From an uncultured virus (IMG/VR IMGVR_UViG_3300025648_000023) (lineage: Duplodnaviria > Heunggongvirae > Uroviricota > Caudoviricetes): a stretch of 64,000 bases of DNA. The stretch lies in the IMG/VR virus record IMGVR_UViG_3300025648_000023; one strand, written 5' to 3'. The position numbers and the translations under genes are program-made. Below, one piece after another: positions 1 through 64,000 of this stretch. The notes under the pieces were generated by a model. The model had not been told where the DNA came from. It did no database searches and saw only the letters and a list, made by a program, of their open reading frames with translations. How positions within the stretch are numbered: the first letter of the stretch is position 1; each line of letters opens with the position of its first letter.

Positions 1-57
1 CTGTTTTTTAATCTGCCATCGCTTGTCACGAAGTTTTTCTTGGTATGTAGGCATAGT

Positions 58-249
58 TTAAAAGTTAGTTCCTAGTATTTCGTTTATCTTTTTTAAGTTT
101 TCATCTGTAAGGTCACGGTTCTTACTTAATACTAATGAAAGGTGACTGTCGGATAAATTTAACTTATCTCTTAACCAAGTTTGTTTAATACCCCTATCCT
201 TTAGATATTCTACTATTAAGTCGCGAGGGTCTTTTTTTTGTTCTGCCAT
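58..249 (-). CDS. XRE/Cro-like helix-turn-helix protein
   Basis: HTH-like segment GIKQTWLRDKLNLSDSHLSLVLS. Start moved to the ATG at 249 (MAEQKK), just downstream of a minus-strand -7 element. Confidence 0.75.
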   Translation of the reverse strand: MAEQKKDPRDLIVEYLKDRGIKQTWLRDKLNLSDSHLSLVLSKNRDLTDENLKKINEILGTNF

Positions 250-276
250 TTTTTTATTTTTATTGTTTTGAAAATG

Positions 277-284
277 CAAACATA
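277..284 (-). promoter_or_regulatory. Bacteroidota primary-sigma -7 element (TATGTTTG)
   Basis: CAAACATA on the + strand is TAnnTTTG on the - strand, about 28 nt upstream of the HTH start. Confidence 0.6.
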
Positions 285-353
285 GGGAAAATAAAGTTTC
301 CAAAGAAATATTTTTTTCTTGAAACTTTTTGTTCTTTATTACGAATTAATTAT

Positions 354-361
354 TACTTTTG
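354..361 (+). promoter_or_regulatory. Bacteroidota -7 element (TACTTTTG)
   Basis: Matches TAnnTTTG, with a TTTG at 328-331 upstream; precedes the rightward operon starting at 389. Confidence 0.6.
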
Positions 362-388
362 TCCCGTACTAAAAAAAAGTAAAAAATT

Positions 389-688
389 ATGAGTAAAAAA
401 AATGACAATAAAGAACCTTATGTTTACGAGGGGGGATTATCGGAAACAGGGGGCGAAGAAACCCTGCTAGATACCTTTAGAAGATTATTCTACAAAAAGA
501 AAAACCTAATGGTATATGATGATTGTTTAGTTTATGGTAAGATTGCTAAGGGGGTTGGTAACGAAGCAAGGATAGAAGCAATGAAAGTAATTTCAGACAA
601 TAATCTCCCACTAGAATTATTAGATGATAGTAATGGGTTTTGGGATTCTATTACAATCCAAGAAAAAGGAGTTAAGACAAATGTTTAA
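389..688 (+). CDS. hypothetical protein
   Basis: 99-aa ORF with an A-rich leader, first gene after the promoter. Confidence 0.7.
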   Translation: MSKKNDNKEPYVYEGGLSETGGEETLLDTFRRLFYKKKNLMVYDDCLVYGKIAKGVGNEARIEAMKVISDNNLPLELLDDSNGFWDSITIQEKGVKTNV

Positions 689-1256
689 TAGTACTATCAT
701 ACCCCGAAATAAAAAATGCAAATGCGGTTGTAACCGAGAAGGCAGGGTATGGGCAAAGGGGATGTTAAAGGAATGCTATATGCGTGAAAATCCCCCTAAA
801 CCTATTTCTAAATTCTCAAAGAAAAGAGAAAGTGAAGTGTTAGGAGTACAAGGGGAAAGTATGCAAAACATAATTGCAGATTTAGATGTACTAACAAGTA
901 AGATAGTAAGGATTAGGCATAGTGATGTTTCGGGGTTTGTTGATTGTATAGTTTGCAAGGGGAAAGGTCGTAATCATTGGACAAAAATGCACAACTCCCA
1001 CTATATAGATAGAAGGCACTTAGGATTAAGGTTTGACCTTAATAACTGCAATGAAAGTTGCCCACGTTGCAATGAAATACACAATACCGACAAAGCCCCC
1101 TACACTAATGCGTTAGAATCAATACACAAGGGTATCACAACACATTTAATTGAACAATCACATCTTGTACATAAATTTACTTTAAACGAATTAATTGAAT
1201 TAAGAAAAGAGTACACGCATAAATTAAATTATTTACAGCTTAAATTTATTAAATAA
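681..1256 (+). CDS. NinG/Rap-like recombination endonuclease (HNH-like, Zn-binding)
   Basis: CIVC...MHNSHYIDRRHLGLRFDLNNCNESCPRCN is the NinG-type motif. Start taken at ATG 681, overlapping the upstream stop. Confidence 0.8.
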   Translation: MFNSTIIPRNKKCKCGCNREGRVWAKGMLKECYMRENPPKPISKFSKKRESEVLGVQGESMQNIIADLDVLTSKIVRIRHSDVSGFVDCIVCKGKGRNHWTKMHNSHYIDRRHLGLRFDLNNCNESCPRCNEIHNTDKAPYTNALESIHKGITTHLIEQSHLVHKFTLNELIELRKEYTHKLNYLQLKFIK

Positions 1257-1459
1257 TGGTATATAATGGTAACATACAAGGAATATCGTTCAAGGCTGCA
1301 ATGGTGTCAAATGTATTAATAAAAGTAAAATTTGATTATTTAGGTATTATTGAGGCTGCAAGGATAATAGAAGCTATTTTTGAGGATAAATCACCCCCTC
1401 CAAATATAAATTACGAAGAAGGTAAGTGGGTTAAAAATTTAAAATATCCTGAAATTTAA
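1256..1459 (+). CDS. hypothetical protein (similar to 1708-1869)
   Basis: 67 aa; starts in repeat copy 1. Confidence 0.65.
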   Translation: MVYNGNIQGISFKAAMVSNVLIKVKFDYLGIIEAARIIEAIFEDKSPPPNINYEEGKWVKNLKYPEI

Positions 1460-1491
1460 AATTAATAAATAATAACTAAATTTATTAAATA

Positions 1492-1695
1492 ATGGCTACA
1501 TACACTTTAAAAAAAGATATAATTTGCCCATTAGGGTGCGTTGATAAAGGAACTATTGCAACACAAGGAACACCCAATTATGAGTATATTTACTTTCCGT
1601 ATAAGGGATGTGAAAATATGCCTATTGCAATGGGTAACGGTATATTATTCCATAAAGAATATTTGGAAAATGAATGGGTAGAAGTAACCGACTAA
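1492..1695 (+). CDS. hypothetical protein
   Basis: 67 aa; starts in repeat copy 2 and stops in copy 3. Confidence 0.65.
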   Translation: MATYTLKKDIICPLGCVDKGTIATQGTPNYEYIYFPYKGCENMPIAMGNGILFHKEYLENEWVEVTD

Positions 1696-1707
1696 ATTTA
1701 TTAAATA

Positions 1708-1869
1708 ATGTCACAACACGGGTTTAACGAAAAGCAAGAAAAAATACACGACATACTTTTACAAGTTTGTTTTCAAACTATGTTCCCTTGCGATGCAGTT
1801 AAAGAAATAGAAGCAATTTTTAAAGAAGAAGAAAACAATATTCCCCCATTAACTAACCAACTAAATTGA
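1708..1869 (+). CDS. small hypothetical protein, 53 aa (not in ORF track)
   Basis: MSQHGFNEKQEKIHDILLQVCFQTMFPCDAVKEIEAIFKEEENNIPPLTNQLN; starts in repeat copy 3. Confidence 0.6.
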   Translation: MSQHGFNEKQEKIHDILLQVCFQTMFPCDAVKEIEAIFKEEENNIPPLTNQLN

Positions 1870-1879
1870 AACTAATTAA

Positions 1880-2530
1880 ATGACAGAACAAACATCACTA
1901 GATACACTTGCAATAAAATATGAAACAGATAAGTCTAGTTTACACCATGACTATTGTAGTATTTATGAAAAACTTTTCTCTAATTTAAGACAAAACAATT
2001 TTGTTTTTATTGAATGTGGGATTGGGGGGTATGAGTACATTGATAGAGGTGGACAAAGCGCAAAAATGTGGCGTGAATATTTCCCATTAGCAGATATTAT
2101 AACTTTTGATATTAATGAAAAGAATATACCAAATTTTGAAGGGATAACAGTATTTAAAGGGTCTCAAATAGACCGTGAATTTATAGTAGATATGTTTACT
2201 AAAGTAGGCAATCCAAATGTATTTTTAGATGATGGTAGTCACGTTAATTCACACGTTATAGAAACATTTGAAATAGTATTCCCATTATTAAAACCACAAG
2301 GTATATATGTAGTAGAGGATTTTGAGACAAGTTTTTACGAAAGAGACGGTTTTGGTGGTACATTAGACATTTCTGATTATACTGCTAACACTAGCTTAAA
2401 CTATTTTAGAAAGTTAGTAGACGAAGTGAACTATAAATATATAGAAGGATTTACTCCAAATGAAATTTTTAAAGACCAAATAGAATCAATATCTTTTTAC
2501 CGTAATTTAATTGTAATAACTAAAAAATAA
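1880..2530 (+). CDS. class I SAM-dependent methyltransferase, sugar O-methyltransferase-like (MycE-like)
   Basis: TDK..HHDY..IYE, IECGIGGY, GGQSAKMWREYFP, FLDDGSH and YVVED motifs. Confidence 0.85.
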   Translation: MTEQTSLDTLAIKYETDKSSLHHDYCSIYEKLFSNLRQNNFVFIECGIGGYEYIDRGGQSAKMWREYFPLADIITFDINEKNIPNFEGITVFKGSQIDREFIVDMFTKVGNPNVFLDDGSHVNSHVIETFEIVFPLLKPQGIYVVEDFETSFYERDGFGGTLDISDYTANTSLNYFRKLVDEVNYKYIEGFTPNEIFKDQIESISFYRNLIVITKK

Positions 2531-2535
2531 AAAAC

Positions 2536-4113
2536 ATGATAGTAGGGACACACGTTGGTAAAGTTGGTGGGGGCAGATTAGGGAACTCTTTATGGCAATG
2601 GAGTTTCTTAGAAAGTTTAAGATTGAAGCATGGTATTGAATATGCCATACCCACTTGGCATTATTCAAAGTTTTTTATGTCCCCGCCGCCGCAAATAGAT
2701 AACACTCCTCTATTAGTCAAGCAAATAGAAGAACCTCACTTTCATTATACTCCCGAATATTGGGAAAGTTTAATAGATGATTTTAAAACACAAACAGTCG
2801 GTCTTAGAGGATGGTTTCAATCAAGTAAATATTTAGAAGAACATTCATCGCAAATAAAAGAACGGCTATCATTTACTCACGAATTTCAAAATAGCCTAAA
2901 AGAAAAGTTTAAACACATATTTACAAAGCCCACAATAGCAATAAGTATAAGGCGTGGGGATTATGTTGGGAATAGTAATTATCATTTATTAAGCATCGAA
3001 TATTATATTGGTGCATTGTACTATAATTTCTCAAACTTTAAAGATTACAATATTGTTATTTTTTCGGATGATTTAGCCTATTGTAGAACCCATTTTGAGT
3101 GTTTAGATAATTCTTTTTTTGCAGAAGGGTTAAGCGATATAGAACAACTTTGCTTAGGTACTATGATGGATAATTTCATAGTTTCAAATTCAACATTTGC
3201 CTTTTGGATGGCTTATTTAGGCAAAAAGTCTTACTCAAAAATAGTTCGCCCTAACTATCACTTTGCAGGAAAATTATTAGAAGAAAGTGATTGGAGTACA
3301 TACTATCCTAATGATTGGATTATTTACGACCACAATGATGTGGAACTTAATAGGATAGACCTTCACGATGTTACTTTTTGCATCCCTGTATTTTACGACC
3401 ACCCCGATAGAAATTCAAACCTATTGCTGAATATATGTATGCTACAAAGGTTATTTAATGCAGATATATTAGTAGGGGAAATGGGCGGTGAACAATGGAA
3501 AGATATACAGGGGATTAATTATGTCAATTTCCCTGAAATAAAAAACTTCCACCGTACAAAGATGCTGAATGAAATGTTCTATTCGGTACAAACGAATATT
3601 ATTTTTAATTGGGATGCAGATGTTGTCGTACCACCTTTACAAGTATTAAAGTGCATAGAAGAACTAAGAAGCAAACGTGCTGATATGTGCTATCCTTACG
3701 ATGGTCGTTTTGCTAGAGTTCCTAGAAATAGATTTTCGACAATAGAAAGTTTTTTAGATATTGGCATTTTAGGTGGGGAAGTTTTCAAAGGGATGAGACA
3801 AGGAGACGGAATGAGTGTAGGTGGTGCAATGGCTTGGCGAAAAGATGTATTTATAGAAGGTGGTGGGGAAAATGAAAATATGATTTCCTATGCACCAGAG
3901 GATACGGAAAGAAGGGAAAGGTTTGAAAGGCTTGGGTATAAAGTAGGTAGAGTTAAAGGTGTTCTTTATCATTTAGACCATTTCATAAGTATTGATAGTT
4001 CTGAAAAAAATCCATTTTTTAATGATAATTGGAACGAACTATATAAAATAAGGAATATGAGCAACAAAGAATTAAAAGAATATGTAAAATCTTGGGTATG
4101 GATGAAAAAATAA
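2536..4113 (+). CDS. bifunctional glycosyltransferase: GT11 (alpha-1,2-fucosyltransferase-like) plus a GT-A galactosyltransferase-like domain
   Basis: N-terminal half has GRLGN, GWFQS, ISIRRGDY, IFSDD and SNSTFAFW (GT11). C-terminal half has WDAD (DxD), GGENE..YAPED and LYHLDH (GT2/GT7-C type). Confidence 0.85.
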   Translation: MIVGTHVGKVGGGRLGNSLWQWSFLESLRLKHGIEYAIPTWHYSKFFMSPPPQIDNTPLLVKQIEEPHFHYTPEYWESLIDDFKTQTVGLRGWFQSSKYLEEHSSQIKERLSFTHEFQNSLKEKFKHIFTKPTIAISIRRGDYVGNSNYHLLSIEYYIGALYYNFSNFKDYNIVIFSDDLAYCRTHFECLDNSFFAEGLSDIEQLCLGTMMDNFIVSNSTFAFWMAYLGKKSYSKIVRPNYHFAGKLLEESDWSTYYPNDWIIYDHNDVELNRIDLHDVTFCIPVFYDHPDRNSNLLLNICMLQRLFNADILVGEMGGEQWKDIQGINYVNFPEIKNFHRTKMLNEMFYSVQTNIIFNWDADVVVPPLQVLKCIEELRSKRADMCYPYDGRFARVPRNRFSTIESFLDIGILGGEVFKGMRQGDGMSVGGAMAWRKDVFIEGGGENENMISYAPEDTERRERFERLGYKVGRVKGVLYHLDHFISIDSSEKNPFFNDNWNELYKIRNMSNKELKEYVKSWVWMKK

Positions 4114-4712
4114 TGTTGAATATAGTACACTTAGCAAAAGAACAATTCCAAATAGATAGCCCCCAATACAAAGAATCAGTAAGGCGTGAAAAGTCTTTTA
4201 TTTGGGAAATGGCAGAACAGGGGATTGCCTACAAAGTTTGGGATGCTAAGTATATACCAGATGTAATTGGGCTTGGATGTTGTTTAAGCCATAAAGCAAT
4301 AGTAAGGGATGCAAAAGAGAAAGGTTTAAAGCAAGTGGCAATAGCAGAAGATGATATAGTGTTTTCATCAAAGGGGGCTTGGTCGTACTTTTTAGAGAAA
4401 ATGCCAACCGACTTCGATTTTTATATGGGGGTTTCTTATTCAACATTAACTTACCCCACCAACGTAGTTCAACACGCATTTTATAGTACTACCCTTTATA
4501 TTATCAAAGAATCACTTTATGATATATTACTTGCAGCCCCCGAAGGTGAACTTAAAAACATAGATGTCTACTTAAATGAATTTATAGATACACATAAGTT
4601 TAGGATATGCCAACCTTATGTATGTAAACAACTAGAGGGATATTCTTTCAATTATAGTCAAGATAGGCTATTAGACCACTTTCTTGCAGGGAAAATATTA
4701 TATGGGACTTAG
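4113..4712 (+). CDS. GT25-like glycosyltransferase
   Basis: GCCLSHKAI...IAEDD motif; start at ATG 4113, coupled to the upstream TAA. Confidence 0.75.
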   Translation: MLNIVHLAKEQFQIDSPQYKESVRREKSFIWEMAEQGIAYKVWDAKYIPDVIGLGCCLSHKAIVRDAKEKGLKQVAIAEDDIVFSSKGAWSYFLEKMPTDFDFYMGVSYSTLTYPTNVVQHAFYSTTLYIIKESLYDILLAAPEGELKNIDVYLNEFIDTHKFRICQPYVCKQLEGYSFNYSQDRLLDHFLAGKILYGT

Positions 4713-4909
4713 AAATCAGTCCCCCACAATTCATTTATTTTTTTACGCAAATTTTCTGAAAGTATATTCTTTTTAAGTAGGCATCTTCTAACATAAGATG
4801 GGGCGTAATTGGTTCTATTGGCTATAAAAGTGTAAGATACCCCGTGTTCTTTCCTATATACCTCCATTTTTTCGGCAGATTTTTCATTTATTTTTTCTAA
4901 TTCAATCAT
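4709..4909 (-). CDS. XRE/Cro-like HTH protein, paralog of 58-249
   Basis: GVSYTFIANRTNYAPSYVRRCL HTH. C-terminus ENLRKKINELWGTDF resembles ENLKKINEILGTNF. Confidence 0.75.
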   Translation of the reverse strand: MIELEKINEKSAEKMEVYRKEHGVSYTFIANRTNYAPSYVRRCLLKKNILSENLRKKINELWGTDF

Positions 4910-4915
4910 AAGTCA

Positions 4916-4935
4916 TATCTTTGACAGCAAAAGTA
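4916..4935. promoter_or_regulatory. overlapping face-to-face -7 elements
   Basis: TATCTTTG (+, 4916-4923) and TACTTTTG (-, 4928-4935), between the divergent HTH and winged-helix genes. Confidence 0.6.
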
Positions 4936-4952
4936 ACAAAAAAACTTCTCAT

Positions 4953-5777
4953 TTGGCTAAACACGACACTATAAGGCTACCAATTTTAAACGCAATCACT
5001 TATGATTTTATCTATAACCTAAAAAAAGAGGTTAAGGATAACTTACCAATTAAGTATAGGCGTATGGTACAATCAGAAGTTAAGACTAAAAACTTTTGTG
5101 ACCGTGCTAGTATGGATGAAAGGATGTCTTTTTTAGCTATGATAGGGGTAAGGTTCAGCATTTCTTTTTTCCCTTCTGAATTGTATAACGGTGTTCAGAT
5201 ACACGACTTTATAAAAAGTTACAACAAGGGGGAAATACACGAAGCTAAGAAAAAACAAATATCCCTTAATGTATATGCAACAACAGATAAAGAAATAATC
5301 CACCTTTACAATATAATGGGTAACGCAAGTAATCAAGAAAGCGTTTTAAGGCAGTTGGACTTTAATAAAGTTGGGAATGTCACTAAAGAATGGAGTAAAA
5401 GGTTAGATAGCCCCGAACAGTTAGAATTACTTGATTCAATAGAGAATGCAGACTTAGTGGCAGAAACAATAACAAATGCTAGTATTGGCACAATGTTTAT
5501 AAAGGACGTTGTTGGGTTAAGGCAGATAGATTTACAATTGCTTTTAAAATTATATGTCAATAGGACAAAGTTTTTTACTAAAGAAGGTATTTACGGGTTG
5601 CTTTATGGGGTTTGGCAAAAACAAAAAATATCCAACTCTATAAGGTACTTAATGAATAATGGATACCTAAATGAATATGCTTATGCAACCGTTCCTAAAT
5701 TTACAATAAACGGGAAAGGGATAGCAAAAGTTCAAGAATTTATAAATTACGTTATCAAATCAAAAAATTTTAGTTAA
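4953..5777 (+). CDS. putative DNA-binding protein with C-terminal winged helix
   Basis: TTG start. LQLLLKLY...KISNSIRYLMNNGYL...FTINGKG fits a MarR-like winged-helix pattern. Confidence 0.55.
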   Translation: MAKHDTIRLPILNAITYDFIYNLKKEVKDNLPIKYRRMVQSEVKTKNFCDRASMDERMSFLAMIGVRFSISFFPSELYNGVQIHDFIKSYNKGEIHEAKKKQISLNVYATTDKEIIHLYNIMGNASNQESVLRQLDFNKVGNVTKEWSKRLDSPEQLELLDSIENADLVAETITNASIGTMFIKDVVGLRQIDLQLLLKLYVNRTKFFTKEGIYGLLYGVWQKQKISNSIRYLMNNGYLNEYAYATVPKFTINGKGIAKVQEFINYVIKSKNFS

Positions 5778-6076
5778 TGAGTTTACCAAAAATGTTACAT
5801 GACAGGGTATTAATAAAGCCCGATGAAGTAGAAAGCAGTAACGATGATATGATTGGGTTAGAAAAGAAAAAAGCCAATACGGGGGAAGTAGTTTCAGTGG
5901 GGGATGGCATCTATGCTTTTTCGGGAGATGATGGCAGACCTTTTGTACTTAAAATAGATATGACTTTAAAAGTCGGTGATAGAGTAAAGTATAATGAAAG
6001 GGTAGTAAGTAATTTCTCTATTGATGGAGTTGATTACGTAGATTGTTTTGAGAGAGATGTAATTTGTGTATTATGA
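5777..6076 (+). CDS. groES: co-chaperonin GroES (phage-encoded)
   Basis: LHDRVLIK, GEVVSVGDG, LKVGDRV and IDGVDY..FERDVICVL motifs. Confidence 0.9.
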   Translation: MSLPKMLHDRVLIKPDEVESSNDDMIGLEKKKANTGEVVSVGDGIYAFSGDDGRPFVLKIDMTLKVGDRVKYNERVVSNFSIDGVDYVDCFERDVICVL

Positions 6077-6396
6077 TAACAGAACAACAAGATATTTTAA
6101 TTTCAAAATTTTTATCAGATAAGATTAATGGTAATTCTGACGGAAGTTATTCTTTTTTAGTTGATAATTTTTCAGACTGCTTTATTATAGATTTATCAGG
6201 TATAAAGAAAAGCAAAGAAGGTGATTTTTATGCTACTTTAACAGTTATTGACAAAGATAATAACCCAATATTTACGTCAAGACTAGATTGGTCTAAAAAT
6301 TATGAAAGACCAGAACAAAAAAGAAACGACCACCTTGCCTATATTGCGCTTTATTATAGGTTTGATTTTGATAGGGATTTTAAGGAGTTTCGTTAA
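6073..6396 (+). CDS. hypothetical protein inserted between groES and groEL
   Basis: ATGA overlap with the groES stop; 107 aa. Confidence 0.65.
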   Translation: MITEQQDILISKFLSDKINGNSDGSYSFLVDNFSDCFIIDLSGIKKSKEGDFYATLTVIDKDNNPIFTSRLDWSKNYERPEQKRNDHLAYIALYYRFDFDRDFKEFR

Positions 6397-6426
6397 TTAT
6401 TTAAAAATTATTTAATAGGCAATGTT

Positions 6427-8103
6427 ATGAAAACAAAAGAGATTTTATTTGGGGAAGATGCAACAAACGCAATCCTAACAGGGGTAAACAAAATTTGTGA
6501 TGCAGTAAAGGTAAGTTTAGGTGTAAAAGGTAACACCGTTGCAATGGGAACTAATAGTTACCACGACCTAACAAAAGATGGCTATACTATTTCAAAGTAT
6601 GTAAACCTTAGTGACCCAAGAGAGGCGTGGGCAGCAAATGTTATTAAAGAAGTAGCCCGTAATACGGTTGATGAAGCAGGTGACAATACCACTACTGCAA
6701 TGGTTTTGGCACAAGCTATTATAAACGAAGGGTTTAGGCTTATCAAAAATGGTTCAAACCCCGTATCTATAACCAAAGGTATAAACAAAGCAGTAGATGC
6801 CGTAGTAGCAAGGATTAAAGACATTGCACTACCAATAAAGCCCAATAGCGAACAACTACTACAAATAGCTACTATTTCAGCAAATAATGACTTAGAAATA
6901 GGCAAGCACGTTGCAAAGTTGATTAGTCAAACAGGGGCTAACGGTGCAGCAAGAATAGATGAAAGCCAAAACGGGGAAACATACATTAAGTTAGTAGAGG
7001 GGCTTGAATTAAATACGGGTTGGACTAACAAATTATATATCACAAACCAAGATACTTTTTCGGTTCAATATGAAACCCCATTGATACTTCTTTCTACTGA
7101 AAAGATAAGTACTTTGGAAGAAGCCAAAAAGATACTTAGTGTAAGGTTGGATATTGCCAATAAGACACAAACAAATCCCCCTATCATATTGATTACACCA
7201 ATGATAGAAGATGAACCATTAATGTTCTTCTTGGCTAATCGTACCCAAAGGGGGTTGCCTATTTGTATTATTAAAGCAGATGGATATGGCGAAACACAAA
7301 AAGACATCCTTGAAGATTTACAAGCAGTACTTGGGGGTAAGTTGATTAGCGATGTAAATAGCATAAGGGCTATTGATACTAAAGTAGATTACTTTGGTAC
7401 TTGCGATAAAATACTTGTTACTTCAACCAACACAACTATACTCGGTGGCGGTGGGGATAAGAAAGCAGTTGCAGACAGAATCGAATTTGTAAGGAAAGAC
7501 TTGGCTAATTCAACAAACGACTTTGATAAAAAAGCCAAAGAACAAAGACTTGCAAGGCTTGAAGGTAAGGTTGGTGTTATCTATGTAGGGGCAACGTCCG
7601 AAAGCGAACTTAAAGAAAAGAAAGACCGTGTTGATGATTCTATACGTTCTTCACAAGCAGCACTATTGGAAGGCATAGTAGCAGGGGGGGGTGTTACGGG
7701 TATTAGGTGTATTTCTACATTAGAAAAAATCCCCTACGACAACAAAGATGAAAAATTAGGCATATCAATCATTGCAAAAGCATTGGAAGCACCGTACCTT
7801 CAAATGAGGGCAAATGCAGGGTTTGAAGATAAAAAAGGGTTGTCTAAGTTATTCCAAACAAATGATTCATTGGTTAAGAATGCCGACATATCTGCTATCA
7901 AGAAACTACCATTAAACGGTGGTTATAATTTTAAGACAGATAAGTATGAGGATTTAGTACAAGGTGGGGTTATTGATGCTGCAAAAGCCTTTAGGTGTGC
8001 ATTACAAAATGCAGCTAGTGTAGCTAGTACTTTACTTACTTGTAAGTGTGTAGTAGTACAAGAGGATGAGCAATTAATTTATAGTAATCAATTAGGAAGA
8101 TAA
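6427..8103 (+). CDS. groEL: chaperonin GroEL (phage-encoded)
   Basis: KEILFG, TKDGYT, AGDNTTTA, ATISANND, RLARL, EGIVAGGG and GVIDAAK motifs. Confidence 0.95.
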   Translation: MKTKEILFGEDATNAILTGVNKICDAVKVSLGVKGNTVAMGTNSYHDLTKDGYTISKYVNLSDPREAWAANVIKEVARNTVDEAGDNTTTAMVLAQAIINEGFRLIKNGSNPVSITKGINKAVDAVVARIKDIALPIKPNSEQLLQIATISANNDLEIGKHVAKLISQTGANGAARIDESQNGETYIKLVEGLELNTGWTNKLYITNQDTFSVQYETPLILLSTEKISTLEEAKKILSVRLDIANKTQTNPPIILITPMIEDEPLMFFLANRTQRGLPICIIKADGYGETQKDILEDLQAVLGGKLISDVNSIRAIDTKVDYFGTCDKILVTSTNTTILGGGGDKKAVADRIEFVRKDLANSTNDFDKKAKEQRLARLEGKVGVIYVGATSESELKEKKDRVDDSIRSSQAALLEGIVAGGGVTGIRCISTLEKIPYDNKDEKLGISIIAKALEAPYLQMRANAGFEDKKGLSKLFQTNDSLVKNADISAIKKLPLNGGYNFKTDKYEDLVQGGVIDAAKAFRCALQNAASVASTLLTCKCVVVQEDEQLIYSNQLGR

Positions 8104-8652
8104 ATGACTTTTTTAGAATTTATATTAAGCTACTCGATACTTTTAGTTTTGGGTAGCTTTTTAGTTTATCAATGGCATTATTTGACTAGACATAGTTTAG
8201 AAGTACAACCAAACGGGAAAGTAAAGCGTATAGGTTTTATAGTAAGTGGGTGGTCTGCTTATTGGCAAAAACAAATAGGGATTGAAAAAGTTTATTACGA
8301 GGGGGATGCAGAGAAAGCATTAGTAGAAGCAATAAAACCCATTTGGGATATTAATAAAATCCCCGAAATAGAACAACAAATAGGGTGCAAAATAGAGGTT
8401 ACAGATGATGAGATATTTTTCTATTTAGAAGAACCTATTTATCGTTTCCCCGAATGGATTAGAAACCCAATTTCAGAGTGTCCTACTTGTATGTCTAGTG
8501 TATATGGTAGTGTTATTTATTTTTTTTATTGCTTATTGATAAAAGACCTATTTTTGTGGGCAAATTACCCTATTATCGGGATTTTGTTTTTTTGGTGTAT
8601 ATTTGTCGTAGTTTTGTCGTTCTTAATAAATTTAATAGTTAAATATTTTTAG
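8104..8652 (+). CDS. membrane protein with CxxC motif
   Basis: N-terminal TM segment, then ECPTCMSSVYG followed by two C-terminal TM segments. Confidence 0.6.
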   Translation: MTFLEFILSYSILLVLGSFLVYQWHYLTRHSLEVQPNGKVKRIGFIVSGWSAYWQKQIGIEKVYYEGDAEKALVEAIKPIWDINKIPEIEQQIGCKIEVTDDEIFFYLEEPIYRFPEWIRNPISECPTCMSSVYGSVIYFFYCLLIKDLFLWANYPIIGILFFWCIFVVVLSFLINLIVKYF

Positions 8653-8654
8653 TT

Positions 8655-8834
8655 ATGGCGTGTCCTCCGAGTGTTAAAAATTGCCCTGATAGGCAAAAAA
8701 ACGCATTTAATACAACCCCACAGCAAACAGTAGGCAATGCTAATACATACGAGCAAGCAAAAGCAAAATTGATTAATGCTAATCAGATGCCAATTAATGT
8801 AGGGGGAATAACAATAAAAACAAGACGTATCTAA
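8655..8834 (+). CDS. small hypothetical protein, 59 aa (not in ORF track)
   Basis: MACPPSVKNCPDRQK...TIKTRRI fills the gap exactly; its stop abuts the TTG at 8835. Confidence 0.6.
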   Translation: MACPPSVKNCPDRQKNAFNTTPQQTVGNANTYEQAKAKLINANQMPINVGGITIKTRRI

Positions 8835-9509
8835 TTGAGTAAGCCACTACGTTATATTGCCCAACAATCAATGGACTTGTTCTTTCAAGAATATAAGTCT
8901 ATGACAGACTTCTTTGAAATAGAGGACTTTGTTAGAAATGCAGGGGATGCAGTAACTCAAATATACGAACAAACGTATAGGCAGGTTTATGCAGAATTAA
9001 AGAAAGAGGGTAAAGATGAAATAGTTGGGTTTGAGGATGGAATTTTAGCAAGTGCCGACTTAGAAGTTAAAGATGAAAAGTTAGGGGATAAGTTTGTTTT
9101 ATTTGGTGATGATGTAATGCACTTTATGTATTCAAACCAAGATGTAGGGATACAAGATATTGCGATACTTTCCCCCAAATGCGATGCAGGAATAGAAAGG
9201 ATAACTTTCTCTAAACGCTTGAACAAAAAATATATGCCAAAGGTGAATAAGATTTTATTCTACACCGACAACACGGGAATATATTTTCAATGTTTGGGCG
9301 ATTTTTCTTTAAATAAGATTAGGGTTTATTACGTTCCTAAAGCAAGCCCCACAATGGAAGTACCTGATGGGATAGTAGCAGATGTAATAACAAAGACCGT
9401 AATGATGTTTAAAGAAATGGCTAAAGGGGTTGTTATCAAAGAAAGCATAGATAATAATAAGAATAAAATACCCGAAGGGGAAATTAACAAACAAAGTTTA
9501 AAACAATAG
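8835..9509 (+). CDS. putative tail ring/adaptor protein
   Basis: Size and position before the cargo genes; KIRVYYVP...VPDGIVADVI fits a ring-protein layout. Confidence 0.45.
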   Translation: MSKPLRYIAQQSMDLFFQEYKSMTDFFEIEDFVRNAGDAVTQIYEQTYRQVYAELKKEGKDEIVGFEDGILASADLEVKDEKLGDKFVLFGDDVMHFMYSNQDVGIQDIAILSPKCDAGIERITFSKRLNKKYMPKVNKILFYTDNTGIYFQCLGDFSLNKIRVYYVPKASPTMEVPDGIVADVITKTVMMFKEMAKGVVIKESIDNNKNKIPEGEINKQSLKQ

Positions 9510-9511
9510 CA

Positions 9512-9703
9512 ATGGCAATACCTAAAATTAGTGCTAGAGCGATTCAAGCACAACAAGAAAAGAAATGGCAAGTTGAAAATGCTGTAAACACATTGAAACG
9601 TGCAGACGAAATAAGGAACGACAAAAGCCTTATGCGTGACGTTACAAAGCACGTTCAGCAAACACACAAAGCAATAGTAGGCACACCAAACAAACGCAAA
9701 TAA
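9512..9703 (+). CDS. small basic phage protein
   Basis: 63 aa, EKKWQVENAVNTLKRADEIRND, basic C-terminus. Confidence 0.6.
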   Translation: MAIPKISARAIQAQQEKKWQVENAVNTLKRADEIRNDKSLMRDVTKHVQQTHKAIVGTPNKRK

Positions 9704-10768
9704 TTGGCAGCAGCACAAACATATTCACTCGATGAAGTTGTAGACCAACTTTTTATCATAAAACAAGTTGATAAGAAGAAGTACTATGATGCTTATTTAT
9801 TGGCAGCAGAATGGACTTGGAAAGATATTTTCAAGAACACAATAATGTCCCAACAAAGCGTATGGCAACCTGTTTCACAAGATAATGATGGATTGTTTGT
9901 GAATATCCCAAAAGATGCACAAAGGGTTTTCGGGGCGGCGGTTGTAAACAAACACGGTGAAATAGAACCGATATTCTACAACCAAAGATTAAATGTAACC
10001 CCTAAACCAAATACTAAATGTGGTGGTGTTTGCGGTGGTTTGCCAAGTACTGAAACGGATTGGGTAAAGACTTCTGAATATGTTTTTACTTATGGTGGTG
10101 TTGATTACTATTCCTATACTTGGATAAGGATGTTACCTAATGGGGATATTCAACAATGGGTTCAACTACCTTATAAAAAATACAATACACTAAATGGGGA
10201 TAATACGGGGGATTATACGGATGATTATAACGATGATTACTTATTGGTAAACGACACTTCCGACTTAGAAATAGCAATCAAAGAAACTAATACTATTCTT
10301 TGTAATCTTACATTAAAGCCTTGTGGATGCCCCGACAATACCCCACAAAACATTGAATTACTAAACAATCATTGTGGTTGTTATAAAAGATATTGGGATA
10401 GACAAATAAACGAAAATCAAGTTTATTCAGATATAGATGGTAATGACAAGGGTGGTGTTAAGTTATCGCAATGTGGTACACAACTTAGATACAAACCCCA
10501 TCATAAAGATTGCAGAGGCGGTAAAATACCAGACAAACTATTGGTTAATTATCAAACAAACGGTGTTGGTTGCGGCAAAATAGTAGAAGTCCCCGAATAT
10601 TCAGTAGAAGCTATTTGGGCAGGAATAGAATATAGGCTTTCAGATATTAAAATGAAGCAAGCGACTAAACCAAACTATTTAGAAGAATGTAAGAAAATAA
10701 TACAATATTTAAACCCATTAAGTATAACTTCTATTGGGAAGATACAAGATACAAAGAACTATTGGTAA
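9704..10768 (+). CDS. putative tail ring protein with Cys-rich insertion
   Basis: TYSLDEVVDQL N-terminus and LLVNY...VPEYSVEAIWAGIEY C-terminus; internal Cys clusters and GDYTDDYNDDY. Confidence 0.5.
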   Translation: MAAAQTYSLDEVVDQLFIIKQVDKKKYYDAYLLAAEWTWKDIFKNTIMSQQSVWQPVSQDNDGLFVNIPKDAQRVFGAAVVNKHGEIEPIFYNQRLNVTPKPNTKCGGVCGGLPSTETDWVKTSEYVFTYGGVDYYSYTWIRMLPNGDIQQWVQLPYKKYNTLNGDNTGDYTDDYNDDYLLVNDTSDLEIAIKETNTILCNLTLKPCGCPDNTPQNIELLNNHCGCYKRYWDRQINENQVYSDIDGNDKGGVKLSQCGTQLRYKPHHKDCRGGKIPDKLLVNYQTNGVGCGKIVEVPEYSVEAIWAGIEYRLSDIKMKQATKPNYLEECKKIIQYLNPLSITSIGKIQDTKNYW

Positions 10769-10771
10769 GAT

Positions 10772-11560
10772 ATGAAAAGTAATTTTTTACCTATATTACA
10801 ATACGATGCAATGCCTTACGATGCAATAGGCAAAGCGGCAGGTGCAGGAGTGCAACAAATAGTTGGTGCAGGGGAAGCTATTTATGGATTAATAAATGCA
10901 AAAAAGCTAAAGAAACAAGCAGCAGCTATTGATGCAAGGAGACCTATGTATAACATTTCCCCTTATGCAGGTCAAGACGTATCATTGGCAGAAAGTAACC
11001 TATCTAACGGTATGGGTGCAGAAGCTAATCAAGCATATAAAGAGGGGGTTGATAAGAATTTTGCAGCATCACTTTCAGCAATACTAAAAGGTGGCGGAAC
11101 ACCTAATACTGTTTCAAGTGTATTTGGTAATGCAGAAGAAGGGTTAAAAAACTTGGCTATGCTAAAGGAAAGCAATCGTATGGCTAAGATAAATAATTTA
11201 GTACAATCCCACCAATATTACAACGACCAATTAGACAAGCAATGGGCTATCAATAAAGAAAATTCTTGGAAAGACGAAAAGGCGGCAAATACGGGTGCAA
11301 GGGAAAAGAATAGTGCATTAATAATGAGTGGGATAGATACTTATGGTGGTGCATTATCAAATGCGTTTGGGGGCAAATCAATAAGTGATTCTTACAATAA
11401 GTATTTACAACCTGCACAAGCCCCTGCAACACCCGTAGCCTCTAGCAGACCATTAGTTTCAGATTCTATGGATTTAAAAAGTCAAGGTGGTGGTGACGTT
11501 TATGCCCCAAACAATTTTAATTTTGACCCTGTACAAGTGGCAGGGTTTGGAGGTCAATAA
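10772..11560 (+). CDS. putative internal virion (ejection/pilot) protein 1
   Basis: Ala/Gly-rich N-terminus, helical Gln/Asn/Ala-rich body; first of three progressively larger genes. Confidence 0.6.
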   Translation: MKSNFLPILQYDAMPYDAIGKAAGAGVQQIVGAGEAIYGLINAKKLKKQAAAIDARRPMYNISPYAGQDVSLAESNLSNGMGAEANQAYKEGVDKNFAASLSAILKGGGTPNTVSSVFGNAEEGLKNLAMLKESNRMAKINNLVQSHQYYNDQLDKQWAINKENSWKDEKAANTGAREKNSALIMSGIDTYGGALSNAFGGKSISDSYNKYLQPAQAPATPVASSRPLVSDSMDLKSQGGGDVYAPNNFNFDPVQVAGFGGQ

Positions 11561-11571
11561 TATAATAAACA

Positions 11572-13479
11572 ATGGCTTCATTAGCTGAATTACAATCATA
11601 TCAAGGTAATGCTGCATTAGGTGCAGGGGGGAGTGGGAATGTATTGCCCCAAAAGTCTGATTTTGAAAATATAAATCGTGCAGGTGAGTTGTGGGCTTTA
11701 CAACAAGTAAACGCCAATAAAAATATTTTCGACCAAAAAATAAAGGATAGGGATTATAAAAGAAAATTATTTGAAGAAGGGCAAATAAAAGTAGGCACTC
11801 ATTTAGATAGCGATAACCCTATAATAACAAAGGCTCAAAAAGAAGTAAATGATGCTTATGAGAAATTTGTAAACGCCCCGCCTAGCGATACTAAGGCTTT
11901 ACAAGAATATCAAAATGCACATACTAAATATTCGGACATAGTAACAGAAGCACAAAGTAGATACAGTACAATACACGAACAAAAAGATGCAATAGCAAAC
12001 GAACCCAATGCCGCAAAGAAAGCAGAAATGCAAGCACACTTAGATAAACAAATGTCTAAGGGGTTTGGTTATAATATTGACCCTTATCAAAAAGCATTAG
12101 ATTTTAACCCTAATTATGCAGAAGATAAATTAGGTGGTAGCGAGGCTTCTTTTTGGACTAGCCCTACAATAACAGCTAAAGCACAAGGAACTACTACTAC
12201 ACCGACAGGTGAAGTAGCCCCAACGGCAACACCACAAGGCAAACAAACCCAAACAGTAACCGTTGATAATAAAGGCAAAAAAACTATTTCAACAAAAACT
12301 CAATCAGGGGTAGGACAACCCGTAGTTTCAACAGAAAGCGATTACAAGACAGACCCAAAAACAGGAAGGGTTTTCAGAAAAGAACCCGAAAAAATCTTTG
12401 ATTATAATTCTGTTATAGATAAGGCAGCACAAATATATTCAGACCCTAAAAGTAACGACCACGAACAATTTGATGATGGGGTAAGAATGTTTGAAAACAT
12501 ACCCCCACACTTACAAGAAGGGGTAATATCAGACTTATATAGTGCAATAAATAGGTATAATCAACAAACAGAAGGACTTGATGGGGCAAGAAAATTAGAT
12601 TACGACATTTACGATGTAAACAATCCTCCACCATCATTGACTAAAGAACAAATGGCAGCGGGTGTTAAACCTAAACCTATACTTGCTACCAAAGATGCAA
12701 ACGGTAAATATCATCTTAATGTATCTGCACCCGAATATGCTGCACTTCAAGTTTTAGCAAAACAAAAAGCCTTTAAAACAGGTGGTTATGTATTTGATGA
12801 AAAAGCAACAGAATTAGAAGAAAAACGTAGAGAGGGTAAAGCAAAAATAGATGCTTCCGAAGCATTAGCAAGGGAAAGGCGTGAACGTGCTTCATTACTA
12901 GGCAAAAAAGCTAGTGCAGTTGATAAACAATTTAATCCAGCACAAACATTTGATGAATTGTTTAAGGGTAAAATGGAAACATATAGGACAGAAAAAGGGC
13001 AAGTCCCCGTAACAAGGGTCAATGTTAAAAATATGTCTAAGGCGTTTGTTGATAATTTAGGGATAGCCCCAATAAATTCAGATGGGGATTACAATGTTGT
13101 CCCCGAAAACATAATTTTCAAAGGCAAAGAAATACCCGAAGCAGAAATATACGGAATGTATAATAGGTGGTTATCTACTGATGCAGCAAAAGAATTGCAA
13201 GAAAAAACTAAAAAAGCCCCAGATGTATTTGATTTTATATACAAATACGGTGGCAACTTTGATGTTGCAGTAGAAGGTAAAATTGCCCCTAAATATGGGA
13301 TAGATAAAACAACAGGTAGACCGATAGTATTAAACCCTGATGAGGCAGGGAAATTTTTGAGAAGCAATAAGCTACAATCTTGGATAAATCAAAGTAAGGG
13401 GGCTAAAAACAAATCCCTACTTATGAGTGAAGAACAAGAAACAACAGAAGAAAGTTCAGACGAAGCAGTAACACAATAA
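11572..13479 (+). CDS. putative internal virion (ejection) protein 2
   Basis: 635 aa, hydrophilic and helical, no Cys; lies between the pilot-like and giant genes. Confidence 0.55.
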   Translation: MASLAELQSYQGNAALGAGGSGNVLPQKSDFENINRAGELWALQQVNANKNIFDQKIKDRDYKRKLFEEGQIKVGTHLDSDNPIITKAQKEVNDAYEKFVNAPPSDTKALQEYQNAHTKYSDIVTEAQSRYSTIHEQKDAIANEPNAAKKAEMQAHLDKQMSKGFGYNIDPYQKALDFNPNYAEDKLGGSEASFWTSPTITAKAQGTTTTPTGEVAPTATPQGKQTQTVTVDNKGKKTISTKTQSGVGQPVVSTESDYKTDPKTGRVFRKEPEKIFDYNSVIDKAAQIYSDPKSNDHEQFDDGVRMFENIPPHLQEGVISDLYSAINRYNQQTEGLDGARKLDYDIYDVNNPPPSLTKEQMAAGVKPKPILATKDANGKYHLNVSAPEYAALQVLAKQKAFKTGGYVFDEKATELEEKRREGKAKIDASEALARERRERASLLGKKASAVDKQFNPAQTFDELFKGKMETYRTEKGQVPVTRVNVKNMSKAFVDNLGIAPINSDGDYNVVPENIIFKGKEIPEAEIYGMYNRWLSTDAAKELQEKTKKAPDVFDFIYKYGGNFDVAVEGKIAPKYGIDKTTGRPIVLNPDEAGKFLRSNKLQSWINQSKGAKNKSLLMSEEQETTEESSDEAVTQ

Positions 13480-13487
13480 ATTATTAA

Positions 13488-16400
13488 ATGGCAACATCAA
13501 TAAGACAAGATACTAACCCATTAGAAGAATGGGCTGAAAGAAAAAAAGAATCGGTAGCGGAAACGAAACCTATTAAAAAGTCTATTGTTAAAAGTCAAGA
13601 TAAATCACAGCCAACAGTTAGTGAAGAAAACCCACTTGAAGATTATTTTAAAAAAAAAGATGGTACTACAAACTATACAAGTGGGTCAGAAGTTTCAAAT
13701 TTACAAAGCAATCAACCCCCTACGGATGGTCAATCACAATTACCTACGAGCGAACCTAAGCTAAGTTTTGACCAAAACAAACAAAAGTCAATAAAGACAG
13801 TTGAAGAAAACTTAGGCGGTATTTCTGAATATTTTAAAAAACAAGGGTCTTACGATAAAGACTTTCAGCCTTTTTTACAAGGGATAAAATCAGGCAACCC
13901 CGAAACATTAAAAAAGGCTTGTGATATTATAAATACAGAACTTTCAAATAAAATAGATGAATTAAGTAAACCACAAGAAAGTTATGCAGGTTTAGCTAGT
14001 ATGGGTGGTGGATTAGCAGGATTAGGTACTCCCGAAGTTAGGAATGAAATATCATCAGAATCAAAATCACAAATAGAAAAACTAAAGAAGGCTAAAATAG
14101 AAAACTATAACAGCCTACTTAGATATGCAGCAGGTAATCCAAAAGATGCAACAGGGAAATACTTGTCACCCAAAAATATAGGCGATAGGCTTAATGCAGC
14201 AGGATTTGGCGTTTCTAAAGACCAACTTGAATTAGAAGCAAAAGCAGATAAATCAAAGACAAATTGGGCAACAATAGCAAAACAGCATACCGATTTTAGA
14301 AAAGAAACTTTAGGGTATCAGACAATATTGGATGATTTACAAAGCCGTTATGATGATGCTAAAAAGATATATGAAGATAATCAAACAGAAGAAAATCTAA
14401 AAAAGGTTAATGGGATAGCAGATGAATTAAATAATACAAAATCTAACTATAATAATTTAGATTTAAAATACCCCGAAGTTGCAAAGAAAAATTTAGCTTC
14501 GTTGATTTCAGATAATGTTTCTACCAATAGAAGTAGGGCTGATTTTAATTTCTTTAAACCTTCAATAGAAGAAATTAAACAAGGATTTGAGGATATTCGT
14601 AAAGAATCCCCCGAAACGGCAGCTAAATACCAACAAGTATTTAATAGTATTATACAAGACAAGCAATTTGTAGATGTGATGGGCGGTTCTACTCCTAGTA
14701 GTTATGGGCAACCAATAGTACAAGGGGGATTGGGCGGTGCTTTTTCAAGGGGATTGGATGATGTTGTTAATTTATGGGGAGTTGGTGACATTTTAACAAT
14801 GAAACCAGAAGATATAGCGGCAGAAAAATTGGCTACATCTTATTCCCCACAAAAGACCTCTTATCAAAAAGGTTCTGACGAAGGTAGGATAGTGGTAGAC
14901 AAAGAAGGTAATACATTAGTTAAGAAGCAAAATAATCTATCTAATACTTGGGACAATATTGTTAATCTAGTAGGTGAACAAGCCCCTACACTTATTGCAT
15001 TTGGGGGTATAGAAAGTGCTGCAAGTAAGACAATAGGCAAAGGGGTTGTAGGTACACTAAAAGGTGCAACGGGATTAGCAGGTGAATTTGTAGAGGGGGC
15101 AGCAGGAATAGAAGGTGGTACTGCAAGGGAAACGACAAGAAATGCCTTTAAATTTGCGAAGGGTGGAATTGCCGAAGGTTTACAACACGCAATAGGGACA
15201 CAAGCGGGTATTTTTGCTACTTCTTATGGTAAAAATTATGATGAAAGTATAGATAAATTCCCCGACACCCCCGAAGGGCATAATCAAGCACACGCAGCAG
15301 CAGCATTAAAAACATTCGCAGAGGGGACAGCATTTTCTTTAATGGGGATAAGTCCTTCTAAATTAATTGGGGGGACTATTGAAAAAAGTATAAATGCAGA
15401 TATTGATAAGTTTATAACAGAGAATGATTTTAGCAAGATAGGTAAAGAAGAATTTGCGGCAAAATTCGCAGATATGTATGCCCCTAAGATAGAAAAGCTA
15501 GTTTCTTCTACTGTTAAAGAATCTCTTAAAATGGGCGGTATCGGCAATGTCAATGAGTATATAAAAGGCAAGATAGACCAATATTTGACAGGTAAACAAC
15601 CCGAAGAAAGCACTAATGATGAAGAATTTAAGAAGCAAGTAGACATTTTTAAAAGTGGGGCTTTGATGGGGGCTGTATTTTCAGCGTTGCCTAATATGTT
15701 AAACTTTGCAACAAATGGCAAAGAATACGCACCTAGCCACACGGAAACACTAATGCACCTTTCCCAAAACCCCGAAGAAAGCAAATGGAGAGCGCAGCAG
15801 CTTTTTGAAAATGGCACAATAACAGATGCTAGGAGAAATGAATTTATTAAAACAATAAATACATCTGTAAATTCATTAAACGATGCTATTGAATTTGCAA
15901 GGGGAGAAGGGAAAGACTTTAACGACTTAAAGACCCAATCCCAACAAAAACTATTGGCTAATCAATTTAGACAAAGGTACTTTAAGGATATGGCTGATAA
16001 TAACCCTGACTTAAAAGAAAAGGCTATTGAAGAACAAGAAAGATTAAGAAAAGAAGCGTTAGGACTTTTGGAAGATAAAGAAGCAATGCCTATTAGTGAT
16101 GCCTTTGTTAAGGGATTAGATATTAAGATGGTTGTGCCTAAAACAGACGAAAGTAATGGGGGTGAAGTTAAATTAGGCAGCATAAACGAAATAGGGCAAA
16201 ACACAGACAAAACTTTTATTATTGATGGTAAAGAAGTAAATGCAGAAGAAGCCCACCAACACATTTTAGATAAAGCAACAGAATTAGTTGATGCCCCACG
16301 CATAACAGAAACAGAACAAGAAATATTAAAAGGATACGAAAAAAGGATTAAAGAGGGGGAAACTTTGCCTGCCAAGTCCCAAAAAGAATACGAATCCCTT

Positions 16401-19400
16401 TCTAAGAAAAAAGAACTTTACGACAAACAACAATCATTCATTAATCAAACAGAAGATGAGAAAAGCAAAAGTGCCGAACCCCAAACAACCGAAACTACAC
16501 AAGCCAAAAGTGAAGATACCGAAGGTACGCAAACCGAAGATTTAAAGTTCCCCAAAAGGAATGATGATTTTGCTTTCAAGTACTTTAGTGACGAAGAAAA
16601 AAATAAATATGCACAACTAGAAAAAGATGGAGATACCGAAGGTATTTCTAAAATGATTGAAGATAAAAAAGCAGAGTTAATAAGACAATCAGAACATAAG
16701 GTTACACCTACGATAGTAGTTGATGGAAAAGAATATTACGGTGCTAATCACGGGGAAGCAATGGAAGCTGCTATTGCAGACGGGAAAGATATACCTAGTC
16801 CAGATACAGAAGAAGGAGAAGCGTGGAGAACTGAACACGGACAATTTAAAACAGCAGACGGGGATTTATTAACTAGAGAGCAAGCTGAAAATGACCCTAA
16901 TTATGGGTTTAATCAATCAAAGGATATTCCTCCCATTCAATTATTAGTCCCTACATTAGAACCTGTTACTAAAACAGAACAATCCCCTATTGACAACGAA
17001 CCTTTAAAAGAAGGTGATATATTGGCAGATGGTCGTGAAGTATTAGGCGTAAATGAAGAAAAAGGGCTAATCACATTAAGAAAAGATATTGGTGAAGGTA
17101 ATTTTGAAACACAAACTATCCCACTTAAAGAAGCTACCGATATTGGTAGAAAAACAAAAACAACAACAGATGAAAGCATCAGCAAAGAAAGAGGTAAAGA
17201 AGGTCGCCAAAAAGGCGGTAGAAAAGAAGGTCGCCAAGAAAGCGATAAAAAAGGCAATGTAATTGGTGGGGACGGTACATCATCTAGTGAAGGTGGTGTA
17301 CCTCCTACTAATCCTCCTACAAGTAAAGAAAATACCCCCGAAGAAAATAGACAAGTTTGGATAGGGATACAAAAAGCTATGTTAGGGGACACCGTATTAA
17401 AAGTAATGGGAACTTTAGATAGTGTTACAAATAAAGAAACCATACAAAAGGCTATTGATATGCTTTCTGATATGGCTTCTAATGGCAGTAAGACTATTAT
17501 TGATGCAGCAAAAGATTATACTGACAAATGGCATGATATATTATTCAAAAAGACATCTAAAGGCGACCCAATATTAGATAGTCAAGGCAGACCCGAAATT
17601 AATAGAGGTGTTGGTATTCCCACTGAATTATTAGGGGCTATGGGTGTTAGACAGGCTTATTTGGCAGATATGCTTAATAATACTACCGACCTAGAAGAAC
17701 AAGGTAAAATTGCAGTAGAGATGCAAAGGGTTGACGAAGTTTTAAGGGTAGCACAAAATGAGTTGGGACGTAACTTTCAGTTTTTACAATCACTATTCAA
17801 GTTGGGTAGCGATGGTGAAATATTGTATAGGAGAAATGTTTTATCCAAAGCTATTGACGAAGAAATCCCCGATAATAAAGAAGCATTAGATAAGCGTATC
17901 GGCGAATTAAAAGAAGGGGATAAGGAAGATATAGAAAAGGCTAAAATGCTAAAAGAAGCCTATGATGAATTAGAAAAATTAAAGAACAAAACAAAGGCAG
18001 CCGAAGAATCTACTCAAAAAGAAGTTGATAGGATTACAAAAGAAGATTTTGACAAGGCTATTGCCGAAGCAGAAAAAAGAGGTCGTGAACAAGCCGCAGC
18101 CGAAAAGAAAAAAGGCAAAACCCCTCAATCTGAAATATTAAAGAAAACAGGGAAAGATTGGGCAAACAAAATTCGTTCATTAAAGATAGATAATAATAAT
18201 ACTTTAAGTGCAGATATAACATTAGGATTAGGCAGACCAACTTGGAATCTATTAGTAGAATCTGTTGCAAAATTAGTAGAAGCAGGTAGTGAAATAGGTG
18301 CAGCTATATCTAAGGTTTTAGAAGATAAAGAATTTTCTTCATTGAAGAAAGAAGATGTAGAAAAGTCATTAATAGGGGGTGTTGATGCTAAAACTAAAGA
18401 ACAAATTGATGCTAACAGGCGAAATGCAAAAGAGTATAAGGCACTTGAAACAGAACGTAACAGGCAAATAAGGGTTTATAATGACTTAAAAGAAAAGTTA
18501 GCTAAATTAGTAGATACAGGCAAAAAAGAGGTAAAAGAGAAAGGTGAAACAAAAAAAGACACGCCCGAAATAGAAGATTTAAAAAGTAGGATAGAGCAAG
18601 TAAAAAAAGATATTTCCGAAAGAGATGCGCACGAAAAGAAAATGCAAGGGCTACAAGATGAATTAACCCGTTTGCAAAACAGAACCCCAAAAGAGAAAAA
18701 AGAAGCAGGAGATAAAGTAGTTAGTGCAGAAGAACAAAAGCTAAAGGATGCTATTGATTTAGAAAGGAAACAATGGGCTTTAGAAAAGTCGGCTGAAAAT
18801 AGGATTAAAAATGCCGAAACTGAATTAAAAAGGGTACAGGATAGGATTGAAAACCCAAAAACAGAACCTTCTGAAAATAAATATCTTACTGAAAGGGAAG
18901 CTGAATTGGCTAAAGAAATTGAAAAAGAAAAGAAAGATTGGGCGCACGAAAAGAAAATGCAAGAGCTTGAAAGTAAGTTGGATGATATTAAAAACAGGCG
19001 TGAAAAAGCAGAAACCCAAAAAGAAAAGCAAGTTATTAGTGCAGAGGAACAAGCTAAACGTGATGAAATAGATGAGGCTCAAAAAGAATGGGATAAAGAA
19101 AAAAGGGTAGAACGTTTACAAGAAAAACTAGAAAAGGTAAAGCAGCGTATTGTTGAAGAAAAATCCCCTACTGAAAAGAAGAAACTTAGTGAAGAAGAAA
19201 AGTCTTTATTGCAACAGATAAAAGACGAAAATGCAATTTGGGCAACAGAAAACAAATATGATACACATCAAAAATTAGAAGACATATCAAGTGTAGCCAA
19301 AGAACAAGGGGTTACTACATTATCCCCTAAAATAGTTGAAGATGGATTAGTTCAAAATCTTATGGATTCTTATTTAGGGAAAGGCTTAAATAGTTCAGAA

Positions 19401-22325
19401 ATTTTAGAAAGTGCTTTGTCTGACTTAAAAAAAGTATTACCAGATGTAAGCGAAAGACAGCTATTAGATGCTTTTCTTCGTAAAGGGGATTTTGAACAAA
19501 AAACAAAAGAACAAGCTAACAAAGAATTAAAGCAACAAAAAGATGATTTAAGGCAGACCGCTAATTTGCAATTAGAGAATGATATGATTGCAAAAGGGGA
19601 GGAAATATTGAAGGACAAGAGTAAAAAAGATGAAATTAGCGGTTCTGTTGTAAAGATGCTAAAAGATAAAAAAGCAATGCTTTTACAACAAAAGAGAAAT
19701 GCAGAAGTTGACCAACAAGTATCAGATATAAACAACCATTTAAAGACTTGGGAAAAGATATTAAAAAGCGTTCAATACGAAGGGAACGTATTAGCCAAAA
19801 TGAAAGCAGATAATAGAGCTAAGATTGACGAAGCCCTTATTAAGAATGGGATTAAGTTAGATAGAAGTAGCCAAGATGTTATTCAAAAGAATAGAACTAT
19901 TGCTAATACTCATAACAATAAGGTTGATGAATTATTGTCTAATCCTAACTTGACAAACGAGCAAATCAGACTATTAAAAGGGCTTAAAATAAAAGACGTA
20001 AATAATGTAGAGGAGTTAGGTGAAAAAATAGACAAGGCAGCTAGAAGTATTCAAACACAAATAAATTTAGCTAACCCAACAGACCCGATTTCAAAAGAAT
20101 TAAAGTCTTTGAAAAATGATTTATTGGAAGGTTTAAGTAAGAGGGACGAGTTTACTAAACTTGAAGCAGCAAAACAAAAAATGAGAGGGGATATTAATAG
20201 AATGACTAGAGATATTGCAGGCAATAGATTTGCTGATTCAAAAAGTCCTACACAATTAAAAATAGATAGAGAGTATATTAAGCTACAACACGAAAGAAAT
20301 ATGCTTCGTGCAGAATATGACAAAGCAGAAGAAAAGTTCATATATCAAAATAAGAATAACATAGGGAAAGGGTTGGATTTATTTTTAAGGGCAAGGCGTG
20401 GTAATTTGATTTCTTCATTAAGTTCTACTGTATTCAAATTGCCGTTAAGTTCTTTTGTTAAAATAGGGGGGGATATTCTTTCTACTAATATATCAGGATT
20501 GTCTCCTTTAACGGGGGGGATTAGTTATTTAACAGGATTAGAAAAGGCAGTAAGCGCACAAAAAATATCTTGGAAAGCAGACTATGAAGGGTTGAAAACA
20601 ACAGCAGGGTTAAGCCTATCAAATGTAAGAGTTGACGAAGCTATTTTGAAAGAAACAAAAGAGCAAATGGCTAATACTAAAAAGATATTAACAGACCAAA
20701 AGCAAGTTTTATTAGATAGAAACAAGGAATTAAAAAAATCTGATGACGAGAAAAGTATTGATGAGATTTCAGATAATGAATCTAAAATAAAAGAGTTAGA
20801 TAGACAGATAGAAAAAAACTCAAACAAGGTTCGTGATATGAAAGTGGAAACACTTTTAAAAAGTACGGACGAATTATTAAAGTCAACAGCAGATAATTTT
20901 TTTAAAGTAAAGGCTGAATTAGAAAAAAATGGAGTTGACTTAAATAAAAGTAAAGAATATAAGGTAGCTAAAAAGGCTTTTGATGATGCGGAATACAATA
21001 GTGGGCTAGCTTTTATGTATCAATTTATTGGTCACGTTTGGAAGAATAGGGGTGAACAAATAATGGAAGGGGCGTACTCTTTTGAAGAGGCTATGGGCGA
21101 CTTTAAAAGAATGTCTTATGAAGATAGAATGGCTATACATTCTACTAAGTTTGGCAAAGGAGTAGAAACATTAATATACGGGGTTGATACAATAGGAAGG
21201 ATACACGCAGCTACTAAAGATATTTCAGCAATGAAGCAGTTTGTTACTGAATACGCAAAAGCATTAGAAAGGGCAAGTAGGAAAATGGATGCAGGTCAAC
21301 GTTTGCAAGAGAGTGACAAGTATATCATTATGCAAAAGGCTTTTGAACACGGGTTCAAGGGGGGTAAGTTTTCAGAAAAAAACGCTACTGTTAGATTTGT
21401 TCAAGATGCTTTTAAAAATATAGATAGGTCAATAGAAGAAAAAATGTTGAAGCGTGGTGGTACTAAAGACTTAAATTACAAGGCTTCAAGATTTGGTAGT
21501 GGGGTTGCACAATCTATATTGTTACCCGTTCTTAAAATACCTGCTAATATTGAAAATTCAGGGTTGTTTAAATATACATTAGGATACGGATTAGCTTTAA
21601 AAAGGATAGGTTCAGAAGCGATACGTGCTTCAAAAAATATGGACTATTCGGCACAACAAAGCATTACCGAAAATATAAAAAGGTTTGGTGAAGCATTTAC
21701 TAAGCACATGAGTGAATTAGACCCTGACTATGCAGATAAAATAAAAGAAGGATTAAATAAGGGGCAAGTTGGCTTAGTTACTATGGGGATTGCTGCACAC
21801 ATGATAGCAACGGGGGCTTTAGCTTTTGGAGGCGTTTATTATCCGGGGGCAAGAAAGAAAAAAGATGCTTATGGTAATGAATTGAATTTTGGTGCTATAT
21901 CATTAAATGGTAAAGTTTTCGACAACTATACTACTGCTATTTTAGGTCACTTAGATATAATGATGCCTTTCTTTATGGCAGCAAATTACATGACTGCAAA
22001 AGAAAATCAAGAAAGAATAAATCTTAATGAAGAAAACAGGGGGTTAGAGAAATACACTAAGAACCCCGAAGCGGTTGGGCTTGCAAATGACATTTTCATG
22101 GCAATAGAAGAAAGCCCCGTAAGAAATGTATTATCTTTGGCAGGCACACCCGAAAATGTATATCAAGGTAGTAGTGGAGTAATGGAAAGTTTCTTTTCAG
22201 TTGGGATTGCAAAAAGTATAGGAAAAGGTATAGATGACTACAACGGCGACCAAAGAGATATTCAAGATTGGAAAGATAGGCTTATGGTAAATAATGGATT
22301 AAATTTCTTAGTAAATAAAAAATAA
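13488..22325 (+). CDS. giant internal virion/cargo protein, 2945 aa
   Basis: Gly/Ala-rich amphipathic segments, an acidic linker and long K/E coiled-coil repeats; no recognisable catalytic motif. Confidence 0.7.
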   Translation: MATSIRQDTNPLEEWAERKKESVAETKPIKKSIVKSQDKSQPTVSEENPLEDYFKKKDGTTNYTSGSEVSNLQSNQPPTDGQSQLPTSEPKLSFDQNKQKSIKTVEENLGGISEYFKKQGSYDKDFQPFLQGIKSGNPETLKKACDIINTELSNKIDELSKPQESYAGLASMGGGLAGLGTPEVRNEISSESKSQIEKLKKAKIENYNSLLRYAAGNPKDATGKYLSPKNIGDRLNAAGFGVSKDQLELEAKADKSKTNWATIAKQHTDFRKETLGYQTILDDLQSRYDDAKKIYEDNQTEENLKKVNGIADELNNTKSNYNNLDLKYPEVAKKNLASLISDNVSTNRSRADFNFFKPSIEEIKQGFEDIRKESPETAAKYQQVFNSIIQDKQFVDVMGGSTPSSYGQPIVQGGLGGAFSRGLDDVVNLWGVGDILTMKPEDIAAEKLATSYSPQKTSYQKGSDEGRIVVDKEGNTLVKKQNNLSNTWDNIVNLVGEQAPTLIAFGGIESAASKTIGKGVVGTLKGATGLAGEFVEGAAGIEGGTARETTRNAFKFAKGGIAEGLQHAIGTQAGIFATSYGKNYDESIDKFPDTPEGHNQAHAAAALKTFAEGTAFSLMGISPSKLIGGTIEKSINADIDKFITENDFSKIGKEEFAAKFADMYAPKIEKLVSSTVKESLKMGGIGNVNEYIKGKIDQYLTGKQPEESTNDEEFKKQVDIFKSGALMGAVFSALPNMLNFATNGKEYAPSHTETLMHLSQNPEESKWRAQQLFENGTITDARRNEFIKTINTSVNSLNDAIEFARGEGKDFNDLKTQSQQKLLANQFRQRYFKDMADNNPDLKEKAIEEQERLRKEALGLLEDKEAMPISDAFVKGLDIKMVVPKTDESNGGEVKLGSINEIGQNTDKTFIIDGKEVNAEEAHQHILDKATELVDAPRITETEQEILKGYEKRIKEGETLPAKSQKEYESLSKKKELYDKQQSFINQTEDEKSKSAEPQTTETTQAKSEDTEGTQTEDLKFPKRNDDFAFKYFSDEEKNKYAQLEKDGDTEGISKMIEDKKAELIRQSEHKVTPTIVVDGKEYYGANHGEAMEAAIADGKDIPSPDTEEGEAWRTEHGQFKTADGDLLTREQAENDPNYGFNQSKDIPPIQLLVPTLEPVTKTEQSPIDNEPLKEGDILADGREVLGVNEEKGLITLRKDIGEGNFETQTIPLKEATDIGRKTKTTTDESISKERGKEGRQKGGRKEGRQESDKKGNVIGGDGTSSSEGGVPPTNPPTSKENTPEENRQVWIGIQKAMLGDTVLKVMGTLDSVTNKETIQKAIDMLSDMASNGSKTIIDAAKDYTDKWHDILFKKTSKGDPILDSQGRPEINRGVGIPTELLGAMGVRQAYLADMLNNTTDLEEQGKIAVEMQRVDEVLRVAQNELGRNFQFLQSLFKLGSDGEILYRRNVLSKAIDEEIPDNKEALDKRIGELKEGDKEDIEKAKMLKEAYDELEKLKNKTKAAEESTQKEVDRITKEDFDKAIAEAEKRGREQAAAEKKKGKTPQSEILKKTGKDWANKIRSLKIDNNNTLSADITLGLGRPTWNLLVESVAKLVEAGSEIGAAISKVLEDKEFSSLKKEDVEKSLIGGVDAKTKEQIDANRRNAKEYKALETERNRQIRVYNDLKEKLAKLVDTGKKEVKEKGETKKDTPEIEDLKSRIEQVKKDISERDAHEKKMQGLQDELTRLQNRTPKEKKEAGDKVVSAEEQKLKDAIDLERKQWALEKSAENRIKNAETELKRVQDRIENPKTEPSENKYLTEREAELAKEIEKEKKDWAHEKKMQELESKLDDIKNRREKAETQKEKQVISAEEQAKRDEIDEAQKEWDKEKRVERLQEKLEKVKQRIVEEKSPTEKKKLSEEEKSLLQQIKDENAIWATENKYDTHQKLEDISSVAKEQGVTTLSPKIVEDGLVQNLMDSYLGKGLNSSEILESALSDLKKVLPDVSERQLLDAFLRKGDFEQKTKEQANKELKQQKDDLRQTANLQLENDMIAKGEEILKDKSKKDEISGSVVKMLKDKKAMLLQQKRNAEVDQQVSDINNHLKTWEKILKSVQYEGNVLAKMKADNRAKIDEALIKNGIKLDRSSQDVIQKNRTIANTHNNKVDELLSNPNLTNEQIRLLKGLKIKDVNNVEELGEKIDKAARSIQTQINLANPTDPISKELKSLKNDLLEGLSKRDEFTKLEAAKQKMRGDINRMTRDIAGNRFADSKSPTQLKIDREYIKLQHERNMLRAEYDKAEEKFIYQNKNNIGKGLDLFLRARRGNLISSLSSTVFKLPLSSFVKIGGDILSTNISGLSPLTGGISYLTGLEKAVSAQKISWKADYEGLKTTAGLSLSNVRVDEAILKETKEQMANTKKILTDQKQVLLDRNKELKKSDDEKSIDEISDNESKIKELDRQIEKNSNKVRDMKVETLLKSTDELLKSTADNFFKVKAELEKNGVDLNKSKEYKVAKKAFDDAEYNSGLAFMYQFIGHVWKNRGEQIMEGAYSFEEAMGDFKRMSYEDRMAIHSTKFGKGVETLIYGVDTIGRIHAATKDISAMKQFVTEYAKALERASRKMDAGQRLQESDKYIIMQKAFEHGFKGGKFSEKNATVRFVQDAFKNIDRSIEEKMLKRGGTKDLNYKASRFGSGVAQSILLPVLKIPANIENSGLFKYTLGYGLALKRIGSEAIRASKNMDYSAQQSITENIKRFGEAFTKHMSELDPDYADKIKEGLNKGQVGLVTMGIAAHMIATGALAFGGVYYPGARKKKDAYGNELNFGAISLNGKVFDNYTTAILGHLDIMMPFFMAANYMTAKENQERINLNEENRGLEKYTKNPEAVGLANDIFMAIEESPVRNVLSLAGTPENVYQGSSGVMESFFSVGIAKSIGKGIDDYNGDQRDIQDWKDRLMVNNGLNFLVNKK
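16456..16545 (+). CDS. nested out-of-frame basic peptide, 29 aa
   Basis: MRKAKVPNPKQPKLHKPKVKIPKVRKPKI in the +1 frame of the giant gene, with an A-rich leader. Confidence 0.55.
   Translation: MRKAKVPNPKQPKLHKPKVKIPKVRKPKI
17170..17262 (+). CDS. nested out-of-frame histone H1-like peptide, 30 aa
   Basis: MKASAKKEVKKVAKKAVEKKVAKKAIKKAM in the +1 frame, leader AAAACAAAAACAACAACAG. Confidence 0.6.
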   Translation: MKASAKKEVKKVAKKAVEKKVAKKAIKKAM

Positions 22326-22331
22326 ACAATT

Positions 22332-22469
22332 ATGCCATTAAAGAAATCATCAAGTAAGAAAGCATTTTCTGAAAATGTAAGGAAGGAAGTTAAAGCAGGG
22401 AAACCCCAAAAGCAAGCAGTAGCAATAGCTTATAGTGTTCAAAGAAAAGCAAAAGGTAAAAAGAAATAA
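22332..22469 (+). CDS. small basic phage protein, 45 aa (not in ORF track)
   Basis: MPLKKSSSKKAFSENVRKEVKAGKPQKQAVAIAYSVQRKAKGKKK, of the widespread KPQKQAVAIA type. Confidence 0.8.
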   Translation: MPLKKSSSKKAFSENVRKEVKAGKPQKQAVAIAYSVQRKAKGKKK

Positions 22470-22470
22470 A

Positions 22471-22779
22471 ATGTCATTAAAAATAGAAGTTATAAAACAA
22501 TTTAAGGCTAGTTACAATATTGATATAGTTCCTTTTGATGGGAAAATATATGGATACTTTACCACTAGAAAAATGGTTGGATTGGGCGGGACTTCTTTTA
22601 ATAAATTCGGTTATCATTGGGTTGAATTACTAAGTGATGAAGATAATGTAAAAGAAGTAAAGAGGCATTTACCACATTCCCGTATTTGTAAGATGTACGA
22701 TGCAAAACTAAGGAAAGATATTTACAAGGAAGTTGAACGAGTTAATAATGAACTGTTTAAAACAAGCGAATGTCATTAG
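22471..22779 (+). CDS. hypothetical protein
   Basis: ATG 22471 directly follows the stop of the basic peptide; the GTG start in the track is unlikely. Confidence 0.6.
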   Translation: MSLKIEVIKQFKASYNIDIVPFDGKIYGYFTTRKMVGLGGTSFNKFGYHWVELLSDEDNVKEVKRHLPHSRICKMYDAKLRKDIYKEVERVNNELFKTSECH

Positions 22780-22814
22780 AGATACATATAAAGGAAATAC
22801 CACACGAAAAGTAA
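22770..22814 (+). pseudogene. orphan 14-codon N-terminal remnant MSLEIHIKEIPHEK
   Basis: Matches LFILIKVIPHEF, the start of the C-terminal domain of the downstream HNH fusion. Confidence 0.55.
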
Positions 22815-22820
22815 TACAAA

Positions 22821-23831
22821 ATGAGCATAATAAAACAATGTACAGTTTGCAATAAAGACTATGAAGTCAAACTAAAAGAACGATACGAATCTTCAAAGTA
22901 TTGCTCTAGGACTTGCATGGGTAACGGACAAAAAGGTAGGCTTAATCCACATTCAGAAGAATGGGAGGCGAAGAGAATTATTGCAATACAAGAGGCTTCA
23001 AAGAATAGGATTTATCCTAAAGGTTACAAAAGAGTTAAAGAACATTATGAGCCAATGCTAGAAGCGGTTAAGAAAGCAAGAGAAAAAGACCCTGATATAT
23101 TTAGAGAAAGAAGTATAAAAAACTTACCAAAAGATGTATCTGGCGAAAAAAATGGCAATTTTAGAGATTGGGCTACAAAAAAAAGTAATAACTTTAGGGT
23201 TCAGAACAGCTCAAACTTTAAAAAGTGGAGAAATTTAGTAATGGAAAAGAGTGGGCATAAATGTGTTTTATGTGGATGCGGTGGGAAGTTGGACGCACAT
23301 CATATAATATCGTTGTCGGAATCGGTAACTCCTGCATTTGAAGTATGGAATGGAGTTGCCTTATGTAGAAGTTGTCATGTAAAAACAGATAGCTTTGGAA
23401 GTAAAGGAGTATTGAAAAGTATAAAAAAACAAAGCGAAAAAAAGGAAGGTTTGTTTATTTTAATCAAAGTAATACCACATGAATTTCAAGAATACAATAC
23501 GGTGGGAAATTATAAATCTATGGGAGACGAAACGTTTATATTAGTATCAGAACAAGGAGATGAATTTTACAATAAATTAATAGCAATACACGAGTTAATA
23601 GAAGAAGCGTTAACGAAAAGACGTGGACTATCGGAAAGTGAAATATTAGACTTCGATTTATATTTTGAAAAAAGACGAGAACAAGGCTTAGTAGAAAAAG
23701 ATGCAGAAGCGGGTTTTTGTAGCGAAGCACCTTACCTAGCAGAACATACATTCGCCACTTCGGTAGAAATGCAAATGTGCGCATTAGCAAAAGTTTCTTG
23801 GAATGATTATATGAATAACGAACATAAATAA
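22821..23831 (+). CDS. HNH homing-endonuclease-like protein fused to a C-terminal HExxE (metallopeptidase-like) domain
   Basis: Zn finger CTVC..YCSRTC, GEKNGNF, HNH CVLC..DAHHI..NGVALCRSCH; from ~23450 IPHE..YNTVG...IAIHELIE...APYLAEHTFA. Confidence 0.8.
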   Translation: MSIIKQCTVCNKDYEVKLKERYESSKYCSRTCMGNGQKGRLNPHSEEWEAKRIIAIQEASKNRIYPKGYKRVKEHYEPMLEAVKKAREKDPDIFRERSIKNLPKDVSGEKNGNFRDWATKKSNNFRVQNSSNFKKWRNLVMEKSGHKCVLCGCGGKLDAHHIISLSESVTPAFEVWNGVALCRSCHVKTDSFGSKGVLKSIKKQSEKKEGLFILIKVIPHEFQEYNTVGNYKSMGDETFILVSEQGDEFYNKLIAIHELIEEALTKRRGLSESEILDFDLYFEKRREQGLVEKDAEAGFCSEAPYLAEHTFATSVEMQMCALAKVSWNDYMNNEHK

Positions 23832-23838
23832 AGCAATA

Positions 23839-25101
23839 ATGACAAACCTAAAGGATAAGACAGTTTTGGTGTACGATTTTGGCAATTTTATAGAAGTAGC
23901 CCAAAGGTTAAGTCGTGACTTTGGCAGGGTTCTTTATTTTATGCCAACTGTAATAAACGGGTGGGTGGAACACAATCCCTATGATATAGGTAGGGGAGTT
24001 GAAGGTATAGAACGTATCTATGATATTTGGGATTACTATGAAGAAGTTGATTTATGGGTATTCACTCATATTCACGAAGGGGGATTGCAAAACTTCCTAA
24101 AAGCACAAGGTAAACGTGTTTTCGGTTCGGCTAAGGCAGGTTTATTAGAAACAGATAGACTTGGGTTCAAGCAACTATTAAAACAGCTAGAATTACCCGT
24201 AAATGGATATGATACGGCTAAGGGGGTTAATGAGTTAGAGGAAAAGTTATCTAAAGTAGAACATAAGTATATAAAATCTAGTTTGCGTGGAGACATGGAA
24301 ACTTGGGAACACAAAAATTCAGTTACTTCTAAAATAGAAATAAACGATTTAAAGCACAATTTAGGCATATTCGATACCGAAGAAGTTTATATAATCGAAG
24401 ATGCAATAGAAGCTGTTGGAGAAATAGGTTGTGACCCGTATGTGGTAAATGGCAAGTTTGTGGATAATACTTGTACGGGGGTAGAGGTTAAAGATGCTGC
24501 TTATGTAGGTAGGATTATGAGTTTAAAAGATTTGCCAAAACAAGTTACAGAAGTAAATAAGAAATTTGCACCCGTTTTAGAATCTTATGGGTATTGTGGG
24601 GCTTTTAGTACTGAAATAAGAGTAGATAAAAAAGGGGTTGGTTATTTTATTGACCCGACAATGCGTTTCCCCGAACCTAATACTGCTTTGACATTAGAAA
24701 TGTACGATAACTATTCTGAAATAATTTGGATGATTGGTGGTGGGGAAATTCCAACAGTAGAGGCATCTGAAAAGTGGGGTGTTCAACTTATTATAAAATC
24801 AGAATCAGCAAAAAAACTTCCCGTTGCAGTTCAATTCCCTAAAAAGTATGCTAAATTTATAAAGATAAAAAACCTTGTCGTGGATGATGAAGGTACACAT
24901 TGGTTTACGCCAAACGGTGAAGGGATGATTGAGATTGGGGCAGTAGTAGCAACAGGTAAAACATTGAAAGAAGCAAAAGAAAAGGCTACCGAAATAGCTA
25001 AATCGGTTGTAGGTTTTGATATTAAAATAAAGTACGAAGCACTAGACGAAGCGCAATCGGTAATTGACAATTTGACTAAAAACGGTATTAAGTTTATATG
25101 A
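23839..25101 (+). CDS. ATP-grasp ligase, PurD/GAR-synthetase-like fold
   Basis: VFGS..AGLLETDR.GFKQLL, YIIED, GVEVKD, GYCGAFSTE and FIDPTMRFPEP; lacks the PurD N-terminal GxGGREH motif. Confidence 0.75.
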   Translation: MTNLKDKTVLVYDFGNFIEVAQRLSRDFGRVLYFMPTVINGWVEHNPYDIGRGVEGIERIYDIWDYYEEVDLWVFTHIHEGGLQNFLKAQGKRVFGSAKAGLLETDRLGFKQLLKQLELPVNGYDTAKGVNELEEKLSKVEHKYIKSSLRGDMETWEHKNSVTSKIEINDLKHNLGIFDTEEVYIIEDAIEAVGEIGCDPYVVNGKFVDNTCTGVEVKDAAYVGRIMSLKDLPKQVTEVNKKFAPVLESYGYCGAFSTEIRVDKKGVGYFIDPTMRFPEPNTALTLEMYDNYSEIIWMIGGGEIPTVEASEKWGVQLIIKSESAKKLPVAVQFPKKYAKFIKIKNLVVDDEGTHWFTPNGEGMIEIGAVVATGKTLKEAKEKATEIAKSVVGFDIKIKYEALDEAQSVIDNLTKNGIKFI

Positions 25102-25745
25102 TAAACAATTATAGTGAAATTATATCTTACAATGAGGGGTATGATTACTTCGAGCAATTTCTTAGAAATAGGTATTTGTGGGAAATATTTAAACCGTTAT
25201 CAGAAGATTTCCCCGTTGCAGAAGTTTTTGTAGGGGTAGTTAAGTTTATCTTATACGGGTTTTCTTTGGAAAGTGAAATGCTTAATACAGGGGGGATTTC
25301 TTGGGATAACTTAGCTAGGAGGATATTTACAAAAGTAGGATTGCCCGAAGTATATTATGATGAAGTTGCAAAGCTAAGAAATGATAATTTAAGGCTAAGT
25401 ATTGATAGGTGGATTAAGTTACAGAATGATGATAACTTTGCCCAATATGTTGCATACAGGGGGTTAAGGTCACAATTCCTTTCAATAATGTCTTTGCCCG
25501 AACCTAAGATTAAAAATGATGATGGCACTACCGATTTGGATGCTTATGCTAAGATAAAATCAATAGTAGATGGCAAAATGGCAGCAGCAGAAAACGCAAG
25601 GGAATTAATGAATATGATGAATGAAGCTAAGTCGTCTTTTATTCAAAACCACGCAAAACTAAAAGTAAGTGTTGGGGCTGCAAACGAAATGTCAATGCAA
25701 AAAAACACGGCTTCGATAGAGGACTTTATAAATAGTAAGAGATAA
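25098..25745 (+). CDS. hypothetical protein, possible terminase small subunit
   Basis: Helical 215-aa ORF translationally coupled to TerL. Confidence 0.4.
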   Translation: MINNYSEIISYNEGYDYFEQFLRNRYLWEIFKPLSEDFPVAEVFVGVVKFILYGFSLESEMLNTGGISWDNLARRIFTKVGLPEVYYDEVAKLRNDNLRLSIDRWIKLQNDDNFAQYVAYRGLRSQFLSIMSLPEPKIKNDDGTTDLDAYAKIKSIVDGKMAAAENARELMNMMNEAKSSFIQNHAKLKVSVGAANEMSMQKNTASIEDFINSKR

Positions 25746-28081
25746 TGTTAAAAAAGGGGGTTACATATAATATTCAGCGTAGAATAGGGGAACACGATTA
25801 TACCAAACCCCCATTGCCTAAAAACACGGATGAAATACTATGGTACAATGAAAAGCCCGAAAACGCCTATTGGAGAAGATTAGAGTTACCTAGTGTTTTT
25901 TATAATTTCGTTCCTAACTATACAGAACTAGATGCAGATGCTACACTACAAGATGAAAGTGGGCTTTATAAGTCTTTTAATTCAGCAGATAGCCAACTAT
26001 TCATAGAAACAGTATCGAAAGAATTATATAGGCGTGAACACGGGGTTTTCTTCCGTAACAAAAATGAAATAGAGTACATTACGGGGCATCATTACTTCAC
26101 TATGCAGCATTGCCGTTGTTATGGTAAAAGTGCTAGGTATGAAAAGTATGTGTCCACATTTGGGGATAGTGTGCCAAAAGATTATTTTCTTAGGGTTTAT
26201 GCAGAATATGGTTATTTCTATAAATACCAACAAGATATTTTCTATTTGATAGACTTGGTTAATAAGGATGAAAATATACTTGGTGCTTTCATTTCTAAGG
26301 CTAAAAAAACAGGGGTTACTTTCCTTTTTTCTTGTTACCTACTAAACAAAACAACCCTTTACAAAGGGCAACAAGTAGGTGTAATGAGTATGAGTAAAGA
26401 TGTTGCCATAACAAGTAACATGATGTACTTTTATCATGCTTTTGATGGATTGCCAAACATATTCAAACCCTCTACTAAAACAGATGCAAGAAGTGAAGGT
26501 CATACAATATTTGGGGCAAAATCATTTAGTGGTACTTCTTCACATAAGTCGGCATTAAACACAATGATGCAAGAAAAGGCACTTAATTCAAGAATATTCG
26601 TAGCCCCAACCGACCCGAAAGGATTTGATAGCCCTAAAATGACAGACGTTGTTTTAGATGAGTTTAATAAAACCCTTGCCAAAAGTAACCAACACCCAAA
26701 AGAAATATTTGAAACAAACAATGCCACCGTTAAGATGCAAAATGACATCGAAGGCAAAATGTGGTTATTTGGATACGTTTCAGAACAAAATGACGTGGGG
26801 GTTACAGAAGCAAGGGATATTTTCTTTGGCAGTAAATTACACACAAAAAGAGGCAGTAAAAGAACCCTTAGTGAATTGATATGCTACCACGTTTCTTCTC
26901 TTTATTCATTCCTTAGTTTGATTGATAAGTACGGGGAATGTGACGAAGTGGCGGCGAATGACAGTATCGAGGAAGCCTTAGAAAAAGTTAAGACCGACCC
27001 TAAAAGATACCTTTCAGTAAAAAGGCAGTTAGCCCGTACTGAAAAAGAGGCTTGGGAAATAGGTGGAGAAAGTTCTACATTCAATCCCCTACCAATAATA
27101 GCCCAAATAGATAGTGAATTAGAAGATAATGCAAACGGGGTACACGGGATGATACCTGCACGTTTGATATGGGATAATGCCGCTTGGGAAATGGGTAAAA
27201 AAGACAAACGCCCCAAAGGTAAGTTTACTAAAGTAAGATGTATTCCCCTTTCAGAAGAAGATGTACAAAATGGGTTTGAACCCGAATTTTGGATAGATAA
27301 GGAAGAATTTTATAGAGGCACTTTCAACGAAAGTTTATTAAGGGGGTACGATACAAACGGTTCTTTATTGCCCCCAAAAAGATTTAACAACGTAGGCGGT
27401 GCAGATACCGTTAAATGGGCAGAAGCAATAAACGAAGGTTCTAAATGTGCTTATGGGACTATGAGTATTTACGACCCAATTAGGGATAGTCGTGAAAGAA
27501 AGATAGCATCTAAGCGTTTGATTTCAGTTTACTTTGCACGTCCCGACAACCCCCGTGAATCTTACGAACAATTAGTAAAGGAAACAATATTCTTTTCTAA
27601 GATTAGTATAGTAGAAGCAAACGAACCCACTTATGCAAATATGATGTTGCAAGAGGGGTTAGGTTACTATATGATATTTAAGGATATGAAAGCCCCTACA
27701 TTTACCCTTATAACATACGAACCGTGGATGCAATTAGGGGCTGATTTTAACTTTATAGTAAGGACAAGAAACGCCCACCAAAACGTACTATTAGAAACAA
27801 TAATAAGAAGTGCTAAAGACTACCTTTATGTAGGTAAAGATGAACCTAATTATGTAGAAACAATACACTTTATTCCATTACTTAGACAGTTCTTGGATTT
27901 TGACCCCGAAATGACAAAACCTTCGGATTTGGTAATGATGTTTGGGTATTTAGTATTGGCGCACGATATTTATATGGCTACCATTTTGGGGCGACAAAAC
28001 TATGTGGAAGATAGTCAGTTTTTCGGTAATTTCTTATGTGCTTTAAATGGTAAATATTCAAAACCCAATAAAGCCGCATAA
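25745..28081 (+). CDS. terL: terminase large subunit (crAss-like family)
   Basis: YITGHHYF, Walker A-like SKAKKTGVT, Walker B VVLDE, nuclease GGAD, YFARP, VEAN and SDLVM. Confidence 0.9.
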   Translation: MLKKGVTYNIQRRIGEHDYTKPPLPKNTDEILWYNEKPENAYWRRLELPSVFYNFVPNYTELDADATLQDESGLYKSFNSADSQLFIETVSKELYRREHGVFFRNKNEIEYITGHHYFTMQHCRCYGKSARYEKYVSTFGDSVPKDYFLRVYAEYGYFYKYQQDIFYLIDLVNKDENILGAFISKAKKTGVTFLFSCYLLNKTTLYKGQQVGVMSMSKDVAITSNMMYFYHAFDGLPNIFKPSTKTDARSEGHTIFGAKSFSGTSSHKSALNTMMQEKALNSRIFVAPTDPKGFDSPKMTDVVLDEFNKTLAKSNQHPKEIFETNNATVKMQNDIEGKMWLFGYVSEQNDVGVTEARDIFFGSKLHTKRGSKRTLSELICYHVSSLYSFLSLIDKYGECDEVAANDSIEEALEKVKTDPKRYLSVKRQLARTEKEAWEIGGESSTFNPLPIIAQIDSELEDNANGVHGMIPARLIWDNAAWEMGKKDKRPKGKFTKVRCIPLSEEDVQNGFEPEFWIDKEEFYRGTFNESLLRGYDTNGSLLPPKRFNNVGGADTVKWAEAINEGSKCAYGTMSIYDPIRDSRERKIASKRLISVYFARPDNPRESYEQLVKETIFFSKISIVEANEPTYANMMLQEGLGYYMIFKDMKAPTFTLITYEPWMQLGADFNFIVRTRNAHQNVLLETIIRSAKDYLYVGKDEPNYVETIHFIPLLRQFLDFDPEMTKPSDLVMMFGYLVLAHDIYMATILGRQNYVEDSQFFGNFLCALNGKYSKPNKAA

Positions 28082-28086
28082 ATCAT

Positions 28087-28094
28087 TAATTTTG
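28087..28094 (+). promoter_or_regulatory. -7 element TAATTTTG (probably leaderless transcript)
   Basis: Consensus match 4 nt before the ATG at 28099. Confidence 0.5.
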
Positions 28095-28098
28095 CCGT

Positions 28099-31000
28099 AT
28101 GCAACATACAAATAAACTTATCCCCTTAAAAGTAAACGCAGACCTTAGTGCCGCTTACTTTGATGCTTATACGGCTCGTTATCTAAAAAATGTTACTTCA
28201 TACGAAAGTGCTACTAATGAGTACGGCGATATAAAAGAGGGAAACAATGCAGCATCATTAAAGAAGTTGCAAAGCAACGAATTGTATGTGCCTTTCGCTT
28301 TGCCAAGTGGAGATAATTATTGCATAGGTGCTAAAGGATTTGCAGTTACAAATGAAGTTTATTGTTTTATATACAACAGTAACGGCAATCATTCAATTTA
28401 TAGAGTAAGTGCAAGCAATAGAACGGCTGATTTAGTTTATCAAAATGCTTGTTTAAATTTTCAACTACAACCACAATACTTCATTGCTTCAATAGTTTTA
28501 TTACCCATTAAATTAACAGACCCCGACACGGGAATAACCGTTATAAAAAGAGATTTGTATTGGGCTGATGGCTTTAATGATGCAGGGTATCTAAGGGTAG
28601 ATGATGCAATAGGCTCACAAGGTTTTAATAGTACAATCTATCCTTATTTTAATGGGAATTATGACCCTTGCTCTTTGATTAGGATGGGATTTGAAACCCC
28701 TGACAAAGAAATACAAATAGCAGAAATACCCGTTACGAGTGCAGATGTAGGCATACCCAATAATGTATTGTATCAAGGATTTCAATTTAGGATAAGGAAC
28801 ACAAACGTATTTGGCGTACCGTCCGAACACGGCATTATAAGTGATTTATATTTTAGTGGGGTAAATGATTGCATGGTATCAAGCAGTACATCCCCCCGTT
28901 GCCTATCATTGACCTTTGATGCGGGTAATCCATTTAACAATTCAATAGATGTAGAGTATAGGATAGGGAATAGCGACCAATGGTATAAAGACACTACACT
29001 ATTTCTTTATCAAGGGAGTACAGTTGGTAGTTGGTGGACTAGAAGCAGAAATTCAAATGTAACATACAATGCTTCTACTAATCAAATAACATATACTTTT
29101 TGTAATAACGGCGAACAAACCCCCGTTTCCCAAGACGAAACAAATAGGACAGAAAACCCTATACCTAAGTCGCCACAAGTATTATTTGAATTAAATCAAA
29201 AATTGGCTTTAGCAAACTTTAAACAAGGCTTTTCACCTTTAAGCAGCAATATACTCAATAATTGTAAACTTACATTATCCGAAACCCCCGTTACTGTTAC
29301 AGCAACTAGGACTATAACCATATTGGTAGCAATAATAAATGAAGTTACGGGCAATGTAAACGGGGTTTTTAAAAACGGCACACGAGGTTATGTATGGGGC
29401 GACCCCAATGAAGCACTAGCATATAAGCAGTATTTTACCAATATCTATCAAAGTGGGTTTATAGGGTACTTGAATGATGGCAGCGTAGCTATAAGTGAAC
29501 AAGTTTATTGGAATGGTGGCAGTTATTCTTTAGACGAAACTTTTGCCAATCAGAATATAGTATTCCAACGGTTTACATTTACGGGGGTATCAGCAGGGGT
29601 TAAAGTTTTTAGGCTTGCGTCGCACTTATACGACCCGACAAGTGGGACTGATTTCCAATCCACAAGCACAACCGTAAGGGGGGTGTATCAAATAAATAAT
29701 AATTATTTAAATATAGGTCAATACCCTTTTTTGACAGCCCCACAGAATGATTATGGTAGTGGCATATTGACTAAAGAATTAGTTATAGATGTAAGTAACG
29801 GGGATTATACTACATTTAATGATACTAAAATGATGGTTATTGCCGACTTTGCGGCAAATAGTGATTTATTAAGGGTTATTAGTGGGTATGTTTATGAAAC
29901 ATCGCAAAACGGATTCCCCCAAAGCCCTATGGAGTTAATAAGGCTAACAAACGGTCACGGGGCGACATCGGTTATTACAGACCATAATGGGTTTTATTGG
30001 TTTAGGTCGCAACAGGCAGGGTCTGTTTCTTGTGGGTTTAATTTTTATTATAATTGCGTTCAAGTTGCCGTAAGTTCATCTCTACAAGGGCACGGAATGA
30101 CAACATCAGACATTACTATCAATACAAAGGATAAGGCTTACGAGCAAATGTTTGATTTACCATGCAATAGGGCTATAATACAAGGTAAGATTATATTGAA
30201 CAATAGCAATGGCGAAGGAATACCAAATGTACCAATAGTATTAACTAGAGGTGGACACACTACAAGTAATGATGATGGGACATTCTCATTAGTGTGCCAC
30301 GATGATGCTCAAAATGGTGGAGTAAGAATAGATGAATTAATTATAAGCGGTGGTTCTTGTGCTTTTACGGGGATAAATGGAACGACTATACCAACCATAC
30401 CTATTACTATAAATGCTTGTACGGGCGGTTGTACCGAAAGGGTTTATGATATAGGTACTGTTTACTTGGAATACAAATCCTTCAAATCATTGCTTACGGG
30501 GGGAAAATATGCGTATGCGTTAATCCCTAAAGATGGGTTACGGGCGGGGTATGCTCAACCCATTGGCGTTTTGCAAGTCCCTTCTATTCCACAATCACAA
30601 GCGATAAACGCATATCAAACTAATTTACAGATAACAAATAATCCTACATTCCCTTTGGATATAACGGAGTGTACGGTAGCTGTTAGTAAAGAATTGTCAT
30701 TATCTGATTATGTCACTTGGATAGTAGATAAAGTTGATTTTGTTGATAATACGGGTGCTGTAAACATTTATTCCCCTTCTCAAATTAGGATATGGTATGC
30801 TAGTTTAAATAAATTCAATGCCAATAATAATTACAATACAACTTGTAATTGGCAATTTATACCACAAGGGCAATCAACCCCAACAGTAGGGGACAAGGTA
30901 TCATTTATATTAAATGGGGATAATTCATTTTTTAGTAAGAATATTTCAGCAGTAGTAAAATATGATACAACGGGGCAATATTTTTTGATAGACTACAATA

Positions 31001-32619
31001 GCGAATTAAAAGGGTTGTTAGCAAATGCTATTATAAGGATTACTAGACCTAATGCAATAAACAATGCAGAACAAATTTCGTATTATGAAATACCAAATAG
31101 TAGGATAGAAATAAAGAACGGTCAAGCACAAACGACAAACATTTTACTAAATCATTATGACACATATTTTTTAAGCCGACAAATCCCCGTCCCTACATTA
31201 CTTACTACAACCCCACTTGTTACTACTATAACAAATACCACCACAACGGGGACGATAGTTGCATCCCAAGTTCAAACTTTTGACAGTAGCAATTCAATAA
31301 TTTCTTTAAAAAATTTTGGGGTAAGATTTGAAAGCAAATCCCCTAGCAATACTTGGGGGCTTAATATTTATAATCAAGGGCGACCATTTACAAGCAATCT
31401 CTACGAGCAAGTAATACATAAAATAAATTCAGTAGCCCTAACAGGCACTTTATCTATCAACGGTGCTTTGAATTATTTGCAATATTTTTCAGATACATTG
31501 ATACAAGATTTTGATGTAAAAAATACATTGGGTATTTCGGGGGCTGTATTTGATACGGGGGTTGTTTGGTTCTTGACACAATTCAGCAACTTTAAAGTAG
31601 GGTACAACGACAACCTGTTAAGAGTAGATTCAACAGGAACGGTAAGTGTTGCTTCCGCAAGTAATGTGTGGGGAAACCCTGAAAGAGAAATAGGGGATGT
31701 TTACGGATGCCAACTAATAGACAAGTGTAGCATACAGACTTTAGGTAAATTGACTATGTTTGTTGATAGGCAGCAATGTGATGTTTTGCAGTTTAATTTT
31801 TCTTCTTTCAAATCAATGATTAGTGATGAAAATGAGATACTGCCTAATGTGATAAAAGGCAAAATAGATAGTTCTTTTAGGGCTAAATTAAAGGCTATTG
31901 CAGCAGATGGCACTAAGTTTTTTGTAGGGGGAATAGACCCGCTTGAAAACAAATATCTATTGACCGACTTCTCTTTAAATAATATCAGTTACATAAACCA
32001 AAGCAGGAATTATACCCCACTAGACAACAATACAACAACATTTGATATTAATACTACCAATGTTACGGGGGATGTATCTTTTACGCCCGAAATGTATGCA
32101 AGTATTGATGGTGACTTATTGAATAAGCAGTTGTTCACATTTAACAACGGTGCAATATATTCCCACCATAACATAAATACGAATAACTCATTCAATGTGT
32201 TTTATGGGGTACAATGCGAAAGTATTATTGAAATAGTTTGTGCCACACAAGCATTGTCACAAGTGTTCTTCCAAGCACTATCAAATTACTGTAAGCAAAA
32301 TCTTTTATTTGCAGATAGGATAATAACACAAACGGGTCAAAAGTCTTATTTGTTATTAAACAACTTTCAATGGGGTCAATTCTTTAGTTCGGCAGGATTC
32401 TTACGGGATATGAATACCCCTACTGATTCCAACACAACCCCAACAGTACTTGGCAATATCGTTCAAGAGGGTAACCCATTATACGGGCAATGGATACAAA
32501 TAAGGTTAATAACAGACAGCAGTACTGCCAATAATTATATGGAGTACTTTGGTAGCGAAGTAACGATGTTTGATTCAAAGCGTGACCCTATATTAGAGAA
32601 GGGGCAACTTCGGGAATAA
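28099..32619 (+). CDS. tail muzzle/stabilization protein (P22 gp10-like, crAss-like)
   Basis: ARYLKNV, NYCIG, LNFQ, LYWADG, YGCQ, GGIDP, FYGVQ and LYGQW follow the beta-propeller muzzle pattern; 1506 aa. Confidence 0.7.
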   Translation: MQHTNKLIPLKVNADLSAAYFDAYTARYLKNVTSYESATNEYGDIKEGNNAASLKKLQSNELYVPFALPSGDNYCIGAKGFAVTNEVYCFIYNSNGNHSIYRVSASNRTADLVYQNACLNFQLQPQYFIASIVLLPIKLTDPDTGITVIKRDLYWADGFNDAGYLRVDDAIGSQGFNSTIYPYFNGNYDPCSLIRMGFETPDKEIQIAEIPVTSADVGIPNNVLYQGFQFRIRNTNVFGVPSEHGIISDLYFSGVNDCMVSSSTSPRCLSLTFDAGNPFNNSIDVEYRIGNSDQWYKDTTLFLYQGSTVGSWWTRSRNSNVTYNASTNQITYTFCNNGEQTPVSQDETNRTENPIPKSPQVLFELNQKLALANFKQGFSPLSSNILNNCKLTLSETPVTVTATRTITILVAIINEVTGNVNGVFKNGTRGYVWGDPNEALAYKQYFTNIYQSGFIGYLNDGSVAISEQVYWNGGSYSLDETFANQNIVFQRFTFTGVSAGVKVFRLASHLYDPTSGTDFQSTSTTVRGVYQINNNYLNIGQYPFLTAPQNDYGSGILTKELVIDVSNGDYTTFNDTKMMVIADFAANSDLLRVISGYVYETSQNGFPQSPMELIRLTNGHGATSVITDHNGFYWFRSQQAGSVSCGFNFYYNCVQVAVSSSLQGHGMTTSDITINTKDKAYEQMFDLPCNRAIIQGKIILNNSNGEGIPNVPIVLTRGGHTTSNDDGTFSLVCHDDAQNGGVRIDELIISGGSCAFTGINGTTIPTIPITINACTGGCTERVYDIGTVYLEYKSFKSLLTGGKYAYALIPKDGLRAGYAQPIGVLQVPSIPQSQAINAYQTNLQITNNPTFPLDITECTVAVSKELSLSDYVTWIVDKVDFVDNTGAVNIYSPSQIRIWYASLNKFNANNNYNTTCNWQFIPQGQSTPTVGDKVSFILNGDNSFFSKNISAVVKYDTTGQYFLIDYNSELKGLLANAIIRITRPNAINNAEQISYYEIPNSRIEIKNGQAQTTNILLNHYDTYFLSRQIPVPTLLTTTPLVTTITNTTTTGTIVASQVQTFDSSNSIISLKNFGVRFESKSPSNTWGLNIYNQGRPFTSNLYEQVIHKINSVALTGTLSINGALNYLQYFSDTLIQDFDVKNTLGISGAVFDTGVVWFLTQFSNFKVGYNDNLLRVDSTGTVSVASASNVWGNPEREIGDVYGCQLIDKCSIQTLGKLTMFVDRQQCDVLQFNFSSFKSMISDENEILPNVIKGKIDSSFRAKLKAIAADGTKFFVGGIDPLENKYLLTDFSLNNISYINQSRNYTPLDNNTTTFDINTTNVTGDVSFTPEMYASIDGDLLNKQLFTFNNGAIYSHHNINTNNSFNVFYGVQCESIIEIVCATQALSQVFFQALSNYCKQNLLFADRIITQTGQKSYLLLNNFQWGQFFSSAGFLRDMNTPTDSNTTPTVLGNIVQEGNPLYGQWIQIRLITDSSTANNYMEYFGSEVTMFDSKRDPILEKGQLRE

Positions 32620-33361
32620 CAGATGATATATATTTTGATTCCACCACACGGTAATCATTCCCATTAACGGAAACTATTGTGTTAGAAGCATAGCTAGGGA
32701 TAGAAATAATATCTTCTTTTTTATATAGCTTTTCATTTGTAACGTAAGCTACTTTAAAAGCAATGGTTTTTCTTTTACTTAGTTCTTTGGTAGTTTCAAG
32801 GCTTTCTTTTTCTTTACGCCTTATTTCTGTACGCAAATCCCAATTAGCAGGGGAGTTGTGCATCTTGTAGAGGTTATCTTGTTTTGCTTGGTTTAGCTTC
32901 CTTATCTTTTCGTCACGACTTAAACGATAAGCAGCCAAACTATCTTCATTCAAGCATATTTCTTCTTGGTGTAAAAAAGTATAGAAGGGGTGTGGGATTA
33001 TTTCATTGTCTTTTAAGATGCCGTAGGTTTGGATAAATTCCCCTGCAACTTCTTTAGCCAATACATTGAAATAAAAATCTGTTTCTGTTTCATCTACTAA
33101 GTAGTGGCTTTTAGTTTCACTTAATGAAGCAGATGATTCTATAAAATGATGGTAAATAAGTAAATCCCCTATTTCAGCAAGTGGCAGTTGTTTTTTAGCA
33201 ATATCAGAAATAGATACTATCTCACCACATTGAAGGTTACGGGTGTACCATACAAAAGATTGGTGGTGGTATATTTCTTCACCTTCACGGTTTTTAACTA
33301 AGGATTCCTTTGAAACTCTAACTATTATATTAGGGGATATGGCGATGTATTTATTGCTCAT
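32588..33361 (-). CDS. GroES-like protein (extended, possibly two GroES-like domains)
   Basis: CGEIVSIS...EIGDLLIYHHF and C-terminal VNGNDYRVVESKYI; start taken at ATG 33361. Confidence 0.6.
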   Translation of the reverse strand: MSNKYIAISPNIIVRVSKESLVKNREGEEIYHHQSFVWYTRNLQCGEIVSISDIAKKQLPLAEIGDLLIYHHFIESSASLSETKSHYLVDETETDFYFNVLAKEVAGEFIQTYGILKDNEIIPHPFYTFLHQEEICLNEDSLAAYRLSRDEKIRKLNQAKQDNLYKMHNSPANWDLRTEIRRKEKESLETTKELSKRKTIAFKVAYVTNEKLYKKEDIISIPSYASNTIVSVNGNDYRVVESKYISSVIPEVAPSLI

Positions 33362-33385
33362 TTTTTCTAGTTTAATTAATTCGTG

Positions 33386-33393
33386 CAAATTTA
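33386..33393 (-). promoter_or_regulatory. -7 element TAAATTTG
   Basis: CAAATTTA on the + strand, about 25 nt upstream of the GroES-like ATG. Confidence 0.55.
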
Positions 33394-33420
33394 TGTACTT
33401 TTACACAATAATTATAATTT

Positions 33421-35901
33421 ATGGACTTATTTGCTTCGGAGTGTTACAAACAGCTTAATCCAAATAAAAAAGATGCAAAATGGTTTAACGATGTAATAAC
33501 TATATTCAGACGAGATTGGGTACAGTTAGTCAATCGTGAACGTGCTATTGAAAATAGACAGATACTATTTTCACAGCAACCAATGGACAATGTAAAGGCT
33601 TTTTTTAGCGATAAAGAGTTTTTAGAAAATACCGATTTCGTTCCTTTGGGAATTTGGGGGCGTATATTCAATATCATCTTGGAAGAATTGCGAAGCGACC
33701 CCCCCGAAATAACAGTAAGGGCAAATGATGAATCAGCAATGATGGATAAGCAAGCAGATATTAAAAGATTGTCTACTTTTACCCAACATCAAAAAGCAGT
33801 ATCTGAATTAAATTCAAGGGTAGGATTACCCCCTTTGCCAGCAGACGATACAAAGTTTAAGACCAACATAAAAGAAATGCTTTTATACGGGTTAGACCCC
33901 AATGACAAAGAAGATATAGACTTCTTTCATAGGAATGACTTTATCCGATTAAAGCAAGAAATCGCCGCTAACAAAGTAATAAGTGCCGTACTAAATGTAA
34001 ACAACTACGACAAAGAAATATTAGAGGACAACGTTATAGACATTCTTAGCACAAATACTTGTACAGTACATAAATATGTTAGCCAAACAACAGGGGAACA
34101 AAAGATACAAAGGATATTCCCCGAAGAAGTATATGGCATATTTGGCAATAAACGTGATGGCTCTAGGGATATTTGTAACGGGTGGGTACAGAATGTCCCA
34201 TTAAGGGATTTTATCGCAATGGCAGGTCAGGATTTCGACTTTGAAAGGGATTGGTATCAATTACTATGGGCTTTAAATTTCAGCAACAACAGCACCTACA
34301 CTGGTTTTACACAGGGGAATAGGGAATACAACGGGAAACATCACCCAAATTACGAAAGCGATAAAGACTATTTCTCACAAGCGCAAGGTTATAGTGGGGA
34401 GTTTGGGGGCAAATTCCTTTCTTGGGAACAAGCCTATACTTATAATGTCCAAGTGGGGTATATAGAGTTTTGCTCGATAGATGCCACAAAGTCATACCTA
34501 TCAAAAAAAGATAAGAACGGGAAAGAAATAGAAGTAGGCAAGATTGTCCCTTATGGTTATGACTTAGACGACAAAGAAGTTACAGAAGGGTATGTAGTAG
34601 AAAATATCACTAACGAGCAATTTTATTATAGTTACTTTTTACCGACTACAAGCATCTCCCAATGGATATATAATTTCGGCAAAGTAATCTATCAAGATAC
34701 ACAAGGGGTAAACGATGAATATTCTTGTGGGAATATGATAGTTTACCGTAAAGAAGGTGCAAGCGCAGTAGATATATCCAAGACGGATATTTTCAAGGCA
34801 AACCAAGCGGCTTATAGGATATTATGGTTGCTATCAAAAGTACAGCCTAACAAAGAAGATTACGATTGGGATGAAGTAATGGAGTTGGCGCAATTATTCA
34901 AAAGGGAATACCAACAAGACAATGAAGATTCCCCTATCTTTTCAGTAGGGAATATCTTAGAGGATATAGTAAAGGTTCAAAAGCAATCACACGTTAGGAT
35001 TAGGGTAAGACCTAGAATAGATGGCAGAAAAACCCAAGACTATCATAGAATAGAAGTACAGCAACCCCGTGACCTACAATCAATGTGGATAGAATCAATA
35101 GAAAAAACAGCCATTGAAAACATTGCCCAAATGGTAGGGCTTAATGATGTAAGATTAGGACAAGTACAAAATGCAAGAAAAGGCTTTAAGGCTTCCGAAA
35201 TGGAAACAACCCAAAGCGAAAAAAGCACAGGGTATATATTTAGGATAATACAGTATGTAAAAGAACGTATATGTACTAGGATACTAAACACAACCCAAGA
35301 TGCAATAGCTTTTGAAGATAGTTTGGCTTGTGATTGGATTAGGTCAATAATAGGGGAATTACAGTTCAACAACTTGAAAAACCTAAAAGACTATGCAGAT
35401 AAAAACAAGGCAGCACATAGATTAGGGTTATATGTAGGTAACTACATTACAGCTATGGATAGACAAAAGGTTATCCAAGCAGCAGATATGGCATTGGCTA
35501 ATCAAGACGGCAAAGGTGGAATAGAATTAAACGAATGGGGAATTATTACCCGTGAAAAAGACCCAAGACAAGGGTTAGCATTATTAGAGCAATATCGTGA
35601 GAAAGCAAGAAAGCGTACAAGAAAAGAAAAGTTGGAAGAAATAAAAATGCAGCAAGACCACCAAAAAGAAATGCAAGCAAACGAAGCTAAAATGCAACAA
35701 GCAAAAGATGCAGCAGATATTCAAAAGGCTCAAATCCCTGCACAAGCTATGGTACAAGTTGCACAACTTAACAATAAGACTAAAGAAGATATTACAGATA
35801 AGAAGATAGAAAACGAACCTGCAAAACAACAGACAAGAACGGCTAACCAAAAAGACTTAGCTACACACAAATCAGATTTGCAGCAACAAGAAAGTTACTA
35901 A
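33421..35901 (+). CDS. portal protein
   Basis: 826 aa; ITVRAND, IAQMVGLNDVRLGQ and a Q/A-rich C-terminal coiled-coil barrel; lies between terminase/muzzle and capsid genes. Confidence 0.8.
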   Translation: MDLFASECYKQLNPNKKDAKWFNDVITIFRRDWVQLVNRERAIENRQILFSQQPMDNVKAFFSDKEFLENTDFVPLGIWGRIFNIILEELRSDPPEITVRANDESAMMDKQADIKRLSTFTQHQKAVSELNSRVGLPPLPADDTKFKTNIKEMLLYGLDPNDKEDIDFFHRNDFIRLKQEIAANKVISAVLNVNNYDKEILEDNVIDILSTNTCTVHKYVSQTTGEQKIQRIFPEEVYGIFGNKRDGSRDICNGWVQNVPLRDFIAMAGQDFDFERDWYQLLWALNFSNNSTYTGFTQGNREYNGKHHPNYESDKDYFSQAQGYSGEFGGKFLSWEQAYTYNVQVGYIEFCSIDATKSYLSKKDKNGKEIEVGKIVPYGYDLDDKEVTEGYVVENITNEQFYYSYFLPTTSISQWIYNFGKVIYQDTQGVNDEYSCGNMIVYRKEGASAVDISKTDIFKANQAAYRILWLLSKVQPNKEDYDWDEVMELAQLFKREYQQDNEDSPIFSVGNILEDIVKVQKQSHVRIRVRPRIDGRKTQDYHRIEVQQPRDLQSMWIESIEKTAIENIAQMVGLNDVRLGQVQNARKGFKASEMETTQSEKSTGYIFRIIQYVKERICTRILNTTQDAIAFEDSLACDWIRSIIGELQFNNLKNLKDYADKNKAAHRLGLYVGNYITAMDRQKVIQAADMALANQDGKGGIELNEWGIITREKDPRQGLALLEQYREKARKRTRKEKLEEIKMQQDHQKEMQANEAKMQQAKDAADIQKAQIPAQAMVQVAQLNNKTKEDITDKKIENEPAKQQTRTANQKDLATHKSDLQQQESY

Positions 35902-35903
35902 AT

Positions 35904-35931
35904 AAAAAAGCCCCTAAATAACTAGGGGCTT
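35904..35931 (-). terminator. intrinsic terminator between convergent genes
   Basis: AAGCCCCTA-aataac-TAGGGGCTT 9-bp stem; the A-tract on + gives a U-tail on -. Confidence 0.7.
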
Positions 35932-36357
35932 ACCTTCTTTTACGAGTTTTTCTTTTACAGTTTTTAGTATAGCCGAAAGTGTTGATTTTGCTAAACCAAT
36001 ATCTCCATTAAATAGATATTGAAATATCATTTCTCTACTTTCTTCGTATCCTCCATTAGCCCTTTTTGGTTGTTCTAAACAATCATAAAACTTTTTAAGG
36101 TAGTCAAAATCTAATTTAAGAGAGTTGTCTATATCTTCGTACATTTCGCCCCTTAATTTCATTTCTATTGTTTTCCAAGACCAACCATTGTCCCAAAATT
36201 CTTCTATTAAATGTAGCATAGAAACTTCAACCCCTGTTTTTTTAAAATTGGCAACAGCGATAGATATGGGAACCCCATCTTGGTAAAATAGTTTACCAAC
36301 ACCCTTTAAGCACACAAACCTTCCTCCAATATATTCTACTAAAAATTCACTATTCAT
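35914..36357 (-). CDS. hypothetical protein with alanyl-tRNA-synthetase-like helical motif
   Basis: GKLFYQDGVPISI resembles the AlaRS FKLYDTYGFPLDL motif. Confidence 0.5.
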   Translation of the reverse strand: MNSEFLVEYIGGRFVCLKGVGKLFYQDGVPISIAVANFKKTGVEVSMLHLIEEFWDNGWSWKTIEMKLRGEMYEDIDNSLKLDFDYLKKFYDCLEQPKRANGGYEESREMIFQYLFNGDIGLAKSTLSAILKTVKEKLVKEGKPLVI

Positions 36358-36360
36358 AAT

Positions 36361-36684
36361 TTATATTTTTTCAATTAAAACGGGTTGAATAATACCCCTA
36401 TCAATAATTGTGTTGATAGGGGTATTTGTTTTTTGGGATATTATCTTTAATGCCTCGTGTTCGTCAGTAGATATATAAGTACTACTCCAAACCCTTTTTT
36501 GACTAACCATTTCAGTTATACATTCGGGACATTCATTGAAATCCCTTATCAAAGTTATTATTTTCTTTCTAAGATAGGAACGTATAGTAACCTTTGGGTT
36601 ATCCCTTTTAATTTTTTCTTCAAATGCTTTCCACTCGTTTTCAGTCCTAGTGGGTTTTAATTGAACAACGTTCCTTTTTGCCAT
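36361..36684 (-). CDS. tandem ribbon-helix-helix DNA-binding protein
   Basis: Two beta-helix-helix units: VVQLKP..ENEWKAF..TIRSYLRKKI and STYISTDEHEALK..PINTIIDRGI. Confidence 0.55.
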   Translation of the reverse strand: MAKRNVVQLKPTRTENEWKAFEEKIKRDNPKVTIRSYLRKKIITLIRDFNECPECITEMVSQKRVWSSTYISTDEHEALKIISQKTNTPINTIIDRGIIQPVLIEKI

Positions 36685-36704
36685 ATAATCACTTTGAAAG
36701 ATTA

Positions 36705-36712
36705 CAAAGGTA
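36705..36712 (-). promoter_or_regulatory. -7 element TACCTTTG
   Basis: CAAAGGTA on the + strand, about 20 nt upstream of the RHH gene. Confidence 0.55.
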
Positions 36713-36769
36713 ATGGAATGTTATTTAAGAACAAAATCGGTTGCAATTTTACATCGTAATTAATTATTT

Positions 36770-37888
36770 ATGATTCGCACCCACAGCAAATTCATTTTCA
36801 ACACGGATACAGAAATAACAGGAGGAGGCGGTGATGATGCCGCAGTCCTAGAGGCTAGGAAGAAAAGAGACGAATATTATAGTTCTTTGGAAACCCCTGC
36901 AAATAAAGTTGATAACGTAGATGATAAGTCAGAAGAAGTTATTGACGAAACCCCTTTAAAGATTGGCGCAAAACAAAGAGAAGAAGTTACCCCAATAGTT
37001 GAAGAAAAAAAAGACGATGCCCCTGCTAAAATCGAATTGACAGACGAAGCAGTCGCAGAATACCTTAAAAAGAAAACGGGTCGTGATGATGTTTCTGATT
37101 TATTTAAACCCGTAGTTGATGAAAAGGCAGAAAAATCAAGACGTAAATCAGAATCCCTTGCTTGGGGGTTACAAAACAAGCTGATTGATGCAGAAAGTTT
37201 TGAATTGTTTACAAAAGTAAATGCAAACCCACACCAAGCAGTTTATGAACAACAACTTGAAGAAGCAAGACAAGAAGAAGGATTTGACGAAGATGATTTC
37301 AAGGCGGAATATGACGAAAAGTTTGGATTAAACGAAGATAAAGAAAGCGCAAAGTATAAGAGAGGGCAAAAACTTCTTAATGCACTTGCAAAAAACATTA
37401 TCGAAAGTACATTCCCCGAAATAGTAAGCCTAGAAAGCAAATACAGTTCTTTTGAAGAAGAAAAGTCAAAAGAAGAAAAGATAAACAAAGAAGTTCTTTC
37501 AAAAGCCCCAACATACAAGGCTATTATAGAAGAAGTAAAGACCGAATTGAAAAGTTTGGAATTGCCAATAGCAGGAGTTGATTGGACTTTAAAAGTAGAT
37601 GCTAGTGAAGCGATAGAAGGATATATTGAACACTTCTTATCTGAATCAGAAGCTAGAAAGCAAATACTAAACGGTGCTACAAAAGAGCAAATATCTACAA
37701 TAGTAAAAAATGCCATCATAGTAGAAAACTTGCCAAGCATATTGTCAGATGCGGTAAACAAGGGGGTTATCAGACACAAGGGGGGATTGAAAGGTATATT
37801 GAAAGACAGGGTTGCATTAAGCAATGGGACAGAAGTAAAGACGGGGATAGAAAAAAGAAACGCTTATTATAGTGCGGAAAATAATTAA
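36770..37888 (+). CDS. capsid scaffolding protein
   Basis: Highly acidic, helical 372-aa protein immediately upstream of the major capsid gene. Confidence 0.65.
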   Translation: MIRTHSKFIFNTDTEITGGGGDDAAVLEARKKRDEYYSSLETPANKVDNVDDKSEEVIDETPLKIGAKQREEVTPIVEEKKDDAPAKIELTDEAVAEYLKKKTGRDDVSDLFKPVVDEKAEKSRRKSESLAWGLQNKLIDAESFELFTKVNANPHQAVYEQQLEEARQEEGFDEDDFKAEYDEKFGLNEDKESAKYKRGQKLLNALAKNIIESTFPEIVSLESKYSSFEEEKSKEEKINKEVLSKAPTYKAIIEEVKTELKSLELPIAGVDWTLKVDASEAIEGYIEHFLSESEARKQILNGATKEQISTIVKNAIIVENLPSILSDAVNKGVIRHKGGLKGILKDRVALSNGTEVKTGIEKRNAYYSAENN

Positions 37889-37915
37889 AACAAACAAACA
37901 ATAAAATAAAACAAT

Positions 37916-39481
37916 ATGGCAATACCTTCATTTAGCAACTCGCCTAGATTCCAACAAAAACCTTTTACGGTTGATGGGTTATTGACAATGGCAAATTTAA
38001 ACCAAGCGATAGGGGCTATCACTTGGACAGGTTCAGCGCAGAATGCGTTAGGTTTGAATAAGAATGACCTGCAAGGGACTACATTCCAGAAGAACATCAT
38101 TCACGAATTGATTAACCTAAAAGGGGAAAACATAGATTACAACTTTATGTTTGACTTGTTCAATACAGGGGAAACAATGGTGAACACTAAGCGTTTCTAC
38201 AACAGGTATGCAGGTGAGCCAAACTTTAATATTTACTTTGGTGCTACTGTAACAAGTACTGCAACAACTGTAAACGGTATTACTACCCAAATTGCAACAG
38301 GTACTATCATACCTTCAAACCACAGCCAAAACGGGGTTTACTCTTTGCCATCAGCAGGGTATCGTATCTTGGATAAAGAAACGAACACAATGTATGAAGT
38401 AGTTGCAAAGGATTCAAGTATCCCTAATGCACATAAAATCCAAGTGCGTTCTTTGGCTTCAAACACAACCCCTATTACTTTGTATGCCAACAAGCCTTAC
38501 TTAGTATTGGAGGCGGTTGCGGTAGGTGGTTATTCTTGTGCTATCCCTAAAGAAAGTTTTGAAACTTTAGGTTGGGCTAGAGAAAACTATTTCCTAAGAG
38601 CAAGAAAAGATGCTTCTTATCAAATTGATACTTTGCGTGGTTTGTTAGACCAAGCACGTTATGCAGTATTCATTGATGCAGAAGGTAAAGAGTTTGATGC
38701 TTTCGATACTTATGAAATGCAACAACTTAGAAAGAAACTAAGATATTTCTTGAATATCCACTGCTTTAGCGGTAGTCCCGATTTCAACTCTGTATATCAA
38801 AATACAGGCGGTTTGACAAATCAAGGTCTTGATAGTTGGACTATTGGTTTCTACGGTATGAACCCTTCATTGTTTTATGGTGGTGCTTCATTGATTCCTT
38901 TCTCTGCATCTATTGGATTTGATTGGGAAAGTGATTACGAACCATTCTTGCTTTACAATGATGGCTTTAAGAGAACAAAAGAATTTACTGCTTTGGGAGG
39001 CTTAGGGTTCAACCTTAAAACAGTTGACCGTACAAATAAATTGGTTGCCCGTACAGTAGTAGGTACACTTGCTTTCGATGCTTTCAAAAGAAGTGCAAAT
39101 GAAAGAGGTGAAAAAGATGCCGAAACAGCAATCAACAAAATCGGTCTTTCTGCATACTCTTATAAGGGTCGTGTAGTGACATTGAAAGAACTTGGTGCTT
39201 TAAGTGATGAACGTTCAATAGGTTCTGATAACAACCGTTACATATCTTACTTTATGCCTCACGGCGGTTTGACAGACGGTAACGGTAAAGAATTGAAAGC
39301 TATGGAGTTCTATCAAATCCAAAGCAATCAATGGGGTGGTGCTTACACAGAACACTACCGTGACTTGCGTAACCTTGCAGGTGGTTGTGAAGCAATCGAA
39401 ATTGATTGTGAAGAATCAATGTGTATGATTTTGCATAACGCAGAGTTCTGGGCAGTTGCACAAGGTTATCAAAACAACTAA
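37916..39481 (+). CDS. major capsid protein
   Basis: 521 aa after the scaffold; codon usage typical of high expression (TTC, AAC, ATC, GGT); HK97-like C-terminal strands. Confidence 0.75.
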   Translation: MAIPSFSNSPRFQQKPFTVDGLLTMANLNQAIGAITWTGSAQNALGLNKNDLQGTTFQKNIIHELINLKGENIDYNFMFDLFNTGETMVNTKRFYNRYAGEPNFNIYFGATVTSTATTVNGITTQIATGTIIPSNHSQNGVYSLPSAGYRILDKETNTMYEVVAKDSSIPNAHKIQVRSLASNTTPITLYANKPYLVLEAVAVGGYSCAIPKESFETLGWARENYFLRARKDASYQIDTLRGLLDQARYAVFIDAEGKEFDAFDTYEMQQLRKKLRYFLNIHCFSGSPDFNSVYQNTGGLTNQGLDSWTIGFYGMNPSLFYGGASLIPFSASIGFDWESDYEPFLLYNDGFKRTKEFTALGGLGFNLKTVDRTNKLVARTVVGTLAFDAFKRSANERGEKDAETAINKIGLSAYSYKGRVVTLKELGALSDERSIGSDNNRYISYFMPHGGLTDGNGKELKAMEFYQIQSNQWGGAYTEHYRDLRNLAGGCEAIEIDCEESMCMILHNAEFWAVAQGYQNN

Positions 39482-39503
39482 TTAAACAATAAAACGTAGA
39501 TAA

Positions 39504-40451
39504 ATGACAGAAGTAGCCACAGCTAAACCTTCTAGCAAAAAGAAAGAAGTACAGGTATTAATCTTTGAAAGTACTATTAAGGGGGATAGCGGATTTAGGA
39601 GAGAAATCGCCCCCAATGTAATGTCACAAAAGACAGAAGATGTAAAGTCTTTCCCTAGTGTGATTTACCTTCCTACAATTAGTTACAAGTGGGATGAAGA
39701 AGGGAATCAAATCCCAATTAGGTATGTAAAAGGAATCTATGAAAACGAGATTACCAAATTACAAGCCAAAGGCATCCAAACTAGAACCAATGAAAACGGG
39801 GAGTATATCCCTAGTGGGGAGAAAATAAAGATACCAAACGGTATCCTAGTTCTTAAAGACGAAGGTGACAGGGGGATGTTTTCTTTTATGAGGGATTGCG
39901 CCTTTAACGAGAATGCAACAAACAGACCTGATGGGGATACATCAAAGAAGTTCTTTAAAGTAATTGAGCCTTTGAAAGACGAGGAACAATTTAACGACAG
40001 GTGGATAGTAAGTAACAAGGCTATTGGGTATGTTGCTAACTTAGTCAAGAAAGAAGGGGGCAAAAACGTTTACCAAACAACTAAGATTGATACATTGTTA
40101 TCATTGTTCAATGCTTACGGTGGCGATACATACTCACAAAAATTAACAGTATTGGCAGGTATGGCAAGTGCAGACCCCGAAACGTTCCTTAATACTATTA
40201 CCACTTTGGATGATAATGTAACAACATTGATTGTCCACGCAAAAGAGTTGCAAGTTATAAACATAGGGGCAAATACAGCCTCATTTGTTGACGACAATAA
40301 GGTATTGGCTAATTACGAAGGTAAAAATTTAAGCGAAAAGACTAAGATTAAACAAATCGCAGAATTGCTTAAAACACCTGAATATGCAGCTAAATATCAA
40401 GAGTTGATTGCAAAGGTTGACTTAAAAGAAAAACAAGTTTCAGAAAATTAA
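39504..40451 (+). CDS. conserved virion-module protein downstream of MCP
   Basis: IRYVKG..., IKIPNGILVL and FFKVIEP; position typical of crAss-like head modules. Confidence 0.5.
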   Translation: MTEVATAKPSSKKKEVQVLIFESTIKGDSGFRREIAPNVMSQKTEDVKSFPSVIYLPTISYKWDEEGNQIPIRYVKGIYENEITKLQAKGIQTRTNENGEYIPSGEKIKIPNGILVLKDEGDRGMFSFMRDCAFNENATNRPDGDTSKKFFKVIEPLKDEEQFNDRWIVSNKAIGYVANLVKKEGGKNVYQTTKIDTLLSLFNAYGGDTYSQKLTVLAGMASADPETFLNTITTLDDNVTTLIVHAKELQVINIGANTASFVDDNKVLANYEGKNLSEKTKIKQIAELLKTPEYAAKYQELIAKVDLKEKQVSEN

Positions 40452-40463
40452 ACAATATAAATT

Positions 40464-41195
40464 ATGATACAAGCGTTAGTATTAAGAAAAGGGAATCAGA
40501 TTGATTTCGTGAAATCCCAACTAATAGGTTCTTTACAAGAAATTGCTACCCCTTTAGAGGGCGGTCACTTAGACGGCGATTATTATGCAGTTCCTGTTAA
40601 TGAGGGGTTTGTTTCCGATTACGACTATATCCCTTATAACCTTGCAGACAGCCCTAATCAGCCATTACCATTGTGGGGTATCCCTGTATTCAAATTGTCT
40701 ATGACTAATAGTTCAGACAGTTGGATAGTAGTAGGTACTTCTGCACAATATGTAACTGCTTCCAATGGGGGTACTGCATTGCCAACTACAACTGCATACT
40801 TGAATGGTTCAGCCAACCCTTACAATTCTGTTTATTACATTCACGGGGCTGCAACGCTTTATGGGGTACAAACAGTATATGGTGCAGATGTAAACGGTAA
40901 CACAACAGTTAATCTAGCATTGCCTACCTTGTCAGGTAGCTTGCAACTATTCCCTTTTGCAAACGTGAATGGTACAGAAGCATATCCTACTGCATCAATA
41001 GCAGGTACAACTTATACAACCCCTGCAAACCTATTGACATTTGCAAATGCACATTGGACTACAATCGGTTCTACTACTTTCACTTGGGCTTTAAGTTCTG
41101 ATAACCTTACCTTGATTGGTACGATTACAAACTTTAGTGCTACCACTCCAATAGTATTTGGTGGTGGTGTGATTGCGGTGAACCCTGCACTTTAA
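40464..41195 (+). CDS. putative capsid decoration/structural protein (paralog A)
   Basis: T/G/S-rich beta protein similar to the next ORF. Confidence 0.55.
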   Translation: MIQALVLRKGNQIDFVKSQLIGSLQEIATPLEGGHLDGDYYAVPVNEGFVSDYDYIPYNLADSPNQPLPLWGIPVFKLSMTNSSDSWIVVGTSAQYVTASNGGTALPTTTAYLNGSANPYNSVYYIHGAATLYGVQTVYGADVNGNTTVNLALPTLSGSLQLFPFANVNGTEAYPTASIAGTTYTTPANLLTFANAHWTTIGSTTFTWALSSDNLTLIGTITNFSATTPIVFGGGVIAVNPAL

Positions 41196-41214
41196 TAGTA
41201 AATAAAAGTAATTA

Positions 41215-41994
41215 ATGTCAACACCTGCTCCTTATATTTTTGGTAATACCGTTGCGGCGTGTGTCTTAAACGAAAACGGGATAGACTTCCTTGATAGGGT
41301 AAACGGTCTATCCTGTTCTCCAAAGGCATTGTATGTTCCAACAAAGGCATCTGATTTAAAGTTTGATAACTACGATAGATGGGCTGTACCTATTTCAGAT
41401 AATGGTGTTTTTACGGGGTTTGATTACAATACATTAAGGACGGGGCAATATTACTTAACCCCACCTACCGTAGATAGCCTTCCTTGTTTCTTAATTAAAG
41501 AACCTAGAACATCTAAGTATTGGTACATATTTGGGGAATTGACAGATTTGATGGCAGCAGCTAGTGTCCAAAGTGGGGGTACGGTTATATTGATGCAAGG
41601 TATTGTACAAATAACAGACCCATTTAATTCACCTAGACAAATTTTTGCAGTTGACCCTACATTGTTCCCTAAAGTAATTATACCACAAGTAAGTATCAAT
41701 CAAACAAATGATGGGACTATTACTTACTTTGCGGCAGGGGTTAATTACACAACCGTAGCGTTGCCAACACTAAGTGATTCTTTAAAATATTTCCCACAAG
41801 GGATTATCAATAACGTGTTTCTTCCAACAGCACCAACTACATATTCTACACCCGCAGCATTGTTGACATACTTAAACGCAAATTATACAAACGGGGGTGA
41901 AATTACTTGGTATCTTGATTCGACTAATTCAACATTATTCGCAACAGGATTTACTTTGGGGGATAACTTTGGTACAGTAATAACAGCCGTGTAA
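41215..41994 (+). CDS. putative capsid decoration/structural protein (paralog B)
   Basis: Shares ALPTLS.SL..FP and Y.TPA.LLT..NA..T with 40464-41195. Confidence 0.55.
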   Translation: MSTPAPYIFGNTVAACVLNENGIDFLDRVNGLSCSPKALYVPTKASDLKFDNYDRWAVPISDNGVFTGFDYNTLRTGQYYLTPPTVDSLPCFLIKEPRTSKYWYIFGELTDLMAAASVQSGGTVILMQGIVQITDPFNSPRQIFAVDPTLFPKVIIPQVSINQTNDGTITYFAAGVNYTTVALPTLSDSLKYFPQGIINNVFLPTAPTTYSTPAALLTYLNANYTNGGEITWYLDSTNSTLFATGFTLGDNFGTVITAV

Positions 41995-42029
41995 ATAGTT
42001 GCCCATTGCGCTGTGGGTGGTGGGTAATA

Positions 42030-42065
42030 GGGCGGCTGATTTTCGGTTCGCCCTTTTTGTTTTTA
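42030..42065 (+). terminator. intrinsic terminator after the capsid genes
   Basis: GGGCGGCTGA-ttt-TCGGTTCGCCC hairpin followed by TTTTTGTTTTTT. Confidence 0.7.
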
Positions 42066-42077
42066 AAAATTTAGAAT

Positions 42078-44672
42078 ATGTCATTAGTAATAACAAATTC
42101 TCCCGATATAGGTCTTTTAAGGGTAGCCGTAACTTTTGATTTGACACAAAATGTTGATTCAAATGGCAACGTACAGCCAACCCCTAAAGTAAAACTACAA
42201 AATCTTAGTACGGGAACAAACCTACAAAATGTATCATACGCATTTTTGGTAATATCACCTTCACAAACAATCATACATAACGGGGATATTAGTAATCCTG
42301 ATATTGTGGGGGTTTGGTATAATACGGTATTGGACGATAGATTCCCTATGCCCGCAGGTAATATAGAATTTTCCCCTGTACCTTTTACATTTCAAGTAAC
42401 TTGTCAGGATAGTGTAGGGAATATATATACCGCCCCTGTACAAAATGCTACAATAATAAGACCAAATGGGAATACTACTGCTTCGCAGGATATGACAGGT
42501 TTGGCATCTACAATAGCAACGGTACAATGTAGCCAACAAAGCGTTTTATTCCAAGACCAAACAAATTATGGTTACAATGGTTTGATAGGCACACAAATAT
42601 CATCTACACTAAGCCTTAAATATCCTTTGGATGGGACAGGGACAAGCCCAATCCCTTTTGTGGCTAATAATTATGCCGTATGTTCTGCCCCACTTACAGT
42701 AAGTTCAGATGCTTATGAATTTGTACAAAACTCTATTTACAATTACGCATACGGTAATGATACTTATGTAACCATACTTTACTTCCAAAGAAAGACATTT
42801 GCTGCATTATGTAATATTGACCTTTCCCCTTTAGTATGTGAAATAACTAAATTAGAGGATACTATCAGATATGGTACTTGTGTGGATATATCTGCCGCAA
42901 GAGACCAATTAATGCAAATTAATAGCCTTTTTATACAAGTAGTAATTGGCTTATGGCAGCCACTTACGGGCGTGGATGTCCCTGCAACTATTGAAAAGAT
43001 AAAACGTATTGGTAAATTTTCTTGTAATTGTTATGGCATTGGGTCAGGGATAGTTACGGGTAAAAATGCAATATCAAACGGAATAAACTACATACTTAAT
43101 CCTAGTGGGGATATAACAGGGTCTTATTCTGCAACAGGGAATAACGTAACCCTTACAATAGGAGATATTACTTATCTAGTGGCAGTTGACCCTTCAAATG
43201 AAGATGCTTATTCTTGGAGTACTTCTGTTTCGGGAGACCAAAAGACATACACTCTAAAAGTAAACGAAGCAGTACTTGCACAAGATTTGGTTAATGCTAT
43301 TTTGGCTAACCCCAATTTGATAAACCAATTAAACCAAAGCAGCAACTTTGATATAATAGTAGACGGGAAATGCGTATTCAATAGTAGTGTAGCAAATAAC
43401 TACACTTTCACATTGTCCAATATCCCAACAGGGGTAGGTGTGTATGCAATATTGACTTCTTTCCAACTACAAAGCGAAAGTATCCTTACTAACTTTACTT
43501 TCAATACTAATAACTTACCTGCACTACAAACATATCTTAACACTTTAGGGATAGGTACTTTTTCAGTAAGTGGGGATTCCCCCGCAGATGGCACTATTCA
43601 TATAGTATCTAACACTAATCCTAATGTAATCATAGGGCTTAACTATTCAGTTGCTAGTTCTAATTATGCGGCTACATTTACTAAGACAAGTGGGGGGTAT
43701 GTTCCTATCCCTGCACAAACAGTAATACAGAATATAATCAATAAAATCTGTACACTAGATACTAGCGAAGTATTCACATCCCAATCTTATACCGTTCCTG
43801 CTTTAAATAATTCAACAGGATTAGAGCAAGATATAGTAGTAGCACAAGGGGGTGAATTAGATATTTACATACAAGCGGTAAATACTGCTTTAGGTAGTTT
43901 AGTTTCTTATTCTTTAGGGAATAAAGGAACAAATTGTAATGTAGTCAAGGGGGTTTTTGGTACACCTGCAAGTTCTGTTTTATCTACTGATATATTGTTA
44001 GGTGTTTTTGCTAATGCGTGCGGGTTCGCAACTCCCCTACAATTAGCAAGGGCTATAATGGCAATAGGTATCACAGATACACAATTCTTGAATAATTTTT
44101 GCATAGCATCGACTATTTGTGCAAATACAACAAGTTGTCCACTTATACTTTCTTTCTTATATAATATTTCGGGGACACATTTGAATATTACCAAGTTGGC
44201 TTTTGACACAATACCTACATCAGCACAAACAGTAACAGTCCTTTATCGTGTTAGTGGACATTCCCCTGCATATCCTTATACAACATATTCTACCGCAATA
44301 ACAGTAGGTAGCAATGGGTATTTAGTTACACCTGTAAGTATTCCTGTTACGGTGGGGGTTACTTACGATATTCAAGTATTGCAAAATTGTTCAAGTCCTG
44401 CAAGCGGAGTAGAACAAACAATATTAGTTACGCCACCATCAATAGCGACAGTAGTACAATTAGGTACAGTACTTACAACGGCGGTTTGTAGCCAACCTTA
44501 TACCACCATTTATACGACTTCTTCTTTTGCTAGTGGGGTTACACTATATACAGATAGTGGCACATCAATACCTATTTCAAACACTATTACAGCAGTTGCA
44601 TTAGGGGATGGTACTATATGGGCAGTAACAAATGCGGTAGTAGGTGCATTACAATCAATAAATTGCCCTTAA
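42078..44672 (+). CDS. structural protein (tail hub/fibre-like, with Ig/Fn3-like C-terminal domain)
   Basis: 864 aa, T/S/N-rich with Cys pairs; VLYRVSG...TYDIQVLQNC is Fn3-like; no signal peptide. Confidence 0.55.
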   Translation: MSLVITNSPDIGLLRVAVTFDLTQNVDSNGNVQPTPKVKLQNLSTGTNLQNVSYAFLVISPSQTIIHNGDISNPDIVGVWYNTVLDDRFPMPAGNIEFSPVPFTFQVTCQDSVGNIYTAPVQNATIIRPNGNTTASQDMTGLASTIATVQCSQQSVLFQDQTNYGYNGLIGTQISSTLSLKYPLDGTGTSPIPFVANNYAVCSAPLTVSSDAYEFVQNSIYNYAYGNDTYVTILYFQRKTFAALCNIDLSPLVCEITKLEDTIRYGTCVDISAARDQLMQINSLFIQVVIGLWQPLTGVDVPATIEKIKRIGKFSCNCYGIGSGIVTGKNAISNGINYILNPSGDITGSYSATGNNVTLTIGDITYLVAVDPSNEDAYSWSTSVSGDQKTYTLKVNEAVLAQDLVNAILANPNLINQLNQSSNFDIIVDGKCVFNSSVANNYTFTLSNIPTGVGVYAILTSFQLQSESILTNFTFNTNNLPALQTYLNTLGIGTFSVSGDSPADGTIHIVSNTNPNVIIGLNYSVASSNYAATFTKTSGGYVPIPAQTVIQNIINKICTLDTSEVFTSQSYTVPALNNSTGLEQDIVVAQGGELDIYIQAVNTALGSLVSYSLGNKGTNCNVVKGVFGTPASSVLSTDILLGVFANACGFATPLQLARAIMAIGITDTQFLNNFCIASTICANTTSCPLILSFLYNISGTHLNITKLAFDTIPTSAQTVTVLYRVSGHSPAYPYTTYSTAITVGSNGYLVTPVSIPVTVGVTYDIQVLQNCSSPASGVEQTILVTPPSIATVVQLGTVLTTAVCSQPYTTIYTTSSFASGVTLYTDSGTSIPISNTITAVALGDGTIWAVTNAVVGALQSINCP

Positions 44673-44675
44673 TAG

Positions 44676-45473
44676 ATGATAGATTCATACGACTTATATC
44701 AAGATTTATGTTCGGAAGCCAATACGTTTCAAGGGGGGTTTATCCCCCCTGCTACGGTATTCATAAGGCATCTTAATCTTATTAACTATGAGTTATGGGA
44801 AATGGGATGCCGTGAATCAGAAAAAAGCCAAGAATGGAGGGATAATATGCGCCCGTTTTTAGTTTCTCAAAATATCATAACAAACCCCGCTACATCATAC
44901 TACACTACTGCTAATATACCTAAAGACTACGGAAGGTTATTCAAAGCAGGGATGATAACAGTAAAGACAGATGATAGTGTAATAACAATCCCCAACGATA
45001 AAGTAAACAAAGGATTGTGTTACAAAGATGAAGATAATCAAGAAGTAACTCCGCCTGCACAAAGCATTAATGACTACTTAAATAGCATAAGAGAAGTAGA
45101 TATTACAGAGGTAGACTTACAACGTTGGGATGCTTGTTTAAACCACGAATTTGAAGATAAAAGACCTTCAATGAGTAAACCTAAAATGGTACAGGTAAAC
45201 GGGGGATTCAACGTAGCCCCTAGAGATGTAAGCGTTGTTGTCCTATATTATTTTAGATTGCCAAAACAAGCTACATTTGCATACACAACAACAACCCCCA
45301 ATTTAAACACGGGTGCAGGGGGGCAAATAGTTTATGATTCAAAAAATAGCCAACAATTAGAGTGGGGGGTAAACCTTAAAAACGAATTTGTTGGAAGATT
45401 ATTAGAGAAGTTTGGAATAGTTACTAGAGACCAATTTATAGAACAATACTCATTGCATAGAAATAAAGGATAA
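44676..45473 (+). CDS. tail ring protein (crAss-like tubular/adaptor)
   Basis: NTFQGGFIPP..F, RPFL, IPKDY and LYYFRLPK motifs. Confidence 0.6.
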   Translation: MIDSYDLYQDLCSEANTFQGGFIPPATVFIRHLNLINYELWEMGCRESEKSQEWRDNMRPFLVSQNIITNPATSYYTTANIPKDYGRLFKAGMITVKTDDSVITIPNDKVNKGLCYKDEDNQEVTPPAQSINDYLNSIREVDITEVDLQRWDACLNHEFEDKRPSMSKPKMVQVNGGFNVAPRDVSVVVLYYFRLPKQATFAYTTTTPNLNTGAGGQIVYDSKNSQQLEWGVNLKNEFVGRLLEKFGIVTRDQFIEQYSLHRNKG

Positions 45474-46271
45474 ATGATTTACCCAAATGTTACATATCAA
45501 ACCTTAGCGGCTCTATTACAAGACACGAATACTATTTGGATACCAAATGGGGTTGGGGATATAACGGGTATTTTTGGTAATGCACAGATAAATGGGTTGG
45601 CTAAATTTATCCAACAATCCCCCCTTAATTGGAACGGGGCTAAAACTATAACAACAGGGGGGGATATAACATTATCAAACGGGGTAACGGTAATAAGTGG
45701 CATAACCCCTACTTCTATCACTTTTGGGGACAATGTATATAACGAATGGATTATAATAAACCTAACAGGGGATGATGTGAACCTTGCAAGCGGTAAAGTC
45801 TACTATACTTCTTTTGGTGAACAACTTAATTATATCCCTGCAAATCAGGCTTTAAGGATAAGCAAAGGGATAAACTCACTATGGTATCAATCCAATAACT
45901 TTACATCAACTAGCGGCAGCGGAAATACCGTATTCAATGAGATAGATGCAATAGTAGGAGTGGATTCCCCCATTATAATTCCTGCAAACGCCACTACATA
46001 TACTATAAATTCTGCTAATATAGCAACTAAATCAGTAAAGGTATATATAGACGGCACAAGAATATTTCCAAATATTGTAGGGCAACTTAGCGTAGATATA
46101 GTTTATACCCCTACCTTTGTCACAATTACATTCTTTAACTATTCCATAGATAACCCAACAGAGAACTTAGGATTACAATATGGGATGAAAGTAATAATAG
46201 ATTATGCGATTAGTAGTGGGGGGAGTTCGGTAGATACATTTGATAATACATTTGACAATACGTTTAGTTAA
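45474..46271 (+). CDS. tail-associated structural protein
   Basis: IPNGVGDITG N-terminus, SVKVYIDG, and a C-terminal DTFDNTFDNTFS repeat. Confidence 0.55.
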   Translation: MIYPNVTYQTLAALLQDTNTIWIPNGVGDITGIFGNAQINGLAKFIQQSPLNWNGAKTITTGGDITLSNGVTVISGITPTSITFGDNVYNEWIIINLTGDDVNLASGKVYYTSFGEQLNYIPANQALRISKGINSLWYQSNNFTSTSGSGNTVFNEIDAIVGVDSPIIIPANATTYTINSANIATKSVKVYIDGTRIFPNIVGQLSVDIVYTPTFVTITFFNYSIDNPTENLGLQYGMKVIIDYAISSGGSSVDTFDNTFDNTFS

Positions 46272-46287
46272 AAATTAAAATAGATAT

Positions 46288-47346
46288 ATGAAGAAAGTTA
46301 TTTTATTAGTTTTGTTGGGGCTTGTTTACTTTGAGGGGAAATCCCAATTAACGGATGCTCAATTAATAGCACAAGCAGATACAATAAAAAATGAAACAAG
46401 GGCAGGGGCAAATACTGCGACAAGGGTTGGAAGGATGTTTGAAAACATTATCTACAACAAGATAAATAATTCAAAATTTATTGATAGTACTAAAATACCT
46501 TATTTGGCTAAGAATAATAATTTTACAGGCAATAATACTTTCCCCAATATAAACGTAAGTAACAATAACGATGCAAGTGGGTTATCAGTAAATGGGGACA
46601 TTACTACAATAGGAGATATTAATAATAATGATGCAGGAACTGCCCTATCAATAGACGGGCATTATAATACATTGACAATAAATGGTCTTTTGGGGTTTAC
46701 TAGCGGTCAATTAATATCATCAATATCTACCGATACCGCAATGACAAGTTATTCAAATGCAATATTGCCCACACAAAACGCAGTAAAGTCTTATGTTACA
46801 AATCACACGCCTAATGTTAGTGGTTTTCAAACTGTTTCTAATTTATCAAATTCATTAATTAGCGATAGTTCTAGTACAACTAAATATCCAACAGTTCAAT
46901 CGGTAGGTAGATATGCACAATCTTTAAGCAACCTTTCAAATAACGTCACATCAGACAGTGCAAGTACAACCAAATATCCTAGTGTAAATGCAGTAAAAAG
47001 ATATGTTCAAGCAAATTCATCATCATTGCCATATACAGAGTATGCTTGCTTGATAACACAAACATCTACTTCTGCACCTACATTAACAGTGTTGTCTAAT
47101 AACACGGGGGGGACTTTTACAGCAACAAGGGTTGCAAGCGGTTATTATACAATAACATTTTCAGGCGTAACTACTACAACATCAAAGATGTTCCCTATAA
47201 TTTCATGCACCAATGCGCAAGGGTTGATAGTTAGTGCTTATTCTCAAACAAGTACTACTATAACTATTCAATCTCTTAATTTAAGCGGGATACCTACTGA
47301 TGGTATAATGACAAATACTCCATTTTTTATTAGATTTTACCCTTAA
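46288..47346 (+). CDS. tail-fibre-like protein with Sec signal peptide
   Basis: Signal MKKVILLVLLGLVYFEGKS|Q; IKNETRAGANTATRVG motif; two 30-aa STTKYP repeats. Confidence 0.65.
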   Translation: MKKVILLVLLGLVYFEGKSQLTDAQLIAQADTIKNETRAGANTATRVGRMFENIIYNKINNSKFIDSTKIPYLAKNNNFTGNNTFPNINVSNNNDASGLSVNGDITTIGDINNNDAGTALSIDGHYNTLTINGLLGFTSGQLISSISTDTAMTSYSNAILPTQNAVKSYVTNHTPNVSGFQTVSNLSNSLISDSSSTTKYPTVQSVGRYAQSLSNLSNNVTSDSASTTKYPSVNAVKRYVQANSSSLPYTEYACLITQTSTSAPTLTVLSNNTGGTFTATRVASGYYTITFSGVTTTTSKMFPIISCTNAQGLIVSAYSQTSTTITIQSLNLSGIPTDGIMTNTPFFIRFYP

Positions 47347-47364
47347 TAAATAACAATTAAATAA

Positions 47365-48546
47365 ATGAAGATACTATTAACTATATTATTAAGTTTGTTT
47401 TTGGTAGGGGGATTTTCGCAATCACTTCCTAATTGGCAACCCGTACAGAATGCCCCAATGAATTATTATCTATGGTATGGACAAAAAGATAGTGTTTATA
47501 TGTTTTCCCCTAAAGACACTTTTAACGCACGTTATCCAAGTATGGTAATGAGAAGTGACGGTACTATGTGGAAAACATTAGGAGGTAGTGCTAGTTGGAC
47601 TTCTTTAGGTGGCGGGGGTGCTAATGATAGTTCTTCTAATTTTTATTTGAAAGATACTCTTTACGCACACTACGATACCCTTTTTTGGATGAAGGGGACT
47701 AACACTTATTATACTAGGATAGATACTTTTTCGGCAAACCCAACTTTGTATGGGGCTTCTTTTGGAAAGTATGTGGCAGGGAATACCCCTATTTGGAAAG
47801 GGTTAACAGCTAGAGAAGCTATACTAGATGCGATAACACAATGTAATCACCCAAATTACGTTTCTCCAAATGCTACTATATCAGCAAGCCCTTCATTTGG
47901 ACAATATGAATATGGGACTAATTTAGGGACTATTACGTTAAGTAGCGGTTTTAGTCAAAATAACGGTGGTACACTTTCAAGTACTACTTACACAGCAAAC
48001 GGCACTCCACTAGGGGGGAATACATTTACTATATCATCCCTTACAACAACTAATACTGCCTTTGTAAATAAGGCATACGGGCAAGGTGCTTGTATAAATA
48101 ATAACTGTGGTCAATTAGACTGTACGGGTAGAATAAATGCAGGTAGTGTAAATAGCGGGACAAGTAATTATACTACAGGGTATAGACGTTATTATGGTTG
48201 GATTTTAGATACAACGGGAATAACAACTGGCGGGCAAGATTTAGCAATAAGGTCAGTTATAGATATTACTCAATTTAATACATCTGCCGTTTTCGGTAGT
48301 TCTATATCCCCAATAAGTACGGGGAATCCTCCAAGTGGGTCTGCTTATTACATATTTGGGTATGTTAGTTCAAGCCCTACAATGAGCGATATAGTAATAA
48401 ACGGTACACCATTAGGGATAAACGCCTTTAATGTTAATGTAAGGTCTAATTTTACTAATTCACAAGGCGCAACAGTATCAATAAGGATATATTACAATAA
48501 GAATAAGCAGTTTGGCTCTTTTTCAGTTTATACAACATCTAATTAA
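47365..48546 (+). CDS. fibre/appendage-like protein with Sec signal peptide
   Basis: Signal [32 protein letters not shown] and FTNSQG phage beta-domain motifs. Confidence 0.6.
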
Positions 48547-48548
48547 AA

Positions 48549-50807
48549 ATGAAGAAACTAATATTTATAATAATTTTATTTATAGGCTTTTTATGTAAAG
48601 GTCAAGTTGTATATAATGGTCTAGGAGGATATGTCCCCAATGGTAACTATGCAGGGTATTATGCTACATATATGCAAGGTGCAACTAAAGTGTACTATAA
48701 CCAAACTGCAATGTTTAATGATTCTGTAAAGGCTTATTTACGAGATACATTGACATATATGGCTTATACCAAAGCAGATAGTTCTTATTGGATTTTAAGT
48801 GGTGGGATTGCAAATAGTAACTTTAAAAAAATATCCCAATTTAGCAGCGTGCCACCAACTGCAACAATTAAAGGGGTGGGTAGTATAGGTAATATAGCGT
48901 ACTTTAATGGGACAACACAATTAGGCTCTACAAACAATCTTTCAATAGATACCCCTAGTGCGACGACATATTATTACATAGGTAAAACAACCAAAAACAA
49001 TTATATCCCACTAAGCACAGACCCTTCTAATCCTAGTGTCGGAATATCGGTTTATTCAAAGACTAATAATGGCTTTACAGAACCCTACTACATAGATAGT
49101 CTTGGCAATTCAAGTAGGTTAAGTACAGTAGGTGGAAGTAGTAAAAATACGGGGACGGGGATTTCCCCACTAACGCCCGTTTGCCTTGATTCAACATCTA
49201 GCATAGCAAAAGCAAAAGGTAGTAACCCTAGATACCCCCCTTTTGCAATATCTTTAGATTCAATACCTAATAATGGATATGGAAGAATAGTTTATAACGG
49301 GGGGATAGTAACGGGGCTTAATTTAAGCATATACAATGCAGGACAAAACGTTTATCTAGGCGATAACGGGGGAATATCACCAAATCCCTCTACATTATAC
49401 CCTGCAATAAAATTAGGGGTAGTTACTTCTAATACTTTAGGTTCAATGCTAGTAGCAATAGGTAACGTTCCTAAAGATAGTTTAAACACACAAACTTACG
49501 TTCCTTACACAGGGGCTGTCTCTAATGTCAATCTCGGCACGAATAATTTGACAGCAAATAATTTAACTACTACCGCTGTCGTATCCTCAATACTTAAAAC
49601 AAACAGTTCTGGTACATTAGTAGCGGCAACGGCAGGTGCATCAAACGACTATTTAGCAGGAAGTAGCCTATCTGCAACTCGCAACGTTTCAACAGGGTCG
49701 ATATTCACTTACAACAGTTCAACGGGGGCTTATAATTTGGATACGACTAAATTGAATAATAGTGTAAGTTCATTTTTGAGTGGTTCTATTTTATTTGCTC
49801 AAAATGGGAATATACAACAGGATAAAATAAATTTTTTTTATGATTCTACTAACTCAAGGTTGGGAATAGGTCATATTTATTCAAACTATACTAATCTTAT
49901 TCCATTTATGACTACTAACACTGCACCAAGCCCGTTTGTAGCTAGTGCAACTAATTTATCCAGTACAAGTGCATATCAAGCATTTCAAGGTACTCTTTCT
50001 TCTGCTCACCTTTCATATCCTGCATATCTTACTATATATATGGGTGGTAGTCAACCTATATCTGCTTATTCTTATACACCAGCAAGCTCTTGTAATACGT
50101 GTGCTCAATCTACATGGTCATTCCAAGGGTCGAATGATGGCACTACTTGGAATGTGCTTGATACTCAAACTAATCAAACTAATCAAACGGCTGGTGTATC
50201 TTATATATATAATTTGTCCTCAGTGGCAACCTATTCGTATTATCGTTGGTATGTAACGAATACCGTTTCTCATGGCGGACAGGCACAAATGGCGGGAATG
50301 TCATTGTATTACAATTCTGTTATTCATATTGCCCCTTTAGCAAAGTTGCATATAAATACGTCTGTTGCCACAGAAAAAGGGCAGATAATACAAGGCGTTG
50401 CTTCACAATCAGCCAACCTTCAAGAATGGCAGAATAGCGCAGGTTCTGTATTAGCTAATATTGATGCAAGTGGCAATATTAGTAATACAGGGACAATAAC
50501 TTCAACAGCAGCAATCACGGGGGCATCGTTTAATGCAACTGCAACAAAAACAACCGTCTCCGCCTCAACAAGCGGCACAGTAGTATTTAGTCAGCCATTT
50601 GCAGGAAGTAGCTACAAGAAAGTAATTATCTACTGTAATGCTGCATTGGGTACGGCTTCTTACACTTATCCGACAGCATTCACAAATACACCAACGGTAG
50701 TATCTACCAATGGATTAGCAACAAGTTTAGTCACAAGTATAAGCACCACAGCGGTGACAGTGACGGGGAGTTCGAGTAGCGGTTTTTTAATCATAGAAGG
50801 CTATTAA
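48549..50807 (+). CDS. tail-fibre-like protein with Sec signal peptide and discoidin (F5/8 type C)-like domain
   Basis: Signal [40 protein letters not shown] and QSANLQEWQ fibre motifs; [12 protein letters not shown]...YSYYRW discoidin-like domain. Confidence 0.7.
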
Positions 50808-50816
50808 AATAATATT

Positions 50817-51194
50817 ATGAAAAAGTTATTTATTGCAATCAGTTTATTTTTAGTTATTGGCGCAAAAGCGCAATTGGTACCCGTAGTGGATACGAGTTTT
50901 CACCCACATATAGACACCACTATTACGGGCATTACAGCGTGTCAGATAGTGCCTATCAAAGCATCGTTAAGCAATGATACTGCTACATTGGTAAGCATTT
51001 CAGTAATCAGTGACAATCTATCTAATTTGGCGAATATCAACTTCTCTTTTTTGAAGTCCGAACTTACCCCAATGAAAACAATCACTTTCACAGTACAAGG
51101 TCAAAACTATATAGATTGGAACAACAACGAGTATCTATTCAAGTTGGTAGCGACTTATCTCTCCCGTAGCGGCATTCAATTAACATTCAAATAA
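50817..51194 (+). CDS. small protein with Sec signal peptide (possible fibre chaperone)
   Basis: Signal MKKLFIAISLFLVIGAKA|Q; follows the fibre gene. Confidence 0.55.
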   Translation: MKKLFIAISLFLVIGAKAQLVPVVDTSFHPHIDTTITGITACQIVPIKASLSNDTATLVSISVISDNLSNLANINFSFLKSELTPMKTITFTVQGQNYIDWNNNEYLFKLVATYLSRSGIQLTFK

Positions 51195-51213
51195 TAAAAT
51201 CACAGATTAGACT

Positions 51214-51405
51214 ATGTTACACCACATTAAACAGACAGCAGACGGATTTGCAACACTAATAGGGGGATTAGGTTTTTTTGCAGTATCGGCAAATGTAGCC
51301 GATTGGACTATGAAGATTATCTCATTTGTATTGGGGTGTGTTGTATCCGTTTTTGCCATAATTTACTACTACCAAGCTATCCGTAAAGACGCTAATAAAA
51401 AATAA
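51214..51405 (+). CDS. small two-TM membrane protein (holin-like)
   Basis: Two hydrophobic segments and a basic C-terminus. Confidence 0.55.
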   Translation: MLHHIKQTADGFATLIGGLGFFAVSANVADWTMKIISFVLGCVVSVFAIIYYYQAIRKDANKK

Positions 51406-51481
51406 AGTGTGGATAATCAAACTTATTTATGTAGTTTTGTCTATGTATATAGGTTATTTAGTAATAGAAAATAAAAAACAA

Positions 51482-51709
51482 ATGAGCAAATTATTCAGCG
51501 TTGGACTTCAAGACTTTTTACACGGGCTTTTGATAGCCGTTATTGGTGCAGTATTAGCGGTTGTGACTAATACCTTACAGGCAGGTACTTTAACCTTTGA
51601 TTACAAGGCTATTGGTACAACGGCGGCTATTGCGGCACTAAGTTACATCAGTAAGAAGTTCTTAACTAATTCAGCAGGGCAAGTACTTACGAGTGAGCCT
51701 TCGAAGTAA
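51482..51709 (+). CDS. holin-like membrane protein
   Basis: DFLHGLLIAVIGAVL...AIAALSYISKKFLTN; an upstream in-frame GTG at 51407 would add a further TM segment. Confidence 0.6.
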   Translation: MSKLFSVGLQDFLHGLLIAVIGAVLAVVTNTLQAGTLTFDYKAIGTTAAIAALSYISKKFLTNSAGQVLTSEPSK

Positions 51710-51878
51710 ATTATGGTGCAAGTAAATGAATGTGGCATAAAAGGATTGCACAACGCATACGCACCTAAGCAGTGTTATAACGTTTCCAGAGACCCACATT
51801 TTTAACATCATTGCGGCTACATTGCCCCAAGTTCGCCCTCAAATCATACGGGGCTAGTGTCCGAGACACATTTAACCG

Positions 51879-51915
51879 CCCTCTATCTAACACAAGAACG
51901 ATAGAGGGTACTTTT
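51879..51915 (+). terminator. hairpin / possible terminator
   Basis: CCCTCTATC...GATAGAGGG 9-bp stem followed by TACTTTT. Confidence 0.5.
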
Positions 51916-51939
51916 AAAAACACTAGAAAATTAGAAAAA

Positions 51940-52323
51940 ATGAAAAGTAAAATTTTTAAATCGCTATTCAAAGTTGAAGGGTTTATTTTTGATGGGACAA
52001 ATGAAAAAGAAGTCAGGGATGGTTTATTAGAGTTATGCGATAAAAAATATTGTAAAATTAAAGACGCTAGCAGAGAAACAGTAGAAAGACTTCATTTTCA
52101 ACAAAACGCTATTATTGGTTTTAATACTTTCAATGGGGATATATCTTCTTTCCCATTAGAATACGAAGGAAATATTCAATTTGAGGAAGAAACAGCCACG
52201 ATAGATAAAACCGTTGAACCCCCCATAATAAATAATGATACTATTTATAAATCGGGAACAATGGACTTGAAAGAGTGGGTAACCCACAATGGCAAAATAA
52301 AGAAAATAACCATTGAATTTTAA
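51940..52323 (+). CDS. hypothetical protein
   Basis: ATG 51940 has an A-rich leader; the upstream TTG extension is unlikely. Confidence 0.6.
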   Translation: MKSKIFKSLFKVEGFIFDGTNEKEVRDGLLELCDKKYCKIKDASRETVERLHFQQNAIIGFNTFNGDISSFPLEYEGNIQFEEETATIDKTVEPPIINNDTIYKSGTMDLKEWVTHNGKIKKITIEF

Positions 52324-52330
52324 TACAACA

Positions 52331-52610
52331 ATGAAACATCTACTATTCTTCACTAAAGAAATAATCCTTACAGCGATAGTTTGTGTCGTGGGTTGGGTTA
52401 TCTCAAAATTTCAGTAATATGCAAATAGTAAAATATACATTAAGGATGTATCTAATGTTAGCTATATTCTCGTTTTCTTTTTGTGTAATGGGGGTTTATG
52501 ACAACCACGATATGACAATGTTGGATGGTGCTATTATGGGCTTTTTTATTACAATGGCATCAGATGGGATTTTATCACTAACTAAATATCGCCTCAATGA
52601 CACACCGTAA
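52331..52610 (+). CDS. membrane protein, possibly split by a frameshift
   Basis: A 28-aa TM ORF (52331-52417) followed by a two-TM ORF in the +1 frame ending at 52610. Confidence 0.4.
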
Positions 52611-53169
52611 AAAACACATAGAAGGATACAACTACTTATTTATAATGATAGTCTTTTTGGCTATGTTAGGGGCGTTGGTGGGGTGTATGTCCGACCGTAC
52701 AGCGTTGCAAAGAGTGCTCACAAAGAAACCTTTATTTGATACAACAGGTCAGATATATATGCAATTATACCCTTGCGATAATAAGGTGATAGCATCTAAG
52801 GCAGATACGATAATAAAACATGATAGTAGTATTAGTTACGAGCCTTACTACATTGATTGCCCCAATTTAAACAGTCACGATACAGTACCAAAGAAAATAA
52901 AGGTATTAATCCCAGTTAAAACTTACGTTAACAACACCCGTATAATTGACAGCATTACCCGTATAGACAACCAACAACTATCCCTTTGCAAATCGCAAAT
53001 ACAAGATAAGGACAAGCAAATAGCTATACTTAATCAATCAGTAACAGATAGCAGACTACAAGCAGCAGTAAACGAAAAGGATGCTAGTAAATGGGAGTTG
53101 TATTTCTGGCTATTGATTGCAGCGATAGTTATTGCGTTGGTATTGTATATAGTAAAACCTAGGTTATGA
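52597..53169 (+). CDS. unimolecular-spanin-like lipoprotein
   Basis: Lipobox ALVG-C after a hydrophobic stretch, a coiled coil and a C-terminal TM segment; located in the lysis cluster. Confidence 0.65.
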   Translation: MTHRKKHIEGYNYLFIMIVFLAMLGALVGCMSDRTALQRVLTKKPLFDTTGQIYMQLYPCDNKVIASKADTIIKHDSSISYEPYYIDCPNLNSHDTVPKKIKVLIPVKTYVNNTRIIDSITRIDNQQLSLCKSQIQDKDKQIAILNQSVTDSRLQAAVNEKDASKWELYFWLLIAAIVIALVLYIVKPRL

Positions 53170-53516
53170 CACTTAAACAACGCTACGAATCAGTCGCAAC
53201 AGCCTATTTGAACAAGTTTATTAAGAAGCAGGATATTGACTTCGATGGATGGGTAAGCGATGACATTGGGGGGATAGCTTCTTTCTGTTGTCAATACTTC
53301 TTCAATTTTGACGATATGCGCTACGATATAGACAATAATTGTGAAAAAGGATTAATATTAAGATGGCAAGAAGATGGAGTAGACTATAATATGAAAGCAA
53401 ATACAGACACAATAAACTATCATTCATATCACAAGGGATTGAGGTATGAGTATTTAAAAAAAAATAGTTATGAGGCAAGTAAATCAAGCTACAATAGACT
53501 TAATAAAACACTTTGA
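53166..53516 (+). CDS. hypothetical protein
   Basis: 116 aa; WVSDDIGG and INYHSY motifs. Confidence 0.6.
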   Translation: MTLKQRYESVATAYLNKFIKKQDIDFDGWVSDDIGGIASFCCQYFFNFDDMRYDIDNNCEKGLILRWQEDGVDYNMKANTDTINYHSYHKGLRYEYLKKNSYEASKSSYNRLNKTL

Positions 53517-53931
53517 GGGGTTTTCAGCAACTGCCTATCATGACAGTATAGATAAAATTGGCATCGACACAATTGGATATGGCAGCACAACTTACCCTAA
53601 TGGCACTAAAGTAAAAGTAGGAGACCCCACAATTACAGAACAACAAGCAATCGAATACTTAACCTTTGAAGTCAATCAAAAAGCAATAGCCGTTAGTCAT
53701 TTAGTCACATCACAACTTAACGATAATCAGTTTGGTGCGTTGGTGTCTTTTGCGTACAATTTAGGTGAAGGCAACTTATCCGAAAGCACTTTACTAAAGA
53801 AGGTAAACGCAAACCCAAAAGACCCCTCTATACAGCTAGAATTTGATAAATGGATATACTCTAACCATTTACCCGTTAAAGGTCTAGAAACACGCCGTAG
53901 GGCTGAATGGCAACTATATAACACGTTATGA
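53470..53931 (+). CDS. endolysin, GH24 phage lysozyme
   Basis: IKHFEG..AY.D...TIGYG, QFGALVSFAYNLG, STLLKKVN and GLETRRRAE. Confidence 0.95.
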   Translation: MRQVNQATIDLIKHFEGFSATAYHDSIDKIGIDTIGYGSTTYPNGTKVKVGDPTITEQQAIEYLTFEVNQKAIAVSHLVTSQLNDNQFGALVSFAYNLGEGNLSESTLLKKVNANPKDPSIQLEFDKWIYSNHLPVKGLETRRRAEWQLYNTL

Positions 53932-54026
53932 TAATAGCACTTGCAATAGAATTATTATTCACCCTCATAGTAGCAATATTATGGGCTAACCTTATCGACA
54001 ATGCCAACCCCACCCATACGATTTGA
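53928..54026 (+). CDS. small single-TM peptide, 32 aa (not in ORF track)
   Basis: MIIALAIELLFTLIVAILWANLID...; ATGA overlap with the lysozyme stop. Confidence 0.45.
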   Translation: MIIALAIELLFTLIVAILWANLIDNANPTHTI

Positions 54027-54065
54027 ACCGTTGAAGATAATTAATACTTTACCTAAAAAGAAGAT

Positions 54066-55316
54066 ATGTCCAACAATACCGAAGAAAAAAGTAAAACAAA
54101 GACAGAACAGATAAAAGAATACTTTTTATTGCATCAGTCGGAAGATTTACAAGTGATTGCGGATAAATTCAAAAGCACACGCCCAACGGTGTCTAATATT
54201 GTGTCGGCATTAAGGAAAGAAGGGAAAATACCACCATTACCCGAAGATTTTAATAAAGGTAAAAGGGGAGAAGAAAAACACCAAGCGTTATATGATGAGT
54301 GCGAAAAGACGGGGATTCCCCAAGAAAGGGTCACGCATTATTGGTGGAAAACTAAAGATGCTTCCATGTTCGTAAAATGCGAACAAACACAAGAAAGCGA
54401 CATTTTAAAATCAATAGAGGATATAATAACCGAAAGATTAACCACTAGAATAAAGATACCTTCAACACCTAACGAAACTTGCAAAAAAGCCTTAAAAGTA
54501 ACTATATCAGATGCTCACGTTGGACTAGACCCTAACCCTAACGGATACGGGATTTACAACTACAAATACAATGCAGACATATTCTTTCAGAATTTAGATA
54601 GTGTCTATAATTCCGTAATGGCTAAATATAATCAGTTTGGAAAATTCGACACTTTATTTATAGATGATTTAGGAGATGGTTTAGACGGTTGGAACGGGTT
54701 AACGACTAGAGGCGGTCACGACTTGCCACAAAATATGTCTAACGTAGATGCTTTTAAAACTTTTGTTACAGGAAAACTAAACCTAATCGAAAGGCTAATT
54801 GCTGCCAATGTTTCCGACAATATAGAATGCCGTAATGTGTCAAACGATAACCATAGCGGTGACTTCGCAAGGATAGCGAATGAAACTATCAAAATGGTAT
54901 TAGATAGAATTTACGGAAACGGGCAAATAGGTTTTAAGATACTCAATAAGTTTGTAGAGCATTTCTTTTACGGTGACCATTGTTTTATCCTCACTCACGG
55001 AAAGGACGAAAAGCAAAGGGTTAAGAATCTATCGTTAGACCTAACGCCAGCGATAGTAGAATTTTTTAGAAGTTATATAGACTATCACGGTATCAACTCA
55101 AAGTTTATTCACGTTGATAAGGGGGATTTGCACCAATTAGGATACAAGCGTTGTAACAAGTTTGACTATCGCAATTATATGTCATTTGCGCCGCCTTCAT
55201 TCCATAACAGTCACAACTATAACGGTTCATATAGCGGCTATTCAATACAAGTGATAGATAAGCATTCGGCAACAGTAAGCCACGAAGATTATTTTTTTGA
55301 TTTGACTAAATTGTAA
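54066..55316 (+). CDS. calcineurin-like metallophosphoesterase with N-terminal HTH
   Basis: SDAHVG, LGDGLDG, NDNH, THGKD and GDLHQ motifs. Confidence 0.85.
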   Translation: MSNNTEEKSKTKTEQIKEYFLLHQSEDLQVIADKFKSTRPTVSNIVSALRKEGKIPPLPEDFNKGKRGEEKHQALYDECEKTGIPQERVTHYWWKTKDASMFVKCEQTQESDILKSIEDIITERLTTRIKIPSTPNETCKKALKVTISDAHVGLDPNPNGYGIYNYKYNADIFFQNLDSVYNSVMAKYNQFGKFDTLFIDDLGDGLDGWNGLTTRGGHDLPQNMSNVDAFKTFVTGKLNLIERLIAANVSDNIECRNVSNDNHSGDFARIANETIKMVLDRIYGNGQIGFKILNKFVEHFFYGDHCFILTHGKDEKQRVKNLSLDLTPAIVEFFRSYIDYHGINSKFIHVDKGDLHQLGYKRCNKFDYRNYMSFAPPSFHNSHNYNGSYSGYSIQVIDKHSATVSHEDYFFDLTKL

Positions 55317-55319
55317 ATT

Positions 55320-55523
55320 ATGACCGAAACACAAACGGTAAGAATAGAACTACTAGCAGACGGCATTTATAAAGTCTTTGTAAAAAGCAATAACAAGCCA
55401 ATAGGCATATTTATAAGCGACTTAGGCACTTACTACTATGAGCCTATTGATACTAAAGGACTATGGTCTGATTATGCATTGATTGAAATTGGTACATTAT
55501 TAAAGAAAGTTAATGAATTATGA
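55320..55523 (+). CDS. hypothetical protein
   Basis: 67 aa, tightly packed in the operon. Confidence 0.6.
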   Translation: MTETQTVRIELLADGIYKVFVKSNNKPIGIFISDLGTYYYEPIDTKGLWSDYALIEIGTLLKKVNEL

Positions 55524-55921
55524 CTAAAAAAACATACCTATTATTAGACGATGTAAGAAGACCCTTTGATGTATTTTTATATACTTTTAAGCTAAAATAC
55601 CTATTTAGAAAATGGGTAATAGTAAGAAATTATAAAGAGTTGAAAGAATGGGTATTTAAAAACGGTTTACCTTACTTTATTTCTTTCGACCACGATTTAC
55701 ACCCTTCACATTATACACCTAAAGAATATTGGAGTGATTACGAAGTTAGTAAAAAATGGCAAGAAGCACAGACTAAAATAGAATGCAACGGCGAAGATTG
55801 CGCTTCTATGATAAGAAGATATTATCGTGCTAGATATTGGGAAACTAAACCTAAATTCTACGTTCACTCTAAAAACCCAGTAGGTCGGGATAAAATTTTA
55901 AAAATACTAAATAGCTTTTAA
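55520..55921 (+). CDS. cyclic-phosphate-processing receiver-like domain protein
   Basis: LLDDVRRP, W..VRNY, ISFDHDL and VHSKNPVG. Confidence 0.75.
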   Translation: MTKKTYLLLDDVRRPFDVFLYTFKLKYLFRKWVIVRNYKELKEWVFKNGLPYFISFDHDLHPSHYTPKEYWSDYEVSKKWQEAQTKIECNGEDCASMIRRYYRARYWETKPKFYVHSKNPVGRDKILKILNSF

Positions 55922-55923
55922 TT

Positions 55924-56106
55924 ATGACCCCAATAGAAAAAAGACTACTAGAATGTAATATAGCCCCAACAGAGCCGCTAATTAACTTGCTAAAGAATAT
56001 GATGGCAATAGGTTACGCCACCGCTTGTATGGGCATATCCACCACCACACTAGAGGATTTGCAGCGTGAATGGTTTAGTGAAGAAAAGAAGAAAAAAAGT
56101 GAATGA
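55924..56106 (+). CDS. hypothetical protein
   Basis: 60 aa, last gene of the operon. Confidence 0.55.
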   Translation: MTPIEKRLLECNIAPTEPLINLLKNMMAIGYATACMGISTTTLEDLQREWFSEEKKKKSE

Positions 56107-56170
56107 AATAGATATAATCTGCAACTACAATTCCCCATATTATCAGTAAACAACGTAAGTGATAATATAA

Positions 56171-56238
56171 TTCTATCAACAAATTACTGCGAAATAAACG
56201 CTTAAATGTTGATAGATGTTGATAGAAATGTTGATAGA
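56171..56238. repeat. TGTTGATAGA repeats: three direct copies and one inverted
   Basis: ATGTTGATAG at 56206, 56216 and 56228; inverted TTCTATCAACA at 56171-56181. Confidence 0.85.
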
Positions 56239-56240
56239 AT

Positions 56241-56267
56241 AAAAAAGCCCCCACTTTCGTAGAGGCT
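56241..56267 (-). terminator. intrinsic terminator
   Basis: Minus strand AGCCTCTAC-GAAA-GTGGGGGCT-TTTTT with two G.U pairs. Confidence 0.8.
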
Positions 56268-56321
56268 AATTGTAAGTTACCATAAGTAACAGGCTATACC
56301 ATACTATGATATAGGGGGCGC
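56241..56321 (-). ncRNA. candidate ~80-nt small RNA
   Basis: -7 element at 56326-56333 (-), three hairpins, a terminator and no convincing ORF. Confidence 0.5.
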
Positions 56322-56325
56322 AATG

Positions 56326-56344
56326 CAAAAATAAGCTATCTTTG
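56326..56344. promoter_or_regulatory. back-to-back -7 elements
   Basis: TATTTTTG (-, 56326-56333) and TATCTTTG (+, 56337-56344, 5 nt before the nuclease ATG). Confidence 0.6.
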
Positions 56345-56349
56345 TAATT

Positions 56350-57054
56350 ATGAAACAATTATATTTACTTTTCAGTTGGTTACTAATTGTAGTCAACTGC
56401 CAAGCGCAACATACAATACAACTTAACCATAAGTACTATACGGTGCAATTTGATACGGTATTTTGTCAAGGGATACTAAACCACTACACTCAAACGATTG
56501 CGCACCATAATAGCACAAAATTAAAGCGTGAGGGTAGTTTATTAACCGAGTTCCATAAAGACCCGTTAATACCCTCTAAATGGCAAACGGTAAGTAAGTC
56601 CGACTATGCCAACTACAATAAACAATACAAGGGAGATAAACATAATACTGTTGACATTGGGCATATAATTCCGTACCAATCTATGTCTTTCGATAGTATA
56701 GCAGCAGAGGAAACAATGATGTTTTCTACTAATACAGCCTTTCAAATATCGTGGTTTAATGAGCAACAATGGAAGAATATTGAGGCGATAGTGTTTGATA
56801 GTATTGGCAGTAAGTATGATTGTGAAGTTTACACTGGGGTATTAATCAGCACTTCGCACCCACATAAATACAACCAAGTTTATATAGCGGATTATTATTT
56901 TAAAGTAGTCAAATTCGACCACTTTACTTTGGCGTGGTTAGGGTTAAATAGTCCTACTAATACAAGCACAAAGCCAAGTGATGCAGCTATTTCTATCGAC
57001 AAACTAAAAGCTATTATCTTACAATATTATCCTAGTTTACAGTTGGGGTTTTAG
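56350..57054 (+). CDS. secreted DNA/RNA non-specific endonuclease (NucA/Serratia-type His-Me)
   Basis: Signal peptide ending CQA|Q; FHKDP, DIGHIIP, FNEQQWKNIE, VYTGV and YYFKVV. Confidence 0.85.
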   Translation: MKQLYLLFSWLLIVVNCQAQHTIQLNHKYYTVQFDTVFCQGILNHYTQTIAHHNSTKLKREGSLLTEFHKDPLIPSKWQTVSKSDYANYNKQYKGDKHNTVDIGHIIPYQSMSFDSIAAEETMMFSTNTAFQISWFNEQQWKNIEAIVFDSIGSKYDCEVYTGVLISTSHPHKYNQVYIADYYFKVVKFDHFTLAWLGLNSPTNTSTKPSDAAISIDKLKAIILQYYPSLQLGF

Positions 57055-57156
57055 CCAAATAAGTAATTTATCAATAACTATAATTGCCGCTTCATATAAT
57101 TCTTCCCTATAATAACACAATGTAATATTAATCATAAATCCGTGCGCAAATGTCAT
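57037..57156 (-). CDS. small hypothetical protein
   Basis: MTFAHGF..., 39 aa, end of the leftward operon. Confidence 0.35.
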   Translation of the reverse strand: MTFAHGFMINITLCYYREELYEAAIIVIDKLLIWLKPQL

Positions 57157-57160
57157 AACT

Positions 57161-57349
57161 TTAATTTTCTTCTGGTGATTGTTGTGGGGTAATAATAATT
57201 TTAGGATTAATTTCAATAAAATCATCATTATAAAACCAAAGCCCACTACCTATTATTTGCCAAGCGCATCTACTATTAAACCATCTTGCAATTTCATATT
57301 CATCGTCACTAGTAAACTTCACCCAATACCAACCGCTTTCTCGTTTCAT
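57161..57349 (-). CDS. hypothetical protein (RxxGWYWV type)
   Basis: MKRESGWYWVK...EIARW motif. Confidence 0.65.
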   Translation of the reverse strand: MKRESGWYWVKFTSDDEYEIARWFNSRCAWQIIGSGLWFYNDDFIEINPKIIITPQQSPEEN

Positions 57350-57352
57350 AAA

Positions 57353-57469
57353 TTATTCTATTATTGTACATATAATCAAGCACCCCACTACTAACATCCA
57401 CCAATTATTCAACCGACCTGCAAAGTAGATGAGAGTGCAGCCGATAACGAATTTAAGAAGTTGTTTCAT
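57353..57469 (-). CDS. small membrane peptide, 38 aa (not in ORF track)
   Basis: MKQLLKFVIGCTLIYFAGRLNNWWMLVVGCLIICTIIE fills the operon gap. Confidence 0.5.
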   Translation of the reverse strand: MKQLLKFVIGCTLIYFAGRLNNWWMLVVGCLIICTIIE

Positions 57470-57734
57470 TGTAATATTTTTCCGCTTGTTCTAAAAATCT
57501 TTTATCTAACATTCTCATTTGATGGCTTTCACAATTACCATTATATCCTACTGCCGAAAGATACGCATCTACTATCTGCTTCTTTTCAATTTCCTTCGTA
57601 TTAAAAGCCCATTGCTTGCAATTAATATAAGCATCTTGCAATCCCCTTGCGGATAGGCTTAAATTATCATCATCATGGAAACTATCTAACTGTTGTTCTA
57701 TACGTTCTATCAATTGCTGTACTGCTGTTTTCAT
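57453..57734 (-). CDS. hypothetical phage protein (KTAV...EKxQIxDAY...YYNET type)
   Basis: Recurrent small-gene motif in Bacteroidota phages. Confidence 0.7.
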   Translation of the reverse strand: MKTAVQQLIERIEQQLDSFHDDDNLSLSARGLQDAYINCKQWAFNTKEIEKKQIVDAYLSAVGYNGNCESHQMRMLDKRFLEQAEKYYNETTS

Positions 57735-57735
57735 T

Positions 57736-57924
57736 TTACATTTGTTTTAAGTGTTCTAAAATAGCCCTATAATCTTCTCCAAAATAGCCAATTTCATCTA
57801 ATGCCTCTATTATTGCCTCTACTTCTGTGATAGCGCATTTTACACAATCCATAAAGCAGCAGCAGGACGGTAGTACTTTTGAATACTTTAGTATTATTTC
57901 GTTTGTTTGTTCCATGCGTAACAT
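57736..57924 (-). CDS. hypothetical protein
   Basis: 62 aa, packed in the operon. Confidence 0.5.
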   Translation of the reverse strand: MLRMEQTNEIILKYSKVLPSCCCFMDCVKCAITEVEAIIEALDEIGYFGEDYRAILEHLKQM

Positions 57925-58169
57925 TTATAATAATCTTTAAAATGGTTGTAAATTTTAGTCCTTCTATTCTTTCGCCAATGCCTACCCTTAACTACTCGTT
58001 TAAGGCGGTGTTTATATTTTATACATTTTAGGTTGCCATTATTCAAACTTCTTAATTGTCTAGTAATTATTTTAAGTTCTGCCAATATAGAATCTAATAA
58101 CCTATCGCCAAAAAAATCTATATACGTTTTCATTTTAACCTTAACTTCTTTAAGGTTCTTATTAGTCAT
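57894..58169 (-). CDS. basic hypothetical protein
   Basis: 91 aa, packed in the operon. Confidence 0.55.
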   Translation of the reverse strand: MTNKNLKEVKVKMKTYIDFFGDRLLDSILAELKIITRQLRSLNNGNLKCIKYKHRLKRVVKGRHWRKNRRTKIYNHFKDYYKCYAWNKQTK

Positions 58170-58171
58170 TG

Positions 58172-58573
58172 TTATTTTTTAAAATAGTTATTAATTTCTT
58201 TTATTTCACTATCAGAAAGATATGTAGGCATGCCTTGCTTTTTAATTTGTTCCCATTCTGTTTTAGTTAACCCCATACTTGACACAAGCCCAACTACATC
58301 AGTATTATTTCTTTTGCCGTGATAAAATCCAACAAATTGTTGAAGTGCTAAATCAATACCATTATAATGCTTACTATTATCTTTATATTTAACATTATCT
58401 TCATTTAGTACCCCTAATTTAACTTCTTCAATTACTTTATAAAGACTACAATCACATTCTATCACAGAACATTTAACACTATTGTCAAAGTCAGTTTTTG
58501 CTTCTGATAAATTATCAAACTCTTTAACACTACCGTCAAGCCAATCTCTTACTATGTATCTTTCTGCACTCAT
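58172..58573 (-). CDS. hypothetical protein
   Basis: 133 aa, packed in the operon. Confidence 0.65.
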   Translation of the reverse strand: MSAERYIVRDWLDGSVKEFDNLSEAKTDFDNSVKCSVIECDCSLYKVIEEVKLGVLNEDNVKYKDNSKHYNGIDLALQQFVGFYHGKRNNTDVVGLVSSMGLTKTEWEQIKKQGMPTYLSDSEIKEINNYFKK

Positions 58574-58952
58574 TTTTTACTTCAATTTCTTTACCTGTTA
58601 ATAATCGTATTAGTTGCTGGAGTTGGTGGAGGTATTGGAAAGTACAAACTAATTGAAATTGCTCGTGTGAATACTCGTAAGTATAAATGTATAATAAACC
58701 ATCATCTTCAAAAATAGCAACTAAATCAGTATCTCTGTCAATATTGTAATAACCATCTAAAAAACCGTATCTAGTACCTCTATTTTCATTTTTAGAAATG
58801 CTTTCGATATTCTCCATCACTTTGAGTGAAAGGGGGATAGGTTTATGTTTAATAGAGCCTTTAACTATTGCTTGTAAATACATAATGTCTACCCTTATAC
58901 GTTCTTCTTTTACCATCACCCAGTCCCCTACCATTAAATTTAAGTTGCTCAT
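58536..58952 (-). CDS. hypothetical phage protein (LMVGDWV...PIPL...YLHQLQ type)
   Basis: Recurrent small-gene motif in Bacteroidota phages. Confidence 0.7.
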   Translation of the reverse strand: MSNLNLMVGDWVMVKEERIRVDIMYLQAIVKGSIKHKPIPLSLKVMENIESISKNENRGTRYGFLDGYYNIDRDTDLVAIFEDDGLLYIYTYEYSHEQFQLVCTFQYLHQLQQLIRLLTGKEIEVKNECRKIHSKRLA

Positions 58953-58953
58953 A

Positions 58954-59280
58954 CTATTTATTTTTAAGTGTTATTGGTTGTGAAGAATATTCTTCCAAAT
59001 CGTGTTGTTGGCAAGTTGTAGATGTAGTATTTTCTAAAGAACGCTGATAGCTTTTACTCCAAGCGTCCTCCAATATCGGAGTGAGAGGGAAGGAGTTAGA
59101 TTTGACAGTGTTAAATACAATTTGCATTCCTTTATACTTATAATATTCACTATCTTTCAATAGCTTATTATCTTCATAATTAGATACTATTGTATTTACA
59201 CTTTCAACTCCTATTTCCAACCAATCCATATCAACTACTATCAAGTTTTCGGAAAGTTGGGTGTGTGGTGTGTTATTCAT
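58954..59280 (-). CDS. hypothetical protein
   Basis: 108 aa, packed in the operon. Confidence 0.6.
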   Translation of the reverse strand: MNNTPHTQLSENLIVVDMDWLEIGVESVNTIVSNYEDNKLLKDSEYYKYKGMQIVFNTVKSNSFPLTPILEDAWSKSYQRSLENTTSTTCQQHDLEEYSSQPITLKNK

Positions 59281-59806
59281 AACTAGGTATTAAAGTTTCC
59301 CATAAATAATTGTTTCCATCGTGTTCAACTGTGATTGTGTGAGGGTGAATAGGGGGAATGAGTGAGGAGATAAGATAGTCTTTATCAAACATAGGTTCAT
59401 CGTCTTCTATTCCACTTTTCATTAATCTTGCCCTACTTATTAATAGTTCCAACTCCTCCCTTGTCAAATGAAACTCAACACCTCTAGCTTTAAGACCTGC
59501 GAGGAAGCCCTCACGTTTAGCATATTGATAACTATTAATCCTTGCGTTTTCATTTATAAATATCTCATCTAACCCACCATTATCTATTACTTCAACTAGA
59601 GTGTACTTCTCCTCTGCCAATTCCTCATCAGTCTTTGGCTTGCGAATAAGGGTGGAGGGGAGGATATATAAAGGTAAATCAATTTTACTTCTATCTGTGC
59701 TTGCTAACGGTAATGTGGTTTTATCTTTCCCGTCAAAATGAAGATTAATATTGTTATTCTCTATTCTAAGTGTACCATCCTCCACACTAAATATCTTTGT
59801 TTGCAT
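59273..59806 (-). CDS. hypothetical protein
   Basis: 177 aa, packed in the operon. Confidence 0.65.
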   Translation of the reverse strand: MQTKIFSVEDGTLRIENNNINLHFDGKDKTTLPLASTDRSKIDLPLYILPSTLIRKPKTDEELAEEKYTLVEVIDNGGLDEIFINENARINSYQYAKREGFLAGLKARGVEFHLTREELELLISRARLMKSGIEDDEPMFDKDYLISSLIPPIHPHTITVEHDGNNYLWETLIPSYE

Positions 59807-59808
59807 TA

Positions 59809-60156
59809 TTAGTTAATTTTAAATCTTAAAATAGTTACTATCTCTCTAGGTGAAAAATCCTTATAAATATTTTCCATAGCTATTAATAAACCATCAAAAA
59901 ATCGTGCTGAAATATTATAATTATCTATGTAATCAGTATCTCGTAAATCATCAAACTTGTAATGATTTTGTGAAACTATTGTAGCTGTGCAAGTGGGGTC
60001 AATTCTAATAGGTGTATCAACTAACTTATAATTATCTTTAGTCCAGATAACCATAGGTTTATTTTTGTCATACAGTCTCGCACCTCTAAGGCATACTGAA
60101 TAAACTTGTTAACTATTAAAAGTGACATCATCTTTAAATGTTAGAATGTTTTCCAT
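59809..60156 (-). pseudogene. hypothetical gene interrupted by an in-frame TAA at 60109-60111
   Basis: ATG 60156 gives MENILTFKDDVTFNS*QVYSVCLRG..., in frame with the 81-aa ORF 59809-60054. Confidence 0.5.
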
Positions 60157-60484
60157 TTGCTTGTTGTTTTAATTGATTAATAAATATTATGCAGTTGTAT
60201 AGGGCTGTAAGGATCTCGAAGGGGGTGCCATATAAAAAACGAGCTGTGATAATTGTAAATAAATGTGTAGGTAATGACTTCTCTATTTCTTCTTCCTCCC
60301 TCACCTTCTCCCATACTTCGTGAAGCCAATCACAAGAAGGAATATGCCTATGAAAAATAGTATCACCATTATGTAACTCAGAGTATGTATCACCATACAT
60401 ATTTTTACTTATCTCTAATCCCATATACTTCGCCACTACTTCGCTCATTTCAGCGATTGTGGGGGTTTCTTTATTCTGTTTCAT
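60134..60484 (-). CDS. hypothetical phage protein
   Basis: VAKYMG...SCDWLHEVWEKV motif. Confidence 0.65.
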   Translation of the reverse strand: MKQNKETPTIAEMSEVVAKYMGLEISKNMYGDTYSELHNGDTIFHRHIPSCDWLHEVWEKVREEEEIEKSLPTHLFTIITARFLYGTPFEILTALYNCIIFINQLKQQANGKHSNI

Positions 60485-60671
60485 TGATTAATTTTTTAAT
60501 ATCCAAATATCTATTCCATACGAATATTTGAGTTTCTGAATTTATTTCTATTTGCGCTGATAAAGGTTTCTGTCCACAACAAGAACATATAAACATATCA
60601 TCATTAATTATCTTCCCGATAACACCTTTAAATTGTCCTTTTAATATTTCTACTTCATCGCCGTTATTCAT
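60471..60671 (-). CDS. small KOW-like protein with CxCC
   Basis: GDEVEILKGQFKGVIGKI is a KOW-like motif. Confidence 0.55.
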   Translation of the reverse strand: MNNGDEVEILKGQFKGVIGKIINDDMFICSCCGQKPLSAQIEINSETQIFVWNRYLDIKKLINETE

Positions 60672-60909
60672 TGATTAGTTTTTTAGCGTTAGATAATGCT
60701 GTTTGTATTTCTTCACACTTGATACCATTGTTTATTTGCTCTTGTGCAAAACCCTCTAGTAATTTAACCAACTCCCTATGGCTTTCCTCTAGTGGGGTAT
60801 AGTAGGTTTCGAATAGTTGCCTACAAGCTAGAACCATAGCACCTCTATCACTACCCTTAAACTGGGTAAAAGTGTCTTGTATTACTTGTTCAATTTGTTC
60901 TTTTGTCAT
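60664..60909 (-). CDS. hypothetical protein
   Basis: 81 aa with coupled overlaps. Confidence 0.6.
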   Translation of the reverse strand: MTKEQIEQVIQDTFTQFKGSDRGAMVLACRQLFETYYTPLEESHRELVKLLEGFAQEQINNGIKCEEIQTALSNAKKLINE

Positions 60910-61103
60910 TTCTTTTGTTTTAAAAGTTTAGTAACTTGTTCTTGATAACCTTCGCTTATGTTAGTACAAAGTTTCACCAATAACTTAAAATACTTTTGTT
61001 CTGTTTCGGACAAATCATCGTAGTGGTTATTGTCCATTTTTTCAAGACTATCTTTCAAGTCGGCGTATGTATTTTCAAACATACAATGGTTCATGTTAGA
61101 CAT
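60906..61103 (-). CDS. hypothetical phage protein (MSNMxxCxFENT type)
   Basis: MSNMNHCMFENTYADL motif. Confidence 0.7.
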   Translation of the reverse strand: MSNMNHCMFENTYADLKDSLEKMDNNHYDDLSETEQKYFKLLVKLCTNISEGYQEQVTKLLKQKK

Positions 61104-61278
61104 TTTTCAATACTTTTTTAGTGTTATAAATCCCCTCTCTTAAATAAGTCTTATGCTTATCACTACGGGGGTGTTTCATTAATCTTTTATACCTATCCAG
61201 TTGCATCTGCATCAGTGCTTCGCTAGTTGGTATCCCGTCACACCTTGCGATGAAGGTGTAGATAGATTCGGGGGTCAT
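61096..61278 (-). CDS. hypothetical protein
   Basis: 60 aa. Confidence 0.55.
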   Translation of the reverse strand: MTPESIYTFIARCDGIPTSEALMQMQLDRYKRLMKHPRSDKHKTYLREGIYNTKKVLKNV

Positions 61279-61281
61279 AAA

Positions 61282-61575
61282 TTAACAAGGCTTAATTAAG
61301 TTCCACAATTCTAGTTTAGCTTCGAGTATTTCGGACGGGGTGGCGTGAAGTAGTTGTTGCTCTAATATAAATGCTTTTCTACCTTCACTATCTAATCGTC
61401 TATACCTAAAGTCATTACCATCGAAAACATCAAGCCATAAGCGTTTTCTAGGGTCTTTATATCTAACTTGTACTTCATACCAATATGGGATATTACTGTA
61501 CCAATTAGTACCTAACTTTATTTCTATTCGAACTTTCTTTCCATCTTCTCGTTTAATTACTTTCTCGTGTCTCAT
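61282..61575 (-). CDS. hypothetical protein
   Basis: 97 aa. Confidence 0.65.
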   Translation of the reverse strand: MRHEKVIKREDGKKVRIEIKLGTNWYSNIPYWYEVQVRYKDPRKRLWLDVFDGNDFRYRRLDSEGRKAFILEQQLLHATPSEILEAKLELWNLIKPC

Positions 61576-61596
61576 TTTTTTTAGTTTTACTTGTGA

Positions 61597-61866
61597 TTAA
61601 ATATTACCTTCTGCTTTGGCGAGTATTTTCCTTACATTATATAATAATACTTCAAAATCACTATTACCCCTTAATGGTTCAATTTTTTCAATCTGATATA
61701 ATAGTTCATACATATCAGGCGCACTTGCTATTAATTGGGCGTTAGCTTGTCTATCAACCTCATTAAAGCCATGAACATCAGCTATTAATAACTCGTCAGT
61801 AGCCACTTTATATGACTTACCTAACATTTCTACTTTCCATTCCCCTTATGTGTGATTACTTTTCAT
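61597..61866 (-). pseudogene. HTxGxW...ANAxLIAxAP family gene with in-frame TAA at codon 7
   Basis: ATG 61866 gives MKSNHT*GEWKVEMLG...ANAQLIASAPDMYELL; the TAA is at 61846-61848. Confidence 0.65.
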
Positions 61867-61892
61867 TTTTTCTATTTTTTAATTTGATACAG

Positions 61893-61999
61893 CAAAAGTA
61901 AGGGTATTTATTGAAACTATTAAATAAATATTGTTAAAGTTTTAAAATAAAATTTAACAAATAAAATTATTGCTATTCCAAATTATACCTATATATTTG
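61893..61999. promoter_or_regulatory. divergent promoter region
   Basis: TACTTTTG (-, 61893-61900) and TATATTTG (+, 61992-61999), with inverted repeat TTGTTAAA/TTTAACAA at 61931-61960. Confidence 0.65.
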
Positions 62000-62023
62000 C
62001 ATCAGATTAAAAATGAAATAAAA

Positions 62024-62209
62024 ATGAAAGGTAAAGATTTAATAGTAGGCTCTATAATAGAAGCATTAAATGGAGTTAAAATCTGGGAAAGAAAAACAAT
62101 CACACGGGTTAGTGATAAATATGTATGGTTTAATAATAGCGGCTACGCAAGAATAGCTAAAACCACATTTGACAATTACCCACAATTATATAGAATTATC
62201 TCACTTTAA
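62024..62209 (+). CDS. hypothetical protein
   Basis: ATG 62024 lies downstream of the promoter; the TTG in the track is upstream of the promoter. Confidence 0.6.
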   Translation: MKGKDLIVGSIIEALNGVKIWERKTITRVSDKYVWFNNSGYARIAKTTFDNYPQLYRIISL

Positions 62210-62224
62210 TTAAACACTAATAAT

Positions 62225-62479
62225 ATGATAGCAGGAGAACAATTAGATTTAGCCAATAGTAAATTGGTAGCATTAAAGCCCAAAGTAAAACTTTGTGACA
62301 TTGAATACCTTACAAAGCGTGGCGAATTAGGAAAGCCTAAAGTTTGTAGTAACCCCACATACTATAAGTATATCAATGGGAACGGTACAAACGAAAACTT
62401 GGCACAAGTTATTTACCGGGAACTTTCAAAAGTTATGAAGGCTCGTGGCGTTGATGTAGACGCATTACTTAACAATTAA
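62225..62479 (+). CDS. putative HTH-like regulator
   Basis: CSNPTYYKYING resembles a recognition helix. Confidence 0.4.
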   Translation: MIAGEQLDLANSKLVALKPKVKLCDIEYLTKRGELGKPKVCSNPTYYKYINGNGTNENLAQVIYRELSKVMKARGVDVDALLNN

Positions 62480-62490
62480 ACCCCTTAACA

Positions 62491-62784
62491 ATGAACGACT
62501 TAATAGAAAAGTTAGACCCTGAAATTGATTGCGACAAAGAAGGGTGTGGTTACACAGAAAAAACTAAATATGAATTACTAAAGGAATTTATTAATAAACG
62601 TTGCCCTAAATGTGGCAGTAATTTATTAACGTTAGATGATTATTTGGATATGGTACAAGTAGTTGATTTTGTAGATAATCTAAATACATTACTATCCCCT
62701 CTAATAAAAGACGAACCCGAAACAGACGAGGGAACAGTTATTTATGTTAAAATGCACAATGGTAAAAATATTGCTAACAATTAA
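62491..62784 (+). CDS. Zn-ribbon protein
   Basis: CDKEGCGY...CPKCGSNLLT. Confidence 0.65.
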   Translation: MNDLIEKLDPEIDCDKEGCGYTEKTKYELLKEFINKRCPKCGSNLLTLDDYLDMVQVVDFVDNLNTLLSPLIKDEPETDEGTVIYVKMHNGKNIANN

Positions 62785-62795
62785 ACTAAACAAAA

Positions 62796-63488
62796 ATGAA
62801 AAAAGTAGATTTCACAATTAAGGGGGCTAGGTTGCCCGTGATACCGAAGGGGACGGCGTATAATGTCACGAACACAAATGAACACTATTTAGGATTACAA
62901 AAGAGGAATGAAGATTTAGTTTCTTTCGGGAAACATATTAATACCGAAATACTTGCAGAAAAAAAAGAATATAGGGGGGCTCTTTTATATATCTTCAAGT
63001 TGTCAGACATCGAACGCCTAGCAGAAGAACAGGGTATGTTGTATGAAAAGGAAACTGAAAGAGATTGGACTGGGGTGAAGTTTAGATGCAAAGGAGAAGT
63101 ATTTGTTTGGGAGTTAAAGAAGCAAAGTGAAGGATATGGGATAGTTGGCGTTTCGTTACCTTCAATAATTTCTGTTGATAAAATAGTGTCAAACTTCGCA
63201 GATGGAACTTGGGTAGAAGTAAAGGAAGAAAGCGAAGAAGATAAGCGTACTAGAATGGCTGAAACGCTTACTGAAAATATATTTGGCAAGGATGCTTTAA
63301 CCCCCTCCCTTCGTGACCTATTAGAAGATGCTTTCGCCCACGAAAGAAATATCCGTAAGGGTTGCCCTATGTGGAAAGGTGTAGACGAAAATGAAAGATT
63401 GGAACAGGTGAAACAAGAATGGAGTAAGTTAAGGGAAGTGGTAAAGCAATTAGATAATATATTAAATGATAAGAAATGGAATGGATAA
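62796..63488 (+). CDS. hypothetical protein
   Basis: 230-aa ORF in the rightward operon. Confidence 0.65.
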   Translation: MKKVDFTIKGARLPVIPKGTAYNVTNTNEHYLGLQKRNEDLVSFGKHINTEILAEKKEYRGALLYIFKLSDIERLAEEQGMLYEKETERDWTGVKFRCKGEVFVWELKKQSEGYGIVGVSLPSIISVDKIVSNFADGTWVEVKEESEEDKRTRMAETLTENIFGKDALTPSLRDLLEDAFAHERNIRKGCPMWKGVDENERLEQVKQEWSKLREVVKQLDNILNDKKWNG

Positions 63489-63733
63489 GTGTAAAAGATA
63501 AGTTGCCAGATGATAAGCGGAAAAAATGGGGAGTAAGAGTTTATTGCTATTATCTTAATTACCAAACAGATAAACGAAAGTTTTATAATCAGGATATTTT
63601 ATCATTTAAAAATGGCATTTTTTTCTATGGATTAAATTGCGTAAAAGAAGTTTACTATTGGATGCCTTTACTAAAAACACCTAAAATTAGAAGAAATGAA
63701 AGAACTACAAGCACACGACAAGCTAAAAGATAG
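63476..63733 (+). CDS. DUF551-like protein
   Basis: MEWISVKDKLP...VYYWMPL. Confidence 0.7.
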   Translation: MEWISVKDKLPDDKRKKWGVRVYCYYLNYQTDKRKFYNQDILSFKNGIFFYGLNCVKEVYYWMPLLKTPKIRRNERTTSTRQAKR

Positions 63734-64000
63734 GATACAGATTACTGCTAAGAAAAATAATCAGCAAGAAACTGAATTACTATTAACGGGAACGCTTGCC
63801 CCAAAATCAGGGCATAAACTTTGGGAAATACACGAGGCAACTATGGTAATCAAAGAAGCTAAATTTAACTCTAATAAAGACATTAGTTTTCATAAGGCAG
63901 CCCGTAAAGATTATAGTGGTATTAATGACTTAATAAAAAATGATGGATGTGTTTATATCCCTTCATTGAATAAGCAGAACGCACTAAGGCTTTATAGACA
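63696..64000 (+). CDS. hypothetical protein, truncated by window end
   Basis: MKELQAHDK...GHKLWEI...CVYIPSLNKQNA, open to the window edge. Confidence 0.6.
   Translation, partial: MKELQAHDKLKDRIQITAKKNNQQETELLLTGTLAPKSGHKLWEIHEATMVIKEAKFNSNKDISFHKAARKDYSGINDLIKNDGCVYIPSLNKQNALRLYR

What the first reader, a model, noticed from the sequence alone, without database searches (positions are those of the whole stretch)
16456..17262. Two lysine-rich micro-ORFs nested out of frame inside the giant cargo gene
Seen: the +1 frame of the 2945-aa gene contains MRKAKVPNPKQPKLHKPKVKIPKVRKPKI (16456-16545) and MKASAKKEVKKVAKKAVEKKVAKKAIKKAM (17170-17262). Each has an ATG, an A-rich leader like the genuine genes here, and a periodic PK or AKK pattern. 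The host frame is low-complexity linker at both places. Established: AKK/PKK repeats typify histone-H1-like DNA-condensing peptides. Inference: these are overprinted genes for DNA-neutralising core peptides. With the free-standing basic peptides at 9512 and 22332 they would form a four-member set around the cargo genes.
Basis: partly seen in the sequence, partly recalled or inferred. Interest (0 to 1): 0.75.

Follow-up and report, generated by a model that had tools for sequence, protein, structure and literature searches.

The report
Hidden lysine-rich mini-gene in giant phage gene
Of two tiny lysine-rich reading frames hidden out of frame inside a giant phage gene, one looks like a real, separately conserved mini-gene followed by a conserved RNA hairpin, while the other may be only a side effect of the surrounding sequence.

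Summary
Both +1-frame ATG ORFs exist exactly as described (16456-16545, 29 aa; 17170-17262, 30 aa) inside the 2945-codon phage gene 13488-22325. Their existence and lysine-richness are not above chance: synonymous reshuffling of the host gene keeps them open in 100% and 79% of trials, and gives as many +1 ORFs as are seen. Comparison changes the picture for the second ORF. It sits in a ~165-nt patch shared with a giant gene that is otherwise only 26% identical in protein. Across three alleles (two as DNA, one as protein only), 18 of 21 inferred changes fall on the host's first codon position, which is the wobble position of the +1 frame. The host frame is 34-50% diverged there, while the +1 peptide differs at 4 of 30 residues between the two DNA alleles. 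In a gene-wide scan this window is an extreme outlier. Its stop codon abuts a 22-bp RNA hairpin, the second most stable 60-nt stretch of the 64-kb window, which is 100% conserved. A third relative lacks the whole module. The first ORF shows only a suggestive signal. The 'four-member set' and the DNA-condensing role are not supported by any test here. No expression data exist.

The parts
13488..22325 (+). Host gene: 2945-codon phage ORF of unknown function, upstream of an HNH endonuclease, large terminase and portal
   Evidence: No PHROG hit, only a sub-threshold Pfam hit, and no PDB sequence match. Full-length homologs P0003-P0006 and P0012.
16456..16545 (+). ORF1: 29-codon P/K-rich +1-frame ORF in an E/T/P/Q linker; status unresolved, leaning by-product
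   Evidence: No hairpin after its stop (z 0.36).
17150..17313 (+). Mosaic patch shared with the otherwise diverged giant gene of L005 (nt identity 78-90% in 40-codon bins against about 45% elsewhere): leader + ORF2 + hairpin
   Evidence: The same patch occurs in a further sequence context in public freshwater contigs. It is absent from L007.
17150..17169 (+). A/C-rich, G/U-poor stretch in front of the ORF2 ATG, resembling the leaders of the phage's genuine genes
   Evidence: Host residues there are K/T in the window, T/K/S in L005 and Q/T in P0012, all from A/C-rich codons.
17170..17262 (+). ORF2: 30-codon lysine/alanine/valine-rich +1-frame ORF, net charge +11; likely a real nested gene
17196..17249 (+). 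Two 27-nt tandem units; in the +1 frame each reads KKVAKKA plus two variable residues
17262..17312 (+). 22-bp RNA hairpin (10 + 12 pairs, 2-nt bulge, 5-nt loop, several G-U pairs, no U-tract) starting at the last base of the ORF2 stop codon
   Evidence: dG -28.3 kcal/mol, z -4.1, 0 of 200 shuffles as stable. Rank 2 of 12,788 60-nt windows. Synonymous recoding reaches it in 0.4% of 3000 trials. 100% identical in L005 and the most stable window of that gene.
17247..17253 (+). A_AAA_AAG heptamer in the ORF2 frame, 8 nt before the hairpin (formal -1 frameshift layout into the host frame); not conserved
   Evidence: Read. L005 and a metagenome allele carry G at 17247 and 17250.
18982..19071 (+).
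   Evidence: (65th percentile)
22332..22469 (+). Free-standing 45-aa basic protein gene, member of phrog_2423; also present in the L005 contig
9512..9703 (+). Free-standing 63-aa ORF between two genes; no family match

Best explanation
ORF2 (17170-17262) is most likely a genuine protein-coding frame nested in the +1 frame of a disordered linker of the giant gene. It would be translated by internal, Shine-Dalgarno-independent initiation at its AUG, which sits behind an A/C-rich unstructured stretch. This phage's genes, like those of Bacteroidota, lack SD sequences.

The product would be a 30-residue peptide with net charge +11, built from (KKxA)-type repeats. Selection keeps this peptide. The host frame over the same 31 codons only has to stay open and hydrophilic, so it drifts through E/K/Q and G/S/R swaps.

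Leader, ORF and a conserved 22-bp RNA hairpin that begins at the stop codon form one ~165-nt module. That module has been exchanged between otherwise very different giant genes and is missing from a third.

What is shown: the ORFs, the substitution pattern, the hairpin, and the mosaic distribution. What is inferred: that the frame is translated as a free peptide, and that the peptide acts as a polycation on nucleic acid or another polyanion. The role of the hairpin is unknown.

ORF1 (16456-16545) is more likely than not a by-product of an E/T/P/Q linker. It is not excluded as a second nested gene (my estimate 0.3).
For: 1. L005, whose giant protein is 26% identical overall, keeps ATG, TAA and 26 of 30 residues of ORF2.

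2. Of 11 nucleotide differences in the ORF2 span, 8 lie at host codon position 1, 2 at position 2 and 1 at position 3. Six are synonymous in +1 and none in the host frame. Two other conserved islands of the same gene pair show the normal host-frame pattern, 6/4/10 and 16/8/26.

3. Host third positions differ at 1 of 31 in the span against 26 of 75 in island 2 (Fisher 4e-4). First positions differ equally, 8/31 against 16/75 (P 0.62).

4. Random placement of 7 transitions and 4 transversions gives at least 8 at position 1 in 0.34% of trials. It gives at least 6 +1-synonymous together with 0 host-synonymous changes in 0.25%.

5. A third allele, P0012 (protein only), differs from the window at 13 of 32 host residues, 11 of them by position-1-type changes. 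It differs from P0006 at 16 of 32, of which 15 are position-1-type. Elsewhere in the same protein pairs the position-1 share is 70/182, 23/86 (linker-type residues) and 81/227. The binomial P values are 6e-6, 3e-8 and 4e-4.

6. Parsimony on the three alleles gives 18 position-1, 2 position-2 and 1 position-3 changes.

7. P0012's host sequence allows the window's or L005's +1 residue at 31 of 31 positions.

8. In a 30-codon sliding scan of P0006 against P0012, the ORF2 window (16 of 17) is far above the next best (6 of 8) among 690 windows.

9. All four repeat units (two per DNA allele) read KKVAKKA in +1, with AAA/AAG and GTC/GTA variation.

10. The start context lies at the 98th percentile of 898 internal ATGs and above 53% of genuine starts. 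In Bacteroidetes, initiation is SD-independent and tuned by structure and upstream A residues (PMC6847099, abstract read).

11. In-frame KKEVKKVAKKA tails and small phage proteins with 27-nt-period AKK repeats exist elsewhere, so such peptides are made in nature.
Against: - The ORF, its length and its lysine content are predicted by the host amino-acid sequence alone. Existence is therefore no evidence.
- Only two independent DNA alleles were available. P0012 is known as protein only, so its host third positions (the +1 middle positions) are unseen, and parsimony hides silent changes there.
- The three pairwise counts share branches.
- Some of the tests were framed after seeing the data.
- The differences are clustered: 11 in 93 nt against 0 in the next 60 nt (Fisher 0.004). 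Recombination or gene conversion within the 27-nt repeats therefore contributes. One site changed in both units of a lineage.
- L007, from a contig that CheckV rates 100% complete, lacks the module and has no K-rich small ORF anywhere.
- The closer full-length relatives P0003-P0005 have diverged linkers here. P0004 and P0005 lack a residue pair that could give ATG at the aligned place.
- The base at -3 is C, not the favoured A (PMC6847099 abstract).
- Host-frame codon usage in the span is only at the 13th percentile, so it is not an outlier.
- There is no RNA, ribosome or peptide evidence of any kind.
Confidence: 0.62

Rival explanations
1. Both ORFs are non-functional by-products. An E/K/G/T/Q-rich linker read one base later necessarily gives K-rich, stop-poor sequence. 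On this view the substitution skew at ORF2 reflects three things: host-level tolerance of swaps within a residue class (E/K/Q, G/S/R), recent exchange of the patch, and gene conversion among the 27-nt repeats.
For: - Synonymous shuffles reproduce the ORFs, their number and most of their K content.
- The whole +1 frame is 16.7% K, and a third K-rich ORF at 18982 has a poor start context.
- The same K-rich motif lies +1 to long ORFs in 2 of the 120 unrelated viral loci examined, L012 and L015.
- The module is absent from L007.
- Differences are clustered in the repeat.
- Windows without any +1 ORF reach 11 of 16 and 11 of 17 position-1-type changes in the window-versus-P0003 scan.
Against: - Linker-type residues elsewhere in the same proteins show only 27-31% position-1-type replacements.
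- The ORF2 window is a far outlier, 16 of 17.
- Silent host third-position changes are almost absent, although first positions are as diverged as in island 2. Host-only selection predicts the opposite.
- Transversions are common among the position-1 changes, so a transition bias does not explain the skew.
Confidence: 0.22
2. The +1 frame is read, but by ribosomal frameshifting rather than as a free peptide. In one version, host-frame ribosomes slip forward in the A-run before 17170 and end at the TAA. That would give a 1230-residue product with a K-rich C-terminal tail. In the other version, ribosomes starting at 17170 slip -1 at A_AAA_AAG (17247-17253) before the hairpin and continue in the host frame.
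For: - In the window, the heptamer, an 8-nt spacer and a very stable stem-loop form the classical -1 layout.
- K-rich stretches of this type are C-terminal tails in all 7 prokaryotic matches.
- Five-A runs lie upstream of the ATG in both DNA alleles.
- The +1 frame is open upstream of the ATG, from 17080 in the window (read). In L005 it is open at least 34 codons upstream of the shared ATG, with a further ATG 13 codons upstream.
Against: - The heptamer is not kept in L005 or in the metagenome allele; both carry G at 17247 and 17250.
- P0012's upstream residues (Q/T) cannot give a five-A run.
- No known +1 shift signal is present.
- The ATG is kept in both DNA alleles and is possible in P0012.
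Confidence: 0.08
3. One reading: ORF1, ORF2 and the free-standing ORFs at 9512 and 22332 are a four-member set of histone-H1-like peptides. They would be packaged to neutralise DNA around 'cargo' proteins.
For: - ORF2 has H1-tail-like composition, and it does not form an amphipathic helix (hydrophobic moment 0.15 at 100 degrees, below the shuffle median of 0.18). This fits polyanion binding better than membrane attack.
- The 22332 gene is real, basic, and conserved next to the giant gene in the L005 contig.
Against: - The four share no sequence family. 22332 is phrog_2423; the others match nothing.
- ORF1 is unconfirmed.
- The L007 contig has none of the K-rich ORFs.
- Nothing links the giant protein to capsid cargo.
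- No virion or DNA-binding data exist.
Confidence: 0.05

Closest known systems
Lambda Rz1 embedded in Rz (two-component spanin genes); the search listing and abstract starts of PMC5295617 and PMC6139136 were seen, the rest is recalled
   Same: A small gene lying wholly inside a larger phage gene, same strand, +1 frame, with its own start and stop.
   Different: As recalled, Rz1 is an outer-membrane lipoprotein with a signal sequence that works together with its host gene's product. ORF2 has no signal, lipobox or hydrophobic stretch, and its host is a 2945-residue protein of unknown role. No functional link between the two frames is shown.
Overprinted genes of small viruses, e.g. phiX174 E in D (review PMC8227390, abstract start seen; the example is recalled)
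   Same: A second frame is used over an existing gene. The new product is short, compositionally biased and probably disordered. One frame is relaxed where the other is constrained.
   Different: Here the genome is large, so there is no obvious pressure on coding space. The nested unit also behaves as an exchangeable module with its own hairpin.
Lysine/alanine-rich tails of the histone H1 C-terminal-domain type, and bacterial or phage K-rich tails
   Same: Composition and KKxA periodicity. Exact KKEVKKVAKKA stretches occur in frame as C-terminal tails in 7 prokaryotic genomes, 3 of them Flavobacteriales MAGs. KKVAKKA occurs in many phage proteins.
   Different: No homology can be claimed for low-complexity sequence, and there is no Pfam or PHROG hit. 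ORF2 would be a free 30-mer, not a tail.
phiKT gp28 'disruptin', a 56-aa cationic lysis peptide (bioRxiv 10.1101/515445, abstract read)
   Same: A small, strongly cationic, phage-encoded peptide without homologs.
   Different: gp28 is described as an amphipathic helix that sticks to membranes. ORF2 has no helical hydrophobic moment at 100 degrees (0.15 against a shuffle median of 0.18) and a mean hydrophobicity of -0.33.
dnaX-type -1 programmed frameshift signal (recalled)
   Same: In the window, A_AAA_AAG, an 8-nt spacer and a strong stem-loop.
   Different: The heptamer is not conserved in the other alleles. The shift would run from the small frame into the large one.

Membership tests
Nested (overprinted) protein-coding gene | Complete ORF with start and stop in another frame of a longer gene | tested here: met
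   (both ORFs)
Nested (overprinted) protein-coding gene | Start, stop and frame retained in diverged homologs | tested here: inconclusive
   ORF2: kept in L005, possible in P0012, absent in L007, unknown in P0003-P0005 (no DNA). ORF1: L005 has a non-alignable look-alike whose ATG-giving N-E pair is S-E in P0012. P0003 keeps D-E but not the stop.
Nested (overprinted) protein-coding gene | Purifying selection in the nested frame (changes concentrated on its wobble position) | tested here: met
   ORF2. ORF1 is only suggestive: 12 of 16 in the window versus P0003 (P 0.002 against 80/222), the top of 2273 windows, but runners-up reach 11/16 and 11/17. A DNA variant shows 2 +1-silent and 2 host-silent changes.
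Nested (overprinted) protein-coding gene | Evidence of translation (ribosome profiling, peptide) | not testable with these tools
   No RNA run was listed among 23 holders; only DNA contigs were laid.
Histone H1-like / AKK-repeat DNA-binding polycation | K/A-rich repeat composition | tested here: met
   ORF2 has 13 K of 30 residues and net charge +11. ORF1 is P/K-rich.
Histone H1-like / AKK-repeat DNA-binding polycation | Match to a curated family of such proteins | tested here: not met
   No Pfam or PHROG match at E up to 1.
Histone H1-like / AKK-repeat DNA-binding polycation | Binds and condenses DNA; present in virions | not testable with these tools
-1 programmed frameshift site (dnaX type) | Slippery heptamer, 5-9 nt spacer, stable downstream structure | tested here: met
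   Window only: 17247-17253, 8 nt, hairpin.
-1 programmed frameshift site (dnaX type) | Heptamer conserved among homologs | tested here: not met
   L005 and the X13 allele carry G at 17247 and 17250.
Cationic amphipathic lysis or antimicrobial peptide (disruptin-like) | Amphipathic alpha-helix | tested here: not met
   Hydrophobic moment at 100 degrees is 0.15, below the shuffle median of 0.18.
Intrinsic terminator | GC-rich hairpin followed by a U-tract | tested here: not met
   The hairpin 17262-17312 is followed by CCUCCUACAAG. Genuine terminators at 41998-42054 and 36391-36426 have U-tracts.
phrog_2423 (small basic phage protein, function unknown) for the 22332 ORF | Profile match over the full length | tested here: met
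   E 3e-22, residues 1-44 on profile positions 1-44 of 52.

The most novel reading that the evidence does not exclude
Linkers of giant phage structural-region genes serve as landing sites for exchangeable mini-cassettes. Each cassette would be an SD-less A/C-rich leader, a ~30-codon polycation gene in the +1 frame and a strong RNA hairpin. The host frame merely stays open across them, and they move between unrelated giant genes by recombination. ORF2 would be one such cassette and ORF1 possibly a second. Unchecked notes of this scan describe similar nested basic ORFs in other giant phage genes.
Probability: 0.3. Interest if true: 0.75.

Novelty: new variant of a known kind. Interest (0 to 1): 0.6.

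Why it matters
If ORF2 is translated, standard annotation misses a class of tiny polycationic phage peptides. They hide inside giant genes, have no homologs and are destroyed by trypsin. It would also mean that low-complexity linkers of giant virion-region proteins carry a second layer of coding and RNA structure.

The case also shows a method point. Existence, length and composition of such an ORF say nothing, because the host protein sequence forces them. The codon-position pattern of substitutions, even read from protein sequences alone, can separate a selected frame from a by-product.

The 22-bp hairpin is conserved to the base between genes that are otherwise about 45% identical in DNA. 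It is an unexplained element in its own right.

Tried and rejected
- **Phage GenBank records.** megablast and tblastn with the giant gene found no match.
- **The window's own assembly** is not held. The nearest records, G001/L004 and L001, are identical over the gene and give no variation.
- **Searches for homolog DNA.** With P0003, P0004, P0005 and two alignments, in viral, metagenome and genome contigs, only the window's twin, L005/L006 and L007 were found. The tool that fetches contigs by protein identity was closed and I did not call it. DNA of P0003-P0005 and P0012 therefore stayed out of reach.
- **Pattern scan for the hairpin block** in viral contigs found only the 3 known contigs.
- **Fragment search** with residues 1205-1295 found nothing.
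- **Sequencing runs.** No RNA holder was listed, and all 23 holders are DNA contigs of freshwater metagenomes. Laying 4 of the 23 gave one ORF1 variant, the L005-type ORF2 allele and a partial third allele. Parts without cover say nothing.
- **Internal promoter.** The TAnnTTTG motif at 17099 (motif recalled as the Bacteroidetes -7 box) is at chance density: 7 in the giant gene, 45 in the window. It is not in L005. The sigma-70 scan was below shuffle expectation.
- **Rfam** gave nothing relevant in 16000-18000.
- **Paralogous in-frame donor** of the repeat in the window, G001, G002 or G003: only weak matches with 2 mismatches.
- **crAss-like or 'cargo' identity.** No PDB sequence match for the portal, the 521-aa protein or the giant protein.
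- **DGR-type mutagenesis** was considered and dropped, because there is no second repeat copy. No search for a reverse transcriptase was made.
- **Host-frame rare-codon test.** 13th percentile, not decisive.
- **Literature.** 'overprinting + phage + lysine-rich + reading frame' gave 0 papers. 'overlapping gene, bacteriophage, nested, small basic protein' gave none with the last term among the 8 of 78 papers listed.
Full report
**What the window is.** The 64-kb window is phage DNA. It encodes a GroEL-like chaperonin, an HNH endonuclease, a large terminase and a portal. GC is 31-39%. Of 32 gene starts, only 2 have an SD-like motif, and leaders are 53% A and 29% T. This is the Bacteroidota style of initiation described for Flavobacterium johnsoniae (PMC6847099, abstract read). 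Near-identical sequence occurs in freshwater metagenome runs. The 2945-codon ORF 13488-22325 has no PHROG match, no Pfam match above threshold and no PDB sequence match. The 'cargo' label is therefore unsupported.

**The observation.** Both ORFs are present as written and lie at offset +1 to the giant ORF. The second owes its AKK periodicity to two 27-nt tandem units.

**Are the ORFs more than chance?** No.
- The +1 frame of the gene is 16.7% lysine throughout. It holds 12 ATG ORFs of at least 20 aa, including a third K-rich one at 18982.
- In 1000 shuffles that keep the host protein and its codon usage, the expected number is 12.2 and the longest ORF averages 58 aa (49 observed).
- At the first locus the +1 frame stays open in 100% of shuffles, and at the second in 79%. 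The ATG survives in about 70%. K+R is expected at 34% and 39%, against 41% and 43% observed.
- A count of 'K-rich ORFs' gave P 0.05, but I set its threshold after seeing the data.

Presence, length and composition are thus dictated by the E/K/G/T/Q linker.

**Relatives.** Near-identical contigs (L001, L004 = G001) carry no differences. Full-length homologs P0003-P0006 are 52, 48, 43 and 26% identical. DNA could be had only for P0006 (L005, L006) and a further relative, L007.

**ORF2.** L005 keeps the ATG, the TAA and 26 of 30 residues, although the two genes are about 45% identical in DNA. Three islands stand out against that background: residues 59-95, residues 1058-1146, and the ORF2 region, where nucleotide identity (78-90%) exceeds protein identity (57-70%).
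- Differences by host codon position are 6/4/10 and 16/8/26 in the first two islands, the normal pattern. In the ORF2 span they are 8/2/1. Six are silent in +1 and none in the host frame.
- Host third positions differ at 1 of 31 in the span against 26 of 75 in island 2 (Fisher 4e-4). First positions are equally diverged.
- Random placement of the same number of transitions and transversions gives such a skew in 0.3% of trials.

A whole-library HMMER search then produced P0012, a third allele known as protein only.
- It differs from the window at 13 of 32 host residues, 11 by position-1-type changes. It differs from P0006 at 16 of 32, of which 15 are position-1-type.
- Elsewhere in the same protein pairs the position-1 share is 27-38%. 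The binomial P values are 6e-6 and 4e-4.
- Parsimony over the three alleles gives 18, 2 and 1 changes at positions 1, 2 and 3.
- P0012's host sequence is compatible with the known +1 residues at 31 of 31 positions. Under a minimal-change assumption its +1 peptide would differ from the window's at two residues.
- In a sliding scan the ORF2 window (16 of 17) is far above the next best of 690 windows (6 of 8).

Host-only selection predicts silent third-position changes and a mix of first- and second-position changes. The data show the reverse, which is the signature of a frame selected one base later.

**Caveats.**
- There are only two DNA alleles and one protein allele.
- The pairwise counts share branches.
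- Parts of the analysis are post hoc.
- The differences cluster in the repeat: 11 in 93 nt against 0 in the next 60 nt. Mosaic ancestry or conversion between the units therefore plays a part.
- L007, which matches L005 closely upstream, replaces the linker and lacks ORF2. Its contig, rated complete by CheckV, has no K-rich small ORF at all.

**The hairpin.** The 60 nt that are 100% identical between the window and L005 begin at the last base of the ORF2 stop. They fold into a 22-bp hairpin (dG -28.3 kcal/mol, z -4.1, 0 of 200 shuffles).
- It is the second most stable of 12,788 60-nt windows in the 64 kb. Ranks 1 and 3 are intergenic terminators with U-tracts, which this hairpin lacks.
- Synonymous recoding of the host peptide gives a mean of -18.1 and reaches the observed value in 0.4% of 3000 trials. 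Part of the fold comes from Gly and Pro/Thr codons, and part from codon choice.
- One metagenome variant falls in the 2-nt bulge. P0012's single replacement there (G to D) would, by the minimal change, turn a G-U pair into A-U (inference).
- L007 has a different, weaker structure at the same site.

Leader, ORF2 and hairpin together make up the shared patch 17150-17313. The same patch turns up in yet another upstream context in public contigs. I cannot say what the hairpin does.

**A frameshift reading.** In the window, an A_AAA_AAG heptamer in the ORF2 frame lies 8 nt before the hairpin. The other alleles do not keep it, so I do not file this as a frameshift site.

**ORF1.**
- L005 has a 30-aa P/K-rich +1 ORF in its own E/T/P linker, but the DNA is not convincingly alignable. 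The N-E pair that supplies its ATG is S-E in P0012.
- The window and P0003 align without gaps over ORF1. Of 16-17 replacements, 12 are position-1-type (P 0.002). This is the top of 2273 windows, but windows without any +1 ORF reach 11/16 and 11/17.
- P0003 is compatible with the ORF1 peptide at 23 of 30 positions and does not keep the stop.
- A metagenome variant carries two +1-silent and two host-silent changes inside ORF1. The five differences just downstream are all at host third positions.
- No hairpin follows ORF1.

I rate ORF1 at about 0.3.

**Function.** ORF2 has net charge +11 and no helical hydrophobic moment (0.15). That argues against a disruptin-like membrane peptide (10.1101/515445, abstract read) and fits a polyanion binder. 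Identical K-rich stretches occur in frame as C-terminal tails in 7 prokaryotic genomes and in many phage proteins. Nothing tests DNA condensation or packaging.

**The 'set of four'.** The 22332 ORF is a real gene of phrog_2423, also present in the L005 contig. The 9512 ORF matches nothing. Neither is related in sequence to ORF1 or ORF2.

**Earlier notes of this scan.** Notes e1-7967217, e1-5965140, e1-6252642, e1-6069761, e1-6465930 and e1-5952444 describe nested basic ORFs in other giant phage genes. They are unchecked leads and I did not use them as evidence. By shared words, none of them concerns this sequence.

**Verdict.** ORF2 is probably a real nested gene (0.62) within an exchangeable module that also holds a conserved hairpin. 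ORF1 is unresolved. The functional story and the four-member set are not supported.

Noticed in passing
window 17262-17312: A 22-bp RNA hairpin inside the giant gene. It is the second most stable 60-nt stretch of the whole window, has no U-tract, and is 100% identical in a gene that is otherwise about 45% identical in DNA. Its function is unknown.
   Followed up: partly
window 13660-13775 and 16660-16925 (host residues 59-95 and 1058-1146): Two further islands of high nucleotide identity (81-86%) between the window's giant gene and L005's. Both show the normal host-frame substitution pattern. The second is a small domain (PTIVVDGKEYYGANHGEAM...) found in 26 giant or roughly 900-aa proteins of the representative library.
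   Followed up: partly
window 22332-22469: A free-standing 45-aa basic gene 6 nt after the giant gene's stop, a member of phrog_2423 (E 3e-22). It is conserved in the L005 contig. An unchecked scan note (e1-6069761) says members of this family are nested inside giant genes in other phages.
   Followed up: partly
window 17247-17253: An A_AAA_AAG heptamer in the ORF2 frame, 8 nt before the hairpin. This is a formal -1 frameshift layout into the host frame. It is present in the window (and the same host residues D-K-K-G occur in P0012), but it is replaced in L005 and in a metagenome allele.
   Followed up: yes
L007 gene nt 4004-4093 (same linker site): The relative that lacks ORF2 has, at the same site, a different 29-codon +1 ORF with a hydrophobic, Cys-containing tail. 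It also has the second most stable RNA structure of its gene (-19.8 kcal/mol).
   Followed up: no
P0007-P0009 and P0033 (distant giant homologs): Some family members carry a histidine-phosphatase domain (PF00300, precomputed for P0007-P0009), so the central part of these giant proteins appears to swap domains.
   Followed up: no
window 41998-42054 and 36391-36426: Strong intergenic hairpins with U-tracts after genes 41215-41994 and 33421-35901. They are likely intrinsic terminators of the structural module.
   Followed up: no
L080, L083, L057, L025 (unrelated viral contigs): Small free-standing phage ORFs made of 27-nt-period repeats reading AKKAPAKKV..., the same 9-residue period as ORF2 but in the main frame.
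   Followed up: no
window 18982-19071: A third K-rich +1 ORF (29 aa, 10 K) in the coiled-coil part of the giant gene. Its start context is poor (65th percentile) and it gave no signal in the scans.
   Followed up: partly

Follow-up and report, generated by a model that had tools for sequence, protein, structure and literature searches.

The 64,000-nt stretch of viral DNA analysed here (hereafter the window) contains four consecutive open reading frames, designated A to D, that form a cassette next to lysis genes. The locus comprises the following features:

45474..46271, + strand: 265-aa protein (p265b) without a signal, immediately 5′ of the cassette; no family match
46288..47346, + strand: ORF A, 352 aa; predicted signal peptide at nt 46288-46344
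47365..48546, + strand: ORF B, 393 aa; predicted signal peptide at nt 47365-47418
48549..50807, + strand: ORF C, 752 aa; predicted signal peptide at nt 48549-48602
50817..51194, + strand: ORF D, 125 aa, the last cassette gene; predicted signal peptide at nt 50817-50870
46805..51178, no strand: hypervariable cassette, replaced or diverged relative to a close phage (blastn, window versus L002/L007)
51214..51709, + strand: pair of small membrane proteins, of 63 and 100 aa, with hydrophobic segments; holin-like by position
52597..53169, + strand: spanin-like lipoprotein with a lipoprotein signal (LVG↓C; arrows mark predicted cuts) and a C-terminal transmembrane helix; unimolecular-spanin-like
53470..53931, + strand: endolysin (phage lysozyme; Pfam Phage_lysozyme, E 4.4e-34; PHROG 7 endolysin, E 1.9e-42)

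By its terminase, this uncultured tailed phage stands near podoviruses of Flavobacteriia: 84 of the 85 phage records matched were Flavobacterium, Cellulophaga or Maribacter phages. Together with the Q-rule—in the abstracts of PMC5837995 and PMC10653852, the cleavage of Bacteroidota signal peptides before a Gln that is then cyclised—these relatives point to a host from the phylum Bacteroidota. The earlier note had placed A to D between tail genes and a lysis cassette. Its downstream half holds, with the lysozyme, the spanin-like protein and the two membrane proteins making a clear lysis region, whereas the upstream half is not borne out: no ORF upstream of the cassette had a confident tail family in Pfam or PHROG, and the only family match among them was that of 44676-45473 to PHROG 14543 ‘virion structural protein’ (E 0.0079). 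The lipoprotein matched PHROG 1804 (Rz-like spanin) weakly (E 0.0087), while the 63- and 100-aa membrane proteins, which had no above-threshold match in Pfam or PHROG, adjoin the cassette also in the related loci L002, L005, L009 and L010. Two other phage lineages have a counterpart of the C-terminal part of p265b (residues ~154-247), in each case immediately 5′ of a signal-bearing cluster (L005:5459-5992 and L009:4541-5029; 45-46% identity in alignment, blastp 54-61% over the conserved part).

The cassette proteins have a modular, fibre-like build. ORF A opens with a helical domain (residues 20-66, nt 46345-46485), continues into STTKYP-type repeats and ends in a β-sandwich (residues ~245-352, nt 47020-47343); its AF2 model reached a pLDDT of 72.5, with the C-terminal domain above 90. 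It had 1483 library matches at E<=1e-3, and one homolog of its repeats (P0061) carries DUF5907 and Peptidase_S74. ORF B (AF2 pLDDT 79.8) combines a variable N-terminal part with an Ig-like β-sandwich (residues 165-273, nt 47857-48183; Ig/FN3-like, Z up to 8.1), which holds two covarying Cys pairs, and a second β domain. Its 43 BFVD matches at E<=1e-3 include crAss-like ‘tail protein/tail fiber’ entries and Tenacibaculum phage proteins. PDB fold searches with A or B returned no significant fibre match. In ORF C, a conserved N-terminal module (residues 1-317) is followed by an F5/8 type C-like lectin domain (residues 473-557, nt 49965-50219) and a C-terminal domain (residues ~633-752, nt 50445-50804) common to signal-less proteins of other phages. 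Three matches of C underlie the discoidin-like domain that the earlier note had mentioned: Pfam F5_F8_type_C (E 7.7e-6, at 26.5 bits below the cut-off of 28.2), PDB 7nsn_A (E 5.8e-13) and PHROG 17517 ‘tail protein’ (E 1.2e-21), the last confined to residues 446-592. The peptide motifs that the note had cited for fibre-like bodies are present in A to D. A C homolog (P0209) bears K1-lyase_C at its C-terminal end (E 1.3e-20). ORF D has a small β-rich body, and the proteins that resemble it are small, viral and unassigned to any family. At the equivalent place, L005 and L002 encode D homologs (62% and 27% identity, respectively), each having a signal with Gln at +1.

Comparison of close phages revealed the exchange of much of this region. 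Between the window and L002/L007, the upstream flank (40288-46805) is 98.2% identical and similarity returns at 51178 (92.8%), with only islands within the cassette at 47336-47429 (98.9%, covering the B signal), 48547-49487 (81%) and 49623-49751 (87%). N- and C-terminal modules are shared among homologs of A to D in mosaic fashion. Thus, the cassette displays a conserved N-terminal module and exchangeable distal modules that vary between close phages, and a fibre or receptor-binding nature of A to D is supported at the domain level and by cassette swapping.

Signal-like N-termini occur in six of the 77 window ORFs: A to D in a row, the spanin-like lipoprotein and a nuclease. These calls come from inspection by eye and from a heuristic of ours that, in the related loci, picked out a few improbable small ORFs as well. 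As first described, A to D lie one after another on the plus strand with Sec-type signals ending small-x-small before Gln; each has a basic n-region, a hydrophobic core of 12-15 residues, small residues at –3/–1 and Gln at +1, one of the four reading MKKLFIAISLFLVIGAKA↓Q. With Gln and not Cys at +1, A to D fall outside the SPase II lipoprotein class; the Cys at –3 in C lies outside a lipobox context and is missing from C homologs. T9SS C-terminal sorting domains of the TIGR04183/TIGR04131 type gave no NCBIfam match in A to D at E<=0.1, a search that a divergent domain could escape.

A survey of homologs, which the earlier note had proposed as a check, bore out the conservation of the signals. 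A signal with +1 Gln is present in 40 of 43 B homologs, in all nine homologs of the N-terminal part of C (which together carry 72 of the motifs discussed below per 205 Asp) and in every A to D homolog encoded by L002-L014, L018 and L019, which are viral loci of low GC; there the signals are divergent and the predicted cut still precedes Gln. Over ~60 homologs, the signals diverge freely yet retain a basic start, a hydrophobic core, small –3/–1 residues and the +1 Gln. The 21 signal-less relatives of A start M-(1-4 residues)-TDxQL, corresponding to the predicted mature N-terminus of A (QLTDAQL), and the signal on A therefore looks grafted. Signal-bearing versions were not found in the Calle_1 and elemoE regions, and among cultured Bacteroidota phages related domains without a signal occur in the PTm5 334-aa protein (motif at 0/26 Asp) and in structural proteins of Flavobacterium phage immuto; the export trait is thus not general.

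The motif in question is D-[ST]-[AILVMT], which portions of the review PMC12871550 describe as a Bacteroidota O-glycosylation trait. There it lies in soluble regions outside the cytoplasm, is commoner than chance in non-cytoplasmic proteins and generally has its sites almost fully occupied. The share of Asp residues lying in this motif is 4/12 in A, 4/13 in B, 8/17 in C and 2/5 in D (18/47 in sum) and 3/37 in the signal-less control ORF 42078-44672, the very counts that had been claimed. Composition shuffles of the four mature proteins yielded a mean of 4.96 motifs (sd 2.08, maximum 15), and none of 20,000 reached 18. This excess is specific to the complete motif: D[ST][not AILVMT] was found 8 times (7.3 expected), the reversed motif 5 times (5.0), N[ST][AILVMT] 10 times (16.1) and E[ST][AILVMT] not once (1.2).

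Beyond the cassette, the motif tracks with signals. It takes up 25/72 Asp in the six signal-bearing window ORFs versus 37/1122 in the remaining ORFs (p265b, 0/15), and 126/413 versus 100/1558 in the related loci. The spanin-like lipoprotein, our internal control for a phage protein exposed to the periplasm, shares the excess (4/13), as does the signal-bearing nuclease; five distinct spanin-like homologs in related loci hold between 4 and 7 motifs apiece, and the sixth, a 67-aa lipobox ORF in L009, has 0/5. At one homologous site in the A family, all seven signal-bearing and none of the 21 signal-less members read D-[ST]-I, a contrast that may represent a single event, because the signal-bearing members probably form one clade. 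Certain motif sites, such as D183 in C and D51 in B, are fixed in position among homologs.

Could A to D nevertheless be ordinary cytoplasmic fibres with non-functional N-terminal segments, their motif excess being compositional or structural and the +1 Gln a matter of coincidence or ancestry? The signal calls do rest on a heuristic, fibres are rich in Ser, Thr and repeats, and repeats can hold D-[ST]-hydrophobic units, as some B-family linkers do; moreover, when the best 149 library matches of A (A itself excluded) were pooled, the motif share was alike with a signal (62/617) and without (215/2501; p 0.27). However, the shuffles controlled for composition, members of the A N-terminal-domain family differ by signal (32/103 with, 30/327 without), the ~60 homologs keep their signal features and +1 Gln despite free divergence, and the lipoprotein and nuclease show the same excess. 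Cysteines in the B family also speak against it: of 44 proteins, 14 have both pairs, 13 only C160+C248, 13 only C243+C253 and 4 lack the domain, with an unpaired Cys at these positions in none of the 44. Such strict pairwise presence and absence fits an oxidising compartment, and we consider the cytoplasmic explanation very improbable.

Of the interpretation originally put forward—fibres exported, glycosylated and joined to particles around lysis—Sec/SPase I export of A to D in a Bacteroidota host has strong support from signal conservation, the starts of relatives, motif tracking and Cys covariation, and the fibre nature stands at the domain level, while glycosylation, disulfide bonds, cleavage and attachment to virions at or after lysis are steps we infer. 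Because a host-type secretion signal coincides with an excess of a host sugar-attachment motif, A to D very probably mature outside the cytoplasm. On balance, we favour, with moderate confidence, the view that they constitute an exported, periplasm-matured, swappable host-recognition cassette that joins particles at lysis. In this scheme, A to D would be made with a Sec signal, moved to the periplasm and cut by SPase I before Gln under the Q-rule. There they would fold, partly disulfide-bonded, and be O-glycosylated at D-[ST]-[AILVMT] sites by the general system of the host. Since no outer-membrane export signal is detectable, they would wait in the periplasm, reach the cytoplasmically built particles only after holin, endolysin and spanin have breached the envelope, and then attach via their conserved N-terminal modules.

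No paper in our literature search reported tail fibres that are exported. Tailed phages are otherwise known to build their parts in the cytoplasm, a background that favours a second explanation, namely that A to D leave the cytoplasm and probably receive glycans without becoming virion parts, and are periplasmic or envelope proteins derived from fibres. All export evidence fits it equally, the lectin-type domains (F5/8 type C in C, Laminin_G_3 in an extra L002 gene) would suit binding to envelope glycans, and the cassette keeps its place beside the lysis genes in every case, including L005 and L009 with their different upstream context. Possible roles include masking or binding a receptor or polysaccharide (for superinfection exclusion or to shield progeny from debris), adhesion, or aiding release. 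On the other hand, the signal-bearing forms retain the N-terminal module that opens 21 signal-less relatives, for which a decoy has no obvious use; four to five large, modular, fast-swapped genes of the late structural block resemble a host-range cassette; we found no T9SS C-terminal domain or lipobox to bring A to D to the cell surface; and analogs in phage phi18:3 (below) are annotated as virion proteins detected by MS. We therefore regard a non-virion function as rather unlikely, albeit far less so than a cytoplasmic one.

Returning to the virion cassette, we consider it an even call whether a sizeable group of Bacteroidota tailed phages completes its particles outside the cytoplasm, with exported, disulfide-bonded, host-glycosylated fibres docking during lysis. 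If so, the outermost virion parts would wear the ‘self’ sugars of the host, and both phage infectivity and host range would come to depend on when lysis occurs, on folding factors in the periplasm and on the glycosylation locus of the host.

Cellulophaga phage phi18:3 (NC_021794.1, Pachyviridae; source paper Holmfeldt et al. 2013), a cultured podovirus of Flavobacteriia whose terminase is a distant match to that of the window, provides by analogy what we take as the best support for virion association of A to D. Like them, its gp085, gp086 and gp087 are consecutive large proteins just upstream of lysis genes with signals ending small-x-small before Gln (FGYS↓Q, GVSA↓Q and GLNA↓Q), and the record lists them as virion, structural or tail proteins ‘based on experimental MS/MS proteomics analysis’. 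Their N-terminal modules are common to PHROGs named tail fiber protein and pectate lyase. They had no blastp match to A to D at E<=0.01, however, and are motif-poor (1/41, 1/49 and 1/41, against a naive expectation of ~3 each); export, if real there, therefore does not alone bring the motif, and proteins that co-purify with particles can also be detected by MS.

Five genes of P. gingivalis prophages, without an assigned function, also have Q-rule signals; in the relevant sections of Matrishin et al. 2023 (PMC10367356) they are taken as possible host-surface modifiers—a precedent for a non-virion role—and, unlike A to D, are not identified as fibres, with no motif analysis mentioned in those sections. 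The known substrates of Bacteroidota O-glycosylation are host proteins, the word ‘phage’ occurring 0 times in the review PMC12871550; here, the carrier would be a phage host-recognition cassette with a predicted glycan.

With ordinary fibres and receptor-binding proteins, A to D share a conserved N-terminal module, variable distal modules and lectin-type tips. Signal-less counterparts include the A-like proteins P0100, P0194 and P0012, L015/L017 proteins with the C-terminal domain of C, and the 334-aa fold match of Tenacibaculum phage PTm5; in contrast to A to D, relatives without a signal hold the motif near chance (30/327; 3/25; 3/34; 0/26). We know of no sequon signature in the MAT fibres of Bdellovibrio bacteriovorus. 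As presented in parts of Caulton et al. 2024 (PMC10769870), these trimers resemble phage tail fibres, carry signal peptides and work outside the cytoplasm, on display at the cell surface, although, unlike A to D, they are the predator's own cellular adhesins, encoded neither by a phage nor in Bacteroidota. By analogy, they suggest that fibre-like proteins with signal peptides are feasible.

The four ORFs described in the earlier note were confirmed at their coordinates, all on the plus strand with gaps of 2 to 18 bases between them, and the next gene starts 19 bases past the last:

46288-47346, plus strand: ORF A
47365-48546, plus strand: ORF B
48549-50807, plus strand: ORF C
50817-51194, plus strand: ORF D
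3′ of the cassette: two small membrane proteins
52597-53169, next in order: spanin-like lipoprotein with a C-terminal membrane helix
53470-53931, next in order: lysozyme

The cassette had been placed between tail and lysis genes. Its lysis side is clear. The upstream ORFs have no confident family; their single weak match was to a PHROG 'virion structural protein' (E 0.0079). Complex prediction pairing the product of 45474-46271 with N-terminal regions from A, B, and C (score 0.00, mark 0.32) was uninformative either way. Also in the structural region, 40464-41195 and 41215-41994 are adjacent paralogs (mutual identity 31%) with no family match.

Each of A–D opens with the signal peptide first read from the sequence—a basic n-region, a hydrophobic core of 12–15 residues, and a cleavage site with small −3 and −1 residues followed by Gln at +1. 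The counts originally given for D-[ST]-[AILVMT], the general O-glycosylation motif of Bacteroidota, were reproduced exactly, with 18 of 47 Asp in A–D and 3 of 37 in the signal-less control ORF at 42078-44672. In mature A–D these 18 motifs exceed the shuffled expectation of 4.96 ± 2.08 (0 of 20,000 shuffles reached 18), and four related control patterns showed no enrichment by the same kind of shuffling. When one signal heuristic was run on all 77 non-overlapping window ORFs of at least 50 aa, only six were signal-like, namely A–D, the spanin-like lipoprotein, and an endonuclease (56350-57054). Together these hold 25 of 72 Asp in the motif vs 37 of 1122 for the other 71 ORFs (odds ratio 15.6); the lysozyme is the only signal-less window ORF with at least five Asp that reaches 25%.

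Several observations concern the genes 3′ of the cassette. The spanin-like protein combines a lipobox (LVG↓C) and the membrane helix in one chain and has the motif at 4/13 Asp; related loci encode five distinct homologs with four to seven motifs each, and a sixth, a 67-aa lipobox ORF in locus L009, has 0/5. It is possibly glycosylated. The lysozyme lacks a signal peptide and has the motif at 2/8 Asp. ORF 56350-57054 is a phage-encoded DNA/RNA non-specific endonuclease (Endonuclease_NS; Pfam E 4.4e-21) that is predicted to be exported, with a signal peptide following the Q-rule (signal peptidase I cleavage before Gln) and the motif at 3/12 Asp.

The association recurs in related loci from viral contigs (250 ORFs, 170 distinct), where the heuristic flags 30 ORFs as signal-like, including a few doubtful small ones; these have 126 of 413 Asp in the motif, against 100 of 1558 in the other 140. 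Signals are retained, too: all A–D homologs of low-GC loci have divergent signals that still end before Gln. For B, this is the case in 40 of 43 homologs, and position D51 is Asp in 36/40, with the full motif in 27. All nine homologs of the N-terminal part of C have such a signal, with 72 of 205 Asp in the motif; here, too, a motif site is conserved in position, D183 being Asp in 10/10 and within a full motif in seven. Proteins sharing C's C-terminal domain alone are signal-less, with the motif at chance (3/25 in L015, a high-GC contig; 3/34 in L017). Across 44 B-family proteins, cysteines at the four aligned positions occur only in pairs (both pairs in 14, C160+C248 only in 13, C243+C253 only in 13, the domain absent in four), a pattern that fits two predicted disulfides.

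Taken together, the best matches of A oppose a simple rule linking signal to motif. A whole-library search with A returned 1483 hits at E ≤ 1e-3, and among the best 149 besides A itself, the 21 signal-like and 128 other proteins show no difference in motif share (62/617 vs 215/2501 Asp, p 0.27), several with a signal being very large proteins built differently. Among proteins with A's N-terminal domain, there is a clear contrast: the motif takes up 32/103 Asp in seven signal-bearing members vs 30/327 in 21 signal-less ones, the latter opening with M-(1–4 residues)-TDxQL at the point where mature A is predicted to start. One homologous site, A-D-[ST]-I-K-N-E-T, carries the motif in 7/7 vs 0/21, a contrast that perhaps records a single evolutionary event, since the seven signal-bearing members may be one clade. 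The C254/C307 pair in A was discarded as evidence, as it was found in too few of the 118 aligned C-terminal domains (two, both from close signal-bearing relatives). L022, the locus around a signal-less A relative, held nothing informative.

Judged from their sequences, A–D are very probably exported, and in a host possessing the O-glycosylation system they would probably be glycosylated. No NCBIfam match to a T9SS sorting domain was found in A–D and they are not lipoproteins, so that, if exported, they should remain periplasmic. The Q-rule is described in PMC5837995 and PMC10653852, and a review (PMC12871550) covers periplasmic use of the motif, its enrichment, and near-full occupancy, the word 'phage' occurring in it 0 times. 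Matrishin et al. 2023 report that P. gingivalis prophages carry five Q-rule genes without a known function. In our literature search, no description of tailed-phage fibres exported by Sec or O-glycosylated by the host turned up; passages from PMC6199706, PMC5723332, and PMC12014285 had no bearing on such fibres.

Tailed-phage assembly is, in the textbook view, wholly cytoplasmic, and the main rival to virion membership is that A–D are exported, yet not parts of the virion. Several results concern the fibre-like nature of A–D. The B model has two confident beta domains, while that of A starts with a signal helix and a helical domain, continues through a middle that is modelled poorly, and ends in a C-terminal sandwich of high confidence; neither protein had a Foldseek match in the PDB at E ≤ 0.001, residues 165-273 of B aligned in VIA-align only to generic Ig/FN3-like sandwiches (Z up to 8.1), and no lead from atlas look-ups with B and D reached 0.9. 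Among 43 BFVD matches of B at E ≤ 1e-3, some are named tail protein or tail fiber (crAss-like phages) and some are Tenacibaculum phage proteins; an A homolog (P0061) carries Peptidase_S74 and a C homolog (P0209) K1-lyase_C. In other phage types, signal-bearing homologs lie after baseplate genes (L011) or amid virion structural genes (L004). Relative to a phage that shares 98.2% identity across 40288-46805, sequence from 46805 to 51178 has been replaced or has diverged, with similarity surviving in islands at the signal of B and the N-terminal part of C; a host-range cassette behaves in this way. That A–D would join particles at lysis is, on balance, the best reading.

A sister phage matching the cassette's upstream flank has a fifth signal-bearing cassette gene (L002 11577-12338; 253 aa, Laminin_G_3, E 4e-20). 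Its mature product has matches among the C-terminal domains of T4-like cyanophage and Flavobacterium phage immuto virion structural proteins; N-termini were inspected for the immuto proteins only, and these have no signal.

The window belongs to a tailed phage and encodes a large terminase (25745-28081), a portal (33421-35901), a GroEL, a 2945-aa ORF, and a lysozyme. G001, the nearest record, comes from the same phage and is a 62.7-kb fragment of 100% identity and estimated 51% completeness. No close cultured relative was found: Megablast of 44000-52000 against the phage collection gave no match, and neither did tblastn of A, B, and a signal-less relative (P0078); for C, a lectin domain in Bacillus phage G was the sole match. 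The terminase matched 85 phage records, 84 of them from phages of Flavobacterium (68), Cellulophaga (15), or Maribacter (1). Scanning the B-family alignment against bacterial genomes yielded 25 pattern matches and no confirmed relative, and the host-type promoter consensus TTTG-N17-21-TAnnTTTG occurred four times (4.18 expected).

Elsewhere, 1880-4712 carries, in order, a methyltransferase-like gene, a fusion of GT11 (fucosyltransferase family, E 5.3e-16) with an unknown domain, and a GT25 glycosyltransferase (E 1.4e-6); targets could be DNA, LPS, or host O-glycan destined for fibres. The giant ORFs 13488-22325 (2945 aa) and 28099-32619 (1506 aa) match only weakly, in thioredoxin-like and CarboxypepD_reg-like stretches, and the C-terminal part of the former has relatives in L005 and L009.

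If the receptor-binding fibres of these Bacteroidota phages mature in the periplasm with host O-glycans, virion assembly gains a step at or after lysis, and infectivity would come to depend on host secretion, disulfide, and glycosylation machineries, which could also offer routes to resistance. Fibres produced recombinantly in E. coli cytoplasm might then be misfolded or unglycosylated, bearing on host-range prediction and engineering of gut and aquatic Bacteroidota phages, and signal peptide plus sequon density would be a simple sequence marker linking uncultured phages to Bacteroidota hosts.

As to known systems, signal-less versions of related domains exist in cultured Bacteroidota phages, arguing that the trait is lineage-specific, and the MAT proteins of Bdellovibrio are phage-type fibres with signal peptides able to function outside the cytoplasm. 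In Cellulophaga phage phi18:3, gp085, gp086, and gp087 (NC_021794.1, L037 6892-12584) lie directly upstream of the lysis genes, have Q-rule signals (FGYS↓Q, GVSA↓Q, GLNA↓Q), and are annotated in the record as virion proteins from MS/MS. Unlike A–D, to which they have no detectable similarity, they are depleted rather than enriched in the motif (1/41, 1/49, and 1/41 Asp); phi18:3 on Cellulophaga baltica is a cultured system open to direct test.
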